Positions 1 to 64,000 of a stretch of DNA of 64,000 nucleotides are shown piece after piece. Within the stretch, counting starts at the first letter, position 1; every line of letters starts with the position of its first letter. Made by a program: the position numbers and the translations under genes. Under the pieces are notes generated by a model. It searched no databases. It worked only from the letters and a program-made list of their open reading frames with translations, and was not told the origin of the DNA. Source of the stretch: an uncultured Sandaracinaceae bacterium (GTDB lineage Bacteria > Myxococcota_A > Polyangia > Polyangiales > Sandaracinaceae); NCBI GenBank assembly GCA_964502175.1, contig CAZCVE010000014.1, forward strand, positions 24,969 through 88,968, written 5' to 3'.

Positions 1-932
1 CGAGCTCGATCGATCCGCGGCGCGAGAGGTACGTCGAGAGCGAGCGACGAAACGCCTCGGCGGACTCGAAGCGATCTTCGGTCTTGGGCTGCATCGCGCG
101 CGCGACGAGGCTCGCGAGCTCGCGCGGCACGTGCTCCGGGATCTCGGGGACCACGAGCGACTTCGCGACGAGCTCGGCGAGCGACTTGCCATCGCGCGGA
201 GGCTCGCCCGTGAGGATCTCGTAGAGCGTCGCGCCGAGCAGGTAGACGTCCGTCCGTACGCCCACCTCGGACGAGCCGCCCCACTGCTCGGGCGCCATGT
301 ACGAGGGCGTGCCCGCGAGCTCGAGCGCGTTCTTGGCGAGCGGCAGCCGCGAGGTGCCGTCGTCCTCGAGCGCGACGGCCAGGCCCCAGTCGACGACGTA
401 GACCTCGCCGAAGCTGCCGACCATCACGTTCTCGGGCTTGAGATCGCGATGCACGATCCCGCGCACGTGCGCGAAGTGGAGGGCCTGCGCGACCTCGAGC
501 AAGACGCGCAGGTTCCACTCGAGGAGATCGCTCGCGTCGAAGCGACGTCGCACCTCGTCGGCGTCGGCGAAGAGCGAGTCCCACGACGCGCCCTCGATGC
601 GCTTGAGCACGATGCGAGGCTCGCCGCGCTCGTCGATGCCGAGATCGTGCACGGGCACGATGTTCGGGTGCTCGAGCTTGCCGGTGATCCACGCCTCGCG
701 GAGGAGCTTGAGGCGCGCGCTCGGCGACTCTTGCCCTTCTTTCAGCGACTTGAGCGCGACCGCGCGCTCGAGGGAGCGCTGCTGCCCGAGCTTCACCACG
801 CCCATGCCGCCTTCGCCGAGCACGTCGTGCTCGGAGTAGCGCTCCGACACCGAGCGCCGCGCGAGCGCGCCGATCGCGTCGTTCACGAGCGTGTCGAGGT
901 CGCGCCGCTTCGGCTCGATCGTCATGCGCGGG
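1..932 (-). CDS. Ser/Thr protein kinase (N-terminal part; C-terminus runs off window start)
   Basis: Reverse-strand translation gives kinase subdomains: GEGGMGVVKLG glycine loop, AVALK, HRDLKPEN catalytic loop, DWGLA (DFG variant), GTPSYMAPEQ. Start ATG is the complement of cat at about 930-932. Absent from the ORF table because the gene has no stop inside the window. Confidence 0.8.
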
Positions 933-1201
933 TTGCGCTCGACGGTCGGATCATGGCCCTGGGACTCGATGGTCTTGGCGAGATCGTCGACGGGGGGCGC
1001 CGAGCGCACGGCGCGAGCGTACTCCAACGCGCGCGCGTGTTCTCTTTTGCGGCGGCAGCTGCGTCATGGGCCGTCCCTCAACTACGTCGGCTACTGCGAT
1101 CTGCTCTCCGCGAGCGATCCCGCGGAGCTCCTTTACCGTTCCTTACTGAAGTCTGACCCGCACGCGCTCGCGCCCTGTTGTGCTCCGTGTCATCTCCTCG
1201 A

Positions 1202-2249
1202 CGTGCGCTCGCGGGCCTCGGGTCGTTCCATCGCCGTCGCGATCTTCGCGATCGCGACGATCGTCTCCGCCCGAGCGTCGGCCGAGAGCGAGCCGCGCGG
1301 AGGCGTCGCCGATCACGTCGCCAACACGGAGATCGCGATCGAGGTCCGTGCGGGCGAGTGGGTCGCGGCCGGCACGTGTGGCCTGCCCGGCGCGCGCAAC
1401 GACTTCGACACGACGCTCCGCATGCGTGGGCCGGATGGCTCGGAGATCGCGTACAGCGACGACGCGTGCGGCGGGCTCGGCTCGCGCTTGTCGTTCCGCG
1501 CGACGCAGACAGGCACGCACCACCTCGTGCTCGGCTGCTACTCCGGCGGCTCGTGCGGAGGCCGCGTCGCGTGGCGCATCGACGACGAAGAAGTGTCGAT
1601 GCCGGAGGCAGAGTGGCAGGCGGGCGTGCAGGCGCGCGCGCTCCTCGGGCCCGACGGACAGGGCCTCGTGGCGGACGCATGGATCGCCGTGCGCATCGAC
1701 GCGCTCGGTGGCCTCACGCTGCGGCTCGACGGCGCGCCGATGGGCATCGCAGGAGGCTTGGGCGGCGGTCTGCTCGCTGGCGCCGTGCAGCTCACGGCGG
1801 GCTTCGACGCGGGCTTCGTCTCGTTCGGAATCGGCGGCGGCGTCACGACGCTCTCGCGCAGGTCCGAGGGCATCGAGCAGCGCGAGGCCGCGACGCTCGC
1901 GCTCCGCATGCGCTTCGGCGCGCCCAACCACTTCAACGCAGGCGCCGCGCTCCTCCTCGCGTTTCCGGGCGAAGACGAGCCCGACTTCAACCTCGACTTC
2001 GACGCGATGCTGCCGATCGAGTCCGTCGAGATCGTCGCGCGCGCGATCTACGGCATGTCGGGCGTGTGGCTCGGCGAGGTCGGCGTCGTGTGGTGGGCCG
2101 AGGGCGTGTCTCGCCGCGGTGTGGGCCTTGCTCTGCTCGCGGGCGGCTCGGCCGTCTCGTACCAGCCGGTCTGCCGCTTCGGCCTCGTTTGTCAGTCGAC
2201 CACCTACGCCGGGCCACACGTGGGGCTCGGGGTTCACATCAGGCCTTGA
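1202..2249 (+). CDS. secreted hypothetical protein (signal peptide; Gly-rich C-terminal half; possible pre-peptidase C-terminal-like region)
   Basis: In-frame GTG at about 1202 precedes a hydrophobic signal-like segment RSIAVAIFAIATIVSARASAE. The upstream part of the 891..2249 ORF overlaps the kinase gene in antisense and is probably not coding. DDACGGLGSRL motif; GxG-rich C-terminus. Confidence 0.45.
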
Positions 2250-2279
2250 TCACGGGGCGGTGTCGTCCGAGGAGGATCC

Positions 2280-4187
2280 ATGAATCGTTCGAACGGGCCG
2301 CGCGTCGCATGCACCATGCGACATCGACAGCACCTCAGCGCTCTTCTCACCTGTCCGTTGGTCGGGACACTGTCGGCCCTCTCGCTGTCGGCCCTGACAG
2401 TCGGGGGCTGCGGCTTCAACCGCGACGACGGCTGGCTCGCGGACGAGGTCGTGAGCCTCACCGACGCGCCGCCCGCGATCCACGGCGGCACGCTGCTCGT
2501 GCTCTCGGCCCGCGCCAGCGCGCGCCCGGCGGTGATCGTCGGCGACCCGGATCGCGATCGGGTCGTGCACGTCGAGCTCGCGAGCGGCACCACGCGCGAG
2601 CTGCGGCTCACGCGCCCGTCCGATGGCTCCCACCTCGAGCTCGGCCGCATGATCGAAGACGATTCGGGCCACGTGCACGTGGTCGCGCGTCGCGCGGGCG
2701 TGGTGATCGAGATCGATCCGAGCACGATGACGGAGCTCGCGCGTCGCGACGTGTGCGACGCACCGCGCGGCCTCGCCTACGAGGCCGAGGGTGATCGCCT
2801 GCACGTCGCGTGCGCCGACGGAACGCTCGCGACGCTCGGCCCTGCGCGCGCGATCGATCGCAGCCTCCACCTCGGCGGCGATCTGCGCGACGTGTCCCTC
2901 GTCGACGGCGCGCTGCTCGTGACGCGCTTCCGCAGCGCCGAGACGATCCGCGTGCTCGCCGACGGCACCGTCGAGAGCTCGAGCGCGATGCCGATCTCGC
3001 GACTCGTCTCGCCCGCGAGCCCCGAGCTCGAGCAGACGTACGACGCGAACACGGCGGTGCGCTTGGTTGGTCTTCCGGGGGGGGTCGGTCGACCGTCGGG
3101 CGCGTTCCTCCTTCACCAGCGCGCGCGCGTGGGCCCGGAGTCGGTCGTGCGAGCGCCCACGTCGACGTACAGCTACTCGTCGCGGCCCACGTCCGATGGC
3201 TTCGTCACGTGGCAGGACCCCTGCGACAACGCCGTCGCGCACGTCACGGTGTCCGTGCTCGCGGAAGACGGATCCGCGGTGGCGGCGGGCATGCCGGTGC
3301 GGCGCGCCGTGACGCCGGTCGACCTCGCGATCTCGAGCGGAGGCCGCGTCGCGCTCGCGCTCGCCGGCGATCCGGGCGGCCGCTACAGCGCGGGCCCGCA
3401 GGTGATCTCCGCGGTGCTCGGCGACGTGATGCGGAGCGCGCGCTACCCCACCGAGTGCCTGCCGAGCGAAGAGCACCGTCAGTATCCCGGCCAGGTCGTG
3501 TCGGTCGCGTTCAGCGCGGAGACGATGGTCGTCCAGACGCGACAGCCCTCGACGCTCGTCGTCGGTGAGGGCGACGATACGCGCGTGATCGCGCTCGGCG
3601 GCGAGACCGTGACCGACACGGGTCACGCGCTCTTCCACATGGATCTCGGCGGCACGATCGCGTGCGCCACGTGCCATCCGGGCGGCGGCGACGACGGCCA
3701 CGTGTGGACCTTCATGGCCACGGGCTCGATCCGCACGCAGTCGCTCGAGGGCGTCGTGGGCCTGCCGCCCTACCACCGCGAGGGAGACGTCCCGAGCTTC
3801 GAGGCACTCCTCCGCGGCCTCGAGGCGCAGATGGACGCACCGCCGCTCGACGACGCGCGCACCGACGCGCTCGAGCGCTGGCTCGCCGCGATGCCGACCG
3901 CGCCGCAGGGCACGTCGCGCACCCCCGCGCTCGTGGCCGAAGGCGAGGCGCTCTTCGTGCGCGAGAATTGCGCGAGCTGTCACGCAGGCGAGCTCGGCAC
4001 GGATCGACGCCTCCACGAGGTCGCGGGCCTCACGCGCATCACGGCTCCCCTCGCGGGCGTCGCAGCGCGCGCGCCGTACCTCGCCGACGGTCGCGCGCGC
4101 GACCTCGAAGACGCGCTCGTCAGCCACGAGATCGAGGTCTCGGACACCGACCGCGCCGCGCTCATCGCGTACCTCGAGTCGCGCTGA
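2280..4187 (+). CDS. di-haem c-type cytochrome lipoprotein (cytochrome-c-peroxidase-like C-terminal region fused to an N-terminal beta-propeller-like domain)
   Basis: Two CxxCH haem-binding motifs (IACATCH, ENCASCH) in the C-terminal 200 aa. N-terminal signal and lipobox LTVGGCG. 635 aa. Confidence 0.7.
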   Translation: MNRSNGPRVACTMRHRQHLSALLTCPLVGTLSALSLSALTVGGCGFNRDDGWLADEVVSLTDAPPAIHGGTLLVLSARASARPAVIVGDPDRDRVVHVELASGTTRELRLTRPSDGSHLELGRMIEDDSGHVHVVARRAGVVIEIDPSTMTELARRDVCDAPRGLAYEAEGDRLHVACADGTLATLGPARAIDRSLHLGGDLRDVSLVDGALLVTRFRSAETIRVLADGTVESSSAMPISRLVSPASPELEQTYDANTAVRLVGLPGGVGRPSGAFLLHQRARVGPESVVRAPTSTYSYSSRPTSDGFVTWQDPCDNAVAHVTVSVLAEDGSAVAAGMPVRRAVTPVDLAISSGGRVALALAGDPGGRYSAGPQVISAVLGDVMRSARYPTECLPSEEHRQYPGQVVSVAFSAETMVVQTRQPSTLVVGEGDDTRVIALGGETVTDTGHALFHMDLGGTIACATCHPGGGDDGHVWTFMATGSIRTQSLEGVVGLPPYHREGDVPSFEALLRGLEAQMDAPPLDDARTDALERWLAAMPTAPQGTSRTPALVAEGEALFVRENCASCHAGELGTDRRLHEVAGLTRITAPLAGVAARAPYLADGRARDLEDALVSHEIEVSDTDRAALIAYLESR

Positions 4188-4211
4188 CGGTCCCGCGCGC
4201 GCCCGTCGCGC

Positions 4212-5402
4212 TTGACCGCGTGCGGGCACTTCGCGAGCATCGCAGGCATGGGGTCCGCTCCGAAGACGTTCGTCGCCCGGTGCTTGCCTGTTCGCGCCGC
4301 CTCGCTCGCCTCACTCCTCGTCGCAACCACCGACGGGTGTGCGCTGACCACGGTGCCGTCGAGCGACGCAGGGCCCGTCGAGGCCGGCGCCATGCACGAC
4401 GCACCGCGAGCCGCGGATGCCGCCCTGAGCGACGCCGCGCTCATCGCCTCTGACGCGCACACCGCCTCTGACGCGATCGTGCAGCCCGTCGACACCTCGA
4501 CTGCGCCGGACGCCGACGTGCCGCCGGAGGACTTGAGACGAGGGCATTTCTCGCCGACGGATGTCTTTCTCGCCGGCACGCTGGGATCGGGCGCCTGCTA
4601 CCTCGACGCCATCGCCGATCCCAGGGCTCCGAGCGTCGCTGTGGTCGGGTTCGACTGCTACTTCGACGAAACGTCGGCGATGATCGCGCCCGACGGAACT
4701 CTCCTCTACGTCAACACGTTCGAGGATGTGCTCCGTGAGTTTCACTGCGACGACTGCCCGGGCTTCGAACCAACAGACACATACCCCAGCGACGTGCTGG
4801 CCAACGACACGATCCGTCCCACGCCGCCGTGCGATCCGGAGACTAACCGGCTGACGGCATTTCGCATCGCCCCGGACGGAGAGGTCCTCCACTCGTGCGG
4901 CGGCGTCTGGTACGACGACACCGGCGCCGAAGTTGCCCGGGTGCTCGACATCGTCGCGGTGAGCCACGGCGGCCTCGTCCTGGGTTTCGACGAGGTCCCA
5001 GGGAGGGACGCTCTGGCACTGCTCGACCGCGGCACAGGCGCGCAGACCGCGGTCGCAGGGGTTCCAGACTGCACACTCGCGGCGGTCCGCTCCGAGCCGA
5101 CTGCTGGCTTCTGGCTCGCGTTCGAGTGTGCGGGCACCGACGAACGATGGTCGATCGGCCCTGACGGGACGGCCCGGCGGGACGGAGCATTTCCCGCCTA
5201 CCCAGCCGGCTACCGCGGTAGCGGGCAAGCTGAGCTGGCAGGAGACGGTTCGCTCTGGACGTTCGCCGGCGGCCCGGGTTCCTTCGAGGATGCGATCGTC
5301 AGACGAACGATCGCAGGCGCCAGCGAGCTCATCTACACGGAAGCGATGGAGCCCGCACCTGCGGTCGAGATACACATCTCCGACCTCGTCACGGGCCCTT
5401 GA
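4212..5402 (+). CDS. hypothetical lipoprotein
   Basis: Signal peptide plus lipobox (LLVATTDGCA). Coherent ORF converging on the dynamin gene. No recognisable catalytic motif. Confidence 0.5.
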   Translation: MTACGHFASIAGMGSAPKTFVARCLPVRAASLASLLVATTDGCALTTVPSSDAGPVEAGAMHDAPRAADAALSDAALIASDAHTASDAIVQPVDTSTAPDADVPPEDLRRGHFSPTDVFLAGTLGSGACYLDAIADPRAPSVAVVGFDCYFDETSAMIAPDGTLLYVNTFEDVLREFHCDDCPGFEPTDTYPSDVLANDTIRPTPPCDPETNRLTAFRIAPDGEVLHSCGGVWYDDTGAEVARVLDIVAVSHGGLVLGFDEVPGRDALALLDRGTGAQTAVAGVPDCTLAAVRSEPTAGFWLAFECAGTDERWSIGPDGTARRDGAFPAYPAGYRGSGQAELAGDGSLWTFAGGPGSFEDAIVRRTIAGASELIYTEAMEPAPAVEIHISDLVTGP

Positions 5403-5423
5403 TCAGCCTTCGCCGTTTCTCGT

Positions 5424-7244
5424 TCAGTTGGGCGCAGCGCCCGAGCCGTTGGCCCAGAGCGACGTGCGGAGGGCACCCATCTCCTGCTCGACGATGCCGA
5501 GGCGCGAGAGCGCCATGCCCGTCTCCTCGCGCACGCGACCGACCTCGGTGTCGCCGCGCTGCTGCGCGACCTTCGCGTGGCGCACGACCTCGGCCATCGA
5601 CTGGGTGAGCTCTTCGCTCGCGTTCTTCACGAAGTCGACGAGCTTGTCGCCGAACTCGTCGATCTGCGCCTCGAACGCGCTCGCCAGATCCGCGGCGGCC
5701 TTCTCCACGGCCTGCGGTGCCTCTTCCATCGCGCGCTTCTTCAGGTCGCGATCCGCGCGCTCGCGGAACACGTAGGCGAGCACCGGCGCCGCGAGCGCCA
5801 TCGCGCCGCCGACGAAGATGTTCGACACCGCCATCACCGTGAGGCCGAACGCGCCGAGCGCGATCACGCCCACGTCGTACGCGAGCGTCGAGACCTGGAG
5901 ATCGACCTTGGGCGCACCCGGGAAGGCCTCCGCGATCTTCTCGCCCTTCGCGCGCGCCTCTTCGCTCACGAACGCGATGGCTTCCTCGGCCACGCGCTCG
6001 AGGCGCTTCGCGAGCTCGAGGCCCTGACGGTCCGCGAAGTTCCTGAAGCGCTCTTCCATGAAGTTCGGGAGGTAGCGCTTGAGGTCGTCGGCCTTGCTCG
6101 ACTCGATCTCCGCGGGCAGCGAGGCCGAGAAGCGCTTGCCGAACTCCTCGCACTCCTTGCGCACCAGCGCCTTGATGCCTGCGAGCGACTCGCGGATCTT
6201 CTGCTCGCGTCGCGCGTGAGAGTCGCGCGTGCTCGACAGATCCTGCTCGAGCGTCGCGAGGCGCCTCTCGAGCTCGTCGTGATCGAGCAAGAGCGCCTGC
6301 TTCTGCACGTCGATGCCGCGGCGCAGCGTGGTCGCCGTGCGCAGGCCCTCGTCGAGGGCGTTGTCGAGGAGCACGCGGCCGCGATCCTCTTCGAGGAACT
6401 TCACGAGGTCGCGCTCGAGCGCGCCGATGCCCGACGCCTCGCGGTCACCCGCCAAGGCCTTCTCGGCGCTCACCGCGTACACGCGCGGCTCGGCGACGAG
6501 CTTCGCGAGCTGCGTCTTGGCGTACGAGAGCGCCTGCTGCTTCTCGTCGTCGTCGAGGAGATCGATCTTGTTGATGACGAACAGCACCTTGTCGCGCGAC
6601 TGGCTGAGCAGCTTGTTCGCGAGGAACGTGCGCTCGCTCTCCTTGAGGATCTGGCCCGCGTCGAGGAGGAACAGGATCGCGTCGGCCTTGGGCACGTAGC
6701 TGTACGTGATCTCGGCGCGCGTCGAGTTGAGGTCGTTCACGCCGGGCGTGTCGACGAGCACCACGCCGCCGCCGGTCGACTCTCCTTCGCCGTTGCCCAT
6801 GTTGAGGAGCGCGCTCGGGTAGTGCACCTCGAGGTAGCGCACCGAGTCGGTCGTCGCGCTGCCGCCCACCACGTAGCTGCCCACCTCGTCGAACGGCACG
6901 ATCTTCGTCTCGCCGCTCTCCATGATCGCCTTGGCGCCGCGCACGCCGTGGACCACTTGGTGGATCACGGCCGTCGTCGGCGTGACGCCCATCGGCAGCA
7001 CGGGCGCGCCGAGCAGCGCGTTCACGAACGTGGTCTTGCCGTGGTTGAACTCGCCGAGCACCACGAGGTGGAACTTCTCTTCCTCGAGACGCGGGATGCG
7101 GTCGCCGCGGAGCTTCTTCGCCAGCGTCGCAGCGCCGGTGTCCTCGGAGAGGATCGCGACCTCCCGCAGCAGATCGAGGACCTTGCCGCGCTTGGCCTGG
7201 TAGTCCGCCGCGCCAAGGCGATGAGACTCGGGAGCTTCCGTCAT
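5424..7244 (-). CDS. bacterial dynamin-like GTPase (BDLP/DynA/LeoA-like)
   Basis: G1 P-loop GEFNHGKTT, G3 DTPGVND and G4 INKID motifs. Long helical stalk and a hydrophobic paddle segment (VIALGAFGLTVMAVSNIFVGGAMALAAPVLAYVF). True start MTEAPESH at the complement of 7242-7244; the ORF table's upstream extension to 7901 overlaps the M48 gene out of frame. ATGA overlap with the upstream M48 gene. Confidence 0.85.
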   Translation of the reverse strand: MTEAPESHRLGAADYQAKRGKVLDLLREVAILSEDTGAATLAKKLRGDRIPRLEEEKFHLVVLGEFNHGKTTFVNALLGAPVLPMGVTPTTAVIHQVVHGVRGAKAIMESGETKIVPFDEVGSYVVGGSATTDSVRYLEVHYPSALLNMGNGEGESTGGGVVLVDTPGVNDLNSTRAEITYSYVPKADAILFLLDAGQILKESERTFLANKLLSQSRDKVLFVINKIDLLDDDEKQQALSYAKTQLAKLVAEPRVYAVSAEKALAGDREASGIGALERDLVKFLEEDRGRVLLDNALDEGLRTATTLRRGIDVQKQALLLDHDELERRLATLEQDLSSTRDSHARREQKIRESLAGIKALVRKECEEFGKRFSASLPAEIESSKADDLKRYLPNFMEERFRNFADRQGLELAKRLERVAEEAIAFVSEEARAKGEKIAEAFPGAPKVDLQVSTLAYDVGVIALGAFGLTVMAVSNIFVGGAMALAAPVLAYVFRERADRDLKKRAMEEAPQAVEKAAADLASAFEAQIDEFGDKLVDFVKNASEELTQSMAEVVRHAKVAQQRGDTEVGRVREETGMALSRLGIVEQEMGALRTSLWANGSGAAPN

Positions 7245-8155
7245 GTCGAGGATCCTGCCTTTCCGTCCGTGCTGGTGCTGCCGTCCATGCTGATGATCGC
7301 GCTCGTCTTCTCGTCGACCGCCTCGATGCTCGTGCCGCCGCTCTGTCCGATCGCCGAGCGGTAGAGCTCGCTCTCCGCAAAGGCCTGGAGGGCCTTGATG
7401 CGCTTGGGCAGGTACGGGTGGCTCGAGAAGGCCTCCATGTAGCGGCCCACCGAGCTCTTCGCCTCGTCGTGCTGCGCGAGGAACTCCGTCATGTCGACCT
7501 CGTCCGAGAGGCGCTTGCTGCCCACCGCGAGCTTGATGAACGAGCGCGAGGCCGAGTCGAGATCCTGCGAGCAGAGGAGGCCCGCGCGGTCGCACGTGAT
7601 CTCCGCGCGCCGGTACCACGCGTTGAGCGCGACCACCGCGGGCAGGATCAGCGGCCCGATGAACATCTCGGCCATGCGCTGGAGGAGCACGAGCGCGGTG
7701 CTGTAGACGACGTGCTTGTTCTGGATGTGCCCCGTCTCGTGGCCGATCACGAAGAGGAGCTCCTTCTCGGAGAACGCGTCGACGAGCGCGGAGTGGAGCA
7801 CGATGAACGAGTCGTCCTCGGTGCCGAACGTGAAGGCGTTCATCACCGGGCTGTTCGCCACGTACACCTGCGGCACCGGCACCTGCAGCGTGGCCGCGCA
7901 CTGCGCGACGAGCTTGTAGAGCGAGGGGAACTGCTTCTCGGTGACCTTCACGGTCGAGCCGAGCAGCGTGCCGCGCAGGAACTCCTTGTTCATGCGCACG
8001 ACGGTGGCCGCCGCGATCTCGACGGGCCGGATCTTCGAGAACCCGCGCAGCATGGCGAGGTCGGCGGAGTACGCGTACCGCGCGTCGTCACGCCGGCCGT
8101 AGCCACCGCTCTGTTGTCGCTCGACGAACTCCCCGAAGCTGATCGTGTCGCTCAT
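7241..8155 (-). CDS. M48 family zinc metallopeptidase (HtpX-like, apparently soluble)
   Basis: HETGH (HExxH) zinc motif at LLFVIGHETGHIQNKH. Start MSDTISFGEF at the complement of 8153-8155. No obvious TM helices. Stop overlaps the dynamin start (tcat at 7241-7244 on the plus strand). Confidence 0.8.
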   Translation of the reverse strand: MSDTISFGEFVERQQSGGYGRRDDARYAYSADLAMLRGFSKIRPVEIAAATVVRMNKEFLRGTLLGSTVKVTEKQFPSLYKLVAQCAATLQVPVPQVYVANSPVMNAFTFGTEDDSFIVLHSALVDAFSEKELLFVIGHETGHIQNKHVVYSTALVLLQRMAEMFIGPLILPAVVALNAWYRRAEITCDRAGLLCSQDLDSASRSFIKLAVGSKRLSDEVDMTEFLAQHDEAKSSVGRYMEAFSSHPYLPKRIKALQAFAESELYRSAIGQSGGTSIEAVDEKTSAIISMDGSTSTDGKAGSST

Positions 8156-8341
8156 GTGGTGGCTCTCTTGGGTGGAGGCGCGCCCGGCAGACCGAGAGTA
8201 GCGCGTGCGGCTTGGAACGTACGACGAACGCAGGTCATTTCGCGCCCGGGAGGCCCGAAACGGCAAGAATGCTTCTGCGTGCGTCTGACGAGTGCGTGAA
8301 GAACCGTGTGCGGGAGCGGTCACCGTGCGGTCTTGCCGCGA

Positions 8342-8748
8342 TCAGCCTCGGGGATCGACGAGGCGCACGCCGGCCGCCCCGAAGTCGTGGGGGTTGAGCG
8401 TGGCGATCGGGATCTCGTGGACGAGCGCCGTCGTGGCGATGAGGCTGTCCTTCACAGGCATCGCGCGACCCTTGGCGCGCAGGCTCGCGATGAGCTCGGC
8501 CCACCGGAGCCCGCAGCGCGCGTCCCACGTGAGGCACGGCAACGTCGCGACCCCCGCGTCGAACCATGCCTCGAGCCGCGCGCGTCGAGCGGAGCGCCGC
8601 AAGAGCAGGATTCCGTAGCGGATCTCACCGAGGATGACGGGATCGACCACGATGTCGGCCTCGTGCGTCTCGAGCCAACGGACGACGCGCGGATCGGGGG
8701 TGGGCTTGGTGGCCTCGGACAGGACGTTCGCGTCGACGAGGATCGTCA
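8342..8748 (-). CDS. vapC: PIN-domain toxin VapC
   Basis: VTILVDANVLSE N-terminal PIN signature with acidic residues. About 135 aa. Starts (GTG) 13 nt after the vapB stop. Confidence 0.8.
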
Positions 8749-8760
8749 CGATGCTCTCGC

Positions 8761-8988
8761 TCAGAGGTCGTCGGTCGACTCGGAGTCGATGGCCACGAAG
8801 TAGCCCTTCTCCGGACACGCTCGGAGCCAGGCGACGATGCCGGCGCCGCGTCGTTCCACGCGCGTCAGCCGGTACTCGCCTCTCTCGACGCGCACGACCT
8901 CGAACTCGTCGCCCGGCACGATGCCGTCTTGTTCGCGAAGCGTCGCGGGCAGGATGACCTGCCCCTTCGTCGAGAGGGTGGTGCGCAT
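8761..8988 (-). CDS. vapB: AbrB/SpoVT-type antitoxin VapB
   Basis: 75 aa; N-terminal swapped-hairpin motif (LSTKGQVILPATLRE); immediately upstream of vapC. Confidence 0.75.
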   Translation of the reverse strand: MRTTLSTKGQVILPATLREQDGIVPGDEFEVVRVERGEYRLTRVERRGAGIVAWLRACPEKGYFVAIDSESTDDL

Positions 8989-9065
8989 GGACGTAAGATG
9001 GCGTCTTACCTACGCAGGGGCAATGCGCTCCAACGGCTCGTCACTGCGTGCTATGCGTGGCCACC

Positions 9066-10112
9066 ATGCCGGGCACGACGATCATCGGGTCGGGGCGCTT
9101 CTTTCCGGGCACCCCAGTCACGAACGACCAGCTCTCGAAGGTGATGGACACCAACGACGAGTGGATCCGTCCGCGATCGGGCATCGCGCAGCGGCACTAC
9201 GTGGCCGAAGGGCAGGGCGTGTCGGATCTCGCGGTGCCCGCCGCGCAGCTGGCGCTCGAGTCCGCGAACGTCGATCGCGCGGAGATCGACTACATCATCT
9301 TCGCGACGATGACGCCCGAGCACGTGTTCCCGGGCTCGGGCGCGCTCTTCGGCGCGAAGCTCGGCATCCCCGGCGTGCCCGCGCTCGACATCCGGCAGCA
9401 GTGCGCCGCGATGCCGTTCAGCATGCAGCTCGCGGATGGCCTGATCGGCTCGGGCGCCGCGCGCACCGTGATGATCGTGGGCGCCGAGGCGCACGCGGGC
9501 TTCATGCCGTACGCGTGGGACGTGCTGCTCGGCACGAGCGATCGCGACGTCACGCCCGAAGAGTACGAGTTCGCGACCAAGCACCGCGGCACGGCCGTGC
9601 TCTTCGGTGACGGCGCGGGCGCGCTCGTCGTGCGCAAGAGCAAGCACGAGGGACACGGCTTCCTCGGCGCGGCGAACCACTCCGATGGCCGCATCGCCGA
9701 CCAGATCTGGATCCCCGGCGGCATGTTCACCAAGCGTCACTACTGGGACGCCGTCGCCGACTCGCACCTGCCGACCATGAAGGGCAAGGACCTCTTCAAG
9801 AGCGCGGTGACGTTGCTTCCGAGGGCCGTGCGCGAGATCTGCGAGAAGGCCGGCGTGACGCTCGACCAGATCGACTGGTTCATCGCGCACCAGGCCAACG
9901 ACCGCATCAACGCGTCGGTGCGTCAGTCGCTCGGCGTGCCCGAAGAGCGCGTGCCGTCGAACATCGCCAACTACGGCAACACGTCCGCGGGCACGATCCC
10001 GATCCTCGTCGACGAGATGCGCCGCGACGGCCGCCTGAAGGAAGGCCAGCTCCTCTGCTTCCTCGCGCTCGGCGCCGGCCTCAATTGGGGCGCGGCGCTC
10101 ATGAGGCTCTGA
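9066..10112 (+). CDS. fabH: 3-oxoacyl-ACP synthase III (KAS III)
   Basis: FabH signatures throughout: active-site Cys region (DIRQQCAAMPFSMQLAD), AHQAN and NYGNTSAG motifs. ATG at 9066 (MPGTTIIGSG). Confidence 0.85.
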   Translation: MPGTTIIGSGRFFPGTPVTNDQLSKVMDTNDEWIRPRSGIAQRHYVAEGQGVSDLAVPAAQLALESANVDRAEIDYIIFATMTPEHVFPGSGALFGAKLGIPGVPALDIRQQCAAMPFSMQLADGLIGSGAARTVMIVGAEAHAGFMPYAWDVLLGTSDRDVTPEEYEFATKHRGTAVLFGDGAGALVVRKSKHEGHGFLGAANHSDGRIADQIWIPGGMFTKRHYWDAVADSHLPTMKGKDLFKSAVTLLPRAVREICEKAGVTLDQIDWFIAHQANDRINASVRQSLGVPEERVPSNIANYGNTSAGTIPILVDEMRRDGRLKEGQLLCFLALGAGLNWGAALMRL

Positions 10113-10113
10113 C

Positions 10114-10971
10114 ATGCGGGGGCCGATGCGCTGCGCCCACACCTCTGCGTTCGTCGCCGCGCTCGGGCTCGCCGCGGGTTGCCCCAACGTCGAGGCGCCC
10201 GACGCTGCGACGGACCTCCGCGATGCATGGTCGCTCGACGGGTCCAGCCTCGTGGATGCGACACACCTCGATCCGACCGACCCCGATGCGCCGACGTCGC
10301 TCGTCGACGCGTCGGAGACGGACGCCCCGATCGATCCGGCACTCGACTCGGGTTCGATCGACGCAGCCTCGGGCGACGCCGTAGACGCCGAGGCCGGTGA
10401 TGCGCGCGATCCGCACGACGCACCGCTGGCCGCGGATGCCCCGTGCCCGCCTCGGCTCGGTGACTGCGACGGCCTGGCATCGAACGGCTGCGAGACCCCC
10501 CTCACCACGAGCGCCGACTGTGGCGGATGCGGCGTGCCGTGTGCGCCGTCGGGCGCTGTCGGCGATTGCTCGACGGGCACCTGCCAGGTCGTGGCCTGTC
10601 TTCGAGCCGACTTCGGTGACTGTGATGGTCTCGCCTCCAACGGCTGCGAGACCAGCCTGCGCACGACGGGAGACTGCGCTGCTTGTGGCGTGCCTTGCAC
10701 GGTCCCGGGCGGCGCCGCGACCTGCGCGAGCGGATTCTGCTCGCCGACGGGCTGCGCCGTCGGGCTCGCCAATTGTGATGCGGCCCCTGGCTGCGAGCAG
10801 TCGACGAACACCTCGACGCACTGCGGTGACTGCAACGTGGCGTGTGCCCCGAGCCACGCCGCGGCGTCCTGCGCGACGGGCACGTGCCAGATCACGCGCT
10901 GCGACGATGGCTGGCTCGACTGCGACGGCCGCGCGAGCAACGGCTGCGAGCGGGAGAGCGCTGGCTGCTGA
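10114..10971 (+). CDS. secreted Cys-rich repeat lipoprotein (repeated DCDGLASNGCET and CGxCxxxC units)
   Basis: Lipobox AALGLAAGC. Low-complexity acidic linker followed by repeated Cys-rich modules. Starts 2 nt after the fabH stop. Confidence 0.65.
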   Translation: MRGPMRCAHTSAFVAALGLAAGCPNVEAPDAATDLRDAWSLDGSSLVDATHLDPTDPDAPTSLVDASETDAPIDPALDSGSIDAASGDAVDAEAGDARDPHDAPLAADAPCPPRLGDCDGLASNGCETPLTTSADCGGCGVPCAPSGAVGDCSTGTCQVVACLRADFGDCDGLASNGCETSLRTTGDCAACGVPCTVPGGAATCASGFCSPTGCAVGLANCDAAPGCEQSTNTSTHCGDCNVACAPSHAAASCATGTCQITRCDDGWLDCDGRASNGCERESAGC

Positions 10972-11024
10972 GGGGGACGCGGGTGGAGAGCCAAGGTCGT
11001 TCAGCCTTCTACGTCGAAGCTCGC

Positions 11025-11744
11025 ATGCAACGCCTCATGCTCATGGTGCTCACCCTGCTCGCGCTCGCGATCCCGAGCGCCTCGCAGGCACGCTGCCGCA
11101 TGTCGCCCGGTGATCAGCTGGTCGTGATCAACCCGCGCGCAGAGCACGGCATCGTGCTGCTCCAGCGTCGGCCGGCGTTCTCCGAGGGTGACGTGCTCAC
11201 GGGCGCGACGCCGAGCACGCTCGCGCTGCGGCAGACCACGGGCTGCACGCGTCGCTGCACCTCGCAGGCGCGGCTGCGCGAGCTCGCGCCCAACCTCTAC
11301 GCGATGACGATCCCCCGCGTGACGGGCGCCTACGCGATCACCACTGCGGGAGCGCGCGGGACGTTCGAGAACGCAGCGTCCTTCACGGCGGCGCCGACCG
11401 CGATCCCCGTCGCGCCCGCGGTGCCGTCGATCGATCGACAGATGGTGGGCACCGGCTCCTTCGCGCCGACGATCGTGCTCGGCGCGCCTGCGCCCGCCGA
11501 GGCCGTCGGTGTGATGGCGCGCTGGCAGGGCGCGTCGGGGCCCGTGTCGTTCTTCATGCCCGCCTCGACAGATCGCGCGCGCTTCCTGCTCTTTCCGGGT
11601 CGCTGTCGCGGGCCGCTGCCGGGGTACACGCCGCCGACGCCGGGAACGAACCTCGACGTCACGTTCGTCGACGCGCAGGGCAACGAGTCCGCGTTCAGCC
11701 GCGTGACGCTGCGCGACGTCTCGCTCGGCGGCTCGTTCCGCTGA
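11025..11744 (+). CDS. secreted hypothetical protein
   Basis: ATG at 11025 gives MQRLMLMVLTLLALAIPSASQA, a signal peptide. The upstream part of the ORF-table entry overlaps the previous gene. Confidence 0.5.
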   Translation: MQRLMLMVLTLLALAIPSASQARCRMSPGDQLVVINPRAEHGIVLLQRRPAFSEGDVLTGATPSTLALRQTTGCTRRCTSQARLRELAPNLYAMTIPRVTGAYAITTAGARGTFENAASFTAAPTAIPVAPAVPSIDRQMVGTGSFAPTIVLGAPAPAEAVGVMARWQGASGPVSFFMPASTDRARFLLFPGRCRGPLPGYTPPTPGTNLDVTFVDAQGNESAFSRVTLRDVSLGGSFR

Positions 11745-11750
11745 TCGCGC

Positions 11751-12578
11751 TCAGGCGCGAGGTCGTGCGCGCACGAGCTCGTGCAGCATGAGGCTCGTCG
11801 CGATCGAGACGTTGAGCGACTGGATCGCGCCCGTGCCGCGGATCGCCAGCATCGCGTCGCACTGCTCCTTCACGCGCGGCGAGATGCCCTCGCGCTCGTG
11901 ACCCACGACGAGCACGCACGGACGCGCGATCGTGAAGCGCGTGATGTCCTCGGCGCCGTCGTTCTCCGCGCCGTACACGCGCACGCCGACCTTGCGCAGC
12001 TGCGCGAGCGTCTCCGCGAGGTCGGTCGTGCGCGACAGCGTGAGCTGCTCGGCGCCTCCTTCGGCGACGCGCGCTGCGTCCGGAGGCAGCGCGGGGTGGG
12101 GCGCGGGCGCGCCGAGGATCGCGACGTCGATGCCGAAGAATGCGGCCGTGCGGAGGATCGCGCCGATGTTGTACGGGTTGCGCACGCGATCGAGCGCGAT
12201 CCCGATCGGGCTCCGCATCTTGTTCTCGAACATCGCGCGCAGCTCCTTGCCGCTCGCCCACCGCCGCGGCGTCGTGCGCACGACGACGCCTTCGTGGTGC
12301 GCCGTCTCTGCGACGCGCTCGAGCTCGCGATCAGGCAGCTCGCGCGCGTTCATGCCTGCGCGCGCGACGAGGGCGCGTGCCTCTTCGCGCTGATCGGCGG
12401 AGACGAACACCTCGCGGATCGCGTCGGGGCGCTTCGCGAGGACCGCGAGGCACGCGCGCAGGCCGAAGACGATCTCGCTCGGCTCCGCCGACGGCGTCGA
12501 CGAGGGCACACGAGGGCCGTGCTGCGAGCGGGCAGCGTCGGCGCGGTGAGGAGGGCGATCTCGCGGGGGACGCGGCAC
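11751..12578 (-). CDS. TrmH/SpoU-family RNA 2'-O-methyltransferase (RlmB-like)
   Basis: SpoU methylase motifs: NPYNIGAILRTAAFFG, LVVGHEREGIS, IQSLNVSIATSLMLHE. The true start may be internal, around 12490. Confidence 0.8.
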   Translation of the reverse strand: MPRPPRDRPPHRADAARSQHGPRVPSSTPSAEPSEIVFGLRACLAVLAKRPDAIREVFVSADQREEARALVARAGMNARELPDRELERVAETAHHEGVVVRTTPRRWASGKELRAMFENKMRSPIGIALDRVRNPYNIGAILRTAAFFGIDVAILGAPAPHPALPPDAARVAEGGAEQLTLSRTTDLAETLAQLRKVGVRVYGAENDGAEDITRFTIARPCVLVVGHEREGISPRVKEQCDAMLAIRGTGAIQSLNVSIATSLMLHELVRARPRA

Positions 12579-12699
12579 GCGCGGAGCCTACCAAGCCGGA
12601 GCCGCCTGGGTGTCCGTCCATCGGGACGAAGCGCGCGATTGCGGACGCGACCGAACGGCTCTGTTACAAAGGAAAGCTCGCACCTCGGAGGGAGTGTTC

Positions 12700-13173
12700 A
12701 TGACGAGTCAGTCGGGATCGTTCGCTGCGCATCGGCTCTGGGTCACCATCCTCGGGGTCGCCACCGTCCTCTCGATCGCAGCGCTCGCAGGCGCCTGCGG
12801 ACCCGGAGGCAACCCCGACGCAGCGCCGCCCGCCGACGCCGTGGCGCCAGCAGACTGCTCGAGCGGAGACGCGATGGCCGGACGCGTGGCCGTGGGCATG
12901 CGCGCGTGCTCGAGCTGTCACAGCGCGGATCTCGGCGGCGCCACGACGGGCACGCCCGGTCCGAACCTCACCTCGACGAACCTCGGCACCTGGACCGATC
13001 AGCAGATCACGAGCGCGATCCTCGACGGTCAGGGCACGGGCGGCGAGCCGCTCTGCTCGGCGATGACGCGCTTTCGCATCGCGCGCATGACGGGCACCGA
13101 GGTGTGCAACATCGTGGCGCACCTGCGCTCGCTCGCCCCGATCACGCGCGACGTCGCCGACACCTGCATGTGA
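12700..13173 (+). CDS. c-type cytochrome lipoprotein (mono-haem)
   Basis: SD GGAGGGAG about 8 nt upstream of ATG 12700. Signal and lipobox LAGACG. CSSCH haem motif. Confidence 0.7.
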   Translation: MTSQSGSFAAHRLWVTILGVATVLSIAALAGACGPGGNPDAAPPADAVAPADCSSGDAMAGRVAVGMRACSSCHSADLGGATTGTPGPNLTSTNLGTWTDQQITSAILDGQGTGGEPLCSAMTRFRIARMTGTEVCNIVAHLRSLAPITRDVADTCM

Positions 13174-13208
13174 CGCTCCGCCGAGGCGCATCGCGCTAGG
13201 ATCGCCCG

Positions 13209-15818
13209 ATGCGCGCCACATCCTCCTCGTTGCTGGAAAGCTCGTCGGTGGCCTTGCTCTCGGCGGGGCTGCTCTCGGCGGGGCTGCTCTCGGCCTGCGC
13301 GTGCGGTGAGCCGGTGCGCGAGGTCGATGCCGGCCTCGGCGAAGACGCTCGCGTCGACGCTGGCGGCGTGGACGCGGGGCCCCCACCCGACGCGGGGAAT
13401 TGTCGACGCTCGATCGGTGATTTCCCCGCACCGATCCCGGGGGTCTGCGCGCCGCGTACCGTCGACCCGCTCGCGACCTTGCCGGTAGGAAGCGAGGACA
13501 CCGATCAATTCATCGTGCCAGGCGGTGAACGCCTCGTGCGCGTGGGGCGCAACGTCGAGGTCGGTGGGTTCCCGATGCGCTTGGTCGAGGTGCCGGGCAC
13601 CGAGCTCGTCATCGTCACCGACGGAGGCCTGCGTGAGGAGTCGCTCGCCGTCGTGGACCTCGCGTCGATGACGCTGCGCGACGAGGCCGTGTTCACGCCC
13701 GCGACGGGCTCGTTGTTCTGGGGCCTCGTGGTCACCGGCGCGGGCGCGACGCGTCGCGTGTGGGCCTCGGGCGGAGGGGGCGACGAGATCCTCGCGTACG
13801 ACCTCGACGTCGCGAGCGGCACGCTCACCGAGATCGCCGCCGACCGCATCGCGCTCACCGGCGCCACGAACGGCTACGTCGCTGGGCTCGCGATCCACGG
13901 CAGCACTCTCGTCGCCGCGCTCCTTCGCGAGCAAGCGATCGCGGTGTTCGACGCGGCGAGCGGCGTGGAGCTGCGGCGCATCTCCACCGAGCGCGCTGAC
14001 TTCCCCTACGACGTGGTGCTGAGCGCCGATGGCGCGCGCGCCTACGTGTCCCTGTGGGGCGCCTCGGCGGTCGCGTTCGTCGATGTCGCGAGCGGCGCCA
14101 TCGAGGCGCGCATCACGGTCGGCAAGAACCCGGAGGGCCTGGCGCTCTCCGCTGATGGTCGGCACCTCGCGGTCGCGTGCGCCGACAGCGACAGCGTCGT
14201 CGTGATCGACACCACGACGCGCACCGTCGCGAGCACCTTCTACCTCGACGCCGAGGAGGCCGACCGCGGCTCGGCCCCCGCTTCGCTTCGCTTCTCGAGC
14301 GACGGCGCGCGCCTCTTCGTGGTGAGCGCGCTCGACAACGCCATCGACGTGCTCGACGTGAGCGGGGCGATGCTGTCGCGCCTCGGCCGGATCCCGACGC
14401 TCTGGCACCCGACCGACGTCCTGCCGCGCGCCGACGGAAGCGTCGCGTTCCTCAACGGTCGTCATCTCGGCACGGGCGCCAACACGAACCCCTCCGAGGA
14501 CGACATCACCGAGCTCCTCGGCGGCTCGCTCAGTCTGATCGACGTGCCCCCCACCGATGCCGAGCTCCGCGACTGGGAGATCGAGATCGCGACCAACAAC
14601 ACGCGGATGAGCCGCTTCGTCGACGTCGCATGCCCGGCGGGCGCGGACTACGACTTCCCCGTCCCGCGCTCCGGCGAGGGCGCGTCCACACGCATCCGCC
14701 ACGTCGTCGTGATCGTCCGCGAGAACAAGACCTACGACGCGTACATGGGCGACTTCCCAGGCGCCAACGGTGATCCGACACTGACCCTCTTGCCCGCGGC
14801 CGACATCGAGAGCGTGATTCCGAACACCTACGCACTGGCAGGTACGTTCGGCCTGGCCGACAACTACTACTCTCACGCCGAGCAGTCGATCCAGGGCCAC
14901 GTGTGGGCGACGCTGGGTCGCACGACGGACTTCGTGGAGCGCTCGTGGCTGACCACGTGGGGTCGCGGCCATTGGTCCGTACCCCCTCAGGCGACCACGT
15001 CGATCGGCTATCCGGAAGAGGGCAGTGGGTTCGACTACCTCGACGAGAACGACATCTCCATCTCGAACTACGGCGAGATCGTCGGATCCCGCAACGCTCC
15101 GCCTCGTCGGGGCTATCCCGGTCTGTTCTACAGCTACGAGCCCGAGGTCGACAAAGCCGACTTCGTCGCGGGCCAGATCCATGCGTGTGACATGCGCTCG
15201 TTCACGTTCGTCGTGATGCCCAACGACCACACGCAAGGCACCTCGCCGGGCGAGCCGACGCCACGCTCGATGATCGCCGACAACGACGAGGGCGTCGGTC
15301 GTCTGATCGACGCGATCAGCCACTCTTCCTTCTGGCCCGAGACCGCCGTCTTCGTGTTCTGGGACGACCCGCAGGACGGCGGCGATCACGTCGACAACCA
15401 CCGCTCTCCGCTGCTCGTCGTCTCGCCCTGGGCCCGTCGACGGCACGTGAGCCACGTGCACGTGAGCGAGGCGTCCGTGTGGCGCACGATCCAGCTCATC
15501 TTCGGCCTCGACGCACCGCACAGCCGTGAGTGGCTCGACGCTGCGCCGCTCTACGACTTCTTCACCTCCACGCCGGACTACACGCCCTACGACCACGTGC
15601 CGCGTACGTTCCCGCAGGAGCTCAACCCGGACCGGCGCACCCGAGATGCGATGATGTCGATGGCCTACGACTGGTCACTCCCTGACAACCAGCCTGGGCT
15701 CTCGCGGCTCCTGTGGCGACACTTCCACGACGGCGCTGAGGCCCCATGGGTCGAGCGTGATGCCGACGAAGCGATCGACGAGGCCGCGGCAGAGTCCGAG
15801 GGCCGCGATCCGCGTTGA
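13209..15818 (+). CDS. lipoprotein: N-terminal beta-propeller (lactonase-like repeats) fused to a phosphoesterase-family domain (PLC/AcpA-like)
   Basis: Lipobox LLSACACG. Repeated SADG/YVS propeller blades. C-terminal region with the IRHVVVIVRENKTYD phosphoesterase-family signature. Confidence 0.7.
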   Translation: MRATSSSLLESSSVALLSAGLLSAGLLSACACGEPVREVDAGLGEDARVDAGGVDAGPPPDAGNCRRSIGDFPAPIPGVCAPRTVDPLATLPVGSEDTDQFIVPGGERLVRVGRNVEVGGFPMRLVEVPGTELVIVTDGGLREESLAVVDLASMTLRDEAVFTPATGSLFWGLVVTGAGATRRVWASGGGGDEILAYDLDVASGTLTEIAADRIALTGATNGYVAGLAIHGSTLVAALLREQAIAVFDAASGVELRRISTERADFPYDVVLSADGARAYVSLWGASAVAFVDVASGAIEARITVGKNPEGLALSADGRHLAVACADSDSVVVIDTTTRTVASTFYLDAEEADRGSAPASLRFSSDGARLFVVSALDNAIDVLDVSGAMLSRLGRIPTLWHPTDVLPRADGSVAFLNGRHLGTGANTNPSEDDITELLGGSLSLIDVPPTDAELRDWEIEIATNNTRMSRFVDVACPAGADYDFPVPRSGEGASTRIRHVVVIVRENKTYDAYMGDFPGANGDPTLTLLPAADIESVIPNTYALAGTFGLADNYYSHAEQSIQGHVWATLGRTTDFVERSWLTTWGRGHWSVPPQATTSIGYPEEGSGFDYLDENDISISNYGEIVGSRNAPPRRGYPGLFYSYEPEVDKADFVAGQIHACDMRSFTFVVMPNDHTQGTSPGEPTPRSMIADNDEGVGRLIDAISHSSFWPETAVFVFWDDPQDGGDHVDNHRSPLLVVSPWARRRHVSHVHVSEASVWRTIQLIFGLDAPHSREWLDAAPLYDFFTSTPDYTPYDHVPRTFPQELNPDRRTRDAMMSMAYDWSLPDNQPGLSRLLWRHFHDGAEAPWVERDADEAIDEAAAESEGRDPR

Positions 15819-15820
15819 CG

Positions 15821-17140
15821 TCAGGCGAGCGCGCGGAGCGCTTCGCCGAGACGCGGGAGCGCGTCCTGGATCTCGCGCATCGAGACGGCGCCCACGCTGA
15901 GTCGGAACCATCCGGAGTCGCCCGGGTAGCCGAACGCCTGGAACGGCACGATGCCGATGCCGGCCGCGTCGAGCACGTAGCGGCGCACCTCTTCGTTCGT
16001 CGTGAGCGTCTGTCCCGCGGGCGTCTTCTTGCCGAACGGAGCGAGCTGCACCGTGAGGTAGATCGCGCCCTCGGGAGAGAGCGAGTCGACCGGCAGGCCC
16101 TTGCTCTTGAGCGCCTGGAAGCCCTCGTGGAGCGCGCTCAAGCGTCCGACGACGCCGGCCTTGAGACCATCGACGTACGTGCGACACACGCCCGGCTCGT
16201 CGAGCATCTTCGCCGTCGCGATCTGCTCCGCGCGCGGCGCCCACGCGCCGACGTGTCCGAGGATCGCGCTCATGCGATCGATCACGTCGGTCGGTCCGAT
16301 CGCCCAGCCCACGCGCACGCCGGTCGCGGCGAACGCCTTCGAGATGCCGTCGACGAAGATCGTGTAGCGCGCCATCTCCGGCACGAGCTGCGGAGGCGAG
16401 ACGTGCTCGGTGCCCGCGGCCGTGAGCATCCAGTAGATCTGGTCATACATGAGGTAGACGGGCTTCTCGCCGCGCGCGCGACGCTGCTCGTTCTCGCGCA
16501 CGATCGCCTCCGAGACGCCGAGCACCATGTCGCGCGACATCGCCGTGCCCGTGGGGTTGAGCGGCGTGTTGAGGCACACGAGGCGCGCGCCCGGCAGCGC
16601 CTTCTCGATCATCTCGCGCGTCGGCAAGAAGCGTGTCTCGGGGCCGCACTGCACGGTGACGCTCTTGCTGCCCGTCATGGTGACGTAGTGGTTGTTGTTC
16701 CAGCTCGGCACCGGATAGACGACCGTGTCGCCCGGATCGACGACCGCGCGGTAGATGCCGTAGATGACGGGGCGCGCGCCCGACGCGATGAGGATCGAGT
16801 CGAGCGGGTACGAGAGGCCGAGCTCGCGCTGGTAGAAGCGCTGCACGGCGTCGCGCAGCTGCGGCATGCCGTTCGAGGGCGGGTAGTTCGTCTCGTGCGC
16901 GTCGTACGCGGCGACGATGTGCGCGCGCAGCGACTCGGGGATCGCGAACTGCTTCGGATCGAAGTCGCCCACGGTGAGGTTACAGACGGGCTGACCCTTC
17001 GCGACGAGCGCGCGGATCTCACCAGCGATCTTCAGGATCTCGGAGCCGACGATCTTGCCGGCCATCGCGGACACGCGCGGACTGGTCGAGTCGTGAGGAC
17101 GGACGAACGACGAGAGATCGACGGGCGTGCTGCTGCTCAT
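15821..17140 (-). CDS. PLP-dependent aminotransferase (class I/II)
   Basis: Aminotransferase fold I residues; the SKAFAATGVRVGW lysine region is typical of aspartate/aromatic aminotransferases. Confidence 0.85.
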   Translation of the reverse strand: MSSSTPVDLSSFVRPHDSTSPRVSAMAGKIVGSEILKIAGEIRALVAKGQPVCNLTVGDFDPKQFAIPESLRAHIVAAYDAHETNYPPSNGMPQLRDAVQRFYQRELGLSYPLDSILIASGARPVIYGIYRAVVDPGDTVVYPVPSWNNNHYVTMTGSKSVTVQCGPETRFLPTREMIEKALPGARLVCLNTPLNPTGTAMSRDMVLGVSEAIVRENEQRRARGEKPVYLMYDQIYWMLTAAGTEHVSPPQLVPEMARYTIFVDGISKAFAATGVRVGWAIGPTDVIDRMSAILGHVGAWAPRAEQIATAKMLDEPGVCRTYVDGLKAGVVGRLSALHEGFQALKSKGLPVDSLSPEGAIYLTVQLAPFGKKTPAGQTLTTNEEVRRYVLDAAGIGIVPFQAFGYPGDSGWFRLSVGAVSMREIQDALPRLGEALRALA

Positions 17141-17215
17141 GGGGCGCGAGAATGGCACGCGAGCGAGGGCTCGCTAGCGCCGATCCGCACGCGCGCAGGG
17201 GACCGGCGAGGTAAC

Positions 17216-18139
17216 TCACGCTCCGCGCGCGTCATCACGCGGCGCGCGCGTCACGAGCACACCCGCGAGCAGCACGAGCGCCCCACCTGCGAGCGCCCAC
17301 AGCGAGAGGCGCTCACCGAACGCGACCCACCCGACGACGCACGCGACCACGGGCTCGACGAACGCGAGGATGGCCGCGCGCGCGCTGCCGATCACCGCGC
17401 TGCCGCGGAGGAACGCGAGCCCCGCGAGCGCACCGGGCACGAGCCCCGCGACGAGCAAGTACGGAACGTCGCGTCCTTCGATGTCGAGCAGCTCGCTGCC
17501 CGCGAGAGGAAGGAGGAGCAAGAGCGCGCCGAGCGCGTGCACACCGAGCGTCGTCGCGGTGCCGATCTCGAGCGCGAGCTTGCGACCGAGGAAGACGTTG
17601 CCCGCGTACGCGATCGCGCTGGTGAGGCCGAGGCCCGCGCCGAGGAGCACGTCACCTCCTAGCGCCCCGTCGCGCCACGGCTCGAGCAAGAGCGTCACGC
17701 CCGCGAGCGCGAGCAGCGCGGAGAGGCCCGCGCCCGGCACGCGAACACCGTCGACGCGCGGTGCGAGCAGCGCGACGAGCACCGGCGCGAGATCGTGCGT
17801 GAGCACGGCGACCGCGACGGTCGTGATCGTCATCGCGTGAAAGAACGTCGCCGCGTTGAGCGCGTCGAAGAACGTGAACGCCGCGAGCATGCCGACCACG
17901 CGCGGCGTCCACACGATCGGAGTCTTGCGCTCCGTGCGCTCGCGCGAGATCAGCGGCAGCGAGCTCAGCGCCATGCACGCGAAGACCACGGGCGCGGTCG
18001 TTCGGCCCGAGAGCTCCGTGGGCCTGAACCACAGGCTCCACGTCCCCCACATCACGGCCGCGAAGACCACGAGGATCGTGCCCGTGACTCGGCTGTTGCG
18101 TCCGTCGTCGCTCGCGCCTGGGACCACCGCTTCGCTCAC
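17216..18139 (-). CDS. DMT-superfamily (EamA-like) transporter
   Basis: 10-TM hydrophobic profile with duplicated EamA halves. GTGA overlap with the lipB stop. Confidence 0.75.
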   Translation of the reverse strand: MSEAVVPGASDDGRNSRVTGTILVVFAAVMWGTWSLWFRPTELSGRTTAPVVFACMALSSLPLISRERTERKTPIVWTPRVVGMLAAFTFFDALNAATFFHAMTITTVAVAVLTHDLAPVLVALLAPRVDGVRVPGAGLSALLALAGVTLLLEPWRDGALGGDVLLGAGLGLTSAIAYAGNVFLGRKLALEIGTATTLGVHALGALLLLLPLAGSELLDIEGRDVPYLLVAGLVPGALAGLAFLRGSAVIGSARAAILAFVEPVVACVVGWVAFGERLSLWALAGGALVLLAGVLVTRAPRDDARGA

Positions 18140-18927
18140 GTGCGCTGCTCGGTCCCCTGCGCGAGCGCGACGCGCTCGGCCTCGTTGCGCGCCGCGGTCG
18201 CGAGCACCTCGTCGATCTCCGCGAGCGCCTCGTCCGAGAGCCCCTCGAGCGGCGAGCCCGTGGCGGCGACGAGCTCACAGTCGAAGAGCTCTGCGAAGAT
18301 CGGGAGGTACGCGTCGATCACGTCGTCGATCGCCAGCGAGCGTCCGAGCTCGAGCTCGAGAGACGTCACGCCCTTGTCGGTGATGCCGCACGGCACGATC
18401 AGCGAGAAGTGCGAGAGCAGCGTCGTCACGTTGATCGCGAAGCCGTGCATCGTGACCCAGCGCGACAGCCGCACGCCGATCGCGCCGATCTTGCGATCGC
18501 CGAGCCCGCCGTCGGTGAGCCACGTGCCGTTCATCCCCGCGATGCGCGTCGCGACGAGGCCCCAGCCGAGGACGAGGCGGATCATCGACTCCTCGAGATC
18601 CTTCACGTAGCGGCGCACGTCCTGTCGATCGGGCGACAGATCGAGGATCGGATAGCCCACGAGCTGTCCAGGCCCGTGGTACGTGACGTCGCCGCCGCGC
18701 CCGGTCTCGTGCACCTCGATGCCACGCGCGCGCAGCGACGCTCGCGGGAACCGAAGGTGCTCTTCCTTCGCGCCGCGGCCGAGCGTGATCACGGGCGGAT
18801 GCTCGAGCAGGAGCAGCGTGTCGGGCACGAGCTGACGCGCGCGCGCCTCCTGCAGGCGCTTCTGCAGCGTGTGAGCTTGGCCATAGCTGATTGTGCCGAG
18901 TCGGTGGACGTGCACCGTGCGACGCAT
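18136..18927 (-). CDS. lipB: lipoyl(octanoyl) transferase
   Basis: LipB motifs EHPPVITLGR, DVTYHGPGQLVGYPI, GVRLSRWVTMHGFAINV. Start MRRTVHV at the complement of 18925-18927. The longer upstream ORF is low-complexity Ala/Ser/Arg and not credible. Confidence 0.85.
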   Translation of the reverse strand: MRRTVHVHRLGTISYGQAHTLQKRLQEARARQLVPDTLLLLEHPPVITLGRGAKEEHLRFPRASLRARGIEVHETGRGGDVTYHGPGQLVGYPILDLSPDRQDVRRYVKDLEESMIRLVLGWGLVATRIAGMNGTWLTDGGLGDRKIGAIGVRLSRWVTMHGFAINVTTLLSHFSLIVPCGITDKGVTSLELELGRSLAIDDVIDAYLPIFAELFDCELVAATGSPLEGLSDEALAEIDEVLATAARNEAERVALAQGTEQRT

Positions 18928-19012
18928 GGCGCGCGATCTACCACCTCGCTCGACACGCCGCAGCCGTGCGCGTTGACGGTGTCCGGCCGTTTCTCCGACG
19001 CTACGGCTCGCG

Positions 19013-19951
19013 ATGCTCCTCGCCGTCCCTTCGACCGCCGCGCTCGTCCATCGCGCGTTCGCGCTCACCCGCGATGATGCAGCGCACGCTCGTGCGCTCG
19101 CCGCCCGCATCGTCGAGGTGGGCGCGCTCGCGGCCAGCCCCGAGATCGGTGGGTGGCTGAGCGCCGCAAAGCCCGTGAGCCACGACAGACGTACGCCGCT
19201 CGATCCGCGCGTCGACGACGCCGTCGCGCGACTGCACGCCTTCACGATGCGCTGGCCCGAGATGACCGAGACACGCGACGCGGCGATCGCTGCGTGGTCG
19301 TCGACGCCTCGTGATGTGTGGCGCTCTGCCGAGGAGACGGTCGTCCACCGCGTGATGCGCGCGCTGAAGCTCCTCGCGCTCGATGCGCCGGCGATCATCG
19401 TGGACACCGAGCTGGACGGGCTCGCCGCGGCGATCTCCCTCCTCGATGGACCCGCGCCTCGCGTGCACGCCGCACCCACGACCGACCCGGGCATGTACGT
19501 CGAGCTCGCGCACGCGATCGCCGTCCACGCGCCGGTGGATCTCTCTCTCGGGACGAGCACGGACGTCCTCGCGCGTCTCGGCGCGTCGGACCTCTCGTCG
19601 CTCTCTCCGGGCGAGCTCCTCGCGCCTGCGTCCGCGATGGCCGCGCGGGAGGCGGTCGCAGACGACGAAGAGCGCTTCGTCCTCGCCGGGCTTCGTGCCT
19701 GGAGGATCGGCGATCCAGCGTCCCTCGCGACCGCGGCTCGCGCCTTTCTCGCGACGCTCGACGACGCATCGACGTCCCAGCGCGCGAAGCTGAGCAAGGC
19801 CCTCGACCGCTCAGCGCCCGAGCTCCTCCGCGGCCTCGACTACGTCGCGTCCACGCGCACGAGGCTCGAAGAGATCGCCGAGGACGCCGAGCACGCCGCG
19901 AACGCGGGCCTGGTGCTCTTGTCCGAGCTCGCGCCAGCTGCGGAGATCTGA
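19013..19951 (+). CDS. hypothetical protein
   Basis: Coherent ORF divergent from lipB; no recognisable motifs. Confidence 0.4.
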   Translation: MLLAVPSTAALVHRAFALTRDDAAHARALAARIVEVGALAASPEIGGWLSAAKPVSHDRRTPLDPRVDDAVARLHAFTMRWPEMTETRDAAIAAWSSTPRDVWRSAEETVVHRVMRALKLLALDAPAIIVDTELDGLAAAISLLDGPAPRVHAAPTTDPGMYVELAHAIAVHAPVDLSLGTSTDVLARLGASDLSSLSPGELLAPASAMAAREAVADDEERFVLAGLRAWRIGDPASLATAARAFLATLDDASTSQRAKLSKALDRSAPELLRGLDYVASTRTRLEEIAEDAEHAANAGLVLLSELAPAAEI

Positions 19952-20105
19952 TCGGTGCTTCGACCTCTGAGCGCTCCGCGAGGCGCAGGACCATACACGG
20001 CACTGCGATCGTCGAGCAGCGAGCTCGTGTACGATGACCTGGGTTCGCGCCGCGTGACGCGCACCTCGAATGGATCGTGGGATCCGGTTCCATGAGGACT
20101 CCAAC

Positions 20106-21293
20106 ATGCCGTTCGCGCTCCGCATCTCCTTTCTGCACGAAGGCGCCGCAAACCCGCCGGCAACACGAGTCATCGACGGTCTGCTCGCTCTCGACCCCGG
20201 CGCGTCGATCTCTGCGGCCGAATCTGGTCGCCTTGCGATCGCGGACGTGCCGGAGATCCGTCGCGACCTCGATCTCCTCCGTTCAGTCCACATCACGCTC
20301 GCGATTGCCCACGAGTCGTGTGCCGCCGAGCTCGAGCTCCTGCCGCAGGTCACGCTGACGATCGGTCGCTTGCCTGCCGCGATGTCGCTCGACGCTTGCA
20401 CCGCGCTGCTCGACGCCGCGTGCCGGTGGACCGCGGCGGACTTCGGCAGCGTGCAAGAGCTCGAAGAGACCATCGGCGCCGCAGGCTCTCTCGATTACCT
20501 GCGGCGCGCTGCAATCAACATCGCCGACGCGCGCTACGAGACGCTGGGGCCCGTCGCGCCGGGCGCGGCGACGCGTACGTCGGGTCGCGTGAGCGCACTG
20601 TGCAGCACACCGTGGGTCGCGAGCGACGGTCCGGGACGACCGACCCAGGCGGACTACCGCGCTTTCTGCGATTGTGGACTCGGTGCGCCCTGTTCGATCG
20701 TCGATGGACCTGTGGTGTTCGGACCACCGGCTGCCTGGCGTCCGCTCGCCGCCGTGCGCACCAAGCCACGCGCCGCCAGCGACGCGGCCGTCCTCTCCAC
20801 GCTGGCCGATACGGTCGACAGTCCGGACCCCGTCGATCTCGCGGACCTCGACGTCGCCGCCGGCACTTCACTGGTCGCGGCAGATCTGTCCAACGCGAGG
20901 CTGTGGTTTCTGGGCGTCGCCGACATCGTGCTCCGGTGGGTCGTGCTGGAGGACGCGCTGTTGCTCGAGTGTGGCTTCGAGCACTGTGACCTCCGAGGCG
21001 TCTCGGTCGCGAACGCGGTCGTCGACCAGACGCTGTTCACCGACTGTCGCCTCGACGGCATGGATGCCGAGGGCAGCACCTTCTCCGAGTGCCGCCTCGT
21101 CGGCTGCAAGCTCGTCGGCGCGTCGCTGAGTGGCGCGAAGGTCGACCGCACGCGTTTCGAGCACTGCGATCTGAGGAACGTCGACTTCGCCGACTCGACC
21201 CATCCCGGCAGCGAGTACGTCGCGTGCTCGCTCGACCCCGCCGCGCGTGCACACATCGTCGCGACCGGCGGTGCGGTGTTCGACCCGCCGTGA
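20106..21293 (+). CDS. pentapeptide-repeat protein (N-terminal unknown domain)
   Basis: C-terminal about 120 aa are tandem pentapeptide repeats (FEHCDLRGVSVANAVVDQTLFTDCRLDGMDAEGSTFSECRLVGCKLVGASLSGAKVDRTRFEHCDLRNVDF). Confidence 0.6.
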   Translation: MPFALRISFLHEGAANPPATRVIDGLLALDPGASISAAESGRLAIADVPEIRRDLDLLRSVHITLAIAHESCAAELELLPQVTLTIGRLPAAMSLDACTALLDAACRWTAADFGSVQELEETIGAAGSLDYLRRAAINIADARYETLGPVAPGAATRTSGRVSALCSTPWVASDGPGRPTQADYRAFCDCGLGAPCSIVDGPVVFGPPAAWRPLAAVRTKPRAASDAAVLSTLADTVDSPDPVDLADLDVAAGTSLVAADLSNARLWFLGVADIVLRWVVLEDALLLECGFEHCDLRGVSVANAVVDQTLFTDCRLDGMDAEGSTFSECRLVGCKLVGASLSGAKVDRTRFEHCDLRNVDFADSTHPGSEYVACSLDPAARAHIVATGGAVFDPP

Positions 21294-21329
21294 GTGGGCG
21301 CGTGCCGCGCCTCCGGATCTCGTCGTCGC

Positions 21330-21767
21330 TCAGCGCGCCGTGATCGACGCCGGGCCCGAGCGGCCCCACGCCACGAACGCTGCGAGGCCGCCGAGGACGG
21401 CGTTGACGGCGATCATCCCGAGCTCGCCGTAGAGGAGGTGCGTGCCCGAGGCGAGGACCATGACGGTCGCGAGGCCGGCGGCTGCGAGCGGGGTGAGCTT
21501 CGGCTGGATGCGCGTGATCGACGGGAGGATCAGGCCGAGCGCGCCGAAGACCTCGGCGGCGCCGATGAAGAGGATGAGCGCGCCGGGTGCGTCCGCGGCC
21601 CAGCGCATCTGTGCGCCCAGCGCCTCGTGAGGCGTCGTCAGCTTCATGAAGCCCGAGCCGAGGAACGCGAAGGCGAGCAGCGCCTGCACGACCCACAGGC
21701 CGATCGAGAGGCCGCGGGCGCCGGTGGAGGTTGACGATGCGGAAACGTTGGCGGTCGCGGTGGTCAT
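21330..21767 (-). CDS. DoxX-family membrane protein
   Basis: Four-TM profile with DoxX signature (AFAFLGSGFMKL...FIGAAEVFGALGLILP). Divergent from the LysR gene. Confidence 0.8.
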   Translation of the reverse strand: MTTATANVSASSTSTGARGLSIGLWVVQALLAFAFLGSGFMKLTTPHEALGAQMRWAADAPGALILFIGAAEVFGALGLILPSITRIQPKLTPLAAAGLATVMVLASGTHLLYGELGMIAVNAVLGGLAAFVAWGRSGPASITAR

Positions 21768-21836
21768 GGTGCGTTCCTCGTCGAAATGTGTGACTCAGCT
21801 ATGGCGCCGGGCGCCGAGGCCCACAAGACTCGCGGC

Positions 21837-22790
21837 ATGCGACACGAGGTTGCCAAATCGGAAACCATCGACACGGCCGCCCTCGGCCTCACGGACGTGC
21901 GCGCCTTCTGCGCCGTCGTGGATCTCGGCTCCGTCACGGGCGCCGCGAAGGTGCTCGGCGAGACGAAGGGCGCGGTGAGTCGTCGGCTCGCACGCCTCGA
22001 GGCCACGCTCGGGGTCTCGCTCCTGCGTCGGTCTCCGCGTCGCGTCGTGCCGACCGACGAAGGCCGGCTCTACCGCGCGCGCGCCGGGCAAGCGGTGGAG
22101 GCGTTCGACGACGCGGCGCGCGCGCTCGTCGACGCGCGCGACGTGCCTCGCGGTCTCCTGCGCGTCACGGCCCCGTCGGACCTGGGCGTGGGTCTCTTGC
22201 CCGAGCTGTGTGCGCGGTTCGCCGATCGCCATCCGGAGATCCGCATCGAGGTGCTCGCCAGCGACGCGCGCCTCGACCTCGACGCGCAGCACATCGACTG
22301 CGCGCTGCGTGTCGGCGCGCTCCGCGACTCGACGTTGAAGGTGCACAAGCTGCGCGACCTCCGCATCGGCGTGTACGCGAGCACTGCCTACCTGAAGGCG
22401 CACGGCACACCGAAGCGGCCCGAGGATCTCACCGCGCACCGCATCGCCGCGTACACGAACATGCCGCGCCCGCTCGAGCTGCCGTTCCGCCGCGGAGCGC
22501 ACACGACGCGCGTCTCGCTCGATCCCACCGTGCTCGGCGACGGCGCGTTCGTCCGCGAGGTGGTCGCGCACGGCGGCGCGCTCGCCTGCATGCCTGGGCT
22601 CGTCGGCGATCGAGACGTCACGGCCGGACGCCTCGTGCGTGTGCTGCCGGCCTACGAGGTCGACGTCTCCGCGCCGCTCTCGCTCCTCCACTCGGCCGGC
22701 GCGTTCGTGCCCGCGAAGATCAGGGCGTTTCGCGACTTCGTGATCGAAGAGCTCGGCCCTTCACGTCCTCCGCGCTCAACGCGTCGCTGA
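21837..22790 (+). CDS. LysR-family transcriptional regulator
   Basis: N-terminal wHTH (LTDVRAFCAVVDLGSVTGAAKVLGETKGAVSRRLARLE) plus LysR substrate-binding domain. Divergent from the DoxX gene. Confidence 0.85.
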   Translation: MRHEVAKSETIDTAALGLTDVRAFCAVVDLGSVTGAAKVLGETKGAVSRRLARLEATLGVSLLRRSPRRVVPTDEGRLYRARAGQAVEAFDDAARALVDARDVPRGLLRVTAPSDLGVGLLPELCARFADRHPEIRIEVLASDARLDLDAQHIDCALRVGALRDSTLKVHKLRDLRIGVYASTAYLKAHGTPKRPEDLTAHRIAAYTNMPRPLELPFRRGAHTTRVSLDPTVLGDGAFVREVVAHGGALACMPGLVGDRDVTAGRLVRVLPAYEVDVSAPLSLLHSAGAFVPAKIRAFRDFVIEELGPSRPPRSTRR

Positions 22791-22916
22791 CCGAGTGCGC
22801 GTGGTACGCGCGCTAGCCCGTCTTCCCTTCGGCGCGCCTGTCGTGGGTGACGAGGACTTCGGCAGCCAGAGAAACCATCGTGACCGACTGACGCTGGTCT
22901 GAAGTTCTGCGAGGAT

Positions 22917-24143
22917 GTGACCGTGTGGGCGAAGGCCAGACCTTGGTGGATCGCGGTGCTCGCAGGCTACGGGCTCTGCGTGAGCGCTCCGTTCATGTTT
23001 CTGTTCGGCGTTCCGGTGCTTTGGTTGCCGTGGCTCCTTCGCCGCATCTCCGACCATCGAGAGCCCGTCACCGAGGGATTTCGTGAGGTGGTCACGCGCG
23101 CTGCGCTCGTTCTGCCTGCGTGGGCGTTCCATCTCGCTTCGAGCCATGTCGCGCTGGTCTTCGCACGACAGGCGGGCCTGGCACCGTCGGGCCTCATTCC
23201 ATTCGCAGTGGGCGTCCTGGCCGGGCCTTTCGTGCTTCCGTGGTTCGGGGCCACCGGCTTGATGAAGTTGCCCATCGCTGACGGGGTCTCGCGGTCGTTC
23301 GATGCCTGGGACACGCGCGGCGCTCGCGACTGGATGCTGCACGGTCTGCTCGTCGGGCTCCTTCTCTCCTGGCCCTATGGTGTCTTCTCGCTCGGCGACG
23401 GCGTCGCCCTGCCATCGGGCATGCTGTCGCCCGGCGTGGAAGTCCTGCTCCTTCTTCTCGGAGTGTCCTGTGTGCCAGCGGCCGTGGGTATCGCCCTACG
23501 GTACGCAGCGGTGTCGACCCGGACCCCGCCCCGCGAAGTCATGGGGTCCGGTACGGGCACTCTCGTGGCTGCGCTCGGCGTCCTCGCCTCGGCAGCCTGG
23601 GTCGTCACCCTCGCGATCCTGTCGACCCCACGACTCTCGCGGCCAGCGCCGATATTGGCGTCCACGCTCGTCACCGTGATGCTCGCGCCGTTGGCGGCGT
23701 GGATCGTGTTGGCGATCATCACAGTCCTGCGTCGGCCGAAGGGGAGGCCGTTGGAACGCAGACCGGCGATCCTGCAAGGGACCCTCGTGGTTCGCGGCAT
23801 GACGGTTCTCGCGCGCGAGACCGTGGTGCTCCAGCTGGAGGATGGCTCTTCCATCGCGCTCGCCGAGGGCGAGTCGGTTGCCGCGGGCTACTTCCTCGTC
23901 GACACGCTGCCGTCGGGTTCATCCATCGAGCTGTGGGTCGAACCGGGCATGTCCGAGGTCGCGTTCCGCAGCGCGACGGCGCGCAGCGCCATCGTTGGAC
24001 TGCATCCACCGAGCCCGCGAGTCGCGACGCCTGTCTCTCGCGTTCCCTCCCCCTGGTTGCCCGCGCAGCACGCCGTCATGCTGATCACCTGCGCGTGGAT
24101 CTGGTCGCAAGTCTGGTTGTTCGAGAACATCGGAGCTCGGTGA
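22917..24143 (+). CDS. hypothetical polytopic membrane protein
   Basis: Multiple hydrophobic helices; no motif. Its 3' end overlaps by about 58 nt the convergent minus-strand gene ending at 24085. Confidence 0.45.
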   Translation: MTVWAKARPWWIAVLAGYGLCVSAPFMFLFGVPVLWLPWLLRRISDHREPVTEGFREVVTRAALVLPAWAFHLASSHVALVFARQAGLAPSGLIPFAVGVLAGPFVLPWFGATGLMKLPIADGVSRSFDAWDTRGARDWMLHGLLVGLLLSWPYGVFSLGDGVALPSGMLSPGVEVLLLLLGVSCVPAAVGIALRYAAVSTRTPPREVMGSGTGTLVAALGVLASAAWVVTLAILSTPRLSRPAPILASTLVTVMLAPLAAWIVLAIITVLRRPKGRPLERRPAILQGTLVVRGMTVLARETVVLQLEDGSSIALAEGESVAAGYFLVDTLPSGSSIELWVEPGMSEVAFRSATARSAIVGLHPPSPRVATPVSRVPSPWLPAQHAVMLITCAWIWSQVWLFENIGAR

Positions 24144-24675
24144 TCCCCCGCGATGTCGCGTTGGCTGCGCGACGACGCGTCACCGCCGCTGTCGCCAGCG
24201 TCGCACCGAGGAGGAGGACGGCGAGCGGGACGGAGGGTCTGCCGTGTGACGCGGAGCAGCCGAGGAGCGGCGGCTCGTACGGATGCGCCGTCCATCGACG
24301 CGCGGTGGGGTCCCACGCTTGGGTGGTGACGGTGGGCTCGCACTGTCGTCGCGTCGCGCACGTGCCTTCCGTGCACGCGCCGCCTGCGCCGCAGAGGCCG
24401 ATCGGCACGTCGCGCATGGCCGAGTCGTCGGCGAGCCGGCCACCGCTCGGGCTCACCTCGCGGGGTGCCCAGCACTCCGCGATCTCGCGACACGCCGCGC
24501 GCGCGCCGCACTGTACGTCGGCCCTGCACGCGCGCGGCACGCAGACCTCGGAGTGCCCGGAGATCGCGACGTCGAGGCCCGGCGGACAGTCCCCCTCGAC
24601 CGGCATGATCGCATCGGCGCGCGCGAGCGTCGGGACAACCATGCCGAGCGCGAGGACGAGAAAGAGTCGAGTCAT
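24085..24675 (-). CDS. secreted Cys-containing hypothetical protein with C-terminal hydrophobic anchor (last gene of the flotillin/ATPase operon)
   Basis: Start MTRLFLVLALGMVVPTLARA (signal peptide) at the complement of 24673-24675. Multiple Cys. C-terminal hydrophobic stretch LAVLLLGATLATAAV. Confidence 0.45.
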   Translation of the reverse strand: MTRLFLVLALGMVVPTLARADAIMPVEGDCPPGLDVAISGHSEVCVPRACRADVQCGARAACREIAECWAPREVSPSGGRLADDSAMRDVPIGLCGAGGACTEGTCATRRQCEPTVTTQAWDPTARRWTAHPYEPPLLGCSASHGRPSVPLAVLLLGATLATAAVTRRRAANATSRGITELRCSRTTRLATRSTRR

Positions 24676-24721
24676 GGTCGAGAGGCTAATCGGTGTTCGC
24701 CGTCCATGCGCGCCCCAGTCG

Positions 24722-25546
24722 TCAGCGCGCCACCAACTCGGCACCGGTTCGTTCGAGCGTGAGCGTCGAGAGTCGCCGCACGCGCAGCGGTCCGACCGTC
24801 TCGTCCGTGAAAGCCTCGGCGACCACGCGGTATCGCGTGGGAAGATGGAGCGCGGCGAGCTGGTGGAAGAGCGGCACGCGGACCCGGCCGCGGGGCGGGA
24901 TGAGCACCGGGTCCGGCAGCCAGTAACCGTGACCCGGCCAGCCGACGACCTGGGGTGGGATCCAGCCGCCTGCATACCAACTCTCCAGTTGGGCCGTCGC
25001 GCTGATCGCCGCACGACGTCGATTGACGAGAAATAGGCCCTGCGGTTGTCCGGGGAGGATGGCCAGGCCGTCACGCGGCGCCTCGAGCTCCAGGCGAAGT
25101 CCCGTCGTGGGACCATGGAGGACGAGGCGCGGATCGCCCACCGCGGTGCTCGCATCGATGGCCTGCTCCCGTCCGTCGAACGCCACGCGCGCGTGCCACG
25201 ACCATTCCTGACAGCGGAGCTCGACGTCGTGCGTGCCGCGTGGCCACGCGCCTCGAACGCTGCATTGGGCTCGAGGTCCACTGCACGAGGCGAGTGGCCG
25301 ACTCTCGGTGCCGACTCGCAGTGTGAGCACTGCAGCCTCGTACTCCTCCGGCCCAACGGAGCGCCTTGACGGCGGCGGCTCGCAGTACCGCGGGTTCCTC
25401 CGCGGGCCGCGGATCGGGTCCTCGGCTTCTGACTGCGCGTGTGAACGGGGAGCGGGATCGACGAGCCCCGCGAGGGTCGCGAGGAGGAACGCCGCGAATG
25501 GAACGGTCGATCGCACGCGTCTGGGACACTCCGACCGCGCGGCCAT
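24722..25546 (-). CDS. secreted hypothetical protein (translationally coupled to the giant ATPase)
   Basis: ATG (complement of 25544-25546) lies 7 nt after the ATPase stop (25554-25556). Signal peptide VPFAAFLLATLAGLV...AQS. Confidence 0.5.
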   Translation of the reverse strand: MAARSECPRRVRSTVPFAAFLLATLAGLVDPAPRSHAQSEAEDPIRGPRRNPRYCEPPPSRRSVGPEEYEAAVLTLRVGTESRPLASCSGPRAQCSVRGAWPRGTHDVELRCQEWSWHARVAFDGREQAIDASTAVGDPRLVLHGPTTGLRLELEAPRDGLAILPGQPQGLFLVNRRRAAISATAQLESWYAGGWIPPQVVGWPGHGYWLPDPVLIPPRGRVRVPLFHQLAALHLPTRYRVVAEAFTDETVGPLRVRRLSTLTLERTGAELVAR

Positions 25547-25553
25547 TGGGTGG

Positions 25554-28500
25554 TCAGCCGCGGAGGCGGAGGTCGATCTTCTTCAGGAGATCCAAGAGCT
25601 GGATCATGTGCTCGTGGAGGGAGTGTGCGTCTTCGAGGTTCTTCGCGGCGCTCTGGACGAGCGGGACGAGCGTCTGCTCCGTCAGCGCGACTTGGTGCGA
25701 GAGCATCTCTGCGTAGCCGCGCGGCGGCTCGACGGTGACGTTCACCTCGGGCTTGCCCAGGCCCGAGAGTGAGCGATTGAGCTCCGCGAGGCTCTCGGCC
25801 AGCCACGGCGGTGCGTTCTTGTCGCGGCCGTCCGTGAGCGCCGCGCGCGTGACTTCGCCCTGTAGCTTCGCCGTCTCGGAGAGCGCGAGGATCATGTCCT
25901 TGCGGTCCTTCTCGGCGACGTCGGCGCGCGACACCGCTTGGGCCAGCGCGACCTTGATCTCGTCGAGGTTCTGGCCGAGCACGCTCAAGGTGCCAGTGAC
26001 CCGCGCGACCGGATCGTCGTCGCCCGAGCCCATGGTCTTGCGGCGCTTGAACTCGGCCTTGATCTCCGCCCAGCGCGTCTTCTGCACGTCGCTCATCCGC
26101 TGACGAAGGTCTGCGAGCTTGAGCAGGTTCTGCTCGCCACCGACCGTGAGCGTCTGCGACTCACCGCGGTAGTGATCGTCGATCAGCCGCTCGAGCTCGT
26201 CGTCGTTCATGGCGGCGACGACCTTGCCGGCCATCTTCGTCATGTTTCGATAGCTGCCTTGCAGCTTGAACGGCGGCTCCGTGCGATAGGCGTCTTCCTG
26301 ACTGGCGCTCAGGATGTACTCGGCGTTCACCTTCAGGAGCACGTCGCGCACGCGGAAGAGACGCTGGAGCACGGTCGTGATCTCGGAGAGCTCGGCGCCC
26401 GAATAGCCGTGCTCGAGCTCCGTCGTCGCGATCTGCTCGCCCATCGCGATGCGCAGGATCTTGTCGACGTCCTTGGCGCTCCGCGTCGCGAGCGGCGACA
26501 GCACCGAGTTCGAGGTCAGGCAGTTCTCGACGTAGCTGAGCGCGAACGCGTCGATCTTGCCCTCGAGCACCTCACCCAGGTTGTAGGTGTCGGCGCGGTT
26601 CGCGAGCATGTCGGGGATGCGGAACTTCTCACCCGTCTCGGTGTACGGATTGCCCGCCATCACGACGCAGAACTTCTTGCCGCGCAGGTCGTACGTGCGC
26701 GTCTTTCCGTTCCAGATGCCCTCCATCCTGCGCTGCGCGTCGCACATCGAGATGAACTGCTGGAGCAGCTCCGAGCTCGTGTGCTGGATGTCGTCGAGAT
26801 AGAGCATCACGTTGTTGCCCATCTCGAGCGCGAGGTTGATCTTCTCGACCTCTTGGCGTGACGTCGCGTTGGGCGCTTGTGCGGGATCGACCGAGCGCAC
26901 CTCGTGACCGAGGGAAGGTCCGTTGACCTTCACGAAGACGAGGCCCAGGCGATTGGCCACGTACTCCATGAGCGTCGTCTTGCCGTAGCCGGGCGGCGAC
27001 ACGAGCAAGAGAAGACCCATCGTGTCGGTGCGCTTGCCCTCGCCGAGCGCGCCGAGCTGCTTGCTCAGGTTGTCACCGACCATCGGCAGGTAGACCTGAT
27101 CGACGAGCCGATTGCGCACGAACGAGGCCATCGGCTTGGCCTTGAGCTCGTCGAGGCGCAGGCGCTTTCGCTCGCGCTCGAGGATCGTGTGGCGCAGCTC
27201 GCGGTACGCGCGGAAGCCCGGCACGTGGTGCGTGCGGTACGCGAAGAGCCGTGAGAGCAGCTCGTCGAGGCGCAGCCCGAGCTTTCGATCCGTGATGCGC
27301 GGGTGCTGACCGAAGAGCTCGCGCACCTCGGCTTGAACGAGCGCGTGCACCACCTCGCGGTCGAGCTTGCGATCCGTCGCGACGAGCACGCTCGCCTCGA
27401 GCTCCGCGTGCGCGAGCTCCGGAGAGCGCTGGGCGACGCCGCGCATCCAGGCGCGCACGAGCGCGAGGCGCGCGCGCGCATCGCCCTCGAGGGCGCGGAG
27501 GTCGTCGTCGAACGCGCGGCGCGCGCCGGAGACGTCGAGGTGCGCCTTGAGCGCCTCGGCGAGCTGCTCGGCAGACGCGCTCGTCGCGAAGCGCACGGGC
27601 TCCTTGGCGAGCTCTTCGACGAGGTACGCGGCGGCGACGCGCGCGTCGGCGACGTCGGCGGGGATCTCGAGCGCTTCGGCGTTCTTGGTGATCGCGATCG
27701 CCAGCTCGTCCGCGAGCTGCGAGAGACCCGACGCGTCGGACGTCGTCGCGCGCAGACGCCCGAGGCTCGCCGCGCGCCGCGCGAGCAGCGTCTTGGTCGA
27801 CGCCTCGAGCAGGCCACTGCCCGCAGGTGATCCCGAAGCTGCGAAGCCGAACGCCCAGAACGCGCACGCGATGGCGCGAGGCGTCGCCGCGAAGCGCAGG
27901 AGCCCGGCAGACGCGCGGAGCGTGAGGACCTGCCCGAGGATCTTCACCGCGTCCGCGTCGTGGACGCCGCGGTCGTAGCCCTCGTCGTAGCGGGGCTGCG
28001 CGTAGCTGCGCACGAGCTCGAGGAAGGCAGCCTCTTCGCGCTGCGCCTCCGTGAGCTTCGCGATCGTGAGGCCGCTCTTGCCCTCTTCGGCGTCGAACAA
28101 GATCGAGGCCGCGAGGTACTCGCCTCGGTAGACGTCCTGGGTCTCGCTCACGAGCGACTGCGTCCAGTACGGCTTGGCGGCCCGGAGCGCGGGATCGTCG
28201 ATCGGCTCGAAGAAGTCGGTGCCCGTGAGGTGCAGCGCGAGCGTCGTCTCCGCGTCGTCACCCACGGTACGGGGCACGATCGTGATCTCGAGCGGCTGGT
28301 TGTTGACCGAGAACTTGTGACGCCCGAGGCGGACGACGCTGTCGCCCTCTTCGAAGAGATCGAGCTTGTCGCGGAGCGCGCGGAGGGCGTTGCTGCGCGC
28401 AGCCTTGCCCTTGCCATCGACCTCGTCCGCGCGGACCGTGTCGCCGATGCCGCGGAGCTGCTCTGCGATCTGGCGGAGCTTGCTGACCATCGCGTCCGAC

Positions 28501-30893
28501 GCGAAGTAGGCGTTGAGCTCGTCTTCGGTCTTGAACGTGCGCGAGCGACGGCCGACGCCTTCGAGGATGCGCTCGGCCGCCGACGTGAGCGACTGCGCGC
28601 GCTTCTGACGTTCTTCGAGGAGCTGCTGCTTCTTCGCGCCGAGGGCGTCCGAGATCTCCTCGCGCTTCTTGGCGAGCTCGAGCACGAACTCGTCGAGCTC
28701 GCCGAACTTGGCCTCGATCTCTTCGAGCGACACGAGCAGCCGCGCGAGCTCGGCGTCGCACTTCTCGGGGCTGTCGGCCACGGCGAGCGAGCTGCTCACG
28801 CTCTGCCCGAGCAGCTTCATCTGCGCGCCGAACGACGCGCGACCCTCGATCGCCGCGAGCTCGCGTCGTCGCGCCTCGAGCACGGCGCGCACGCGGTTCT
28901 GCTTCGCGAAGACGTCGCCGATGTTCTCGAGGATGCGGGCGCGCTGCACCGGATCGTCCACCTCGAGGCCGCCCACGACCTCCGAGAGCACCGTGAGCCC
29001 TGCGCCGACGCGCTCGAGCTCTTCGTGGAGCGGGCGCGCGTCGACGGTCTTCTCGACCTTCGTGATGCCCTGATCGATCTCGTCGAGCTTCTGCGAGACG
29101 GGCACGAGCGCCTCGGCGCCCGAGAGGAACGCCACGCAGGCCACGGAGACCTTCTCTTGATCGGCGATCGTCGCCTTCTCGAGCGCGTCGACCGCGGCGA
29201 GATCGACGTAGCGGATCTCGCGCACGCTCACGAGCTGCCCGCGCTGCCCGCGCAGCGACGTGAGCGCGCCCATGAAGTCGTCGACCGAGCGCATGTCCTC
29301 GGGACGCGTCTTGCGCACGAGCTCGTCGCGCGCCTTCTTCGCCGACTCGAGCGCGTCCGTCGCGCGCTTCTTCATCGCGAGGACCTTCTCGAGCTCGTCG
29401 ATCACGAGCTCGGCGGTCTTCTTCACCTCGAAGATGGCGCTCTTGAGGTCGAACGCGTCTTTGCTGCCGACCCAGTGGTACGCGTCCGAGACGCGCTCCG
29501 CGTTCTTGACGATCTCTTCGTAGGTCGAGCGAACGAGCTCGGCCTTCTGCGCCATCTTCGCGATCGAGTACGTGTCGGAGATGCCGCGCACGAGCTCGGC
29601 GTTGCCGACCTTCGAGAGGAACGAGCCGTCCGTCTCGGCCTCGGCGGCGTGCTCGGCCGACGTGTACGGCGTGCGCCAGATCTGCACCGGATGGATGCGC
29701 GACGGCTCTTCGGACGCGGAGCGAAAGACCACCAGCGTGCCGTCGTTGAAGAGCGACATGCCGTGGCAGACGATCGGCGTGGCGACCTCTTTGCGGATCA
29801 GGTTGTACGAGAGCAGCTGATAGAGGCCCTGATCGCGGCGGTGGTAGACGAACAGCACGTCTTCGCCGTTCGGAGACTTGATGACGCGAAAGAGCTCGAG
29901 ACCCTCGACGTGCTTGTCGAAGACCTTTCCTTCGCCGACGTCGAGGTAGTAGCCGCCGGGGAACACGATGCCGTGGTCCTCGGGCAGCTGACGACAGCTC
30001 TGGCCGATCGCGTCGATGCGCAGCACCTCTTTGGTGCGGCGGTTGAAGACCAGGTAGCGAGTCTTGGTCTCGCGGTAGGGCTTCATCGACAGGAGGATCA
30101 AGCCGCCCACGACGGCGTACTTGATCTCCGCGTCGTCGAGGGCTTGGTTCGGATCCTCGACCTGCTCGGCGTAGATGCCTTGTCCGGTCTCGGTGTTGTC
30201 CTCGATCTTGATGGTCAGATCGCCGTGGATCGTCTCGACGAAGAGCTCGTCTTCGATCGACACGTGCGGATGCCGACCCGTGCGCTGCTGATCGCGGCCG
30301 ACGACCTTCCACTCGAAGTCGAACGGGCTCGGAAAGACGTGATCGCGGTCGCCGCGCTCGTCGAGGTAGGCGACCTGACCGGCGGCGTCGACGCTCCACC
30401 GGAGCACGCGCTGATCACCGAGGGTCGCGCCCGTCTGGAAGATCGCGAGGATGCGATCGCTCTCGACGCGGACCTGGAGGAGCTTGGTCTCCTTGTAGTA
30501 CCGGAAGAGATCCCCGAACTCCTTGAGGAAGCGCGGATCGTCGAGGAAGCCGGGGATCGTGGTGCGCGGGACCTCGGAGAGATCCCACGCGCCGTCGTCC
30601 GTCTTCACGAAGCGGTGGAGCGACAGGACGTCGTGGACCTGGGTCTCCGCGCGCAGGCCGAGGAAGACCTTGTAGCCCATGACCAGCGTGCCTCGGAACG
30701 ACACGAGGTCGCGCGGCACGCAGTTGTTCTCCGTGCGCACGCGCTCGTTCGCGACGATCGCGAGCTCCGAGCCGCCAAACGTCTTCTTGCGCGCCTCGTC
30801 GAGGAGACCCGTGCGCTCGACGAGCGCCTTCGCCTGCTCGTCGAGACGACGGCGAAGGATCTCGTAGTTGCCCTGATCGATCTGCTCAGCCAC
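25554..30893 (-). CDS. giant (1779 aa) AAA+ ATPase with extended coiled-coil regions (MoxR/McrB-like AAA motifs)
   Basis: Walker A LLLVSPPGYGKTTLMEYV, Walker B MLYLDDIQH, sensor-1 CVVMAGNPYTE. Long Glu/Arg/Ala-rich helical segments. GTG start (complement of 30891-30893) 6 nt after the flotillin stop. Confidence 0.8.
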   Translation of the reverse strand: MAEQIDQGNYEILRRRLDEQAKALVERTGLLDEARKKTFGGSELAIVANERVRTENNCVPRDLVSFRGTLVMGYKVFLGLRAETQVHDVLSLHRFVKTDDGAWDLSEVPRTTIPGFLDDPRFLKEFGDLFRYYKETKLLQVRVESDRILAIFQTGATLGDQRVLRWSVDAAGQVAYLDERGDRDHVFPSPFDFEWKVVGRDQQRTGRHPHVSIEDELFVETIHGDLTIKIEDNTETGQGIYAEQVEDPNQALDDAEIKYAVVGGLILLSMKPYRETKTRYLVFNRRTKEVLRIDAIGQSCRQLPEDHGIVFPGGYYLDVGEGKVFDKHVEGLELFRVIKSPNGEDVLFVYHRRDQGLYQLLSYNLIRKEVATPIVCHGMSLFNDGTLVVFRSASEEPSRIHPVQIWRTPYTSAEHAAEAETDGSFLSKVGNAELVRGISDTYSIAKMAQKAELVRSTYEEIVKNAERVSDAYHWVGSKDAFDLKSAIFEVKKTAELVIDELEKVLAMKKRATDALESAKKARDELVRKTRPEDMRSVDDFMGALTSLRGQRGQLVSVREIRYVDLAAVDALEKATIADQEKVSVACVAFLSGAEALVPVSQKLDEIDQGITKVEKTVDARPLHEELERVGAGLTVLSEVVGGLEVDDPVQRARILENIGDVFAKQNRVRAVLEARRRELAAIEGRASFGAQMKLLGQSVSSSLAVADSPEKCDAELARLLVSLEEIEAKFGELDEFVLELAKKREEISDALGAKKQQLLEERQKRAQSLTSAAERILEGVGRRSRTFKTEDELNAYFASDAMVSKLRQIAEQLRGIGDTVRADEVDGKGKAARSNALRALRDKLDLFEEGDSVVRLGRHKFSVNNQPLEITIVPRTVGDDAETTLALHLTGTDFFEPIDDPALRAAKPYWTQSLVSETQDVYRGEYLAASILFDAEEGKSGLTIAKLTEAQREEAAFLELVRSYAQPRYDEGYDRGVHDADAVKILGQVLTLRASAGLLRFAATPRAIACAFWAFGFAASGSPAGSGLLEASTKTLLARRAASLGRLRATTSDASGLSQLADELAIAITKNAEALEIPADVADARVAAAYLVEELAKEPVRFATSASAEQLAEALKAHLDVSGARRAFDDDLRALEGDARARLALVRAWMRGVAQRSPELAHAELEASVLVATDRKLDREVVHALVQAEVRELFGQHPRITDRKLGLRLDELLSRLFAYRTHHVPGFRAYRELRHTILERERKRLRLDELKAKPMASFVRNRLVDQVYLPMVGDNLSKQLGALGEGKRTDTMGLLLLVSPPGYGKTTLMEYVANRLGLVFVKVNGPSLGHEVRSVDPAQAPNATSRQEVEKINLALEMGNNVMLYLDDIQHTSSELLQQFISMCDAQRRMEGIWNGKTRTYDLRGKKFCVVMAGNPYTETGEKFRIPDMLANRADTYNLGEVLEGKIDAFALSYVENCLTSNSVLSPLATRSAKDVDKILRIAMGEQIATTELEHGYSGAELSEITTVLQRLFRVRDVLLKVNAEYILSASQEDAYRTEPPFKLQGSYRNMTKMAGKVVAAMNDDELERLIDDHYRGESQTLTVGGEQNLLKLADLRQRMSDVQKTRWAEIKAEFKRRKTMGSGDDDPVARVTGTLSVLGQNLDEIKVALAQAVSRADVAEKDRKDMILALSETAKLQGEVTRAALTDGRDKNAPPWLAESLAELNRSLSGLGKPEVNVTVEPPRGYAEMLSHQVALTEQTLVPLVQSAAKNLEDAHSLHEHMIQLLDLLKKIDLRLRG

Positions 30894-30899
30894 CGCGGC

Positions 30900-33101
30900 T
30901 CAGAGCCCCAGCTTCTTCGCCTGGGTGAGCAGCGCCTCGAGGCGCGACTTGGTGCTCGCGTCGCCCGCGTCGGCCGAGAGCTTCGCGAGGAACGCGCTCA
31001 CGCTGAGGTTCTTCAGCGCTTCGCTGTCGAGCTTGGGGTTCTTGAGGATCTCGGTGAGATCCTCGGGGAGGCTGCGGTTGTTCTGGAGGTAGTCCGCGAG
31101 CACCGTCTTGATGGTCTGGCTGTTGTCGACGGTGGCGTCGATCGCCTGACCCATCGTGAGGGCGCTGGCGAAGCGCTCGAAGAACTGACCGTCGCCGCCG
31201 ACGATCTGGATCTTCGCGTTGCCCATCGCGGTGGCCATGACCTCGGCCTGGGCCTTCGCGATCTCCTTCTTCACCTCGATGCCAGCGAGCTCCACGGCCT
31301 TCTCCTTGTCGAGGCGGAGGCGGAACTCTTCGTGCTCGCGGCCGACGCCGTCGAGCGCCTTCATGGCGTTGGCCTTCTGCGCGAGACCCGCCGCCTCGGC
31401 TTCGAGCTTCTGCTGGATCGCGCCGGCCTCGGCCTCGCCGCGCTTGGCGATGGCGAGCGCCTCGGCCTCTCGCACGCGGGCGAGCGCGAGACCCTTCTGC
31501 TCCTCGCCCTGCACCTCGATGGTCGTGCGCTCGCGGATCACGGCGGCCTCGGCGAGGCCTGCCTTGCCCTGCGCCTCGCCGCGCTTCTCGAGGACCTTGG
31601 CCTCGGCCATGCCCTTGTTCTCGAGGCCGGTCGCCTCGGCCGTCATCTTCTTCTCGATGACGAGCGCCTCGGCCATGCCCTGCTTCTCGATCGCGGCGGC
31701 CTGCGCCTCGCGAACGCGCACCTCGGCGAGGCCCGCGGCCGCGTGCTCGGCCTGGACGCCCTCGGCGACGCGCATCTTCGCGCGCGCCTGCTTGTCGGCG
31801 GTCTCGAGGTCCGCGTCGGCGATGGTCACGCGCCGCTTGGCTTCGTGACGCGCCACGGCCTCGTCGGCTTCGGCCTTCTTCACGATGCGCACGGCGGCCT
31901 CCTCGGCCGACGCGCTCGCCGTGATGACGACCGCTTCCTTCTGGCGCTTGGCCTCCGCGACGAGGCGGAGATCCTTGATGCGCTCCTCTTCCTCCGCGAC
32001 GGTCTTGTCGACCGCGATGCGCGCGCGCACCACGTCGGCGATGTCCTTCTTCTGGACCTCGACTTCCTTCTCCTTCGCGATCGAGCCGAGGCTGACCTCG
32101 CGCTCGCGCACGATCTGCTCGAGGGCTCGCGCCTTCTCGACGCGCTCGGTCTCGACGGCGATCTCGCGCTCGCGGCCCTTCTGGGCGATCGCGGCGCCGC
32201 GCTCCTTGTTCTGCTGCGCGACGAGGATCTCCTCTTCGTACTTGGCGCGGAGGACCTGCGTCTTCTTCGCCTCTTCGTCCGAGATGCGCTGCGCCTCTTG
32301 CTGCTCGCGGGCCTGCGACGACGTGATCTCCTTGTTGGTCTTGGCCTCGACCTCGGCGCGGCGCTGGTTGAACGCGAACATCGCCTCGTCGCCCTTGAGC
32401 GTCTGGCTGCCGATGTCCATGCGCTCCTTCTGACGGAGCTCGTTCGTCATCACGTTCTGCACGGTCGTGATGTCGGTGATCTTCTTGATGCCCTGCGCGT
32501 CGAGGATGTTCTGCGCGTCCATGAGCTCGAGCGGCGTCTGCTCGAGGTAGTCGATGGCCACGTCGTCGAGGACGAAGCCGTTGAGGTCACGGCCGATGAC
32601 CTCCTTGATCTGATCGCGGAAGACCTCGCGCTTCTTGTAGAGGTCCTCGAAGTCGAGCTGCTTGCCGACGGTCTTGAGCGCTTCCGAGAACTTGGCGGTG
32701 AAGAGGTGCTCGATCGTCTTCTGGTCGGAGGCGCGTGCGGCGCCGATGGACTGCGCGACCTTGAGCACGTCCTCCACCGTCTTGTTCACGCGGACGAAGA
32801 ACGTGACCTTGATGTCCGCGCGGATGTTGTCGGCGCAGATGAGGCCTTCCTTCCCTCGGCGATCGATCTCGATGGTCTTCACCGAGATGTCCATGATCTC
32901 GGCGCGGTTGATGATGGGCCACACCGTGAACCCGGTGAACGTCACGTGCGGCTCGCCGCCTCCGAGCCCGGCGCCCGTCTTGATCAGGGCCCGACCCTGA
33001 TCGACCAAGCGGTAGAAGCGCGCGAGCATCGCGAGGAAGCCCAAGACGAGCACCACTGCGGCTAGGACGACGCCCACGATCATCAGCTGGTTCGACGACA
33101 T
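30900..33101 (-). CDS. flotillin-like protein (SPFH/band-7 domain with long EA-rich coiled coil)
   Basis: N-terminal TM helix and SPFH domain (ISVKTIEIDRRGKEGLICADNIRADIKVTFFVRV). Long AEA/EAQ repeat helical region typical of flotillins. SD GGGAGGA upstream of ATG. Confidence 0.85.
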   Translation of the reverse strand: MSSNQLMIVGVVLAAVVLVLGFLAMLARFYRLVDQGRALIKTGAGLGGGEPHVTFTGFTVWPIINRAEIMDISVKTIEIDRRGKEGLICADNIRADIKVTFFVRVNKTVEDVLKVAQSIGAARASDQKTIEHLFTAKFSEALKTVGKQLDFEDLYKKREVFRDQIKEVIGRDLNGFVLDDVAIDYLEQTPLELMDAQNILDAQGIKKITDITTVQNVMTNELRQKERMDIGSQTLKGDEAMFAFNQRRAEVEAKTNKEITSSQAREQQEAQRISDEEAKKTQVLRAKYEEEILVAQQNKERGAAIAQKGREREIAVETERVEKARALEQIVREREVSLGSIAKEKEVEVQKKDIADVVRARIAVDKTVAEEEERIKDLRLVAEAKRQKEAVVITASASAEEAAVRIVKKAEADEAVARHEAKRRVTIADADLETADKQARAKMRVAEGVQAEHAAAGLAEVRVREAQAAAIEKQGMAEALVIEKKMTAEATGLENKGMAEAKVLEKRGEAQGKAGLAEAAVIRERTTIEVQGEEQKGLALARVREAEALAIAKRGEAEAGAIQQKLEAEAAGLAQKANAMKALDGVGREHEEFRLRLDKEKAVELAGIEVKKEIAKAQAEVMATAMGNAKIQIVGGDGQFFERFASALTMGQAIDATVDNSQTIKTVLADYLQNNRSLPEDLTEILKNPKLDSEALKNLSVSAFLAKLSADAGDASTKSRLEALLTQAKKLGL

Positions 33102-33265
33102 GATCCTCCCTCTGCCTCGTGTGAACGAGGCTACGAGCGCCGCGGATCCAATCAGACCCGCGCGGTGTTGTCACCGCCGCTCTCTCCTCCGTGCCGTGCC
33201 GAAAACGAGCGAGGACCGTCGACATTCCCTCGGGGTTGTGAAGGGCCCCGGAAGGAACCGATGGA

Positions 33266-33988
33266 TCAGGTCCGCTTTCCCGAGGCCTTCTCGGATCCCT
33301 TGCGTTTCTGGGCGCTCTCGTCGATCGTGCTCATCGGCTCGACCTCGAAGCTCTCCGTCTTCGCGTCCCAGCCGAGGATGAGCGCCTCGTCGTCTCGTGC
33401 GAGCGCGTCCGGATCGGCGCACCGCACCTGGAGCTGAAGGCCCGCTGCGCCGTCGTCGAGGTGACCCTCGCCGAACCTGCCGTCGACGCGTCCCGTCGTG
33501 ATGCGCACGACCTTGCCGACGAGATCCTTGTGCTTGGTTCCTTGCTTCGTCGCGAACAAAGGAGCGAGCGGACGGACGGCCGCGCTCGTCGCGAGGAGGC
33601 TCGTGGCGAACGACGCGATGAAGACGAGCGCGCTGATCGCGATCGCAGGGAGCGGGACGACCGGGCCGACATTCTTTGCGAGCACGTAGCTGACGATCCA
33701 TCCGAACAGACTCAGGAACGAGAGGGACACCGTGACGGGCACGCTGCGCAGCTTGAGGGCCGAGAGGAGGGACGAGAGCACGCCCTCCTTGGCGGCGGCC
33801 CCGTCGGCGAGACCGTCGTGCCCGACATCGTGCGCGTGACCGGCGTCGCCGACGTGGGCGTGGCCGACGTCCGCCATCACCTTGCCCTCTGCGCCGCCGA
33901 GGACGTCGACGTCGAGCGCGCCCAGGATCACGGTGAGCCAGTACACGACGGATGCGATGACCAGGCAGGTCCACGGCAGCGTCGGCAT
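33266..33988 (-). CDS. NfeD-like membrane protein (OB-fold C-terminus)
   Basis: N-terminal TM helices. C-terminal NfeD beta-barrel (GKVVRITTGRVDGRFGEGHLDDGAAGLQLQVRC). Start ATG at the complement of 33986-33988, or GTG about 34021. Sits upstream of the flotillin gene in the canonical nfeD-flotillin arrangement. Confidence 0.7.
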   Translation of the reverse strand: MPTLPWTCLVIASVVYWLTVILGALDVDVLGGAEGKVMADVGHAHVGDAGHAHDVGHDGLADGAAAKEGVLSSLLSALKLRSVPVTVSLSFLSLFGWIVSYVLAKNVGPVVPLPAIAISALVFIASFATSLLATSAAVRPLAPLFATKQGTKHKDLVGKVVRITTGRVDGRFGEGHLDDGAAGLQLQVRCADPDALARDDEALILGWDAKTESFEVEPMSTIDESAQKRKGSEKASGKRT

Positions 33989-34121
33989 CGAGAAGACGAT
34001 GGAGAGGAGCTCGTCCACGGGTGCAGTCTGCCAGACACCGCGGTGATCCGTTCGATTCCGCGCGCGTGATCGTGAGCCTTGGCCTCGGCGCACGGTCCCG
34101 GCTACCGTTCCGGTCTCGCGG

Positions 34122-34532
34122 GTGGATGCGCACGACGACAGCACGGCCGGCAAGCCCGGCTCTCCGAAGAAGGACGACGCGGCCCACGAGCCCCGCGTGA
34201 GGATCGTCTTCGTCGAAGATCTCGCGCCGCTCCGGCGGCTCGTGGTCTCCGCGCTCGCCTACGAAGGCATCGACGTGCGCGGCGCGGGGACGCTCTCCGA
34301 GGGGCTCGCCGCGGTCGTCGCGGGGGACCTCGACGTGCTCGTGACCGACCACTGCTTGCCCGACGGAACGGGGCGCGAGCTCGTCGAGCACGCGCGTCGG
34401 GTGAAGCCGGGGCTCAAGACGATGTGCGTGTCGGGCTCGCCGCAGCGCGACCCGATCTTCGATCGCGTCATCGAGAAGCCGTTCGACGTCGAGGTGCTCG
34501 CGGCCGAGATCCGCGCGCTCGCGCGGCGCTGA
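34122..34532 (+). CDS. stand-alone response-regulator receiver domain (CheY-like)
   Basis: REC motifs: RIVFVEDLAPLRRLV, phospho-acceptor D in LDVLVTDHCLPDGTG, and conserved Lys region. The true start may be internal. Confidence 0.75.
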   Translation: MDAHDDSTAGKPGSPKKDDAAHEPRVRIVFVEDLAPLRRLVVSALAYEGIDVRGAGTLSEGLAAVVAGDLDVLVTDHCLPDGTGRELVEHARRVKPGLKTMCVSGSPQRDPIFDRVIEKPFDVEVLAAEIRALARR

Positions 34533-34573
34533 GGGTCTCGACGTTCGCCCGGAAACAGGGCAGATCCGGGGCC

Positions 34574-35446
34574 GTGACCGAACAGGCCGAGCCCGAAGTC
34601 CTCGCCCCTCCCGACCCGAATCCCGAGGCAGCGCCCGTCGTGTCGTCGCCTGCCGCGTCAGCGGCCGTGTCGTCGGCTCCCCAGTCGCCCGCCGTGTCGT
34701 ACGGCTTCTTCGGAACGCTGCGTCGCATGTGGCGCATGTTCGTGATCACGACGTGGACCTACTGGGTCGTCACGATCCACCGCATCAAGGGCACGCCGCC
34801 CGAGGGCACGCACGCGAAGGGCCTCCGCTTCTGGGCGCGCGGCGCGCGACGCATCCTCGGCGTGGACTTCCGCGTGGTGAGCGGTGAAGCGCGCGAGCCG
34901 ACGAAGGCGCGCCTCGTCGTCGCGAACCACCGTACGCCGCTCGACATCATCCCGATCGACATCCTCTTCGGCGGGCACTTCCTCGCGAACCACAAGACGC
35001 GCACGGCGCCCGTCGTCGGCATGGCGGCAGAGATGGTCGGCACGATCTTCGTGGACCGCGACGACCGTCGCTCGGGCGCGAACGCGATCCGCACGATGAA
35101 GCGCTACCTCGAAGAGAAGCGCACCGTGATCGTGTTCCCCGAGGGCACGACCTACGGCGGCGACGAGGTGCGCACGTTCCAGCGCGGCGCGTTCCTCGCG
35201 GCCAAGGGGCTCGACGTGGAGATCATCCCCGTGGGCATCGCGTATCCGCCGGGGAACGAGTTCACGGGCCAGTCGCTCGGCGCACACGCGCGCGGCTTCC
35301 TCTCGCGCAGAGTGAACCGCGCGTGGATCTCGATCGGCGAGCCCATCGCGGCCGACCTCGTGGTGCGTGACGAAGAGCTCGTGCGCACGCGCGTGCAAGA
35401 GCTCGTCGACCGCTCGCGCGAGCGCGCGAAGGCAGAGGGCGCGTGA
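34574..35446 (+). CDS. lysophospholipid/1-acyl-sn-glycerol-3-phosphate acyltransferase (PlsC family)
   Basis: HX4D motif (VANHRTPLD) and FPEGTT motif. GTG start at 34574; an alternative ATG lies about 34729. Confidence 0.75.
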   Translation: MTEQAEPEVLAPPDPNPEAAPVVSSPAASAAVSSAPQSPAVSYGFFGTLRRMWRMFVITTWTYWVVTIHRIKGTPPEGTHAKGLRFWARGARRILGVDFRVVSGEAREPTKARLVVANHRTPLDIIPIDILFGGHFLANHKTRTAPVVGMAAEMVGTIFVDRDDRRSGANAIRTMKRYLEEKRTVIVFPEGTTYGGDEVRTFQRGAFLAAKGLDVEIIPVGIAYPPGNEFTGQSLGAHARGFLSRRVNRAWISIGEPIAADLVVRDEELVRTRVQELVDRSRERAKAEGA

Positions 35447-36648
35447 GCCAAGAGCCTGCGATCCACACGCTGCTCGGCTCGATCCAGCTCGCGCTGGTGG
35501 CCGAGCGCGCGCGCGGCTGGCTGATCTACGACCTGCGCGGGAAGAGCCTCGTGGCGACGCGGCTGCTCGGGCTGCGCGTGGGCGGGACCGAGCGTCGGTT
35601 CTTCTACTGGATCCCGGCGGAGGGATTGCCGGTCGCGATCGTCCACGAAGACGACGCGACGGGACTGCCCGAGCTGCCCGGGGATCGCGTTCGGTATCGC
35701 ACCGCGATCGAGCTGAGGAGCGCGCTCGAGGCGCAGGTGCCGCGCGAGGGCTCGGTGCTGGTCGAGCAGGCGCCGTTCGCGCAGATCGCGGACCTCGCGG
35801 TGGTCGACGAGGCGACGCTCTCGCTCCTCCGTGGTCGCGACACGATGGCGAAGAGCTCGCTCGAGCTCGTGAACCGCTTCGCGGGCCCGCTCGCGGAGGC
35901 GGAGCGCGACGAGGTCACGAACGTGATCTCCGATCTCGCGGCGCTGCGCGGCGCGCTCGCGCGCGCGCTCGCGGGTGGCGCGTTCGCGACGTGGCAGGAC
36001 CTCTACTTCCGCGCGGAGAACGAGGCCGCCGCGCGGATGCTCGAGCTCACCGTCGAGTCGGGCTTCGCGATCGATCAGCTCGCGCGCGCGCAGCGAGCGC
36101 CGGAGCGCGAAGGCGGCGCGATCGTGCCGGGCTCGAGCGCGCGCATGGACCTCTGGGCGATGCGACGCGGCGGACACTCGCGCGTGCTCGTGCCGTGCTC
36201 GATCGATCTCGTGGTCGGCAGCGAGAGCGCGGCGCACGCGAGCCTCGCGGCGGTCGTCGCGGCGACGGAGGACGAGATCGTGCGTGCCATCGACGAGCGC
36301 GCGAAGCGCTCGCGCTCTCACGCGACGCGCGTGCTGGGCAGCGAGATCGCCGAGATCGCGTGGAGCGCGGTGCGACGCCGCGGGCTCGCGCTCACCTCGA
36401 CGTGCGCGGGCTGGCCGCTCGGGCCGGTGGCGCGCGGATCGCACGCGTGCACGTTCGACGCGGAGGGCTTCGCGGATCCTCGCGAGCTCGTGCTGGGCAC
36501 CGCGTGGGCGCTGCGCCTCGGCGTGGACGACGGTCGCGCGATCGCGTGGCGCACGGCGGTGATCGAGCGCGTCGAGGGTGGCGTGCGCTTCCTCGCGCGC
36601 GGCGGCGACGGATGCCTCGTGGTGAACGCCGCTGCGTCGCGCGAGTAG
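35443..36648 (+). CDS. hypothetical protein (possible M24/creatinase-fold relative lacking obvious metal ligands)
   Basis: GTGA overlap with the acyltransferase stop. Coherent 401-aa ORF. Weak resemblance to the pita-bread fold only. Confidence 0.4.
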   Translation: MSQEPAIHTLLGSIQLALVAERARGWLIYDLRGKSLVATRLLGLRVGGTERRFFYWIPAEGLPVAIVHEDDATGLPELPGDRVRYRTAIELRSALEAQVPREGSVLVEQAPFAQIADLAVVDEATLSLLRGRDTMAKSSLELVNRFAGPLAEAERDEVTNVISDLAALRGALARALAGGAFATWQDLYFRAENEAAARMLELTVESGFAIDQLARAQRAPEREGGAIVPGSSARMDLWAMRRGGHSRVLVPCSIDLVVGSESAAHASLAAVVAATEDEIVRAIDERAKRSRSHATRVLGSEIAEIAWSAVRRRGLALTSTCAGWPLGPVARGSHACTFDAEGFADPRELVLGTAWALRLGVDDGRAIAWRTAVIERVEGGVRFLARGGDGCLVVNAAASRE

Positions 36649-36665
36649 GACGCTCGTAGTTCTCG

Positions 36666-39600
36666 TCACGCGCGAGGGCGACCGCGCCGACCGGGCTCTG
36701 CGGGTGGGTGCGCGACGAGGAAGCGGTGCAGCGTGGCGCGGCTCACGCCGAGCGCTCGCGCGGCGTTCGTTCGGTTGCCCGCGGCGTCCGTGAGGGCGCG
36801 CTCGACGCGACGCGCCGACAGCTCGACGCGCGGCCCGCCGAGGCTGCGCTCGCTCGGCGTCGCGAGCCCCAGATCGTCGGGCTCGATCGTGTCTGACTCG
36901 GCGATGGCGCAGGCGCGTCGCAAGGCTTGCTCGAGCTCGCGCACGTTGCCGGGAAACGGATGCGCCAGCAGCGACGCGAGCGCGCGCCGCGAGAGCTTGC
37001 GACGCGGGGGCGCGAGGCGATCGAGGATCGCGCTCGCGAGGAGCGGGATGTCCGAGGCGCGCTCGCGGAGCGGCGGCAGCGACACGGCGACGCCCGCGAG
37101 CCGGAAGTAGAGGTCGCGACGAAACGTGCCGCGCTCGACCTCGTCGGCGAGCCGGCGGTGCGTCGCGGTGACGATGCGGACGTCGATCGCGATCGCGGCG
37201 CGGCCACCGACGGGCCGCACCTCGCGCTCTTGGAGCGCGCGCAGCAGGCGCACCTGCATCGACTGAGGCATCTCGCCGACCTCGTCGAGGAAGACCGTGC
37301 CGCCCTGCGCGCTGCGGAGCAGCCCGGCGTGGTCGCGCGTGGCTCCGGTGAAGGCTCCGCGCATGTGGCCGAAGAGCTCGCTCTCGAGGAGCGGCTCGGG
37401 GAGGGCGCCGCAGTTGATCGCGAGGAAGGGGCCGGTGCGGCGCGGGCTCTCGTCGTGCGCGAGCCGCGCGAAGAGCTCCTTGCCCGTGCCGGACTCGCCC
37501 TCGATGGTGACGGCGAGATCCGAGCGCGCGACCTTGCGCACGAGCTCGATCGCGGCGCGGATCGCGGGCGCGCGGCCGACGATGCCGCCCGGCGCGTCGT
37601 CGTGCGTGCCGTGGGACCCGAGGGTCGCGCGGCTCGCCAACAGCGCCGCCATGCGATCGGCCTCGAGCAGGTGCGTGCTCGCGCGCTCCTCGGCGGCCGC
37701 GCGCGAGCTCTCGGCCTCGCGCACGCGCGCCTCGCTCGCGCGATGGAGGCGCGCGTTCTCGAGCGCGAGACCGATCACGTCGGCGAACGCCTGCGCGGTC
37801 TCGGAGACCTCCGAGTCGAAGCGTCCGCGCTCGAAGCGGTGATCGAGGTAGAGCGCCCCGACGACGCCCGACGGTGATCGCACCGGGACGCACACGATCG
37901 AGCGGAGGCCGAGGTCGAGGATCGATCGCGAGCCCGCGAGCTCGGGGTCCTCCGTGGCGCTCGCGGTGACGAGCGGCTCGTTCGTCGCGAGCACGCGATC
38001 GGCGACGGAGCGGCTCATGCGAAACCGCGGCTGCTTGATCGTGTCGCGATCGAGGTTGCGCGCGACGGCGATCTCGGCGCGCTTCCCGCCGCGCTTCAGG
38101 AGGAGGAATCCCCGCTCGGCGCCCGACGCCGCGATCGCCTCGTCGAGCGCGGCCTCGAGCAAGCGTGACTCGTCGTCCTCGAGGAGCGTGCGTCGCACGA
38201 GAGAGACGAGGCGCTGGCCGACGATGCCGAGCCCGTCCGCTGCTCGCGAGCCTGCGGTCGACGTCGACGGAGCGGCGAGCGGTGCCGTCGGCGCCACGTT
38301 CTCGGTCCAACGACGTACGAAGCGCTCGCGCAGGCTCGCGGGCGTGCGCGCCGCGAGGTCACCCAGGCGGCGGCGAAACGCGGTCGTGTGCACGTCCGCA
38401 GCGCCCGTGCCGAGCTCGGCGTGCGAGCGCGCGAGGAACGCGAGCGCGTGCAGCTCTTGCTCGAGCTGCCGCGCAGCACGCGCGTGCTCCAGCGCTTCCT
38501 CGGCGAAGGTGCAGGCATCGCTGGTCCGTCGATCGCGGAGCGCGCGCGTGGCGCGGAGCACGGACGCACGCGCCGAGAGGCCCGCCTCCTCGAGCTCGGT
38601 GGACATCGTGCGTTCGAGGAGATCGTTCGCGCGGCCCTCGAGCGCGTCGATCTCCGCGAGGGCGAGCGACGCCTCGAGGGCCTGCCGCGAGGCGCCGAGC
38701 TGCGTGAACGACGTGCGCGCGGCCGCCGCGCGCTCACGCGCGGCCCGCACGTCTCCTCCATCGCGGGCCAGCTCCGCGCGCACCAACGCGACCTGTGCGA
38801 CGACCAGCGCGATGCCCGCGCGCTGCGCGACGTCGTCTGCGCGTTCGAGCAACGCGGCGGCTTCTTCGTCGGCGCGCAGGAGCTGGTGCAGGCCCGCGAG
38901 GTTGACGAGCGCCGTGGCCAGGGACGCGGCGCGACCGAGGCGCTCCGCGAGACCTGCGGCGCGCTCGTACGCCGCGATCGCTGCGTCGACGTGCCCCAGC
39001 ACGTGGTGCGCGGTCGCGAGGTTGCCGAGGTAGGGCGGCAGCGCGGAGAGATCACCCGCGGCCTCCGCGTGCGCGAGGGCGCGCGCGTGGTGTGAGAGCG
39101 CGCGCGCCGGATCGCCGCCGAGACCGGCGATCGCGCCGAGGCGGGCCTCGACGAGCGCGAGCAGCCCTCGATCGCCGAGCGACTCGGCTCTCTCTCTCGC
39201 GCGCTCTGCGCAGGCCACCGCATCTGCGCGATCTCCTCGCGCGAGCGCGACGTCGCTCGCGATCGTGTCGAGGCGTGCGCGTGCGATCGCGTCGAGCGTC
39301 GAAGGCGCGCGATCGATCAGAGCGCGCGCGAGCTCGAGCTGGCCGCGTCGGTGTGCGCTGGTCGCGCCTGCGATCAGCGCGACGGCGAGCACGTCGGGCG
39401 ACAGCTCGGGCTCGTCGAGCAGCGAGCGCGCTTCGTCGAGCGCCTCGTCGAACCGGCCGAGACGCTCGAGGAAGCGCGCCCTGTCGGCGCGATCGTTCGT
39501 CGAGCGACGAGCAGCAGCGACACGGTCGATCGCCGTGAGCGCCTGCGCGACCGATCCGACGCGACCATGGGCCCACGCCGCGAGTCGGAGGGCCTCGTCG

Positions 39601-41054
39601 TCGTCCTGGGTCTCGATCGCGGCGAGGACGGCGCGCGGAGCGTCCCTCGCCTGCGCGTCCCGCGCGCTCGATCGGCGCGCCGTCTCGTCGGGCTCGCTGC
39701 CTTTCACCGGCGTCCCGAGCACGCGTCGGAGCGCCGCTTCGAGCGACACGCCCTCGCGTGAGAGCGCGTGGAGCGCGCGGTGGATCGTCCCGCGTCGTCC
39801 GTCGGTGCGCGTGAGGATCTCGGCGCGTCCGGAGGCGTCGAGATCCACACGGGCATGCTCGAGCGCGCGGGCGAGCTCGGCTTCTTCGACGAGAGGGATC
39901 GACATCGTGAGGAGCGACGGGCTCGCGTCGCGGAGCGCACGAACGAGGCCAGGATCGGCGCCGACGATGATCAAGCTCCCGCGCGCACGACCGAACGTCG
40001 CGCGGGCTGCGGTCACGAGATCCGCGAGGAGATCGGGGCTCGCCGCGTCTGCGCCGTCGATCAGCCATCGGACCCCCGCGTCCATGGCGCGCGAGTGGGC
40101 GCGCTCGACGAGGCGCTCGCGATCCTCGGTGTGAGGCGTGTCGAAGAGCGGCGCGGTGGCAGCGAGGCCGCCCACGAGCACGCGCGCGTCGATCCGCGCG
40201 AGCGACCGCGCGCCGAGGTTGCGGTGCACGACGCGCTGCGCGAGGTGGGTCCGACCTCCGCCCGCGGCCGACGTGATCACCACGGTGCGTCCGTCGTCGG
40301 CGTCGATCGCGCGCTGGAGCTCTGTGAGCAGTCGGGTGAGCGGATCCTCGTGCTCGACCGATCGGGTCGACCTCCGCGGGAGCGCGTCGAGCTGCGCGAG
40401 CGCGACCTCGATCGACGGCGGACGTGCGCGCGGATCGATCGCGACGCACGCATCGAGGAGCCCATCGAGCCGCGCGTCGAGGCCTCTGAGGCCTGCTCGC
40501 TCGAGCGTTCGCGCGAACGCGTAGAGCTCCGTCTGCGCGCTCGTGGTGGCGCCGGCGAGGAGCTCCGGCGCGAGGAAGCCGTGCGTGCCTCCGCGCGCCG
40601 TCGCACCGAGCGGCGTCACGAGGCCGAGGTCGAGGAGGCGCACGACGTCGTGCACGTCGACGAGCACGTGCGCGGGCTTGAGATCACCGTGCACGAGGCC
40701 GCGCGACTCGAGCGCGTGCAGCGCGTCGAGCACCTGGGTCGCGATCGCACGCGCCGACTGCGCGGACGGCGCGAGGCGATCGAGCGGTGTGCCCTGCACG
40801 TCCTCGAGGACGACGGTGAGCGTGCCGTCGTCGTGTCGCGAGATCGCGTGCACCGCGCGCGACGCGGGGTGGCCGTCGAGGTCGAGCAGGAGGTTCACCT
40901 CTCGCTCGAGCGCGTCGCGCGCCGCGCCCGCGACAGCGCGCTTCACGATCACGTCGGGTCCACCCAGGCGATCGCTCGCGCGCCACACGTCCGGCCCCAG
41001 CGCTGTGTGCGAGACGAAACGATCGAGCCCGGGCCGCATGTCTCGTTGATACAA
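36666..41054 (-). CDS. multidomain sigma54-dependent activator: N-terminal (degenerate) Ser/Thr kinase domain, AAA/TPR central region, GAF, sigma54-interaction AAA+ domain and Fis-type HTH
   Basis: HGDLKPAHVLVD and DLG kinase remnants without a glycine loop. TPR-like repeats. GAF domain. GESGTGKE Walker A, GAFTGA motif and VRLLRALQERE of the sigma54 interaction domain. C-terminal HTH (NAARALGVSRATLHRFL). Confidence 0.85.
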   Translation of the reverse strand: MYQRDMRPGLDRFVSHTALGPDVWRASDRLGGPDVIVKRAVAGAARDALEREVNLLLDLDGHPASRAVHAISRHDDGTLTVVLEDVQGTPLDRLAPSAQSARAIATQVLDALHALESRGLVHGDLKPAHVLVDVHDVVRLLDLGLVTPLGATARGGTHGFLAPELLAGATTSAQTELYAFARTLERAGLRGLDARLDGLLDACVAIDPRARPPSIEVALAQLDALPRRSTRSVEHEDPLTRLLTELQRAIDADDGRTVVITSAAGGGRTHLAQRVVHRNLGARSLARIDARVLVGGLAATAPLFDTPHTEDRERLVERAHSRAMDAGVRWLIDGADAASPDLLADLVTAARATFGRARGSLIIVGADPGLVRALRDASPSLLTMSIPLVEEAELARALEHARVDLDASGRAEILTRTDGRRGTIHRALHALSREGVSLEAALRRVLGTPVKGSEPDETARRSSARDAQARDAPRAVLAAIETQDDDEALRLAAWAHGRVGSVAQALTAIDRVAAARRSTNDRADRARFLERLGRFDEALDEARSLLDEPELSPDVLAVALIAGATSAHRRGQLELARALIDRAPSTLDAIARARLDTIASDVALARGDRADAVACAERARERAESLGDRGLLALVEARLGAIAGLGGDPARALSHHARALAHAEAAGDLSALPPYLGNLATAHHVLGHVDAAIAAYERAAGLAERLGRAASLATALVNLAGLHQLLRADEEAAALLERADDVAQRAGIALVVAQVALVRAELARDGGDVRAARERAAAARTSFTQLGASRQALEASLALAEIDALEGRANDLLERTMSTELEEAGLSARASVLRATRALRDRRTSDACTFAEEALEHARAARQLEQELHALAFLARSHAELGTGAADVHTTAFRRRLGDLAARTPASLRERFVRRWTENVAPTAPLAAPSTSTAGSRAADGLGIVGQRLVSLVRRTLLEDDESRLLEAALDEAIAASGAERGFLLLKRGGKRAEIAVARNLDRDTIKQPRFRMSRSVADRVLATNEPLVTASATEDPELAGSRSILDLGLRSIVCVPVRSPSGVVGALYLDHRFERGRFDSEVSETAQAFADVIGLALENARLHRASEARVREAESSRAAAEERASTHLLEADRMAALLASRATLGSHGTHDDAPGGIVGRAPAIRAAIELVRKVARSDLAVTIEGESGTGKELFARLAHDESPRRTGPFLAINCGALPEPLLESELFGHMRGAFTGATRDHAGLLRSAQGGTVFLDEVGEMPQSMQVRLLRALQEREVRPVGGRAAIAIDVRIVTATHRRLADEVERGTFRRDLYFRLAGVAVSLPPLRERASDIPLLASAILDRLAPPRRKLSRRALASLLAHPFPGNVRELEQALRRACAIAESDTIEPDDLGLATPSERSLGGPRVELSARRVERALTDAAGNRTNAARALGVSRATLHRFLVAHPPAEPGRRGRPRA

Positions 41055-41125
41055 TAAGAAATGTCGCGAGACAATAAATGGCCCGTGATCAGGCTAGATC
41101 TCGCGGATCCGCTCGATGCGCGTGG

Positions 41126-41141
41126 TGGCACCGTGCTTGCG
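41126..41141 (+). promoter_or_regulatory. sigma54 (RpoN) -24/-12 promoter TGGCAC-N5-TTGCG upstream of the Cys-rich lipoprotein gene
   Basis: Exact match to the GG-N10-GC consensus (TGGCACcgtgcTTGCg), 33 nt upstream of ATG 41174, with GGAGG SD at 41163-41167. Divergent from a sigma54 activator gene. Confidence 0.55.
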
Positions 41142-41173
41142 GAAGGAACGCATCCCCTTCTCGGAGGTTCCTC

Positions 41174-42136
41174 ATGCGTCTCGGTCCCGCACTTCTCGCC
41201 GCCGCGTCTCTCGTCTCGCTCGCTGCCTGTCAGGCAGAGCCGCTCGGGCGGTCGGCCTACGCGGTCACGGCCTGCACCGACGACGATCTCTGCGCGGCGG
41301 GCTCGAGCTGTGTCGAAGACCGATGCCTCGAGGCGTGCGCGGCGGACGCCGACTGCCCGAGCGACGCGGTGTGCCTCGACGGCTCGTGCTGGGCTGGTCG
41401 TGGCGCGCCGTGCGAGACGGACAGCGCGTGCGGCCCGAGCATGTTGTGCGCTGCGGGCACGTGCGCGGTGTTGCCGGGCTCGCTCGCCTGCGCCGCCGAC
41501 GCGGACTGCCCCGCCGGCTCGCGCTGCGACGCGGGCGCGTGTCGCGCGTCGGTCGGTTGTGAGCCCGTCGCCGAGTCGTGCGCGAACGGCATCGACGACG
41601 ACTGCGACGGTCTCGTCGACGAGTCGTGCGGCGGTGTGTGCACGGTCGACGCGGACTGCTCGCCAGCGCAGGTCTGCGCGATGGGCGCGTGCGTCACGTC
41701 GGGGCCCGAGTGCACGACCGACACCGACTGCGGCACGGACAGCGTGTGCGTCGCAGGGAGCTGCGAGAGCCGCGGCCCCGTGTGCAGCGCCGACGACGAC
41801 TGCGGTGCGGGCCAGGTGTGTGTCTCGGGTGTGTGCTCGGGTGAGCCCATGTGCAGCGCCGAGGTCTGCGGCAACGGCGTGGACGACGACTGCGATGGCC
41901 TCGTCGACGACGAGTGCGGCGACGTGTGCGCGACGGACAGCGACTGCGCCGCGGGGCAGGCGTGCATCGCCGGGTACTGCGGGACCGCGCCTTCGTCGTG
42001 TCGCTCGAGCGCGGAGTGCGCGGCGGGCCAGGCGTGCGTGGACGGCGTCTGCACGGTCGAGGGCGACTCGTGCAGCGCGGACACCGACTGCGCCGCGGGC
42101 CAGGTCTGCATGTCGGGCGTGTGCACGAGCGCGTGA
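41174..42136 (+). CDS. secreted Cys-rich repeat lipoprotein with DDDCDG putative metal-binding (MopE-like) motifs
   Basis: Signal and lipobox LVSLAACQA. Repeated DxDCxxGxxCxxGxC modules. Two CxNG(I/V)DDDCDGLVDExCG motifs. Confidence 0.75.
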   Translation: MRLGPALLAAASLVSLAACQAEPLGRSAYAVTACTDDDLCAAGSSCVEDRCLEACAADADCPSDAVCLDGSCWAGRGAPCETDSACGPSMLCAAGTCAVLPGSLACAADADCPAGSRCDAGACRASVGCEPVAESCANGIDDDCDGLVDESCGGVCTVDADCSPAQVCAMGACVTSGPECTTDTDCGTDSVCVAGSCESRGPVCSADDDCGAGQVCVSGVCSGEPMCSAEVCGNGVDDDCDGLVDDECGDVCATDSDCAAGQACIAGYCGTAPSSCRSSAECAAGQACVDGVCTVEGDSCSADTDCAAGQVCMSGVCTSA

Positions 42137-42196
42137 CGCGATCGCCGATCGACTGACCACGCGCTCGCTCGATCTGTCAGCCTGGAGACGCTCCTC

Positions 42197-42832
42197 ATGC
42201 ACCCACGAACGAACGATCGCTCCGTCACTCGCGCCCTCCGGCGCACGCTCGCGGCGCTCGTCGTCTCGTGGGGCCTCGCGGCGTGTCTCGCGACGCCGAT
42301 CCCCGATCCGCCCTCGCTCGAGGTGAGTCGCATGATGCTCGTGCAGGCGAGCGCGAGCGAGGTGCGCATCACCGGCAGCATGGGCGCGGTGCGGCCCGGC
42401 GGTCGTGCGCTGCGGGTGACGAACCCTGCGGCGCCAGCGATGACGGCGAGCGTCGCGATCTACACGGCGGCCGATGGCTCGTTCGGCGCCACGCTCGCGG
42501 GCACCACGGCGGACACGCTCTTCCTCGAGGGACTCAGCGACACCGCAGACACGTTCGAGGTGGCGGTGCGCCTCGAGTCAGGCAGCGTCGTGAGCACGAG
42601 CGCCGGTGGTGATCGTGATCTCGACGGCTCACCCGACATGATCGACTGCGCGCCCGACGATCGCATGCAGAGCGGTCAGCGCTGCGGCATGGCGTGCGCC
42701 ACCGACACGGACTGCGCGGCCGGTCAGATCTGCGTGAGCGGGCTCTGCACGGTCTCGATGTGCGACGTCGCAGAGATCTGCGGCAACGGCACCGACGACG
42801 ACTGCGACGGCCTCACCGACGACGGCTGCTGA
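42197..42832 (+). CDS. lipoprotein with C-terminal Cys-rich/DDDCDG metal-binding-like motif
   Basis: Lipobox LAACLA. C-terminal CATDTDCAAGQICVSGLC and CGNGTDDDCDGLTDDGC. Confidence 0.7.
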   Translation: MHPRTNDRSVTRALRRTLAALVVSWGLAACLATPIPDPPSLEVSRMMLVQASASEVRITGSMGAVRPGGRALRVTNPAAPAMTASVAIYTAADGSFGATLAGTTADTLFLEGLSDTADTFEVAVRLESGSVVSTSAGGDRDLDGSPDMIDCAPDDRMQSGQRCGMACATDTDCAAGQICVSGLCTVSMCDVAEICGNGTDDDCDGLTDDGC

Positions 42833-42835
42833 TCG

Positions 42836-43303
42836 TCAGTCGACGACGAGCGGCGACTCCTGATCGAGCACCCACGTGCCGAGGTACGGATACGTCGTCC
42901 ACTGCCCTTGGTAGGCCTGGTACGCGATGTACGCGGGGTAGAGGACCGAGAGGATCCAGCCCACGACGAACAGCGGGATGAGCGGCACGAGCAAGATCAC
43001 GCCGACGCCGCACGTCACGAAGTAGAGAAAGAAGAACACGAGCGCCGAGACGATCTGGATGCTCGACAAGAGCGCTTGGAACCACGCGGCCTGGTTCACG
43101 TGGAAGAGCACGAACGGGTTGCGGCTCGAGTTGAAGACGAGCACCAGCGTCGGCGCGGCCACGGGGAAGAGCACGCCCGCGGTGACGAGCCCGACGACGG
43201 CGCCGAGGAGGTGTGCCAGCGCGGCGTGCGTGCGGTCTTCGGAATTCTGGAGCGTCTGGGCCGCGAGGGCGGTGTCCATCGCCGTGCGAAACGGTGCGGG
43301 CAT
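42836..43303 (-). CDS. small integral membrane protein (DUF4870-like)
   Basis: Three or four TM helices; HVNQAAWF-type motif. Confidence 0.6.
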   Translation of the reverse strand: MPAPFRTAMDTALAAQTLQNSEDRTHAALAHLLGAVVGLVTAGVLFPVAAPTLVLVFNSSRNPFVLFHVNQAAWFQALLSSIQIVSALVFFFLYFVTCGVGVILLVPLIPLFVVGWILSVLYPAYIAYQAYQGQWTTYPYLGTWVLDQESPLVVD

Positions 43304-43356
43304 GCGCTGACGATAGCAGCGCGGGCTCGGTGTTCGCTCAGAGACGCCTCACACGT

Positions 43357-43638
43357 TCACTCGCTCACTCGGGCCCGGCTCTCGGCCAGCACGAGGTCGA
43401 GCAGTGACCGCGCGAGCGTGTCGGGCACGTTCGATCCGCGCGCGACCGACAGCCAGTGCTGACGAACCACGGCTTCTCGCGCGTCGTCGACGCGGCTGAG
43501 GCCGAGGCGCGCCTTGGTCTCTCTCATCCTCGCCACCAAGGCGCGTCGACGTCCGAGCGCTTCGAGGAACGCGCGATCGATCGCATCGATCTCGTGGCGC
43601 ATCGCGTCGATCGAGTCGTCGGGTCTCGGGGCGGACAT
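43357..43638 (-). CDS. chorismate mutase (AroQ class, monofunctional)
   Basis: 93 aa all-helical; RHEIDAIDRAFLEALGRRRALV signature. Confidence 0.7.
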   Translation of the reverse strand: MSAPRPDDSIDAMRHEIDAIDRAFLEALGRRRALVARMRETKARLGLSRVDDAREAVVRQHWLSVARGSNVPDTLARSLLDLVLAESRARVSE

Positions 43639-43713
43639 CGACCAGGGCTACCACACCGCCTCCCCGCTCGCGGTGCTCACGCGCCGTGGTGTGGTCACTG
43701 GTATCCTCGCGGA

Positions 43714-44616
43714 ATGCTCGAGCGGGTGGTTCGCGAGGCCTATCGACGTGAGCAGCTGCCCTCTGCGGTGCTGTGGACGCTCGCCGCCGATGGCATGCAC
43801 GCCTGGTACGCGATGCTCCGCAAGGGGCTCACGCCCGTGGTGGGATCACGCGAGCGCGCCGAAGAGGAGATCGTGAACGCGGCGACGATCGCGTACCGCA
43901 AGCGCTGGGCGAGCTTCGTGGAGCGTCATCCGAAGATCGATCGGGACGAGCAGCAAGCGGCGCGTGTGCTCGGTGCGCTGTCGATGGTGGCGCGCGATCC
44001 GAAGCGACGTGCGTGGCCGTTTCGCGGGCTCGGAGGTGCGGCGCCCACACGTCGACGCGATCACCTCGCGGTGGAGTGGGCGCTGCGCGACGTGCCCGTG
44101 ATCGATCGCTGGCACGAGGTGACGACGCACCTCGGCGAGATCCTCATCGCGCTCACGCAGACGCTGCCGCAGGCGGTGCCCACGGGCGCGAACGCGGCGC
44201 TCGGACAGATCTGCTTCGAGGGCGGACGCGCGAGCGCTGCGCAGGCGAAGAAGATGTTCGCGCTGCCGGACGCGCCCGAGAGCGCGATCGAGGTGCTGCG
44301 CATGAGCGAGTACGTGTTCCGCGTGAACCCGCACCACTGGCACGAGGCCGACGCGGCCGCGAACACGGGGATGATCGAGGGGACCGCGTGTCCGTGGTTC
44401 ACGTCACCCGGCTGGTCGATGATGCACTGCGGGATCTTCGGCCAGTTCCAGGCGGGCATCTCGTCGGTGTTCGGCCTGCGCTACCAGCTGACGAAGACGA
44501 TCCCCAAGCACGGCGGCACGACCTGTCGGATCGACCTGCGTCCCCTCAAGCGCAAGGACGGCTCGAACGTGGCGCTGCGTGGCTCGAGCGTGGCGCGGGG
44601 CGGACCGACGACGTAA
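43714..44616 (+). CDS. hypothetical protein
   Basis: ATG 43714 (MLERVV). The upstream part of the listed ORF is low-complexity. Confidence 0.5.
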   Translation: MLERVVREAYRREQLPSAVLWTLAADGMHAWYAMLRKGLTPVVGSRERAEEEIVNAATIAYRKRWASFVERHPKIDRDEQQAARVLGALSMVARDPKRRAWPFRGLGGAAPTRRRDHLAVEWALRDVPVIDRWHEVTTHLGEILIALTQTLPQAVPTGANAALGQICFEGGRASAAQAKKMFALPDAPESAIEVLRMSEYVFRVNPHHWHEADAAANTGMIEGTACPWFTSPGWSMMHCGIFGQFQAGISSVFGLRYQLTKTIPKHGGTTCRIDLRPLKRKDGSNVALRGSSVARGGPTT

Positions 44617-44632
44617 TCACCGCGCCCCCACG

Positions 44633-47212
44633 ATGAGCACGCCCCGCACGCGTCCCGAAGTCCTCGCGCCTGCTGGCGATCGCGCCGCGCTCGAGGCCGC
44701 GATGCGCGCAGGCGCGGACGCCGTGTACTTCGGCCTCGGGCAATTCAACGCGCGCGCGCGGGCCGCGAATTTCGATGAGGCGGGGCTCGCGGAGATCCTC
44801 GCGGCGCTCCACGCGCGCGGCGTGAAGGGCTACGTGACGCTCAACACCTTGGTGTTCGATCACGAGCTCGCCGCGATGGAGTCTGCGATCCGAGCGTGCG
44901 CGCGCGCCGGCGTCGACGCGGTGATCGTGCAGGACCTCGGCGTGCTCGCGATGGCGCGCGCCCTCGCGCCGGGCCTGCGCCTGCACGCGTCGACGCAGAT
45001 GACGTGCACCGACGCCGAGAGCGCCCTCTTCGCGAAGGACCGTGGCGTGAGCCGCGTGGTGCTCGCGCGTGAGCTGGGCGTCGAGGAGATCGGCGCGATC
45101 CAGCGCGAGTGCGATCGTCAGGGTGGCCTCGAGCTCGAGGTGTTCGTGCACGGCGCGCTCTGCATCGCGTACTCGGGGCAGTGCCTCACGAGCGAGGCGA
45201 TCGGTGGGCGCAGCGCGAACCGCGGCGCGTGCGCGCAGGCGTGTCGGCTGCCGTACACGCTCGTCGTGGACGGCGTGAAGCGCGAGCTCGACGAGCGCGC
45301 CTACCTGCTCTCGCCCGAGGATCTCGAGGCGAGCGACGTGGTGCCCGAGCTCGCCGAGATCGGCGTGAGCTCCCTCAAGATCGAGGGGCGCCTCAAGGGG
45401 GCCGCGTACGTCGCGAGCACGACGCGCCTCTACCGCACCAGCATTGACGCGCTCGAGGGCATCGACGCGCTCGAGGGCATCGACGCGCTCGAGGGCGACG
45501 GCGGTCGCGGGATCGCGCGGGACGCGGCGCGCACGGAGGCGCTCCAGACCTACTCGCGCGGATCGGGGCCGGGCTTTCTTCGCGGCGTCGATCACCAGCG
45601 CCTCGTCGAGGCCCGCGGCTGCGATCACCGAGGGCTGATCGCGGGCACGGTGCGCGCGATCGAACACGACGGTCGTCGGGTGCTCGTCGGCCTCGAGCGC
45701 CTCGAGACGCGCGTCGCGCGCGGCGATGGCCTGTTGATCGAGGGCGGCCTCGGCGGCGAGGGCGAGCTCGGCGGTCGTGTCTGGGCGATCGAGACGCGCG
45801 CGCCGGGCGAGCGCGCGTTCCGCGACGTGGAGCACGCGGAGATCGGCAGCGTGGCGCGCGTGTGGCTCGGGCCCGATCGCACACCGGGCGCGTCGCTCGT
45901 GGGCCGCCGCGTGTTCAAGAACGACGACCCCGCGCTCGAGAAGGCCGTGCTCGCGCGCATCGAGCGCGACCCGCACCGCGAGCCGATCGCGATCACGATC
46001 ACGGGCGAGAGCGGCGCGCCGTTCGTGCTGCGCGCGACGAGCAAGCGTGGCCTCACCGCCGAGGTGACCGGCGACGCGATCGTGGATCGCGCGCGGAACC
46101 GCCCGTTGGACGGACAGGCGATTCATGCGGCGATGGAGCGCCTCGGCGAGACGACGTTCGTGCTCACGTCGCTCGACGTGCAGCTGCCCGAGGATCGCTT
46201 CCTCCCGATCTCGTCCTTGCACCGCGCGCGTCGCGCGCTGACGGATGCGCTGACGCACGCGGCGGCGCGCTCGATCGAGACGACGTCGATCACGGCGAGC
46301 GAGCTCGTGTCGCGGGCGCTCCCTCCGGATCGCGCCGTGCCGGCCGCGGGCCTCTTCGTGTTGTGTCGCACGCTGCCGCAGGCGCGCGCTGCGATCGCTG
46401 CGGGCGCCGATGGCGTGTACCTCGACTTCCTCGAGCTCACGGGCACGGGGCAGGCGCTCCGCACGCTGCGAAGCGAAGGCGCGGCGTTCGTCGGCGTCGC
46501 GCCGCCGCGGATCCGCAAGCCCGGCGAGGAGAAGATCCAGAGCTACCTCGACTCGCTCGCGTCCGACGCGGTGCTCGTGCGCGGCCTCGGACATCTGCGC
46601 GAGGTCGGGCGTGCGCGCGCAACACGATCCGCCGGATCACCCTGTTTCGTGGGCGATTTCTCGCTCAACGTGACCAACCGGATCAGCGCGAGCGAGATCC
46701 TCGCGGCGGGGCTCGATGCGTTCGTGCCGTCGTTCGATCTCGACGCGACGCAGCTGCTCGGCCTCGTGGGCTCGCCGTTCGGCGCGTGGGCCGAGCTCGT
46801 CGTTCACCACCCGATGCCGCTCTTCCACATGGAGCACTGCGTGATCGCGGCGCTGCTCTCGGACGGGCGCGATCACAAGACGTGCGGGCGTCCGTGCGAG
46901 AAGCACGTGATCGGCCTCCAAGATCGCGCGGGCATGGAGCACCCGGTGGAGGCCGACGTCGGCTGCCGCAACACGGTGTTCCACGCGCACGCGCAGTCCG
47001 CCGCGTCGCTCGTGCCGCGCGCGATCGATGCGGGCGTGAGGCGCTACCGGATCGAGCTCGTGCGCGAGAGCGAGGCCGAGGTGCGTCGCATCGTGACCGC
47101 GTACCGCGCGCTCCTCCGCGGCGAGAGCTCGCCGTCCGAGCTCTTGAAGGCCGTGCGCGCCGAGGGCCACTACGGCGTGGTGCGCGGCTCGCTTCGGGTG
47201 CTCGGCGCGTGA
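44633..47212 (+). CDS. peptidase U32 family protein (collagenase-like) with C-terminal extension
   Basis: U32 signature region (ELEVFVHGALCIAYSGQCLTSE...RSANRGACAQACR). 860 aa. Confidence 0.85.
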   Translation: MSTPRTRPEVLAPAGDRAALEAAMRAGADAVYFGLGQFNARARAANFDEAGLAEILAALHARGVKGYVTLNTLVFDHELAAMESAIRACARAGVDAVIVQDLGVLAMARALAPGLRLHASTQMTCTDAESALFAKDRGVSRVVLARELGVEEIGAIQRECDRQGGLELEVFVHGALCIAYSGQCLTSEAIGGRSANRGACAQACRLPYTLVVDGVKRELDERAYLLSPEDLEASDVVPELAEIGVSSLKIEGRLKGAAYVASTTRLYRTSIDALEGIDALEGIDALEGDGGRGIARDAARTEALQTYSRGSGPGFLRGVDHQRLVEARGCDHRGLIAGTVRAIEHDGRRVLVGLERLETRVARGDGLLIEGGLGGEGELGGRVWAIETRAPGERAFRDVEHAEIGSVARVWLGPDRTPGASLVGRRVFKNDDPALEKAVLARIERDPHREPIAITITGESGAPFVLRATSKRGLTAEVTGDAIVDRARNRPLDGQAIHAAMERLGETTFVLTSLDVQLPEDRFLPISSLHRARRALTDALTHAAARSIETTSITASELVSRALPPDRAVPAAGLFVLCRTLPQARAAIAAGADGVYLDFLELTGTGQALRTLRSEGAAFVGVAPPRIRKPGEEKIQSYLDSLASDAVLVRGLGHLREVGRARATRSAGSPCFVGDFSLNVTNRISASEILAAGLDAFVPSFDLDATQLLGLVGSPFGAWAELVVHHPMPLFHMEHCVIAALLSDGRDHKTCGRPCEKHVIGLQDRAGMEHPVEADVGCRNTVFHAHAQSAASLVPRAIDAGVRRYRIELVRESEAEVRRIVTAYRALLRGESSPSELLKAVRAEGHYGVVRGSLRVLGA
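45446..45496 (+). repeat. in-frame 18-bp tandem repeat x2.8 (gacgcgctcgagggcatc) encoding DALEGI repeats inside the U32 peptidase
   Basis: Direct reading of the sequence: IDALEGIDALEGIDALEG. Confidence 0.9.
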
Positions 47213-48279
47213 CGACGTACACACGGATCGCCATCGCCCATGCCGTGATCGTGTGTGCGGCGGCCGCGGGCTGCGGGCGCATCCACTACGACCCGCTCGT
47301 GCGCGCGACGGACGCGGGGCGCGACGCGTTCGTGCCGCCGGGCGTCGACGCGGACCTCGACGCGCTCGTGATCGTCGATCCCGACGCAGCGATCGACGCC
47401 GCGGCCGAGGGCACCGACACCGGAGGCGGCGGGCCCGGTCTCTGCGACGACGAGCGCATCGTGACGACGACGGCCGCCGCAGGACCAGGCTCGTGGGCCG
47501 CGGCGATCGGCGCGGGCTGTCCGACGGGCGACGTGTGCATCACGTTCGACCTGCCGCCGGGGATGCGCGGCGCGGACGGCTTCGTCGTGGGGTCGGGCAG
47601 CGACGTGACGCTCGACTGCGCGCAGCTGTCGGTGCGCGGCTCGACGCAGGCGATGCGCCGCGGCGAGACGAACACGGGATCGCACGCGCACCCGGTCGGT
47701 GCCTCGGCAGCCGAGCTCCAGATCGACGACGTCGAGGTGGAGATCACCGATCGGCTGATCTTCGTGGGGAGCGAGCCGACGCTCGAGGGCGTCGCGGTCT
47801 ACAGCGTGATCCTCGACGCGGAGGCGAGCGACGCGACGCTCGACGGCGTGATCATCGGCGCGTCCCCGCGCTTCGAGACGCGGCCGCGCCGCGATCCAGC
47901 GCCGGCGTTCGTCACGGGGTCCGCGGGCGGGGCGGTGACGCGCGTGTACGTGGCCTCGCCCGATGGCTTCGGCGACGACGCGCTCGTGTACGTGCCGAGC
48001 GGAAACGGTGCGACGTTCGACGAACTCGACGTGCACGCGGGCGCCCCGCCAGACGCAGGACCGATCGTGTGGGTGCGCGGGCCGTCGGGCATCCGCATCA
48101 CGCACTCGAGCGCGAGCGGCCTCGCGCCCTTCGACGCAGCGTTCCTCCTCCAGGAGGCGCCCGGTGCGATCGTGCGCGAGTGCACGGGCGCGGCCGCGGG
48201 CGCGTCGTGTCAGTTCGAGACGGTCGACAGCGCGGGTCCCTCGCTGAGCGGGAACATCGGCAATCTCTGCATCCGCTGA
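47209..48279 (+). CDS. hypothetical lipoprotein
   Basis: GTGA overlap with the U32 stop; lipobox IVCAAAAGCG. Confidence 0.5.
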   Translation: MTTYTRIAIAHAVIVCAAAAGCGRIHYDPLVRATDAGRDAFVPPGVDADLDALVIVDPDAAIDAAAEGTDTGGGGPGLCDDERIVTTTAAAGPGSWAAAIGAGCPTGDVCITFDLPPGMRGADGFVVGSGSDVTLDCAQLSVRGSTQAMRRGETNTGSHAHPVGASAAELQIDDVEVEITDRLIFVGSEPTLEGVAVYSVILDAEASDATLDGVIIGASPRFETRPRRDPAPAFVTGSAGGAVTRVYVASPDGFGDDALVYVPSGNGATFDELDVHAGAPPDAGPIVWVRGPSGIRITHSSASGLAPFDAAFLLQEAPGAIVRECTGAAAGASCQFETVDSAGPSLSGNIGNLCIR

Positions 48280-48320
48280 CGCGATCCGCTGACGCGATCC
48301 GCTGACGCGCATCCGTGGAC
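48271..48320. repeat. 13-bp tandem repeat (atccgctgacgcg) x3 plus a degenerate fourth copy, overlapping the lipoprotein stop codon
   Basis: Direct reading: atccgctgacgcg atccgctgacgcg atccgctgacgcg catccgtggacc. Confidence 0.9.
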
Positions 48321-48353
48321 CTCGGGCGCTGACCTCGGGCGCTGCTTCGCGGT

Positions 48354-50588
48354 ATGCCTCGGCGCCGCATGCGCACGCTCGCCCAGCTCACCGCGCCGCT
48401 TCTCCGCGCGCGTGCCGAGATCGAGAAGGAGATCGCGCGCGTGCCCGACGGCGCCGCGAAGGTGCGGGTGCTCGCGGGTCGGCTCGCGCGCTTCGTGTCG
48501 CTGCGCGCCGAGGACGTGCGCGGGCTGCCGTTCCACCTGAGCAAGGCGCGGGCGATGCGCGCCGAGCTCGCGGCGCTCTTGCCGTGGCCCGAGGACCGCT
48601 ACGAGCGTGTGTTGCTCGACGGCTTCCTCGGTGAAGCGCCGAGCGAGCCGCTCGTGTCGGTGATCATCCCGGTCTACGGAAAGCTCGAGCTCACGGTGCG
48701 GTGCCTTCTCTCCGTCCGCGCGACGCGAGAGCGCACCCCGTTCGAGATCGTCGTCGTGGACGACTGCTCGCCCGATGACACGGAGGCGGTGCTCTCTCGT
48801 GTGCCCGGCATTCGCTACCTGCGAAACGACATCAACGGCGGCTTCATCACGAGCTGCAACCGCGGCGCAGCGGAGGCTCGCGGCCGCTACCTCCACTTCC
48901 TCAACAACGACACGGTCGTCTTGCCGGGCTGGCTCGATCGGCTCGTCGAGACGCTCGAAGGAGTGGAGGGTGCGGGCCTCGTCGGCTCGCGGCTGATCTA
49001 TCCGACGCTGCGCCTCCAGGAGTCGGGCGGCATCGTGTGGCGAGACGCATCGGCGACGAACTGGGGCAACGGCTGCGATCCGTTCAACCCGACCTACGGC
49101 TCGCTGCGCGACGTGGACTACGCGAGCGCGGCGTCGGCGCTGATCGATCGCGCTCTCTTCGAGTCGATCGGCGGCTTCGACGTCCGCTACACGCCCGCGT
49201 ACTACGAGGACACCGACCTCGCGTTCGCCGTGCGCAGCAAGGGCAGGCGCACGCTCGTCCAGCCTGCGTCGCGCGTCGTGCACCACGAGGGCGGCACGGC
49301 AGGGACCGACGTCGCGGTCGGGATGAAGAAGCACCAGGTCGTGAACCAAGCGACGTTCCGGTCGAAGTGGCGCGACGTGCTCGCGACGCACGGACCGTCC
49401 GGAGAGCTCGCGCCCGCGGAGCGCGATCGATGGAGCGAGCGAACGGTGCTCGTGGTGGCGACCGCGACGCCGCGGCCCGACGCGGACTCGGGCTCGGTCG
49501 ATCTCGTGAACCTGCTGTCGCTCCTCCGTTCGCTGCGGTGTCGCGTGATCTTCTTCGCCGTGCATCCGGTGCCGCGCGGCGTGCCCGCGCCCGACGTGAA
49601 GGGGCACGACGGCGCGTACACCGAGGCCCTCCAGCGGATCGGCGTCGAGTGCCCGCACGCGCCCTACGAGCCGAGCCTCGCGCGGTGGATCCGCGAGCAC
49701 GGAGACGAGCTCGACCTGGTCGTGCTCACGCGCGCGCGGATCGCGGATCGCGTGCTGCCGATGGCGCGATCACACGCGCCCCGCGCGAAGGTCGTGTTCA
49801 ACACGGTCGATCTCCACTACCTCCGCGAGGAGCGCGAGGCCGAGCACACGAAGAGCACGCTGCTCGCCCTCAAGGCGCGCGATACGCGGGCGCGCGAGCT
49901 CCGCGCGGCGCGCGAGTCGGACGCGACGCTCGTGCTCTCGGAGGTCGAGCGTGACGTGCTCGCGAACGAGACGCCGGGCGCGCGCGTGCGCGTGGTGCCC
50001 TTGCTGCGTTCGATCCCCGGTCGCGGCGCGCCGCTCGAGGGACGCAGCGGCGTCTTGTTCGTGGGTGGGTTCAAGCACCGGCCCAACGTCGATGCCGTGC
50101 GACACCTCGTGCTCGACGTGTGGCCGCTCGTGCGCGCGCGGCGCGGTGATCTGGGTTTGCACGTCGTCGGCAGCGCGATGCCGGACGAGGTCCGCGCGCT
50201 CGCTGCACGCGACGTCGTGATGCACGGGCAGGTGCCCGACCTCGCGCCGATCATGTCGAGGATGCGGCTCAGCGTCGCGCCGCTGCGCTTCGGCGCGGGG
50301 CTCAAGGGCAAGGTCGCAGACAGCCTCGGGCATGGCTTGCCGTGCGTGACGACACCGATCGGCGTGGAGGGCAGCGGCCTCGCGCACGAGACGCACGTGC
50401 TCGTGGCCGAGGACGCGCGCGCGCTCGCCGATGCGATCGTGCGCCTGCACGCGGACGACGCGCTGTGGGAGCGCCTGTCGATCGCGGGCCTCGCGTTCGT
50501 GGAGGAGGCGTACTCGCTCGCGTCGCACCGCCGTCGGCTCGAGGCGCTGCTCGACGAGCTCGACGTGCCGAGGCGTGCGCGTTCATGA
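48354..50588 (+). CDS. bifunctional glycosyltransferase (N-terminal GT2 domain, C-terminal GT1/GT4 domain)
   Basis: GT2 motifs (VSVIIPVYG, VVDDCSPDDT, DxD in YYEDTDLAF) and GT4-like C-terminus (EGSGLAHETHVLVAEDARALADAIVRL). Confidence 0.85.
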   Translation: MPRRRMRTLAQLTAPLLRARAEIEKEIARVPDGAAKVRVLAGRLARFVSLRAEDVRGLPFHLSKARAMRAELAALLPWPEDRYERVLLDGFLGEAPSEPLVSVIIPVYGKLELTVRCLLSVRATRERTPFEIVVVDDCSPDDTEAVLSRVPGIRYLRNDINGGFITSCNRGAAEARGRYLHFLNNDTVVLPGWLDRLVETLEGVEGAGLVGSRLIYPTLRLQESGGIVWRDASATNWGNGCDPFNPTYGSLRDVDYASAASALIDRALFESIGGFDVRYTPAYYEDTDLAFAVRSKGRRTLVQPASRVVHHEGGTAGTDVAVGMKKHQVVNQATFRSKWRDVLATHGPSGELAPAERDRWSERTVLVVATATPRPDADSGSVDLVNLLSLLRSLRCRVIFFAVHPVPRGVPAPDVKGHDGAYTEALQRIGVECPHAPYEPSLARWIREHGDELDLVVLTRARIADRVLPMARSHAPRAKVVFNTVDLHYLREEREAEHTKSTLLALKARDTRARELRAARESDATLVLSEVERDVLANETPGARVRVVPLLRSIPGRGAPLEGRSGVLFVGGFKHRPNVDAVRHLVLDVWPLVRARRGDLGLHVVGSAMPDEVRALAARDVVMHGQVPDLAPIMSRMRLSVAPLRFGAGLKGKVADSLGHGLPCVTTPIGVEGSGLAHETHVLVAEDARALADAIVRLHADDALWERLSIAGLAFVEEAYSLASHRRRLEALLDELDVPRRARS

Positions 50589-52117
50589 GCGAGGCGCGCG
50601 CGACCGAAGGCGAGGGCATCGAGACGTACAAGCGTCGCGCGCTGCTCGGCGCGATCGCGCTCGCGCTGCGCACGGGGCTCGCGCAGCTGATCATCCTCGG
50701 CGGCACCGTCGTGCTCGCGCGCTACCTGCGGCCTGCGGAGTTCGGCGCGTTCGCGATGGTGCAGTTCGTCCTCACGGTGCTGACGATCTTCGGCGACGCG
50801 GGCCTCGGTGGGGCGCTGATCCAGAAGAAGACGACGCCCACCGAGGCCGAGCTCTCGAGCGTGTTCTTCGCGCAGATGGGCCTCTCGGGCGCGGTGCTCG
50901 CGGTCGCGTGGGGCCTCGGCGAGCTCTTGCCGTACGTGTGGACCGATCTGCCCGAGGGCGCGCCGTGGATCGTGCGCGCGCTCGCGCTGAACTTCGTGCT
51001 CACGTCGGCGCGCGTGGTCCCCACGGTGCTCATGGAGCGAGAGCTGCTGTTCGTGCGCATCTCGATCCTCGACACGGTGAACTCCATCGCGTTCTACCTG
51101 GCGGCCTCGGCGCTCGCGCTCGCGGGCTTCGGCGTGTGGGCGCTCGTGCTCGGCGTGCTCGCGCAGGGTGCGCTCGGCTTCGTCACCGCGCTCGCGCTGC
51201 GGCCGTGGCGTCCGAGGCTCTCGTTCGATCGCGAGGCGCTCCGTCCGCTGCTGCGCTTCGGCGTGCCGTTCCAGGCGCGCAGCATCTTGGCGCTCGCGAC
51301 GCGCGCGGCGATCCCGGTGGTGGGCGGCACGATGCTCGGCAGCGAGCCCGTGGGGTTCCTCAACTGGGCGCTCGAGACGGGCTTCTTCGCGCTGACGTTC
51401 GTCGACATCGTCGCGCGCGTGAGCTTCCCGCTCTACAGCCGCTTGCAGAGCGCGCCCGACGAGCTCGCGCGCGCGCTCGAGCGCAACCTCAGGCTCTCGG
51501 TGGTGCTCACGTTCTTCCTCACGACGATGTTCGTCAGCCTCGCGCCCGCGCTGACCGAGATCATCTACTCGGCGCAGTGGCTGCCGGCCGTGCAGGTGCT
51601 GCGTGTGTACGCGCTCGCGGTCGCGCTCGGGATGTTGATCAACGTGCTCGCGCCCGCGTTCGACGCGAAGGGTCAGCCGCGCATCGTGCTCGCGCAGCTC
51701 GTGGTGGTGGCGTCGTTCGTGTGGCTGCTCGCGCCGCTCGGCGCGTGGCTCGAGGGCACGCTGGGGTTCGCGATCGGCTACGGCGGCGCGATCTGGATCG
51801 GCGGCATGTTCCTCATCTGGGCGAGCCACCGCGAGCTCGCGCAGCTTCCCTTGCTGCGCGTGCTCGTCGCGCCGCTGCTCGCGGGGATCCTCGTCGGCGC
51901 TGGAGGTCTCGCGCTCGTGCCGTACGTGGAGAGCGCGCCGGTGCTGGTGCTCGCCGTGCTCGTCGAGGGGCTCGCGTTCCTCGGGCTCGTCATGCTCTTC
52001 GACGCGCGGACGCGCGCCGTGCTGCTCGAGGCGATGCGCAAGAAGCCCGCTGCCGAGAGCGCGGAGAGCTCAGCGGGGTCCGCGGATCAGCTCGCGGAGA
52101 CGCGCGACGACGCGTGA
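50585..52117 (+). CDS. polysaccharide flippase (Wzx/MOP superfamily)
   Basis: ATGA overlap with the glycosyltransferase stop. 12 to 14 TM helices; LLRFGVPF motif. Confidence 0.8.
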   Translation: MSEARATEGEGIETYKRRALLGAIALALRTGLAQLIILGGTVVLARYLRPAEFGAFAMVQFVLTVLTIFGDAGLGGALIQKKTTPTEAELSSVFFAQMGLSGAVLAVAWGLGELLPYVWTDLPEGAPWIVRALALNFVLTSARVVPTVLMERELLFVRISILDTVNSIAFYLAASALALAGFGVWALVLGVLAQGALGFVTALALRPWRPRLSFDREALRPLLRFGVPFQARSILALATRAAIPVVGGTMLGSEPVGFLNWALETGFFALTFVDIVARVSFPLYSRLQSAPDELARALERNLRLSVVLTFFLTTMFVSLAPALTEIIYSAQWLPAVQVLRVYALAVALGMLINVLAPAFDAKGQPRIVLAQLVVVASFVWLLAPLGAWLEGTLGFAIGYGGAIWIGGMFLIWASHRELAQLPLLRVLVAPLLAGILVGAGGLALVPYVESAPVLVLAVLVEGLAFLGLVMLFDARTRAVLLEAMRKKPAAESAESSAGSADQLAETRDDA

Positions 52118-52780
52118 GCCGTGGTAGGCGCCGCTCCAGCGGAGCAGGCGCTGGTCACCCGTCAGGTGCTGGTAGCCCGTGAGCTCGTCGCCCGCGGTGC
52201 TGCGCGCGTTCTCGACCGCGCCGTGCGTGTCCTTCATGCGGCGCGGGTAGTCCGGCAGGTGCGCCTCGTCCTTCACGAAGACGGCGACGAAGTCGATCCA
52301 TCCCTGCGCGTCCATCTCGCCGACGAACGACTCGGCGAGCGCGGGCTTCAGATCGTTGCGTCGCGCCCACGTGATCAGCGCGCGGCCCGCATCCGGATAG
52401 AAGCGCCAGCAGTCGACGGGATAGCGGTGCACGTAGCCGTTCGACGGAGCGTTCAGGTAGAGCAGGCCGCTCGGCTTGAGGATCCGGAGGATCTCGAGGA
52501 ACAGCACCCAGAACATCTCCGAGTGTTCGAAGCACGAGCTCGACACGACGACGTCGACCGACGCGTCGTCGAACGGGAGGCGGTACGGATCTTCGAGGAT
52601 CACGTCGACGCCCTTGCCCAACACGAAGTCGACGCCCACGTAGCGCGCGCCGCGCGGCGCGACCTCACGCAGCGAGCCGTTCACGTCCTGCGCGCCGATG
52701 TCCACGATCGTCGCGCTCGACGCTTCGCCGAGGTACGTGTCGAAGAACCACCGCGCATGCTTCATCGCGCCGAAGTGCAT
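52070..52780 (-). CDS. class I SAM-dependent methyltransferase
   Basis: Motif I IVDIGAQDVNGS; motif II/post-I VDVVVSSSCFEH. Confidence 0.75.
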   Translation of the reverse strand: MHFGAMKHARWFFDTYLGEASSATIVDIGAQDVNGSLREVAPRGARYVGVDFVLGKGVDVILEDPYRLPFDDASVDVVVSSSCFEHSEMFWVLFLEILRILKPSGLLYLNAPSNGYVHRYPVDCWRFYPDAGRALITWARRNDLKPALAESFVGEMDAQGWIDFVAVFVKDEAHLPDYPRRMKDTHGAVENARSTAGDELTGYQHLTGDQRLLRWSGAYHGSRVVARLRELIRGPR

Positions 52781-52856
52781 ACGCGCGCGGAGTTAACACG
52801 ACCCGGTCGGAGCGGCCCGTCGGAGCGGCCCGTAGCCACCCGACCGTCGCCCTCGC

Positions 52857-53504
52857 TCAGCCGAGACGCAGGACCTTGTACGCGTGCATCCAGCTCTTTC
52901 GCTGGAGGCCCGGCGCGCACCAGAGCTGACAGAGCGGCTCGATCGCGCGCGCGCCCGCGGCCTTGCCGACGTCCTCGGTGTCCCAGCCGAAGTCGGCGAG
53001 GATCTCCTTCGCCTTCGTCTTCGCGTCGTCGTCGTCGCCCGCGATGAACATCGTCGGAGGTCCGCCAGGGAACTTCGGGTCGACCATGAACGCGTTGCCG
53101 ATCGAGCTCCACGCCTTGACGAAGCGCGCGTCGGGACGCGCCTTCTGGAGGCGCTCCATGAGCGAGTCGTTCGGGCCGGTGAAGTACGTGAGGATGCCGT
53201 CGACCGGCGGCGCGTCGGCGATCGGGTTCGTCGTGTCGAGCACGAGCTTGCCGTTCATGCCGTCGCCGGCGAGCTTCACCGCGTCTTCCGCGACGATGCC
53301 CTTCACCGAGAGCACGAGCACGTCGCCGTGGCGCGCCGTCTCCTCGAACGTCGCGGCCGCGATGCCCGACTCCTTGCTGAACTCCGCGAGCTTGCTCGGC
53401 TCGCGGCTGCCGATGCGCACGTCCCAGCCCTTCTTCGCGAAGCCCTTCGCGAGCACCTGTGCGACCTGACCCGAACCGATGACTCCGACCCTGCCCTTCG
53501 ACAT
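52857..53504 (-). CDS. NADP-dependent oxidoreductase (F420-dependent NADP reductase / Rossmann, NpdG-like)
   Basis: SD AGGAGG upstream of ATG. GxGxxA dinucleotide fold VGVIGSGQVAQVL. Confidence 0.75.
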   Translation of the reverse strand: MSKGRVGVIGSGQVAQVLAKGFAKKGWDVRIGSREPSKLAEFSKESGIAAATFEETARHGDVLVLSVKGIVAEDAVKLAGDGMNGKLVLDTTNPIADAPPVDGILTYFTGPNDSLMERLQKARPDARFVKAWSSIGNAFMVDPKFPGGPPTMFIAGDDDDAKTKAKEILADFGWDTEDVGKAAGARAIEPLCQLWCAPGLQRKSWMHAYKVLRLG

Positions 53505-53615
53505 CGCTACCTCCTGCTTCCCGCGCCTCCGCTCGATACGGGGGGAGCCTGGAGCTCCCCCCCATTCCCCCCTGCTCGTCCTTCGTCGCTCCACTCCTCC
53601 ATCCTCGCCGCTCCT

Positions 53616-53636
53616 GGGGTCAGCGGGGCTGACCCC
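53616..53636 (-). terminator. perfect 9-bp GC-rich hairpin (ggggtcagc ggg gctgacccc) about 30 nt downstream of the beta-lactamase-family gene
   Basis: Direct reading of the sequence. No U-tract, as is common in high-GC genomes. A second 9-bp hairpin lies at 53540-53562. Confidence 0.45.
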
Positions 53637-53664
53637 GCCGCGAGGCGCCCCGAGAGACGGGCGG

Positions 53665-54915
53665 CTACTTCGACCGCTTCTCGTCGCGGATGGGGCCGCA
53701 CTCGTAGAGCGCGTGACAGAGCGCGAGCACGCGCGGTGATCGCACGCGGAAGTCCATGCGGTTCATGACGTAGCCCATCGTCAGGCCGTGCACGGGATCG
53801 CACCAGCCGAGCGCACCGCCCATGCCCGCATGACCGAACGACTCCGGCGTCGGGCTGAAGATGTGGCGCTCCTCTTTGAGGAAGCCCCGCGTCCACCCGA
53901 GCGGCTTCTGCAGCACGAGGTCGCGATCGGACCAGCCCTTGCGCGCGTAGGCACCGGCGACTGTGGACTCGCGGAGGTAGCGACGCCCTGCGTGCTCACC
54001 GCCCGACGCGAACGGCAGGTACGCGCTCGCGATGCCTCGCGCGGTGGCCGTCGCGCTCGCCCACGGGAGATCCGCGCGTCGCACCTCGACGCTGTTGTAG
54101 GCCGTGATGCCGCCGGGCAGATCGACGTGCGGGTTCAAGAACGCGCGGCGACCGATCGAGTCCTTCGTGATCGACGCGCGCGCGACGTGCGCCTCGGTGC
54201 TCTGCGGGAAGAGCAGCGAGCTCACGACGGTCTTCGCGACACGCACCGCGTTGTTCGGCGCGTAGAGCGTGGCGACGTCGCGATCGAGCGACGCGGGCGT
54301 GCCGAGCGTGGTGTCCGAGCCGAGCGGATCGAAGAGCTCGCGCTGGAGGAACGGGCCCATCGGCTCACCGGCCGCGCGCTCGAAGAGCTCCTTCGCGTAC
54401 ATGCCGAACGTGATCGCGTGGTAGCCCTGCGCCTCGCCGATCGCCCACGCGGGTCGCTGCGACTCGAGCGCCTCGAGCACCTCGCCGCGTCGGCTCGGAT
54501 CGAGCGTCGCGCGGAGGCCGAGCTTGGTGTCGAGGAACGCGAGGCCGCCGCGGTGACCGAGCAGCGTCTCGACCGTCATGCCCTCCTTTCCTGCGCGGCC
54601 GAAGCCTGGCCAGTACGTGGTGACGGGCGCGTCCCAGTCGAGCTTGCCGCGGTCGGCGAGGAGATGGAGCGCCATCGCGGCGAGGCCCTTGGTCACGGAG
54701 AACACGCAGAGTCGCGAGTCGCGCGTCCACGCGCGCTTGCTCGCGACGTCGGCGGTGCCGCCCCAGAGATCCACGACGAGCCGGCCGCGGTGATGGATCG
54801 CGAGGCCCGCGCCGATCTCCTGCTTGGTGCGCAGCTGGTTCGCGAAGACGCGCGCGAGCGGCTCGAAGCCATCGGCGTAGGTGCCCTCGGCGGGCGCGGG
54901 AGCGGCGTGAGGCAT
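53665..54915 (-). CDS. serine hydrolase, beta-lactamase/esterase family (class C-like)
   Basis: SxxK motif FSVTKGL, YxN-like and HAG region. Confidence 0.85.
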   Translation of the reverse strand: MPHAAPAPAEGTYADGFEPLARVFANQLRTKQEIGAGLAIHHRGRLVVDLWGGTADVASKRAWTRDSRLCVFSVTKGLAAMALHLLADRGKLDWDAPVTTYWPGFGRAGKEGMTVETLLGHRGGLAFLDTKLGLRATLDPSRRGEVLEALESQRPAWAIGEAQGYHAITFGMYAKELFERAAGEPMGPFLQRELFDPLGSDTTLGTPASLDRDVATLYAPNNAVRVAKTVVSSLLFPQSTEAHVARASITKDSIGRRAFLNPHVDLPGGITAYNSVEVRRADLPWASATATARGIASAYLPFASGGEHAGRRYLRESTVAGAYARKGWSDRDLVLQKPLGWTRGFLKEERHIFSPTPESFGHAGMGGALGWCDPVHGLTMGYVMNRMDFRVRSPRVLALCHALYECGPIRDEKRSK

Positions 54916-54956
54916 GGGCCGCGAGCCTACGAGCCTGCGCGGAAATAGCGAATAGG

Positions 54957-57482
54957 ATGCCCGCGCCGATGAGCTCCGACGCGCCCACCGAGACGCCCAG
55001 CACCGCCGAGACGCCTCCGCTCGAGAAGCCCCCGGTCGAGAAGCCAACGTGGCTCTCGCGCTCGCTCGCCTCTCTCGGCCGCTTCGTGGCCGCGCGCGCG
55101 TCGCTCGTGCTCGCGGCGCTGCTGCTCTCTCTGGTGCCCACGGGATGGCTCGCCTCGCGGCTCGAGATCCGCGCGTCGTTCCTGGATCTCTTGCCCGTCG
55201 ACGAAGCGCCCGTGGTGCAGCTCGGTCAGGTGATCGAGCACGCGCGCTCCGCGAGCGACATCTCGATCGCGATCGCCACGACCGATCGCGCGATGGCCGA
55301 GCGCTACGCCGAGGCGTTCGTCGCGGAGGTCGCCGAAGACCCGGAGGTGTCGGGCATCGGCGGGCACATCGACATGGACTGGTTGCTCGAGCGGCGCCTG
55401 CTCTTCGTGCCCGAAGACGAGCTCGAGCGGCTCGTGTCGCGCGCCGAGTCCGCGATCGATCGCGAGCTCCTCGCGAACACTGGCCTCTACATCGACCTCG
55501 AAGATCCGGCCGACGAAGACGAGGGCACCGACGCGCTCCTGGCGGAGGTCGACGCGAGCGACGATCGGGTCGCGCGCGACGAGTGGATCATCACGTCGGA
55601 CGGCCGCTACCTCTGCATCTGGGCGTTCTTCTCGGGCAACACGGGCGACCTCGAGTTCGGTCGTCGCGCGCTCGAGCGCGTGCACGCGATCGACGCACGC
55701 CTCCGCGACGGCACGCGCTTCCCGCGCGATCTCGAGGTGCGCTTCGCGGGCGGCATCCCCACGCGCGTCGACGACGAGCGCGCGATCCGCGGCGATCTCC
55801 AGGTCGCGGGCGTCGTGGGCTTCGTGGCCGTGGTGCTCTTGATCGTGATGTCCCTGCGGGCGCCGCGCGCGCTCGTGATCCTCGCGGTGCCGCTCTTCAT
55901 CGGCCTCGTGTGGACGTTCGCGTTCGCGCGCCTCGCGGTGGGCCACCTGAACATCATCAGCGGCTTTCTGTTCTCGATCTTGTCGGGCCTCGGCATCGAG
56001 TACGGCATTCACTTGATGCATCGCTTCCGCGAGCTGAGAGACGAGGGCGTGCCGCTCGATCGCGCGATCGAAGAGCTCACGGAGAAGACCGGCCGCGCGC
56101 TCTTGTCGGGCTCGATGACGAACGCGAGCGTCTTCGGCGTGATCGCGTTCGCGCAGTTCTCTGGGTTCTCGGAGTTCGGCCTCATCGCGGCCGTGGGCCT
56201 CTTGCTCACGCTCGTCGCGACGATGCTCGGTCTGCCGGCGTTGCTCGTGCTCTTCGAGCGCTGGCGGCCGATCGGGAAGAGCGAGGGCGACGCGCGCCAC
56301 GCCAAGCCCGTGAACGTGCCCGACGGCGTGCGCTGGGCGATCGTGATCGGCGTGCCTGTGCTGTCGATCCTCTCGGTGCTCGCGCTCGTGTCGGGGCGCG
56401 TACGCTTCGACGGCAACTGGCGCCTGCTCGCGGGCAACAGCGAGACGACGCAGTTCCAGGAGTACCTGCGACATCACTTCGCTGGCCTCTACACGGGAGG
56501 CCTGATCTACGTGCCGCCGGGCGTGGAGCTCTCGCGCGTGGTCGAGGTGATCGAGGGCGTGCGCGAGGCGCGTCGCGCGGCGGGACAGAACGTGGACGTG
56601 GCGGAGATCGAGACGCTCGACGAGGCGTTCCCTCCGATCGAGCGACAGCGCGCGCGGGCCGCGCTCGCCGAGCAGCTCGGGGCACAGCTCGATCGCATCC
56701 GACCCGGTCTCCTCGACGACGAAGGTCGCGAGCGGCTCGCGGAGGGACAGCGGCTCGTGGCGGCCGCGCAGCCCGTGGCGATCGAGGAGCTGCCGTACTC
56801 GCTCGTCGGGCCCTTCGTCACGAGCGATGGCGGCGGCTCGATCCTCCACCTGCGCATGCACGAGACCGACGACGCGAACACCGACGTGCTCGTGCGCTGG
56901 GCCGACGAGGCGCGGCAGATCGTGGCCGCGCTCGACGACGCAGGCATCGAGGTGCCGCTCTTGTCCGAGAACTGGATCGCGGGAGAGATCTTCGAGCGCG
57001 TCGCGCGCGACAGCCGCTATCTGGCCGTGGGCACGCTGCTCGCGGTGTTCGTCGTGCTCTTGCTCGACTTCAGGAAGCCGCTCGTCGCGCTCGGCGTGCT
57101 CGGCGCGGTGGTGCTCGGCGTGCTCGGCATCGCGGGCGGCATGTTCCTCTGCGGCGTGCAGCTCAACTTCATGAACGCCGCGATCCTCCCGGTGTGCGTG
57201 GGCATCTCGCTCGACAATGCGATCCACGTCTACCACCGGTGGCGCGAGAGCGGCCCGGGCTCGATCCCGATGGTGCTGAGGCACACGACGAGCAGCAACG
57301 CGCTCGCGTCGACGACGAACCTGCTCGGCTTCGCGGCGCTGGCGCTCACGCACCACGAGGGCCTGCGATCGGTGGCGTGGCTCGCGATGATCGGCGTCAC
57401 CGCGACCTACGTGTCGACCACGCTGTGGTTCCCGATGGTGTTCGCGACGATCGACGCGCGCGGCGCGAAGACCTCGCGCTGA
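54957..57482 (+). CDS. MMPL/RND-superfamily membrane exporter
   Basis: Two sterol-sensing-like 6-TM bundles separated by periplasmic domains; 841 aa. Confidence 0.85.
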   Translation: MPAPMSSDAPTETPSTAETPPLEKPPVEKPTWLSRSLASLGRFVAARASLVLAALLLSLVPTGWLASRLEIRASFLDLLPVDEAPVVQLGQVIEHARSASDISIAIATTDRAMAERYAEAFVAEVAEDPEVSGIGGHIDMDWLLERRLLFVPEDELERLVSRAESAIDRELLANTGLYIDLEDPADEDEGTDALLAEVDASDDRVARDEWIITSDGRYLCIWAFFSGNTGDLEFGRRALERVHAIDARLRDGTRFPRDLEVRFAGGIPTRVDDERAIRGDLQVAGVVGFVAVVLLIVMSLRAPRALVILAVPLFIGLVWTFAFARLAVGHLNIISGFLFSILSGLGIEYGIHLMHRFRELRDEGVPLDRAIEELTEKTGRALLSGSMTNASVFGVIAFAQFSGFSEFGLIAAVGLLLTLVATMLGLPALLVLFERWRPIGKSEGDARHAKPVNVPDGVRWAIVIGVPVLSILSVLALVSGRVRFDGNWRLLAGNSETTQFQEYLRHHFAGLYTGGLIYVPPGVELSRVVEVIEGVREARRAAGQNVDVAEIETLDEAFPPIERQRARAALAEQLGAQLDRIRPGLLDDEGRERLAEGQRLVAAAQPVAIEELPYSLVGPFVTSDGGGSILHLRMHETDDANTDVLVRWADEARQIVAALDDAGIEVPLLSENWIAGEIFERVARDSRYLAVGTLLAVFVVLLLDFRKPLVALGVLGAVVLGVLGIAGGMFLCGVQLNFMNAAILPVCVGISLDNAIHVYHRWRESGPGSIPMVLRHTTSSNALASTTNLLGFAALALTHHEGLRSVAWLAMIGVTATYVSTTLWFPMVFATIDARGAKTSR

Positions 57483-57679
57483 TCACGCGCTCACGCCGTG
57501 ACGCGACGCAGCTCGTCCGTGCCGTGCAGCGCCGCGTGACGGGCCTCGAGGACGGTCCGCGTGAGCACTGGGGCCCACTCTCGCTCACGAAGACGGCTCG
57601 GTGGTTCCCCGCGTGACGACCGCGTGCCGCGTACGCTTCTTCGTGGACGCGCTTCGTGGCTGCTGTCTAGCATCGAGGG

Positions 57680-60100
57680 ATGACGCGCCGTAAGACGTCG
57701 ATGGGTCCGATGGGATGGGCGATGCTGCTTGCTGGCTCGTTCTCGTGCGTGGCCCTCGCGGGCTGCGACTGTGCAGGCGAGCTCCCCACCGACGCGGGGC
57801 CCGACGCGCCCGCCGCCCCCGTCGACGGCGGCATGGACGGGGGCACCCGCGACGCGGGCTCGGACGCGCCTCACGATGCTGGCCCGCGCGCGTGCACCAA
57901 CGATCTCGAGTGCCCCGCGGGCCTGCTCTGTCTCGGCGGCTTCTGCCAGGAAGATCCGTGCGCGACGGACAACCCGTGCGCGGACGGCGAGCGATGCCGC
58001 GGCGTGTGCGTGGCGCTCGAGGATCCGTGCGACGGCGTGAGCTGCGCGGCAGACGAGACCTGCATCGGCGGCACGTGCTTCGCGGGCTGCTTGCCCGTCG
58101 CGTGCGAAGGCGTCGACTGCCCCGCGGGCCAGTTCTGCGATCCCTCGCGCGGCACGTGCACCGACATCGTCCCCTGCGACGCGCTCTGCGGCGACGGCGC
58201 CGCGTGCCACACCACGTGCACTCCGCGCTCCGCGTGTGAAGGCGTGACGTGCGCGGAGGGCGAGTTCTGTCGCGCGGGTACGTGCCTCGACAACCCGTGC
58301 TTCGGCGTGACCTGCGAGCGCGGATCCGTCTGTCAGAACGGCACGTGCGTCGCGACGTGCGACTGCGATCCGGCGTGCGAAGCGCCTGCGCGCTGCGTCG
58401 GCGGCACGTGCATCTGCACCCCGCGCTGCGCGGCCGATGCGGCATGCGGTGATCCCGATGGCTGTGGCGGATTCTGCGTGGGCACCTGCCCCGGCGCGCG
58501 CGAAGAGTGCAACCCCGACACGGGCCTCTGCGAGTGCATCCCGTCGTGCGCGGACGACGCCGCGTGCGGTGACTCCGACGGCTGCGGTGGTCTCTGCGAA
58601 GGCCCGTGCCCCAGCGGTCGCACGTGTGTGTCGGGCGCGTGCACGTGTCTCGACGACTGCATCGCGGCCGACATGGTCGACTGCGGCACCGACATCCCCG
58701 ACACGTGCATGGCGAGCATGGACTGCGCGGGGCGCGGCACGCGCTGCGATCCCGGATCGACCTGCGTGATGGACGCGTGCTGTCCCGGCTGCGCGGCCGC
58801 GAGCGCCGTGCCTTGTGGTGATGTGATCGCGGACTCGGTCGACACGACGGGCCGCACGTGCGCGGACTGCACCGGCGTGGGCTCGATGTGCACGGGCGCG
58901 CTCACGTGCGTCAGCCCGCCGGGCATGAGCGCGCCGACCGATCGCGTGTGCTGTGGTGCGTGCGCGGCGGCCTCGAGTGTTCCTTGCGGCATGCGCATCC
59001 CCGACGTGCGCGACGCGTCGGGCGCGATCTGCCGCACATGCACGGGCTACGGCACCGCGGGCTGTGGCGCGGGCTCGACGTGCACGGGCGGCGCGACGGG
59101 CACGTGCTGCGCGTCGTGCGCCGCGGCGAGCGCGGTCGACTGCGGCGAGCCGATCCCCTCGCCGACGTGTCGCACGTGCACGGGCTTCGGCTCGCGCTGC
59201 ACGTCGCCGCTCGCGTGCGTGAACCCGCCCGGCACCACCACCGCAGACGACCGCGTGTGCTGCGGCGCGTGTCCCTCGGCCGCGACGGTCGCGTGCGGCA
59301 TGCCGGTGCCCGACGTGATGGGCGGCGGCACCGTCTGTCGCGACTGCGGCACCGGCACGATGTGCGCGGCCGGATCGACGTGCGTGGGCGGCTCGTGCTG
59401 TCCCTCGTGCCCGAGCGCGTCGGGCGTGGCGTGCGGCGTGGACATCCCCGATCAGCGCGACGCGATGGGCCGCGTGTGCCGCATGTGCGCGGAAGGAACG
59501 ATGTGCGGCGCGGGCACCACGTGCACCGGCGGGAGCTGCTGTCCGAGCTGCGCCGATCCTTCGACGCTCGCGTGCGGCACCGACCCGACCGAGCCCGCCG
59601 GCTGCGCGATGTGCCCGAACGGAACGCGCTGCGCGGCCGGTGAGCGCTGTCGCAGCGGCGCGTGCTGCGCGCCGACGTGCTCGCCTCCCTCGACGCGCCC
59701 GTGCGGTGACACGCCGAGCGATGGTTGCGGCGGAACGTGCGCGGCGGGCACCGCGTGCAGTACGCCGGCGGAGACCTGTACGGGCTCACCGCTCCGCTGC
59801 GAGTGCACACCGTCGTGCGTGGGTCGCGCATGTGGTGAGGCCGACGGCTGCGGAGGCGAGTGCCTCGGCACGTGCGATCCGGGCTTCGTGTGCGCAGAGC
59901 GCCCGCTGCCTGCCGCGCCAGGCGACTACGAGTGCGAGCCGAGCGCGTGCGTGCCCACGTGCGGCCTCTGTCAGTCGTGCGTGCTCGGCACGTGCGAGCC
60001 GCTCACCTGCGCGCCCGGCACCACGGCGTGCTTCTTCTCGTGCGAGTGCTGCGGCGCAGGCGAGGCGTGCACACCGTCTGGCTGCATGCCCTTCGGCTGA
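57680..60100 (+). CDS. large secreted Cys-rich repeat protein (about 15% Cys; internally repeated about 45-aa CCxxCAAASAVxCG modules)
   Basis: Signal and lipobox-like CVALAGCDC. More than 10 tandem Cys modules. 806 aa. Confidence 0.7.
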   Translation: MTRRKTSMGPMGWAMLLAGSFSCVALAGCDCAGELPTDAGPDAPAAPVDGGMDGGTRDAGSDAPHDAGPRACTNDLECPAGLLCLGGFCQEDPCATDNPCADGERCRGVCVALEDPCDGVSCAADETCIGGTCFAGCLPVACEGVDCPAGQFCDPSRGTCTDIVPCDALCGDGAACHTTCTPRSACEGVTCAEGEFCRAGTCLDNPCFGVTCERGSVCQNGTCVATCDCDPACEAPARCVGGTCICTPRCAADAACGDPDGCGGFCVGTCPGAREECNPDTGLCECIPSCADDAACGDSDGCGGLCEGPCPSGRTCVSGACTCLDDCIAADMVDCGTDIPDTCMASMDCAGRGTRCDPGSTCVMDACCPGCAAASAVPCGDVIADSVDTTGRTCADCTGVGSMCTGALTCVSPPGMSAPTDRVCCGACAAASSVPCGMRIPDVRDASGAICRTCTGYGTAGCGAGSTCTGGATGTCCASCAAASAVDCGEPIPSPTCRTCTGFGSRCTSPLACVNPPGTTTADDRVCCGACPSAATVACGMPVPDVMGGGTVCRDCGTGTMCAAGSTCVGGSCCPSCPSASGVACGVDIPDQRDAMGRVCRMCAEGTMCGAGTTCTGGSCCPSCADPSTLACGTDPTEPAGCAMCPNGTRCAAGERCRSGACCAPTCSPPSTRPCGDTPSDGCGGTCAAGTACSTPAETCTGSPLRCECTPSCVGRACGEADGCGGECLGTCDPGFVCAERPLPAAPGDYECEPSACVPTCGLCQSCVLGTCEPLTCAPGTTACFFSCECCGAGEACTPSGCMPFG

Positions 60101-60398
60101 GCGTCCTTCGGCTGATTCAGCCGCGGCCGCAGGCCGGAGGGATCTGCGGCCGTGGATGATTGCGAGGCGGATCCTGCGGCGCTCGTTGCGCTTCGTGCGC
60201 TCGAGCCGCCGTGTCAGCGCGGAGTCCTCGCTGGACGGATCGGGCGCGATCTCCTCTTCGAGCTCGGCGTCGTTCCACGCCCACGTCGGATCGTCGTCGT
60301 ACGGGAAGGCGGGCGCGAGCGGCGAGGACGAAGATTGGGTGAGCGCCGTTGATCGTTGAGCGCGCGGTTCCGACTCTGGAATACTGCGCGGCCCCTCG

Positions 60399-61811
60399 AT
60401 GAGCGCCTCGACTCCCCCGCGTCCGATGCCGACGGCGACGTTCCCCGTCTGCTCCTTCAAGCGTGTGTTCGACACCGAGCCCGAGCAGGAGGTGCTGACG
60501 CTCGCCGAGCTCGTCGCGTGCTTTCGTCGCTTCGAGCTCAAGCCGCAGCTCTTCGCGAAGATCGAGCGCGAGTGCGGCCGCATCGATCGCGCGCTCGAGC
60601 AAGCGGCGGCGGGCGAGTCCGTGGGCGAGCGCGTGTCGGCGATCCGCGAGGCCGGCGACGTCGCGCGTGCGCGCGGCGAAGACCCGCGGCCTCCGATGCG
60701 CGCGAAGGCCGAAGAGCTCAAGCACTACGCGCGCAAGGACGCGAAGAAAGACCTGCGGCTCTGGTCGCCCGTGCGTTACCGCGAGGGCTGGAAAGAGCGC
60801 GGCACCGAGGGCGTCACGCACATCACGTGTCTCGTGCTCGACTACGACTCGGGCGTGCGCATCGCCGACGCGACGAGCGTGTGGACCGACTACTTCCACA
60901 TGTTCCACACCACGTGGTCGCACACGCCCGAGCACCCGAAGCTGCGGCTGATCCTGCCGCTCGCCGTGCCGTGCCCCGCGACCGAGTTCGAGAAGCTGTG
61001 GGACTGGGCGCACGCCAAGACCGGCGGCGACATCGATCGGCAGCTCTCGGGCATCGCGGCCACGTACGCGCTGCCGGTGGTTCCTTCGATCGACGCGCCG
61101 CGCGACGCGGGCAGCCAAGCCGGCGCGCTGCTCGATCCGCGTGAGCTCGGCATCGAGGTCGGTGAGCTCGCGACGCTGCCGGTGCGGCACGCGAGCCCGT
61201 CGAGGATGCTCGGCGATCCCGACAAGGAGTACGTGCTCCACGAGACCGGCGAGGCGATCTACGTCTACGACGACCTCGACGAAGACGAAGTGTGGAGCCT
61301 CGATCGCGATCGCATGAGCACGGTGCACGAGCCGCACGCGCTCGCGCTCGCGCCTGCCCCCGCGGCCTCGATCGTCCGGAAAGACAGCCGATTTCCGATC
61401 GCCGGGTCGAGACCTCGCTCACGCAGGAAGACGCTCGTCGTCGACTTCGACGGAGTGCTCCACTCGTACGTGTCGGGCTGGAAGGGTCCGACGTCGATCC
61501 CGGACGCGCCGGTGGATGGCGCGCTGGAATTCCTCGAGTCTGCGATCGAGCGCTTCGAGGTGGCGGTGCTCTCGTCACGCTCGCGCGAGGCGGGCGGCAT
61601 CGACGCGATGAAGGAGTGGCTGCTCGAGCACGGCCTGTCGCCGCGCGTGCTCGGCCACCTGCGATTTCCGCGCACCAAGCCGCCCGCGCACGTCTACCTC
61701 GACGATCGGGGCTGGCGCTTCGAAGGCACGTTCCCGACGCTCGACGCGATCGAGGCGTTCCAGCCGTGGCACAAGCACGAGCCGCACGAAGCCGAGCCCG
61801 ACGATCCCTAG
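60399..61811 (+). CDS. hypothetical fusion protein: C-terminal HAD-type 5'(3')-deoxyribonucleotidase-like domain; N-terminal region with primase-polymerase-like motifs
   Basis: C-terminal LVVDFDGVLHSY (HAD motif I, NT5C-like DMDGVL) with a distal YLDDRG (motif IV). N-terminal CLVLDYDSG and TWSHTPEHPKLRLILP resemble the AEP primase DxD and SxH motifs; this is weak. Confidence 0.5.
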   Translation: MSASTPPRPMPTATFPVCSFKRVFDTEPEQEVLTLAELVACFRRFELKPQLFAKIERECGRIDRALEQAAAGESVGERVSAIREAGDVARARGEDPRPPMRAKAEELKHYARKDAKKDLRLWSPVRYREGWKERGTEGVTHITCLVLDYDSGVRIADATSVWTDYFHMFHTTWSHTPEHPKLRLILPLAVPCPATEFEKLWDWAHAKTGGDIDRQLSGIAATYALPVVPSIDAPRDAGSQAGALLDPRELGIEVGELATLPVRHASPSRMLGDPDKEYVLHETGEAIYVYDDLDEDEVWSLDRDRMSTVHEPHALALAPAPAASIVRKDSRFPIAGSRPRSRRKTLVVDFDGVLHSYVSGWKGPTSIPDAPVDGALEFLESAIERFEVAVLSSRSREAGGIDAMKEWLLEHGLSPRVLGHLRFPRTKPPAHVYLDDRGWRFEGTFPTLDAIEAFQPWHKHEPHEAEPDDP

Positions 61812-61857
61812 AACCCGGGACGAAGTTCCGGCAGCAGGACCAGCGTAGAGTCGCGGG

Positions 61858-63222
61858 GTGATTCGCGAGGCGGTTCGGCGATCGATCGGCGTGGTGCGCG
61901 TGCACCCGTGGGTGATGCTCGCGATCGGCTCGGCGCTCGTGCTCGCGATCGCCTCGACGTTCACGGGCCTCGGCTTCGGCCTAGCCCCGTGGTTCGCGTG
62001 CGAGGTGTTCGCGCTGGCGCTCGGTGCGTCCGGCGTTCCCATCCAGCCGCGCGGGGCGGCGTGGAGCAAGGCCGCGCTCTTCGTGCTCACCGTGGGCGTG
62101 CTCTTCGGGTCGGTCGTCGTGCTCGCCGCGCTCGTGTTCGGCCCCGACCTCGCGATGGTCGATCGGTCCACCGTGATGCCGTGGGACCAATCGCTCCTCC
62201 GCATCTTCGGCATCGTGGCGATCTCGCTCGTCGCGCTCGCGTACGTGCTCCCGTTCGTGCACGTGCCCGGCATCCTCATCGAGCGCGGCGGCGCGTTCGG
62301 TACGGCGGTGCTCGAGAGCATGCTGCTCGTGCGGCGCGTGGGCGTGCTCGCGACCTTCCGCATCGTGCTCGTCGCCGCGAGCTTCGCGCTCTTTCCGGCC
62401 GTCATCGCCGCGATGATCGCCGCGCGCACGCTCGACCGCGCCTCGACGCCGATCGGCTTGCTCGCGAGCGCGCCGTTCCTCCTCTTGTCGCTGCCCATCG
62501 GGCTCGGCGTCGTCGCGCAGGGCTACATGCTCGCGCGTCATCGCTTGCCCGCGCGACACTTGGTCCATCGCACGCACGTGGGCTGGCCCACCTTGGTCCT
62601 CCTCGCGACGGGCGTGCTCGCGCCCGTCGGAGGTCTCGTGCTCTTGCTCGTCGCGTGCGCGCTCCCTGCGCCGCTCCTTCGTGGCGCCGTGCCCCCGAGC
62701 GCGACGCGCGTGCTCGAGTCGGGGCTCGGTGAGCGCGTGGTCCCCGGCTCGACGCTGTCGGTGGTGCTCGCGCCCGATCACGCAGAAGTGCACACGGCGT
62801 TCGACGACGCGGTGGCCTCGCTCTCGACGCGTCGCAGCCGCAGCGGTCAGCGTCCGCTCGAGCGCGTGCGCGCGTACACGCTCGGGGACGTGCTCGCGAT
62901 CGAGCTCGTCGCGGCTGACGACGCGGTGCAGGGCCACGCGCTCTTCACCGCCGCGGGTGTGCGCCTCGACGACACCGTCCATCGCGCGCTCGACGAGCGC
63001 ATGGGCGTGCGCCGCGCGCTCGTGTTCGGTCCCACGTTCCTCGTCGTCGCGCTGCTGGTGCTCGCTGCGCTCGGTCCGCTCGCCGAGACGCGCAGCGAGG
63101 CGCGCGCGACGCCCGATCAGATCGCGAGCGCGCAGACTCGAGCGTTTCGGCTGGGTCTCGTGCTCGTGCCGTTCTGGGGCGCGATCGTCGCCCTCGGCGC
63201 GCTCGCCGTCGCGGGCTGGTGA
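61858..63222 (+). CDS. hypothetical polytopic membrane protein
   Basis: About 8 predicted TM helices; no motif. Confidence 0.45.
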   Translation: MIREAVRRSIGVVRVHPWVMLAIGSALVLAIASTFTGLGFGLAPWFACEVFALALGASGVPIQPRGAAWSKAALFVLTVGVLFGSVVVLAALVFGPDLAMVDRSTVMPWDQSLLRIFGIVAISLVALAYVLPFVHVPGILIERGGAFGTAVLESMLLVRRVGVLATFRIVLVAASFALFPAVIAAMIAARTLDRASTPIGLLASAPFLLLSLPIGLGVVAQGYMLARHRLPARHLVHRTHVGWPTLVLLATGVLAPVGGLVLLLVACALPAPLLRGAVPPSATRVLESGLGERVVPGSTLSVVLAPDHAEVHTAFDDAVASLSTRRSRSGQRPLERVRAYTLGDVLAIELVAADDAVQGHALFTAAGVRLDDTVHRALDERMGVRRALVFGPTFLVVALLVLAALGPLAETRSEARATPDQIASAQTRAFRLGLVLVPFWGAIVALGALAVAGW

Positions 63223-63240
63223 GCCTGTTACGATGGGCGG

Positions 63241-64000
63241 ATGCGCTCGCTTCAGGTCGCTCTCCTCCTGATCGTCTCCCTCGCTGGCTGTGGCTCTCCG
63301 AGCACGCCACCCGACGCCGCGAGCGAGCCCACGGGCGACGCGGGCCTCGACGCGGCGACGACCACGGAGGACGCGCCGGCGCTCCTCGATGCGCTCGAGT
63401 CGCCGGACGCGTACGCAGACGACGCTCCGATCGATCCAGGCGCGGACGCGAGCGTCGTCGAGCACGGCCGCGCGCTCTACGGCACGCACTGCGCGCTCTG
63501 TCACGCGGCCGACGCCACGGGCTACGCGGCCGACAACGCGCCTGCGGTCGGTCGCGACGACTTCCTCGTGCTGGCCGACGACGCGTTCCTCGAGACCGCG
63601 GTCTATGACGGGCGCCCCGGCACACCGATGAGCGCGTGGGGTGACGAGCACGGGGGTCCGTTCACGCGCGAGGACTCGCAGCACGTCGTGTCTTTCCTCC
63701 GCTCGCTGCAGATCGCGCCGAGCGTCGATCTGAGCGAGATCACCGTGAGCGGGGACGCGACGCGCGGCAGCGCGGTGTTCGCGCGCGAGTGCGCGAGCTG
63801 CCACGGCGCCGCGGGCGAGGGCGTCTCCGCGGTCACGCTCGACAACGCCGTGTTCCAAGACTCGGTGAGCGATGGCTTCTTGCGCTGGTCGATCGAGCAC
63901 GGCCGTCGCGAGACGACGATGCCCGCGTTCGCCGAGACGCTGACGGCGCAGGAGATCGACGACGCGGTGACGTTCATCCGAACGCTGCGTCGCGAGCCGC
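63241..64000 (+). CDS. di-haem c-type cytochrome lipoprotein (partial, continues past window end)
   Basis: Lipobox LAGCGS. Two CxxCH motifs (CALCH, CASCH). Not in the ORF table because no stop lies inside the window. Confidence 0.75.
   Translation, partial: MRSLQVALLLIVSLAGCGSPSTPPDAASEPTGDAGLDAATTTEDAPALLDALESPDAYADDAPIDPGADASVVEHGRALYGTHCALCHAADATGYAADNAPAVGRDDFLVLADDAFLETAVYDGRPGTPMSAWGDEHGGPFTREDSQHVVSFLRSLQIAPSVDLSEITVSGDATRGSAVFARECASCHGAAGEGVSAVTLDNAVFQDSVSDGFLRWSIEHGRRETTMPAFAETLTAQEIDDAVTFIRTLRREP

Follow-up and report, generated by a model that had tools for sequence, protein, structure and literature searches.

Organization of the locus

The window, that is, the whole 64,000-nucleotide stretch of DNA from an uncultured Sandaracinaceae bacterium that was analyzed, harbors four genes in the order vapB, vapC, M48 and DLP, all on the minus strand and with the coordinates given in the initial annotation. 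A vapB-like gene for an antitoxin of the AbrB/MazE fold (8988-8761, 75 aa) is followed by a vapC-like gene for a PIN-domain toxin (8749-8342, 135 aa), for which GTG 8749 is the biologically sensible start. A spacer of 186 nt on the same strand (8156-8341) separates vapC from the gene for an M48 zinc metallopeptidase (8155-7241; ATG 8155, TGA 7241), a protein of 304 aa predicted to be cytoplasmic or peripheral, and the series is completed by the gene for a 606-aa dynamin-like GTPase (DLP) of the BDLP/IniA/mitofusin class (7244-5424, ATG 7244). The TGA stop of M48 and the ATG start of the DLP share an ATGA overlap (7241-7244, minus strand), as had been claimed and as direct reading of the sequence confirmed (ctcgacATGAcggaa). 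The gene 3' of the DLP is convergent and encodes a non-DLP protein, and the neighbors of the pair in the window include FabH, a SpoU rRNA methylase and cytochromes c. An Rfam scan of positions 5000-9300 returned nothing meaningful.

The vapB product carries a MazE/AbrB domain (Pfam MazE_antitoxin, E=2.8e-6; TIGR01439, 1.5e-8) and the vapC product a PIN domain (Pfam, E=3.1e-9). With the GTG of vapC located 11 nt past the vapB stop codon, the two genes share the layout of VapBC type II toxin-antitoxin modules, a small AbrB/MazE-fold antitoxin gene immediately 5' of a PIN-domain toxin gene; the assignment holds at the family level only, as the VapC equivalogs of NCBIfam scored under cutoff (29.5 vs 140 and 23.6 vs 80). 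VapBC is unrelated to the M48-DLP unit. It is a ~740-bp insertion, flanked by fabH on one side and by the promoter region of M48 on the other and delimited by alignment with loci L002 and L004, that occurs in the window genome only. All 171 related loci lack it, even those of relatives whose proteins are 93-96% identical. VapBC was thus ruled out as a module component, and of its earlier description as part of the arrangement, the position directly upstream on the same strand stands while the membership does not. The M48-proximal ~110 nt of the spacer are common to close relatives without VapBC, suggesting that this stretch, whose conservation is confined to very close relatives, is likely the native promoter/5' region of the M48-DLP operon. 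Neither a sigma-70 consensus nor a terminator was found in a promoter/terminator scan of positions 5000-9300, so that transcription may read through from vapBC into M48-DLP.

The M48 peptidase

Membership of the peptidase in family M48 is evident from its Pfam match (Peptidase_M48, PF01435; 104 bits vs a cutoff of 20.3), its HExxH motif with a downstream glutamate ligand, and the M48 fold. The zinc-binding/catalytic motif is HETGH (7741-7727, minus strand; aa 139-143), the third-ligand glutamate is E185 within RRAEITCDRAG, and an HPYLPKR motif occupies aa 246-252. HExxH is retained in 75/75 paired Polyangia orthologues and in 79/80 metagenome relatives, and the third-ligand glutamate and the HP..R motif are likewise (nearly) invariant in the M48 clade of the window. 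A C-terminal helix with an invariant aspartate (D281) is conserved across the family.

Papers on HtpX, BepA and OMA1, together with the structures of Ste24 and BlaR1, portray M48 enzymes as proteases that work close to the membrane in quality control or processing. The window protein is closest to models of HtpX, BepA and Ste24, its best NCBIfam matches being HtpX equivalogs (aa 68-166), and it shares with HtpX the M48 fold, the position of HExxH and the third-ligand glutamate, and the HtpX domain 3cqb matches it structurally. However, the best HtpX model reached 61.3 bits against a cutoff of 355 and matched aa 68-160 only, and whereas HtpX has four transmembrane (TM) helices, two of them N-terminal, the N-terminus here is without a hydrophobic helix in all homologues (maximum KD19 of 1.2 over the first 70 aa). 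Assignment to HtpX (M48B) was rejected on both counts. The earlier observation that the TM helices of canonical HtpX are missing thus holds at the N-terminus of M48 and of its 75 orthologues, and a mis-called start hiding such helices is excluded because the upstream extension of the open reading frame (from GTG 8323) is hydrophilic and the alignment of homologues begins at ATG 8155. The protein differs from HtpX further in having one short hydrophobic hairpin of ~28 aa between HExxH and the glutamate ligand (aa 153-180; helical and moderately hydrophobic, KD19 peak 1.68), located where HtpX has TM3/TM4. This hairpin alone might be a membrane anchor.

The dynamin-like GTPase

The DLP belongs to the dynamin superfamily by its match to Dynamin_N (PF00350; 93.8 bits vs a cutoff of 27, E=1.6e-26) and by intact G1 (GEFNHGKT at aa 64), G3 (DTPG at 165) and G4 (NKID at 225) motifs within a GTPase domain spanning aa ~54-265 (6450-7085, minus strand). 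The P-loop is retained in 68/70 Polyangia DLPs. A hydrophobic hairpin of 44 residues (aa 451-494; 5763-5894, minus strand; KD19 peak 2.13) is predicted to be a membrane-inserting paddle or a TM hairpin and is kept in all orthologues (minimum peak 1.62). It aligns weakly near BDLP residues 557-652, the place of the BDLP paddle; this alignment alone is not significant.

The best sequence matches in the PDB were BDLP (2j68, E=2.7e-15), Cj-DLP1 (5owv) and IniA (6j72). In structural searches with Foldseek, for which a fusion homologue of 39% identity served as query, BDLP (1.9e-21) and IniA (1.3e-16) were found, with LeoA and OPA1 at ranks 30 and 36. The AlphaFold2 (AF2) model of the same 39%-identical homologue shows long helices and aligned over 684-690 columns with BDLP (E=1.9e-21), so that the neck/trunk fold is assigned through this homologue and the membrane hairpin through aa 451-494 of the DLP itself. 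By sequence and by this model, the DLP is a member of the BDLP/IniA/mitofusin class and is not LeoA-like. It shares with BDLP of Nostoc punctiforme, IniA of Mycobacterium and Cj-DLP1-2 a G1-G4 GTPase domain, a helical neck/trunk and a hydrophobic membrane-inserting tip, and differs from them in sequence: when the 39%-identical query was aligned with them by structure, identity amounted to only 17-19%. The NCBIfam models for LeoA, DynA and CrfC all scored far below cutoff against the DLP. DynA, the two-headed Bacillus protein of ~1,190 aa, was rejected at 110.8 bits against a cutoff of 1600 (NF052648), the DLP having 606 aa and one GTPase domain. The comparison with LeoA, DynA and BDLP proposed at the outset therefore upheld the BDLP class and neither of the other two.

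Bacterial DLPs have roles in the surveillance and repair of membranes (PMC8844932, PMC6104087), and for most of them a second DLP has been described as the partner (PMC6104087). In contrast, the constant partner here is an M48 peptidase, a different kind of partner that adjoins one DLP clade in about 150 independent loci and is joined to it as a single protein in four lineages.

Conservation of the M48-DLP pair

Every locus from a Polyangia genome in which the sequence continues past M48 has a DLP directly 3' of M48 on the same strand (80/80). In a metagenome scan for more distant relatives of M48 (34-75% identity to the seed, itself 39% identical), a DLP adjoined M48 in 69/80 loci, and in 69/70 of those with about 175 nt or more of downstream sequence; three of the paired loci (two in the Polyangia genome set and one in the metagenome set) hold a DLP remnant lacking the GTPase. 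Ten of the 11 metagenome loci with no visible DLP have at most 223 nt downstream. The eleventh, L089, has 756 nt, ends in repeats, and may be a real exception. The M48 stop and DLP start overlap by 4 nt in 18/75 loci, overlap to any extent in 36/75, and lie within 20 nt in 49/75. This near-universal same-strand adjacency, together with the common (near-)overlapping stop/start and the natural fusions described below, substantiates the earlier reading of an obligate-looking unit and answers its call for conserved pairs in other genomes. On gene order, M48-DLP is a conserved two-gene operon of Polyangia-type Myxococcota.

The identity of M48 correlates with that of the DLP (r=0.89) and with that of FabH (r=0.96). 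These comparisons indicate vertical inheritance of the pair in a housekeeping neighborhood. Its relatives extend to at least one further phylum, exemplified by L086, a locus from a 25%-GC metagenome-assembled genome (MAG) labelled Cyanobacteriota with an M48-DLP-DLP arrangement. Clustering of the flanks in search of a conserved third gene yielded just lineage-specific neighbors (FabH, an APH-like kinase, an MglA-like GTPase, Bcp) and the noise of spurious high-GC open reading frames. A search of IMG/VR viral contigs found no relatives of M48, and phage records gave one weak match to the DLP only. Still more distant, plasmid-borne M48 relatives (31-37% identity; Tsukamurella, Bernardetia, Thermus) have no DLP neighbor. 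A phage or plasmid origin of the pair was rejected on the absence of IMG/VR relatives and the lack of a DLP beside the plasmid-borne ones. A literature search found no publication linking an M48 peptidase with a bacterial dynamin.

Relation to antiphage defense

On one reading, the locus would serve anti-phage defense as an Eleos variant or in the manner of DynA, with the DLP delaying lysis or sealing membranes and the protease as the effector. DynA does protect B. subtilis from phage (PMC8844932), a toxin-antitoxin module adjoins the pair in the window, and the DLP matches the LeoA and LeoBC profiles of PADLOC (E about 1e-23 and 1e-21). These matches are, however, weak and generic (80.8 and 73.6 bits), and M48, VapB and VapC gave no match to PADLOC profiles. 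Eleos shares with the locus a dynamin-like GTPase, but is defined by two dynamin-like genes, LeoA and LeoBC, and has no protease, a difference in architecture that the initial annotation had noted correctly. The locus in the window has a single DLP accompanied by M48, and in none of 80 Polyangia loci is there another DLP within ~6 kb. The NCBIfam model for LeoA/HP0731 (NF041922) scored 40.6 bits against a cutoff of 325, and the nearest structures are those of BDLP, IniA and mitofusin, with LeoA only at rank 30. As the DLP is single and not LeoA-like, membership in Eleos fails. The pair moreover tracks taxonomy within a stable housekeeping synteny, in a distribution resembling that of core genes and without relatives in viral contigs, and VapBC is an insertion in one genome. 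The defense reading did not withstand this evidence, and we regard such a function for the module as quite improbable; the TIR-domain gene directly upstream of the pair in L086 indicates that it may have a defense role in some lineages. For annotation, a generic LeoA-profile match beside a toxin-antitoxin module should not yield an Eleos-type call.

Fusions and degenerate variants

Four natural fusions of M48 to the DLP (P0243, P0391, P0392 and P0393) are colinear proteins of 888-906 aa in which a sense codon takes the place of the M48 stop, and they are divergent, with just 52-54% identity to P0243. The AF2 model of P0243 (pLDDT 82.9, pTM 0.65) predicts a continuous helix, residues 283-327, across the M48/DLP junction. 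At three loci (L024, L025 and L165), M48 is followed by a mini-DLP of 190-250 aa that is without a GTPase domain and matches the DLP trunk and hydrophobic hairpin only (HMM positions ~326-527), which suggests from sequence that this segment is the part of the DLP that M48 requires. At L172, a locus with Sandaracinaceae-type synteny, the DLP has been lost and M48 has REFGH instead of HExxH. In a sister clade with the gene order M48-like, DLP, TPR::DLP, rnhB, the M48-like sites are often degenerate (NELGH, RECGH, GAFGH), and in GAFGH both the first histidine and the catalytic glutamate are absent.

These variants bear on the reading that the pair is mere conserved synteny, two unrelated housekeeping genes adjoining by chance. 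Adjacency within one class could reflect slow rearrangement, and FabH is likewise a stable neighbor in Sandaracinaceae. However, in Polyangiaceae, the Cyanobacteriota-labelled MAG and the triad operons, every other neighbor differs and yet M48 and DLP stay adjacent. Moreover, the four fusions are divergent, and loss of the DLP goes together with decay of the M48 site, all of which renders the chance reading very unlikely.

Degenerate sites in M48-like proteins tightly coupled to DLP genes imply that proteolysis is not always needed for the partnership. M48 could accordingly serve the DLP chiefly in a non-catalytic way, as an adaptor or a regulatory subunit (an assembly factor, GTPase regulator or membrane co-anchor), with peptidase chemistry secondary, and the family-wide C-terminal helix with D281, which in the fusions runs on into the first helix of the DLP, fits such a role. 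Against it, the (near) invariance of HExxH, the third-ligand glutamate and HP..R in the window clade argues for selection on catalysis, and the sole degenerate site found in the synteny type of the window is that of the DLP-less L172. We consider the adaptor role unlikely.

A role for M48 as the regulator that cleaves its partner DLP, for example for membrane release or activation, would resemble the action of OMA1 on OPA1. This reading is unlikely in our judgment: catalytically dead M48-like partners stay linked to DLPs in the sister clade, the partnership with mini-DLPs persists without a GTPase to regulate, and M48 is closest to the models of HtpX, BepA and Ste24. OMA1 is an integral membrane protein, whereas M48 has no N-terminal TM helix, and the DLP resembles BDLP and mitofusin more than it does OPA1. 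In favor of the cleavage reading, the pair combines M48 with a DLP of the BDLP/mitofusin class in obligate linkage, sometimes fused, HExxH is strictly retained in the pair-type clade, and OMA1, itself an M48 peptidase (M48C), cleaves the dynamin-like GTPase OPA1, the two being functionally linked at an energy-transducing membrane (PMC2806285). OMA1-OPA1 of mitochondria is the only well-studied relationship between an M48 peptidase and a dynamin, and the pair connects to it. By analogy, and as a tentative and rather doubtful extension, M48-DLP could be a prokaryotic counterpart of OMA1-OPA1, a membrane-stress-sensing protease and a fusion-type dynamin forming one regulated machine in which the protease would process the dynamin or the dynamin would gate the protease. 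If so, the protease-dynamin partnership would be an ancient bacterial invention (Myxococcota and the Cyanobacteriota-labelled MAG) and not a eukaryotic one.

Proposed function

We favor, with a probability of about 0.55, the explanation that M48-DLP is a two-protein module for membrane maintenance or quality control, and not a phage-defense island, in which an M48 protease devoid of anchors would use the DLP as its platform at the membrane. The physical complex, the function of the DLP as platform and the physiological task of the pair are inferred. The two products would act as one physical unit at the cytoplasmic face of the inner membrane, with the hydrophobic hairpin of the DLP inserting into the bilayer and the DLP providing the platform for a protease that has lost HtpX-like TM anchors. 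By binding or remodeling stressed or curved membrane in a GTP-dependent manner, the DLP would position the protease at such sites or switch it on, and the protease would in turn remove damaged membrane proteins or cut a specific membrane-proximal substrate. The pair points to a previously undescribed protease-dynamin partnership at the bacterial membrane and raises the testable questions of whether a dynamin recruits or gates a membrane protease and whether the dynamin is itself a substrate. Lipid genes recur near the pair, namely FabH in Sandaracinaceae and LPG_synthase_TM with PlsY in L166/L167.

Gene organization and protein features

The initial annotation described four minus-strand genes within positions 5424-8988 of the window (~70% GC) and an overlap between the last two, and both observations are confirmed. 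A vapB-like antitoxin gene (8988-8761; 75 aa, MazE/AbrB domain) is followed by a PIN/VapC-like toxin gene (8749-8342), whose most plausible start is GTG 8749, 11 nt past the vapB stop. After a gap of 186 nt comes the gene for an M48 zinc metallopeptidase (ATG 8155 to TGA 7241; 304 aa), and then that for a dynamin-like GTPase (DLP; 606 aa; ATG 7244 to 5424). The ATGA at 7241-7244 contains both the stop of M48 and the start of the DLP. The nearest relatives of both M48 and the DLP are found in Sandaracinaceae and other Polyangia (Myxococcota).

The G1, G3 and G4 motifs of the DLP are intact, and the protein harbors a hydrophobic hairpin of 44 residues (aa 451-494). Among solved structures, Nostoc BDLP (2.7e-15), Cj-DLP1 and IniA match the DLP sequence best, and a 39%-identical homologue, when modelled, aligns with BDLP (1.9e-21), IniA, Cj-DLP1/2 and SynDLP, then with Fzo1 and the mitofusins, LeoA and OPA1 ranking 30 and 36, respectively. 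M48 carries no membrane anchors of its own.

Conservation of the M48-DLP pair

A scan of one genome per GTDB species with an M48 alignment as the query returned 546 relatives, and the best 80 loci, all from Polyangia (Sandaracinaceae, Polyangiaceae, Sorangium, Polyangium, Labilithrix and Byssovorax), were examined. Counting two further loci, L001 and L082, a DLP gene directly follows M48 on the same strand in 80 of 82; in the remaining two the sequence ends ≤240 nt past M48, so that every locus with downstream sequence has the DLP. A metagenome scan that started from a distant lysine-rich M48, 39% identical to that of the window, returned 80 further loci, with a DLP immediately downstream in 69. 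Ten of the other 11 have ≤223 nt of sequence after M48, and the last, L089, has 756 nt, ending in repeats. Two of the metagenome loci have a GC content of 25%, one of them (L086) being an M48-DLP-DLP arrangement from a MAG deposited as Cyanobacteriota.

The distance between M48 stop and DLP start, available for 75 loci, is negative in 36, among them 18 with the identical ATGA, and 0-20 nt in 13, the others reaching up to 236 nt; adjacency is therefore a universal feature and translational coupling a frequent one. M48 identities covary with those of the DLP (r=0.89) and of the housekeeping neighbor FabH (r=0.96), which fits vertical co-inheritance, and by its distribution the module looks like a vertically inherited core pair. 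The two-gene unit proposed in the initial annotation thus gains support from adjacency across genome and metagenome loci, and from the existence of fusions. M48 relatives at 31-37% identity on Tsukamurella, Bernardetia and Thermus replicons have no DLP neighbor, and other members of the family are fused to zinc ribbons, kinases or SHOCT; on these sequence comparisons, the DLP link characterizes one clade of cytoplasmic M48 proteins and does not extend to M48 generally.

Other neighbors recur in parts of the set and are absent from the window. L082 (6681-7751) and about 16 Polyangiaceae loci have, <500 nt upstream and in the same orientation, a gene for an APH-family kinase-like protein, which also neighbors the fusion P0243; 14 loci have an MglA-like small GTPase gene <500 nt downstream (e.g., L044:3291-4232). 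L002 (CBDEVG010000045.1), the closest relative of the window, shares the fabH/M48/DLP synteny at 93-96% protein identity and bears the label 'Amaricoccus sp.', an alphaproteobacterium, in its deposited record; since all other close relatives are Sandaracinaceae, this contig is probably from a mis-binned or mislabelled MAG.

Fusions, mini-DLPs and a sister operon

Four colinear M48::DLP fusion proteins of 888-906 aa were found (P0243 and P0391-P0393), in which the M48 stop, just ahead of the starting Met of the DLP, has given way to a codon for F, A or T. P0391, P0392 and P0393 are only 52-54% identical to P0243, and proteins that have diverged so far from one another are unlikely to be sequencing artefacts. 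The P0243 model from AF2 (pLDDT 82.9, pTM 0.65) has the M48/DLP junction within a single helix (residues 283-327). Fusion places the M48 domain in the compartment of the GTPase domain, the cytoplasm, and we infer from it that M48 and the DLP form a 1:1 physical unit there.

At three unrelated or divergent loci (L024:6548-7594, L025:1365-2039 and L165:5711-6457), M48 with an intact HExxH zinc site is followed by a "mini-DLP" of 190-250 aa that has its own start, lacks the GTPase, and matches only the DLP trunk, the hydrophobic hairpin and the next helix (profile positions ~326-527). These proteins may show which part of the DLP M48 requires, trunk and membrane hairpin being the suggested minimum. 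In a single case, L172 (6001-6867), Sandaracinaceae synteny is kept, with a divergent fabH upstream and PSD/HXXSHH genes downstream, but no DLP remains and M48 has REFGH in place of HExxH.

A sister operon in 10 loci (L093, L094, L117, L121, L126, L149 and L166-L169) has the order M48-like, DLP, TPR::DLP (about 920-990 aa) and rnhB (RNase HII). Its M48-like site is intact in six and degenerate in four (NELGH, RECGH or GAFGH), and in GAFGH neither the first His nor the catalytic Glu is present. These dead-site variants suggest that M48 may be mainly a structural or regulatory subunit; against this, the clade of the window shows no variation in the catalytic residues, and catalysis therefore probably matters there.

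Proposed role of the M48-DLP unit

Considering the fusions, the mini-DLPs and the anchorless M48 together, we propose that the DLP would provide M48 with a platform at the membrane. By binding or remodelling stressed membrane in a GTP-dependent manner, the DLP would bring the protease there or activate it, and the protease would then clear damaged membrane proteins or cut a specific substrate. Such a role would have parallels in membrane-proximal quality control, as reported for HtpX, BepA and OMA1, and in the reported surveillance of membranes by bacterial DLPs. Alternatively, the DLP itself may be the M48 substrate, for which the cleavage of OPA1 by OMA1 (PMC2806285) offers a precedent; the parallel with OMA1-OPA1 is suggestive. 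The M48 and DLP families are well known; in the literature searched, no paper connects an M48 peptidase to a bacterial DLP or describes the conserved partnership, its fusions and its variants. M48-DLP is a bacterial DLP operon with a protease partner, and has solid and broad comparative support.

The initial annotation had considered a variant of the anti-phage system Eleos or a new DLP-based module. Its Eleos or defence framing is not supported: Eleos comprises two dynamin-like genes (LeoA and LeoBC), whereas the window has a single DLP, and no second DLP was seen within about 6 kb of the pair in 80 orthologous loci. The PADLOC matches of the DLP are generic, and its score with the NCBIfam LeoA model is far under the cutoff. 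The window neighbors are housekeeping in character (fabH, SpoU rRNA methylase and cytochrome c proteins); lipid-related genes (FabH, LPG_synthase_TM and PlsY) recur beside the module in different lineages, LPG_synthase_TM immediately upstream of the sister operon in L166/L167, and no relatives of the pair were found in IMG/VR viral contigs. A defence role may nevertheless apply in some lineages, as DynA protects B. subtilis against phage (PMC8844932) and the module in L086 is immediately preceded by a TIR-domain gene, which could hint at a defence context there. The genes of that locus (L086:3978-9521; MEK7433923-5) share one strand, in the order zf-CDGSH + TIR-domain gene, M48 and two tandem DLP genes.

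The vapBC insertion and flanking sequence

The association of VapBC with M48-DLP made in the initial annotation is not borne out: across the other 171 loci, neither VapB nor VapC adjoins the pair, and the sole VapC-like match, in L029, is separated from it by about 4 kb. Aligning L002 and L004, the closest relatives (90-96% protein identity), with the window shows that fabH-M48 spacing is normally about 180-260 nt and that vapBC sits in a window-specific insertion of roughly 740 bp (8300-9040), which separates the start of fabH from the conserved region proximal to M48. Judged from this alignment, vapBC is an independent, putatively mobile cassette; with no terminator predicted downstream of vapC, transcription may continue into M48-DLP.

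Directly after fabH, the plus strand encodes a Cys-rich protein of 285 aa (10114-10971) with repeated 'CDGLASNGCE...C..C' units, no Pfam match and a probably signal/lipobox-like N-terminus. Strong local excursions of AT skew in a 1-kb composition profile (+0.31, and -0.35 to -0.39) occur at window positions 17001-18000, 23001-24000, 31001-33000, 51001-52000 and 62001-63000, and probably reflect strand-biased or repetitive coding sequence.

Follow-up and report, generated by a model that had tools for sequence, protein, structure and literature searches.

A flotillin–YqiJ–AAA+ ATPase locus in an uncultured Sandaracinaceae bacterium, a probable PspA-less copy of an envelope-stress module

The window, which is the whole 64-kb stretch of Sandaracinaceae DNA that was analyzed, contains five ORFs of interest on the minus strand and a divergent response-regulator gene on the plus strand. 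All five ORFs proposed in the initial annotation exist, as seen from their coordinates and translations, and so does the CheY-like receiver gene at 34122. The NfeD-like gene is present as proposed; only its start had been placed incorrectly, at 34021. The genes and domains are as follows.

33266..34018, minus strand: YqiJ/YuaF-type (short NfeD, BacC-like) membrane protein, 250 aa, GTG start at 34018
30900..33101, minus strand: flotillin-type SPFH protein (YqiK/BacD/PaFlo3-like), 733 aa
25554..30893, minus strand: giant AAA+ ATPase (BacE/PA3728-like), 1779 aa, GTG start, predicted cytoplasmic
29475..30824, minus strand: DUF3686 domain of the ATPase (aa 24-473), modelled as a long N-terminal helix and, after it, a beta-propeller-like domain
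28860..29114, minus strand: DUF7902 segment of the ATPase (aa 594-678; Pfam PF25472, E=6e-25)
26544..27035, minus strand: AAA+ alpha/beta core of the ATPase (aa ~1287-1450) with Walker A, Walker B, sensor-1 and Arg1433
24722..25546, minus strand: Sec1, 274 aa, with an N-terminal hydrophobic segment
24085..24675, minus strand: Sec2, 196 aa, Cys-rich
34122..34532, plus strand: stand-alone response-regulator receiver (CheY-like), divergent (Pfam Response_reg, E=3.4e-9)

The flotillin stop lies 6 nt from the GTG start of the ATPase gene, the ATPase stop lies 7 nt from the ATG of Sec1, and a 164-nt gap separates the YqiJ-like gene from the flotillin gene. GC3 values of 0.89-0.94 give a strong coding signal in the YqiJ-like, flotillin and ATPase genes; the signal is weaker in Sec1 (0.77) and Sec2 (0.82).

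The most upstream gene of the series encodes a protein of the YqiJ/short-NfeD type, so its first description as NfeD-like was apt. Its family profile aligned with E. coli YqiJ at 93.8% (hhalign, E=1.8e-7), with the C-terminal region included in the alignment. Pfam YqiJ_N was matched at E=0.002, and Pfam NfeD was not matched. TM segments were predicted at ~13-42, 92-114 and 116-149, together with a variable loop rich in His and Asp and a putative OB-like domain at the C-terminus. The 733-aa protein had likewise been recognized correctly as a flotillin-type SPFH protein, since the family profile aligned with E. coli YqiK with 99.9% probability (hhalign, E=2.9e-32, 414 columns). Its N-terminal TM segment (1-34) is followed by an SPFH domain and then by a long coiled coil rich in Ala and Glu; the C-terminal part is flotillin-like. 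The NCBIfam FloT model scored 21.5 bits (E=1e-4) against a cut-off of 700, Pfam gave no match even at E=10, Band_7 included, and a profile search against PDB sequences found nothing. Several of its homologues match PF01145, and the JGI name for homologues is 'YqiK'.

The giant ATPase matched Pfam DUF3686 (E=6.9e-193), DUF7902, AAA and AAA_5. Residues ~480-850, which follow the propeller and hold the DUF7902 segment, appear in our reading to form a helical region. In total, ~800 aa of helical and mixed domains lie between the propeller and the AAA+ module, and the protein ends in a helical tail. The motifs PPGYGKTT, YLDDIQH and VVMAGNP picked out earlier were confirmed in the sequence. Their key residues are invariant in 83 of 83 homologous sequences; these are Walker A (GYGKTT, 1302-1307), Walker B (DD, 1367-1368) and sensor-1 (N1415, preceded by a beta-hairpin), and Arg1433 is likewise invariant. 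Structure comparison of the modelled AAA+ module gave the dynein, midasin and MoxR class (AAA_5 members) as the closest folds, and the AAA+ modules of ClpA, ClpB and Lon were also among its structural neighbours. The module thus has the Walker A, Walker B, sensor-1 and Arg-finger residues of the AAA_5 class as well as its fold. Judged from the sequence, the catalytic residues are intact and belong to a MoxR/dynein-class AAA+ module. A RuvB or DNA-repair identity was considered and rejected, the RuvB models scoring 18-20 bits against cut-offs of 282-299 and covering the P-loop only. No convincing TM segment was seen in the hydrophobicity of the 1779 residues. With one N-terminal TM segment in the flotillin and none in the ATPase, the SPFH domain and the ATPase are both predicted to be cytoplasmic.

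More than 5860 homologues of the ATPase were retrieved, and the DUF3686 ATPase occurs in at least 559 species among GTDB representative genomes. The association with flotillin and the NfeD-like gene claimed for this locus extends across phyla, where ATPase orthologues are almost always linked to flotillin and YqiJ-like genes. Among 80 informative loci of other species, ~75 carry the complete cassette. The flotillin gene lies immediately upstream of the ATPase gene in 78 of 82 loci, and the YqiJ-like gene immediately upstream of the flotillin gene in 74 of ~79 (hmmsearch). One locus (L058) has the ATPase without a flotillin gene, and a second (L010) has four envelope-protein genes between the flotillin and ATPase genes. 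With plasmid records included, the trio is distributed in Myxococcota, Actinomycetota, Gammaproteobacteria, Planctomycetota, Bacteroidota and Deinococcota; plasmid-borne copies are found in Streptomyces, Deinococcus, Hymenobacter and Pseudomonas. The distance matrices of flotillin and ATPase correlate with r=0.91, a value reached in 0 of 999 permutations. The three genes are passed on together in at least six phyla.

Other neighbours are less constant. MoxR-class ATPases usually act with VWA partners; no VWA gene and no further conserved neighbour were found among the called neighbours of the surveyed loci. CesT/Tir (DUF2170) and PspA genes lie directly upstream of the module in 16-19 gammaproteobacterial loci and in Hymenobacter. 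No PspA gene was found within 10 kb in the non-gammaproteobacterial loci, Hymenobacter excepted. In the window and the survey combined, the motor's constant partner is the flotillin–YqiJ pair rather than PspA.

Sec1 has no Pfam or NCBIfam match, and its sole homologue, at 38% identity, is encoded in L085, 1.5 kb downstream of the ATPase gene. Sec2 contains 12 Cys and has hydrophobic segments at 4-24 (signal-like) and 147-167 (TM), the latter being C-terminal and followed by an Arg-rich tail. It has no family match in Pfam or NCBIfam, and a homologue with 68% identity is found directly after the ATPase gene in L084 only. These homologues come from two close Sandaracinaceae relatives, at different positions in a variable stretch between the ATPase gene and a LysR–DoxX pair. 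Homologues of the receiver occupy the equivalent position in the same two loci only. Because they are found solely in close Sandaracinaceae relatives, Sec1, Sec2 and the receiver are placed outside the conserved module. The five genes had been proposed as one operon with secreted partners 'hard-wired' to the motor; only the YqiJ-like, flotillin and ATPase genes are conserved together, and Sec1 and Sec2 are lineage-specific.

The initial annotation considered such a module to be undescribed. The same trio has in fact been reported by comparative genomics within phage-shock-type membrane stress systems, in many cases with CesT/Tir–PspA and a phospholipase D gene added (Ravi et al., 2024; PMC11237479). 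That study mentions PspA-less 'abbreviated operons' in one sentence and proposes a chaperone-like role in assembling membrane complexes for this operon type (PMC11237479). Orthologues are also present in the P. aeruginosa operon bacABCDEF (PA3732–PA3727), with the order DUF2170–PspA–213 aa–688 aa–DUF3686 AAA–PLD. The Pfam architecture of its ATPase, PA3728, matches that of the window ATPase. The ATPases of two surveyed loci, L049 and L063, are 45-47% identical to the window ATPase; the BacA/BacB/BacF homologues of these loci are 62-75% identical to those of P. aeruginosa, and the L063 ATPase shares 84% identity with P. aeruginosa protein P0250. The window shares with these systems the YqiK-type flotillin, the 3-TM YqiJ-like protein and the DUF3686 AAA+ ATPase. 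Unlike the full operon, it has neither the CesT/Tir (DUF2170)–PspA dyad nor the phospholipase D gene: PspA and DUF2170 gave no match anywhere in the 64-kb window, and BacF/PLD gave none either. Lacking a CesT/Tir–PspA match, the window fits only the abbreviated form. The locus is very probably a member of the described flotillin–YqiJ–AAA+ envelope-stress module.

The bacABCDEF operon is induced by stress and by phage. Its genes are co-transcribed, with a σ54-type promoter motif, and a bacA mutant shows a 6- to 13-fold increase of all downstream products of the operon (PMC10948618). Phage infection upregulates PA3728-PA3732 (PMC12041424). Deletion of paFlo3, the P. aeruginosa flotillin orthologue, reduced biofilm by ~20% and gave no stress phenotype in the conditions tested (PMC13086221).

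The explanation that we favor as a whole, with a probability of roughly 0.6, is that the locus is a PspA-less copy of the envelope-stress module, in which a flotillin/YqiJ scaffold is combined with a remodelling AAA+ motor. By analogy with the solved SPFH assemblies HflK/C, flotillin and QmcA-YbbJ, the flotillin and YqiJ-like proteins would assemble into a large ring or cage at the inner membrane, on its cytoplasmic side. The ATPase would form a hexamer via its AAA+ module and dock there, with its propeller heads and coiled-coil arms making the contact. ATP hydrolysis might then drive remodelling, disassembly or recycling of the flotillin assembly or of a client held there; at loci with a PspA gene, this client may be the ESCRT-III-like PspA polymer. 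Stressed membrane would in this way be maintained or repaired. This specific remodelling mechanism is offered tentatively, at somewhat less than even odds. The earlier suggestion of a membrane-microdomain-anchored remodelling or stress machine agrees with the evidence. Counted for our explanation are the domain identities, the conserved linkage of the trio, the invariant catalytic residues, the PspA genes beside extended copies, the expression of the P. aeruginosa operon, the predicted cytoplasmic location of SPFH domain and ATPase, and the earlier description with its similar functional proposal (PMC11237479). Counted against it are the paFlo3 deletion result, the loci L058 and L010, the missing VWA partner and the absence of PspA from the window and, Hymenobacter aside, from the surroundings of the non-gammaproteobacterial loci.

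A bolder extension, which we regard as possible if rather doubtful, is that the DUF3686 AAA+ protein is a bacterial functional counterpart of Vps4, an ATP-driven motor for the disassembly and recycling of sub-membrane polymer scaffolds. Given that flotillin and YqiJ accompany it invariably, the motor would then have the flotillin cage as its obligate substrate or platform; in lineages with extended operons it would have PspA (ESCRT-III) polymers as a second, optional client. According to a 2025 review, bacteria appear to lack a Vps4-like regulator of PspA (PMC7619361).

The pairing of SPFH and AAA+ proteins is conserved, and the locus could also be read as an HflK/C–FtsH-like pair without the protease, in which the flotillin cage corrals damaged or misassembled membrane proteins or complexes and the motor extracts or unfolds them. 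The motor would then not act on flotillin or the PspA polymer itself. The propeller may be a client-binding module, ClpA, ClpB and Lon are among the structural neighbours, and the chaperone-like role in membrane complex assembly proposed by Ravi et al. (PMC11237479) points the same way. However, the surveyed loci have no conserved protease, VWA or other partner that would handle clients, and the nearest folds, dynein, midasin and MoxR, remodel complexes and are not classical unfoldases; we consider this reading unlikely. We judge it quite improbable that the locus serves anti-phage defence of the abortive-infection type, sensing infection at the membrane with phospholipase D/HKD, where present, as the effector. 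The phage induction of PA3728-PA3732 (PMC12041424), the patchy, HGT-like distribution in Pseudomonas (PMC13086221), the presence of the module on megaplasmids, and a PLD/HKD gene after the ATPase gene in ~9 gammaproteobacterial loci are consistent with such a role. The defence role raised in the initial annotation found little echo in a PADLOC-DB 2.0 scan of the ATPase, flotillin and Sec1, which returned only a weak LmuB coiled-coil match (E=4.8e-4) and no match for flotillin or Sec1. The family also evolves slowly, with 41-62% identity across phyla and only 246 clusters at 50% identity. So slow an evolution is unusual for defence genes. In addition, one cluster holds 3222 P. aeruginosa sequences, suggesting a common chromosomal gene, no defence genes flank the module, and the window copy has no effector-like gene.

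The large protein is named 'DNA repair ATPase' or 'ATPase involved in DNA repair' by NCBI and Pfam, and weak RuvB matches (NCBIfam 20 bits, Foldseek E ~4e-6) go with these names. That it is a DNA-repair ATPase whose linkage to membrane proteins is incidental is nevertheless hardly credible, as Pfam revealed no DNA-binding or nuclease domain in the ATPase. The name has spread over thousands of database entries, and we flag it here as a label for which no experimental support was found.

Roles in organizing and repairing membranes are ascribed to bacterial flotillins and to PspA/ESCRT-III proteins. To our knowledge, no energy-consuming factor is known in bacteria for remodelling flotillin or PspA/ESCRT-III assemblies. 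In at least six phyla, the cassette pairs a flotillin with an AAA+ motor that is very large, highly conserved and predicted to be catalytically intact. With its occurrence across these phyla and in P. aeruginosa, which is genetically easy, it is a good starting point for experiments. What the window adds is modest, namely the PspA-less core form in Myxococcota.

Several known systems resemble the module in part. E. coli YqiJ–YqiK and B. subtilis YuaF–FloT, described as SPFH2/NfeD2 pairs (Hinderhofer 2009, PMC2636767), likewise consist of a short NfeD-like gene followed by a flotillin-type SPFH gene. These pairs are without the ATPase gene (E. coli locus inspected), and the window flotillin is longer than YqiK (733 aa vs 553 aa) and too divergent for Pfam Band_7. 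The MoxR family members NorQ, CbbQ and RavA have ~300-500 aa and VWA-domain partners, whereas the window AAA+ module lies inside a 1779-aa protein with no VWA gene nearby. [quoted passage not shown] Functional coupling of an SPFH scaffold to a hexameric AAA+ machine is known from HflK/C–FtsH and prohibitin–m-AAA protease (PMC13086221). FtsH is a membrane-embedded AAA+ protease of the classical clade, whereas the window motor is predicted to be soluble, belongs to the MoxR/dynein class without a protease domain and, according to the model, would carry propeller-tipped arms.

The genes considered here lie in a window of ~70% G+C.

Genes at the locus (window coordinates, strand, description)
22917-24143, plus strand, 408-aa membrane protein
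24085-24675, minus strand, Sec2 (196 aa, 12 Cys), one of two ORFs downstream of the ATPase gene
24722-25546, minus strand, Sec1 (274 aa), the other of these two ORFs
25554-30893, minus strand, ATPase gene (1779 aa, GTG start)
30900-33101, minus strand, flotillin-like gene (733 aa)
33266-34018, minus strand, YqiJ-like gene (250 aa, GTG start)
34122-34532, plus strand, divergent ORF encoding a response-regulator receiver

The spacings reported in the initial annotation hold, with 6 nt from the flotillin stop to the ATPase start and 7 nt from the ATPase stop to the Sec1 ATG, as does the divergent CheY-like receiver at 34122. The first gene is present as described, but its start is at 34018 and not at 34021. 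The gap between the YqiJ-like and flotillin genes is 164 nt. The third-position G+C (GC3) is 0.89-0.94 for the YqiJ-like, flotillin and ATPase genes, and is lower in Sec1 (0.77) and Sec2 (0.82). A scan of 23800-34300 for σ70 promoters and terminators returned nothing beyond chance, and inspection by eye revealed no σ54 -24/-12 motif upstream of the YqiJ-like gene.

The 733-aa flotillin-like protein has no Pfam match even at E=10, and PDB sequence searches with the single sequence or a profile also returned no match. A 16-sequence profile of the family, however, matches E. coli YqiK with 99.9% probability (E=2.9e-32). This alignment, 414 columns long with 28% identity, takes in the coiled coil as well as the SPFH domain and the TM segment. 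Homologues carry the JGI name 'YqiK', and PF01145 is found in several of them. The YqiJ-like protein has three hydrophobic segments and a weak Pfam match to YqiJ_N (E=0.002), and comparing the profile of its family with E. coli YqiJ gives 93.8% probability (E=1.8e-7). The first two genes, previously called NfeD-like and flotillin, are therefore a divergent YqiJ–YqiK pair, corresponding to NfeD2–SPFH2 as Hinderhofer et al. 2009 (PMC2636767) use these names. The TM1–TM2 loop of the YqiJ-like protein (window 33800-33900, aa ~40-75) is very variable in length and His/Asp-rich, reading HAHVGDAGHAHDVGHD in the window and DVDVDVDV or GHGAHDGHD in others (alignment columns 40-115). This composition is suggestive of a loop that binds metal or acts as a charged sensor.

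Pfam places AAA and AAA_5 at aa 1295-1418 of the ATPase, in agreement with the AAA+ core recognized initially. Two further domains, which had gone unmentioned, are DUF3686 (PF12458, 'ATPase involved in DNA repair') at aa 24-473 (E=6.9e-193) and DUF7902 at aa 594-678. The protein is identical to an NCBI entry, the closest named relatives of which are annotated as Sandaracinaceae (Myxococcota), and homologues are named 'DNA repair ATPase' or 'MoxR-like ATPase' in databases. In a structure model of aa 850-1779 (pLDDT 82.9), a small beta domain is followed by a helical domain of ~300 residues and the AAA+ alpha/beta core. In the predicted core a beta-hairpin precedes sensor 1, and a lid and a low-confidence helical tail follow. 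The catalytic residues are intact: none of the 83 homologues deviates in Walker A (PPGYGKTT), Walker B (DD), the sensor-1 Asn or the NRAD arginine. A PDB sequence search returned AAA matches at the P-loop level only. No convincing TM segment was found in the ATPase. The ATPase and the SPFH domain of the flotillin are both cytoplasmic.

When one genome was scanned for each GTDB species, relatives of the ATPase turned up in at least 559 species; the 80 loci retrieved belong to Myxococcota, Actinomycetota, Gammaproteobacteria and Planctomycetota. The initial annotation had raised the possibility of ATPase orthologues unlinked to the flotillin and NfeD genes. Instead, the ATPase near-obligately adjoins this pair, and the linkage is strongly non-random. 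A flotillin-like gene (41-62% identity) lies directly upstream of the ATPase gene in 78 of 82 loci, and in 74 of ~79 the flotillin gene is in turn preceded by a YqiJ-like gene. Two of the four loci without a directly upstream flotillin gene are contig ends, one (L010) carries an insertion and one (L058) has no flotillin nearby. Plasmids from Streptomyces, Deinococcus, Hymenobacter (Bacteroidota) and Pseudomonas fluorescens also carry annotated copies of the trio. Pairwise distance matrices of flotillin and ATPase are correlated (r=0.91; 0 of 999 permutations as high), which partly reflects shared phylogeny yet is compatible with inheritance as a unit. The tight flotillin–ATPase coupling is not conserved, since the spacer of 6 nt in the window (30894-30899) is 203 nt in the close Sandaracinaceae relative L084 (9798-10000; ATPase 93% identical) and ~50-250 nt in most other loci.

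Several individual loci deserve mention. In L010 (Myxococcales MAG), four same-strand envelope or exported-protein genes lie between the flotillin and ATPase genes (3924-9856), encoding an OmpA family protein with thrombospondin repeats, a DUF11 protein, a Laminin_G_3 protein and a CopD-like membrane protein. L058 (Labilithrix sp. MAG, 6391-10031) holds the sole clear DUF3686 ATPase without an adjoining flotillin/YqiJ pair; the genes upstream encode instead an AraC regulator and an aldehyde dehydrogenase. The flotillin-like gene of L049 (Pseudomonas sp. EA_35y_Pfl2_R111, 7433-9499) is interrupted by an in-frame stop inside its tblastn match, the mark of a possible pseudogene or assembly error. 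The contig of L007, labelled 'uncultured Clostridia bacterium', carries the full trio with 52-55% identity to the window proteins, a closeness typical of loci from Myxococcota and other Gram-negatives, so its bin assignment may be wrong.

Homologues of Sec1 and Sec2 occur only in two close Sandaracinaceae relatives, L084 and L085, at differing positions. They lie in a variable stretch (0.8-2.75 kb) between the ATPase gene and a conserved LysR–DoxX pair.

Stretch from the ATPase gene to the LysR–DoxX pair
Window, 22800-25553, 2.75 kb
L084, 15341-16127, 0.8 kb
L085, 15368-17594, 2.2 kb

Homologues of Sec1, Sec2 and the 408-aa membrane protein are present, absent or reordered in this hypervariable stretch among the close Sandaracinaceae. 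The receiver gene is likewise conserved in those two relatives only. The lower GC3 and the lineage-restricted, shifting homologues rule out Sec1 and Sec2 as module components. A neighbour search of the loci returned no further gene conserved across phyla beside the trio, only lineage-specific synteny and, in Gammaproteobacteria, a DUF2170/PspA pair. The unit is therefore three genes, not the five-gene operon with hard-wired secreted partners that had been proposed. Sec2 itself is Cys-rich, with an N-terminal signal-like segment and a C-terminal hydrophobic segment followed by an Arg-rich tail (…GCSASHGRPSVPLAVLLLGATLATAAVTRRR…), and matched no NCBIfam or Pfam model. The arrangement resembles myxobacterial C-terminal sorting tags.

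DUF2170 (YjfI, CesT/Tir-like) and PspA/IM30 genes lie directly upstream of the trio in 16-19 gammaproteobacterial loci, ~9 of which also have a phospholipase D (PLD) gene downstream of the ATPase gene. On the P. fluorescens SBW25 megaplasmid pQBR103 (980-14184), the trio comes last in an array of ten same-strand genes, which encode YjfI, PspA, a rhomboid protease, DUF2491, DUF350, DUF1190, a glutathionylspermidine-synthase-like protein, the YqiJ-like protein, SPFH and the ATPase. Here the trio is joined to a full yjfIJKLMC-like PspA/polyamine operon, which links the module to this operon class. The Hymenobacter plasmid carries 'chaperone Tir'–PspA followed by the trio. No PspA gene was found in the 64-kb window, nor within 10 kb of the trio in loci from Myxococcota, Actinomycetota, Planctomycetota and Deinococcota. 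Linkage of the trio to PspA and PLD is facultative.

Judging by analogy from HflK/C, flotillin and QmcA–YbbJ, whose assemblies have been solved (cited in PMC13086221), the YqiJ-like protein and the flotillin would together build a membrane-anchored ring or cage. The ATPase would hexamerise, dock on this scaffold through its propeller and arms, and use ATP hydrolysis to remodel or recycle either the assembled flotillin or a client, for instance PspA polymers. This mechanism as a whole is tentative. A protease-less extraction machine resembling HflK/C–FtsH is an unlikely alternative to such remodelling. The defence role suggested initially is less probable again, as the ATPase, flotillin and Sec1 have no PADLOC defence-system match, the module proteins evolve slowly and none of the neighbourhoods is a defence island. 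That the protein truly is a DNA-repair ATPase, as the family name implies, is very improbable and was rejected: RuvB scores 20 bits where the cut-off is 282. The names 'ATPase involved in DNA repair' (Pfam PF12458) and 'DNA repair ATPase' (NCBI product name) have been propagated to thousands of proteins. A full-text literature search found no publication backing them, and the surrounding genes point towards the membrane. The search also returned nothing relevant on DUF3686, on a flotillin–DNA repair ATPase or on an SPFH–AAA+ anti-phage link, and neither biochemical nor structural work on the ATPase was found in the literature. The module would gain in significance if the ATPase proves to be a motor that remodels flotillin or PspA. 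According to a 2025 review (PMC7619361), bacteria still appear to lack a Vps4-like regulator of PspA.

The genes and their linkage thus stand as initially annotated, while the five-gene extent and the undescribed status do not. The trio has been described in silico, and the orthologous P. aeruginosa operon has been partly studied. Ravi et al. 2024 (PMC11237479) described an operon class of CesT/Tir–PspA with three further genes, with a PLD gene in some Proteobacteria; they also noted 'abbreviated operons' that lack PspA, and the window cassette is of this form. P. aeruginosa bacABCDEF (PA3732-PA3727) is confirmed as the extended form by the gene context of its ATPase, P0250 (1746 aa, 3222 member sequences): DUF2170, PspA_IM30, a 213-aa protein, a 688-aa protein, DUF3686-AAA and PLDc_2, then yaeQ, recJ and an M4 peptidase. 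The six bac genes are co-transcribed with a promoter motif of σ54 type, BacB-F accumulate 6- to 13-fold in a bacA mutant, and bacA and bacB have biofilm, rhamnolipid and virulence phenotypes (PMC10948618). Phage infection upregulates PA3728-PA3732 (PMC12041424), and deletion of the flotillin gene paFlo3 lowers biofilm by only ~20% (PMC13086221). Whereas bacABCDEF has DUF2170, PspA and PLD, the window copy is without PspA, and we assign a probability of about 0.9 to its being an abbreviated-form member of this described module.

Follow-up and report, generated by a model that had tools for sequence, protein, structure and literature searches.

A conserved sigma-54 promoter and a candidate enhancer site between a giant activator gene and two divergent lipoprotein genes in Polyangia

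What switches on the two lipoprotein genes that diverge from a giant regulatory gene in this Sandaracinaceae genome, and what purpose does the AT-rich patch between them serve? The start codons of the activator and of lipoprotein 1 are separated by a 134-bp gap (41040-41173), the divergent control region, and the window, meaning the whole 64,000-nt stretch of DNA that was analysed, has a GC content of 70.5%, as the 70%+ given in an earlier note had suggested. On balance, the gap probably acts as a compact sigma-54 unit with divergent genes, similar to pspF-pspA, with the binding and transcription steps read from sequence. As a regulator-target unit it is of an ordinary kind; what sets it apart is the AT-hook-like tail of the activator. 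The coordinates of the features are collected in Table 1.

Table 1. Features in and around the divergent control region (window positions; site centres relative to the predicted start)
Feature	Position	Strand	Details
Giant activator gene	36666..41039	-	1457 aa from ATG 41039-41037; translation, Pfam, NCBIfam
AT-hook-like tail GRRGRPRA, C-terminal	36669..36692	-	residues 1450-1457; read from translation
HTH_8 (Fis-type)	36723..36818	-	residues 1408-1439; recognition helix ...LGVSRATLHRF; Pfam
AT-rich island	41033..41083	.	sole place in 64 kb with 30-nt windows at GC ≤40%
Distal weaker copy ATGTCTCGTTGATACAATA	41038..41056	.	8/14 model positions; centre about -105; overlaps activator start codon 41039-41037
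Direct repeat, GATACAATAA (41048-57) and GAGACAATAA (41068-77)	41048..41077	+	units 20 bp apart
Proximal inverted repeat AAATGTC-GCGA-GACAATA	41059..41076	.	18 bp; 12/14 model positions; centre -84.5; candidate UAS core
Sigma-54 -24/-12 element TGGCACcgtgcTTGCG	41126..41141	+	sequence match; conserved in orthologs
Predicted transcription start, an A	41152	+	12 nt past C of the -12 GC; standard sigma-54 geometry; leader 22 nt
Shine-Dalgarno GGAGG	41163..41167	+	ATG 6 nt downstream
Lipoprotein 1	41174..42136	+	320 aa; lipobox LAAC; Cys-rich DUF7107/Myxo_Cys_RPT repeats with CxNGxDDDCDG motif
Lipoprotein 2	42197..42832	+	211 aa; second gene of presumed operon
DUF4870 gene	42836-43303		next after lipoprotein 2; convergent

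The activator is a complete bEBP. Its domains follow the order kinase-like, degenerate AAA/TPR region, GAF, sigma-54 AAA+, Fis-type HTH, and RGRP tail (Pfam domains Pkinase, AAA_22/TPR, GAF, Sigma54_activat, and HTH_8). It carries Walker motifs and a GAFTGA motif (at 37358), which no other protein encoded in the window has. The divergent orientation and the kinase-like/TPR/GAF/sigma54-AAA/HTH composition given in the earlier note are therefore as stated. Its length of 1462 aa is obtained by counting from TTG 41054; however, this start is rejected because the ATG at 41039, which gives the shorter protein of Table 1, is called in a public assembly and aligns with the N-termini of the orthologs. 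The gene product on the other side, previously described as a secreted Cys-rich lipoprotein with a metal-binding motif, does have a lipobox and Cys-rich repeats; for the ‘putative metal-binding motif’ of MopE, it scores below threshold. Lipoprotein 2 matches no family in Pfam.

Ten orthologous loci from genomes and metagenomes, the window and nine others, form the basis of the comparison. They were reached via a search with the second lipoprotein. The N-terminal 700 aa of the activator yielded zero matches at E ≤1e-20 among 5.8 billion proteins, and a metagenome scan with an alignment of the kinase domain returned generic kinases alone, at ≤40% identity. The activator followed by the divergent lipoproteins 1 and 2 is retained at all ten loci, while the neighbours outside this trio vary. 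This recurrence with differing flanking genes supports the proposal that the pair of regulator and target is self-contained.

The promoter of the lipoprotein genes is the best-defined element of the control region. TGGCAC occupies 41126-41131 and TTGCG 41137-41141, with the GG at 41127-28 and the GC at 41139-40 exactly 10 bp apart, and 33 nt separate the C of the -12 GC from the lipoprotein 1 ATG (41174), so the RpoN element had been placed correctly to the nucleotide. TGGCAC-N5-TTGC (41126-41140) matches all ten specified positions and is the sole exact match in 64 kb; dinucleotide shuffles contain a mean of 0.08 matches, and 8 of 100 shuffles contain at least one. The base following TTGC is a G (41141) and not the A or T of TTGCW, a position of minor weight in the consensus. 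The divergent gene supplies a potential cognate bEBP, with both Sigma54_activat (E 2.9e-66) and GAFTGA.

Most homologous lipoprotein genes elsewhere carry a corresponding promoter element, a possibility that the earlier note had raised. In nine of the ten orthologous loci, an equivalent element (GG-N10-GC with four or more of the six other consensus positions) is located 24-46 nt before the lipoprotein ATG, against a background of 1.6e-4 per position, or ~0.007 per 40-nt zone. The spacer varies among orthologs (cgtgc, cctgc, tccgc, ccggc), whereas the -24 and -12 letters are constant; at locus L164, the -12 element is TTGA instead of TTGC. These comparisons confirm, at the level of sequence, that the sigma-54 element is real and evolutionarily conserved. 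Neither an RpoN box nor rpoN is found within the 64-kb window, and taxonomy is the ground for assuming that the genome contains rpoN.

Sigma-54 RNA polymerase would thus bind TGGCAC-N5-TTGC and, given sigma-54 dependence, start near 41152. The predicted transcript is a two-gene lipoprotein operon (41174-42832) with a short leader and a strong Shine-Dalgarno sequence, which is of the GGAGG type ahead of the lipoprotein gene in 10/10 orthologs. A riboswitch or other structured leader is rejected, as the lipoprotein leader has no Rfam match to a structured RNA or riboswitch and folds no better than shuffles (z about 0.5).

Upstream of the promoter lies the AT-rich tract, which the earlier note had found striking. 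The string that it quoted, gatACAATAAgaaatgtcgcgagACAATAAatgg, does exist, but it is found at 41048-41081 and not at 41062-41095, an offset of 14 nt. Its striking character is borne out, as the island is unique in the 64 kb (Table 1). An AT island is also present in all ten orthologous control regions, with a minimum GC of 0.20-0.43 vs a locus GC of 0.65-0.75, and it adjoins the activator start codon in nine of them; in L164, it is ~40 nt off. The direct-repeat units GATACAATAA and GAGACAATAA are the right-hand parts of two site copies. ACAATAA itself is rejected as the recognition element: its counterpart is ACAGTTA in L001 and ACAGTTT in L161, the first copy is missing in L161, and the repeat is not among the top shared k-mers.

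The conserved feature in the tract is an inverted repeat. In the upstream half of a five-way alignment, the strongest footprint reads AA(A/G)TGTCG...GACA.T, and the conserved letters extend beyond the A/T runs to a G/C-containing core, TGTCGCGAGACA. An unbiased k-mer search recovers ATGTATCA, AAATGTCGCG, and TCGCGAGACA, above 20/20 shuffles. The dyad model AAATGTC-N4-GACAnTT scores 13/14 at L001, L161, and L164 and 12/14 at L170 and in the window. These scores of 12-13/14 in five loci are attained once per locus and in the control region only (164 kb scanned), whereas in unrelated loci a score of ≥11 occurs 10 times in 969 kb. Because the window, L001, L170, and L161 are close relatives that share descent (L164 stands apart), the apparent conservation of the dyad is inflated. 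Five more distant loci have weaker dyad matches or variant spacing, with the variant motifs TGT-N5/N7-ACA in L166, TGTATC-N6-GATACA in L002, and GATAC-N7-GTATC in L167. There is no second good dyad in the 64-kb window or elsewhere in the orthologous loci, and a regulon that extends beyond the local unit is rejected on these grounds.

The site is also paired and suitably placed for an enhancer. Next to the main inverted repeat (12/14) is the weaker copy (8/14), whose counterpart in L001 is ccATGTCGC..GAGACA; in L170, L161, and L166, AAATGT(C/A)(G/T)C likewise occurs again, at a distance of 22-35 bp from the first copy. Measured from the predicted start at 41152, the two centres in the window fall in the range of a UAS, roughly 70-150 bp upstream, and the main-site centres across orthologs span -73.5 to -97.5 (-73.5, -74.5, -75, -84.5, and -97.5). 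For contact by DNA looping, a centre at -85 is on the short side. The dyad centres are ~61-85 bp from the -12 GC, at or just under the published EBP range, which one paper gives as 80-150 bp upstream of the -12/-24 regions (PMC7910581).

The AT-rich palindromic site is, then, probably the binding place of the neighbouring giant activator. The suggestion that the AT tract is an activator-binding site is upheld by a conserved dyad at a typical enhancer distance, but not by the ACAATAA repeat, which is not conserved. The activator would bind as dimers at two AT-tract sites, the main one at 41059-41076 and the weaker one at 41038-41056, and the AAA+ ring of the bound protein, through GAFTGA, would contact the closed promoter complex and bring about its opening. 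We infer this enhancer step from position, dyad symmetry, conservation, and the conserved gene order. On the protein side, the HTH motif GNRT.AA.ALG[VI]SR.TLHR is conserved among orthologs.

The phylum offers a precedent for such an arrangement. Myxococcus xanthus has many EBPs and an essential sigma-54 (PMC12316311), and its NtrC-like activators, such as Nla28, use promoters of the consensus TGGCACG-N4-TTGC(T/A) with paired upstream EBP half-sites (PMC7910581). The present locus shares this phylum-level setting, the promoter consensus, and the paired sites upstream of the promoter. However, the Nla28 half-sites are G/C-rich, CT(C/G)CG(C/G)AG, and often intragenic (PMC7910581), whereas the site described here is an A/T-flanked TGTC-N4-GACA dyad that is truly intergenic, and the activator is not a response regulator.

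The tract is also close to the activator gene, and its role there has to be weighed. It begins 7 nt from the activator start codon, the dyad sites are 0-40 nt from the activator ATG, and this ATG lacks a Shine-Dalgarno sequence in the window and in most orthologs. Given this proximity and the site copy over the start codon, the tract most likely also serves activator expression, and it would contain or overlap the activator promoter and 5' end. It is unlikely, in our estimation, that this is its whole role, that is, that the sigma-54 promoter is real but the tract is only a sigma-70-type promoter and near-leaderless 5' end of the activator, which would bind elsewhere or need no DNA binding. 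The short distance to an ATG without a Shine-Dalgarno sequence agrees with that possibility, as do the TATTGT (TANNNT) hexamers on the activator strand (41056-51 and 41076-71), and it is normal for the promoter regions of high-GC genomes to be AT-rich. However, a promoter scan of the minus strand is empty of -35/-10 sites for the activator, and no properly spaced -35/-10 pair is conserved among the orthologs. If the mRNA were leaderless, with +1 on the ATG, a sigma-70 promoter TTGTCT-N17-TATCAA would fit the window, but this model does not hold for L001, L161, or L170. Furthermore, the conserved TGTC-N4-GACA dyad and its flanks resemble a protein-binding site and not promoter hexamers, and the site shifts by 11-50 nt relative to the activator ATG, yet stays 73-98 nt from the sigma-54 start.

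An activator-binding site in this position has a well-known parallel. In Escherichia coli, the bEBP gene pspF and its sigma-54 target operon pspABCDE diverge from one short intergenic region. The enhancers, some 80-130 bp ahead of the sigma-54 start, overlap the activator promoter, so that PspF can restrict its own production. PspF, which lacks a sensory domain, is under the control of PspA, and an IHF site is part of its control region. The locus described here likewise has a divergent activator and target, with candidate sites at enhancer distance, one of which overlaps the activator start codon, and the pspF case suggests that the activator, once bound, probably restrains its own production. 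Unlike PspF, this activator has ~1150 residues of kinase-like/TPR/GAF input, and, unlike the pspF region, the gap lacks an IHF consensus and the targets are Cys-rich lipoproteins.

The lack of an IHF consensus bears on a second explanation, in which the tract bends the DNA, either intrinsically or through IHF or another nucleoid protein, and so helps an enhancer that is unidentified or farther away to reach the promoter. IHF or DNA curvature is employed at many sigma-54 promoters (PMC7910581), and an AT-rich tract with A-runs ~20 bp apart would suit such a role. However, we consider it very improbable. The IHF consensus WATCAANNNNTTR with ≤1 mismatch is absent from all ten orthologous control regions, contrary to the IHF alternative in the earlier note, and neither an IHF site nor a conserved bend element is found between the dyad (-85) and the promoter. 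The conserved letters include the TGTCGCGAGACA core with its G/C and are not A/T runs alone. In addition, the tract is at the far end of the 134-bp intergenic region, and, with only activator coding sequence beyond it, hardly any space is left upstream for another enhancer. Slimmer still is the chance that the lipoprotein operon is expressed mainly from a sigma-70-type promoter in the tract (TTGATA-N18-GACAAT, 41046-41075, + strand, the sole scan result, with 9/12 positions against 0.1 in shuffles) and that the sigma-54 match is incidental or secondary, as these hexamers are decayed in L001 (GTGAGA/GACAGT, 7/12) and rearranged in L161, in contrast to the -24/-12 element kept in 9/10 orthologs.

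Two other symmetrical elements in the gap, a terminator-like hairpin (41094-41081, minus strand) and the palindrome GCGGATCCGC (41103-41112), are not conserved in L001 and are therefore taken as chance.

With the tract regarded as a probable site for the activator, the unusual end of that protein may contribute to recognition. The tail has an R-G-R-P core with basic flanks, as in an AT-hook motif, and relatives show RGRPR, RGRPK, or MGRPR. An RGRP(R/K) tail follows a variable linker in six of the seven complete orthologs and is present in 9/10 subfamily relatives retrieved from 1.84 billion representatives, whereas it is absent from 30 other bEBPs of the fetched loci. L002 and P0087 are without the RGRP tail; L002 nonetheless has the AT-rich tract. 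Pfam AT_hook gives no match in the activator even at E ≤10, which is a weak test for a motif this short. What speaks for minor-groove binding of A/T runs by the tail is that tail and AT-flanked site occur together.

A comparable tail occurs in WhiB7 of Mycobacterium tuberculosis, also a high-GC bacterial regulator with a C-terminal RGRP. The RGRP of WhiB7 forms the core of an A-tract-binding AT-hook and docks into an A-tract beside the main recognition point, which accounts for a conserved AT-rich patch (PMC10245118). WhiB7 differs in lacking HTH and AAA+ domains and in working at sigma-70-type promoters, together with region 4 of sigma-A. For the present activator, the role is suggested by motif and conservation. 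The A/T runs beside the TGTC/GACA core may be docking sites for the RGRP tail in the minor groove, which is the least certain step of the proposed mechanism, and such docking would explain why a 30%-GC island persists in a 70%-GC genome. Tentatively, then, the activator could be a two-part reader, with the HTH reading TGTC-N4-GACA and the AT-hook reading A-tracts, within an autonomous and portable three-gene sensor-output cassette of Polyangia; we regard this fuller proposal as possible but distinctly less secure than the divergent unit itself.

The consequences depend on that step. A two-part reader would be the first AT-hook-assisted bEBP and would explain the conserved 30%-GC island. If RGRP docks on the A/T flanks, a minor-groove reader would be added to the EBP recognition modes, and AT islands in GC-rich genomes would give a simple rule for spotting sites. 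If it does not, the locus is an ordinary, well-behaved divergent sigma-54 unit.

Myxobacteria have dozens to a hundred sigma-54 activators, and, to our knowledge, targets or binding sites have been established for very few of these. The subfamily of activators described here is tied, by sequence alone, to a promoter, a candidate enhancer, and a two-gene output across ten genomes and metagenomes. The fusion of an N-terminal eukaryotic-like kinase to sigma-54 AAA+ and HTH domains has reportedly been noted in the Sorangium cellulosum genome and in studies of myxobacterial kinomes, and ~35 such kinase/sigma-54-AAA giants are found among the fetched Polyangia and Planctomycetota loci. These giants lack a sigma-54 promoter that diverges from them at a distance of ~90 nt from the start, and most have another HTH (..LTRHGLKKRM..) and no RGRP tail; as they do not share the divergent promoter or the tail, they were left out of the footprinting. 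By contrast, the present subfamily is distinguished by an HTH, a tail, target genes, and a site of its own.

The giant activator gene and the two divergent lipoprotein genes form a divergent sigma-54 unit of a familiar kind. What is new is the specific site in the control region, the conserved three-gene cassette (the trio), and an AT-hook-like tail on the activator subfamily. The binding and transcription steps of the unit are predictions from sequence.

The control region is the 134-bp gap 41040-41173 between the two divergent genes. A first ortholog search, with the activator N-terminus against one genome per species, gave one clear ortholog (locus L001; 68% identity, divergent pair as in the window) and one distant one (L002; 40% identity, same architecture but a different Cys-rich lipoprotein). 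A search with lipoprotein 2 returned 23 relatives, whose contigs supplied seven further distinct loci: L161 (the same as L162 and L163), L164, L166 (the same as L165), L167, L168, L169, and L170. Left out of the control-region set were L159, the window's own sequence, and L160 and L171, which end short of the control region. The order of the trio is identical in every locus spanning the region, with the kinase-like/GAF/sigma-54/HTH activator on one strand and lipoproteins 1 and 2 on the other, and the outside genes vary by locus. The three genes thus act together as one module, and the regulator-target pairing suggested in the earlier note is well supported by the conserved gene order. The L001 record (CBDEVG010000045.1) is labelled as an Amaricoccus sp. 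MAG, yet at 72% GC it carries a module of the Polyangia type; an assembly indel probably accounts for the break in the activator reading frame near 5278. The activator is called as one short gene in L165 and as two overlapping genes in L166.

Lipoprotein 1 has a lipoprotein signal and Cys-rich DUF7107/Myxo_Cys_RPT repeats containing CxNGxDDDCDG motifs. Gain or loss of Cys-rich repeat units makes its length vary among orthologs between 252 and 394 aa (272-394 aa for window 41174-42136, L001 3030-3848, and L161 5714-6898), the signal peptide and first ~100 residues being near constant. Since the next gene, encoding a DUF4870 protein, is convergent, the predicted operon comprises two genes. The order DUF4870 (MamF_MmsF-like), chorismate mutase (CM_2), collagenase-like Peptidase_U32 is common to the window (42836-47212) and L161 (8250-11618) and absent from the remaining orthologous loci.

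The divergent activator has the kinase-like, GAF, sigma-54, and HTH domains described for it, and its translation contains GAFTGA, Walker A (GESGTGKE), and Walker B (DEVGE) motifs. The previously given length of 1462 aa was counted from an upstream TTG at 41054; the likelier start, the ATG at 41039, is called in a public assembly and aligns with the ortholog N-termini MRPG... (L164) and MAHG... (L001). The kinase-like part (residues 1-180; 40500-41039, minus strand) has HGD for HRD and DLG for DFG and lacks the GxGxxG loop. This domain may be a pseudokinase serving as sensor or scaffold. Several genes for distant kinase-fused bacterial enhancer-binding proteins (bEBPs), in loci L006, L007/L008, L019, L039, and L046, are preceded at 50-150 nt by a same-strand sigma-54-like element, a hint that transcription of some such giants itself depends on sigma-54.

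Features of the unit (window coordinates unless a locus is named)
Feature	Position	Strand	Detail
Giant regulator gene	36666-41039	minus	1457 aa from ATG 41039
Protein-kinase-like domain	residues 29-177		Pfam
AAA_22 and TPR matches			Pfam, weak
GAF	residues 958-1093		Pfam
Sigma-54 interaction domain	residues 1153-1319		Pfam, E 2.9e-66
AAA lid			Pfam
Fis-type HTH	residues 1408-1439		Pfam
AT-hook-like tail	36669-36692	minus	GRRGRPRA, end of activator
Lipoprotein 1	41174-42136	plus	320 aa, signal …SLVSLAAC
Lipoprotein 2	42197-42832	plus	
DUF4870 gene	42836-43303		convergent with lipoprotein genes
ACAATAA repeat unit 1	41048-57		GATACAATAA
ACAATAA repeat unit 2	41068-77		GAGACAATAA
Dyad, window	41059-76		AAATGTC GCGA GACAATA, 12/14
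Dyad, L001			AAATGTC GCGA GACAGTT, 13/14
Dyad, L161			AAATGTC GCGA GACAGTT, 13/14
Dyad, L170			AAATGTC GCGA GACAATA, 12/14
Dyad, L164			AAGTGTC GTCT GACATTT, 13/14
Related motif, L166			AAATGTATC, twice
Related motif, L169			TGTACGCGATACA
Related motif, L002			TGTATC-N6-GATACA
Related motif, L167			GATAC-N7-GTATC
Second copy, window	41038-56		gcATGTCTCGTTGATACA
Second copy, L001			ccATGTCGC..GAGACA
Second copy, L161			AAATGTATCAGCATTT
Second copy, L170			AAATGTCGCGACGAT
Second copy, L166			AAATGTATCAGACA
-24/-12, window	41126-31, 41137-41	plus	TGGCAC-cgtgc-TTGCG (TGGCAC..TTGC)
-24/-12, L001			TGGCAC..TTGC
-24/-12, L161			TGGCAC..TTGC
-24/-12, L170			TGGCAC..TCGC
-24/-12, L169			TGGCTC..TTGC
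-24/-12, L167			TGGATC..TTGC
-24/-12, L168			TGGCAT..GTGC
-24/-12, L002			TGGCAT..GTGC
-24/-12, L166			TGGCAA..CTGC
-24/-12, L164	1204-1218		CGGCAC..TTGA, without GC

Comparison of the loci indicates that the sigma-54 promoter is real and conserved across orthologs. Its element lies exactly where the earlier note placed it, with 33 nt between the -12 C and the ATG, and TGGCAC-N5-TTGC has its sole exact match there on either strand of the window (dinucleotide-shuffle mean 0.08; 8 of 100 shuffles contain one). The best sigma-54-like match falls directly upstream of lipoprotein 1 in all ten control regions. When the proposed check of homologous lipoprotein genes was run, GG-N10-GC with at least four of the six other consensus letters was found 24-46 nt before the lipoprotein 1 ATG in nine of the ten loci. 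Such matches have a background rate of 1.6e-4 per position in the same loci (~0.007 per 40-nt zone), and promoter conservation is judged, with relatedness allowed for, to be far beyond chance. The L164 promoter (CGGCACcggccTTGA), which lacks the invariant -12 GC, could be decayed or reflect a sequence error in that MAG. In the 51-nt stretch between the start of TGGCAC and the ATG, the window and L001 differ at 2 positions; in mid-gap (41080-41125) they differ at about half. A GGAGG-type ribosome-binding site precedes lipoprotein 1 in 10/10 regions; for the lipoprotein leader, Rfam gave no match and predicted folding did not exceed that of shuffled sequences. From the -12 C at 41140 and standard geometry, transcription of the lipoprotein operon would start at A 41152. 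An rpoN gene is expected in this phylum, in which EBPs abound and M. xanthus cannot do without sigma-54 (PMC12316311).

The AT-rich string noted upstream exists and is exceptional: the window has 70.5% G+C overall, and 41033-41083 is the sole place in 64 kb with any 30-nt stretch at GC ≤40%. Its true position is 41048-41081, 14 nt leftward of the 41062-41095 first reported. No IHF consensus with at most one mismatch occurs in any of the ten control regions, and the ACAATAA repeat is not kept, its second copy being ACAGTTA in L001 and ACAGTTT in L161, where the first is absent. A five-way alignment instead contains one solid conserved block, AA(A/G)TGTCG...GACA.T, which forms the dyad AAATGTC-N4-GACAnTT. 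Scored with a 14-letter model and a 4-nt spacer, dyad matches of at least 11 occur exactly once each in the window, L001, L161, L170, and L164, always in the control region (164 kb scanned, all ten loci), with no second site in the window; ~969 kb of unrelated loci hold ten. An unbiased k-mer search across the upstream halves of the ten regions gave ATGTATCA, AAATGTCGCG, and TCGCGAGACA as the best shared, at a total distance below all 20 shuffles. The related motifs with other spacing in the more distant orthologs L166, L169, L002, and L167 are weaker candidates for equivalents of the activator site.

A second, poorer copy of the site lies 21-35 bp farther from the promoter in five loci, overlapping the activator start codon in the window and L001. 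Main-site centres relative to the predicted start are at -84.5 (window, L001), -73.5 (L161), -74.5 (L164), ~-75 (L166, L169), and -97.5 (L170). They thus lie ~61-85 bp from the -12 GC, at or just below the 80-150 bp upstream of -12/-24 regions given for EBP sites in one paper (PMC7910581). The centre-to-centre steps of ~10 and 13 bp come close to full turns of the helix, in few lineages. Most likely, the AT-rich tract is an enhancer overlapping the activator's own promoter, and its functional element is the candidate A/T-flanked TGTC-N4-GACA dyad, in two copies, rather than ACAATAA or an IHF site. Between the tract and the -24/-12 element lies a perfect 10-bp palindrome, GCGGATCCGC (41103-41112), which L001 does not conserve. 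A terminator-like minus-strand hairpin, GCCTGATCACGGGC then CATTTATTGT (41081-41094), is probably due to chance, as its T-run is the AT tract itself and its stem is not conserved in L001.

The tract begins 7 nt from the activator ATG, which lacks a ribosome-binding site in the window and most orthologs; hence the tract has to overlap the activator promoter, and the activator transcript probably has little or no leader. In L164, the activator has AAGG and the tract lies ~40 nt farther away. TANNNT hexamers on the activator strand include TATTGT at 41056-51 and 41076-71. No -35/-10 pair was found to hold across orthologs, and a promoter scan had no minus-strand match; its sole match, TTGATA-N18-GACAAT (41046-75, plus strand), decays in L001. 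Because the sites overlap promoter and start codon, a natural expectation is that bound activator would limit its own synthesis, in the manner of pspF-pspA.

Directly after the HTH, the activator ends in …HPPAEPGRRGRPRA. The AT-hook core is RGRP flanked by basic residues. A variable linker and then (R/K)xGRP(R/K) also end the activators of L001, L161, L170, L166, and L167, and this tail is absent from that of L002. None of 30 other EBPs of the fetched loci has an RGRP tail; among these 30 are kinase-fused giants of the wider family, which have an HTH unlike that of the window activator subfamily. In a complete HMMER search of 1.84 billion representative proteins with the C-terminal 75 residues, RGRP after an otherwise unconserved linker was kept in the retrieved relatives P0024, P0025, P0064, P0080, P0100, and P0073 and the fragments P0091, P0049, and P0081, and was absent from P0087. 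The Pfam AT_hook model does not match the activator, which carries little weight for so short a motif, and a full-text literature search on AT-hooks together with sigma-54 EBPs listed no paper in which the term AT-hook occurs. A proposed role of the tail is docking on the A/T sequences that flank the dyad (AAAT / AATAAAT), which would explain the AT island kept in the unit and its orthologs (minimum GC 0.20-0.43 vs 0.65-0.75 overall). An unrelated-looking bEBP, P0107, carries RKRGRP directly before its HTH, on the N-terminal side; therefore, RGRP motifs beside Fis-type HTHs may extend beyond the window activator subfamily.
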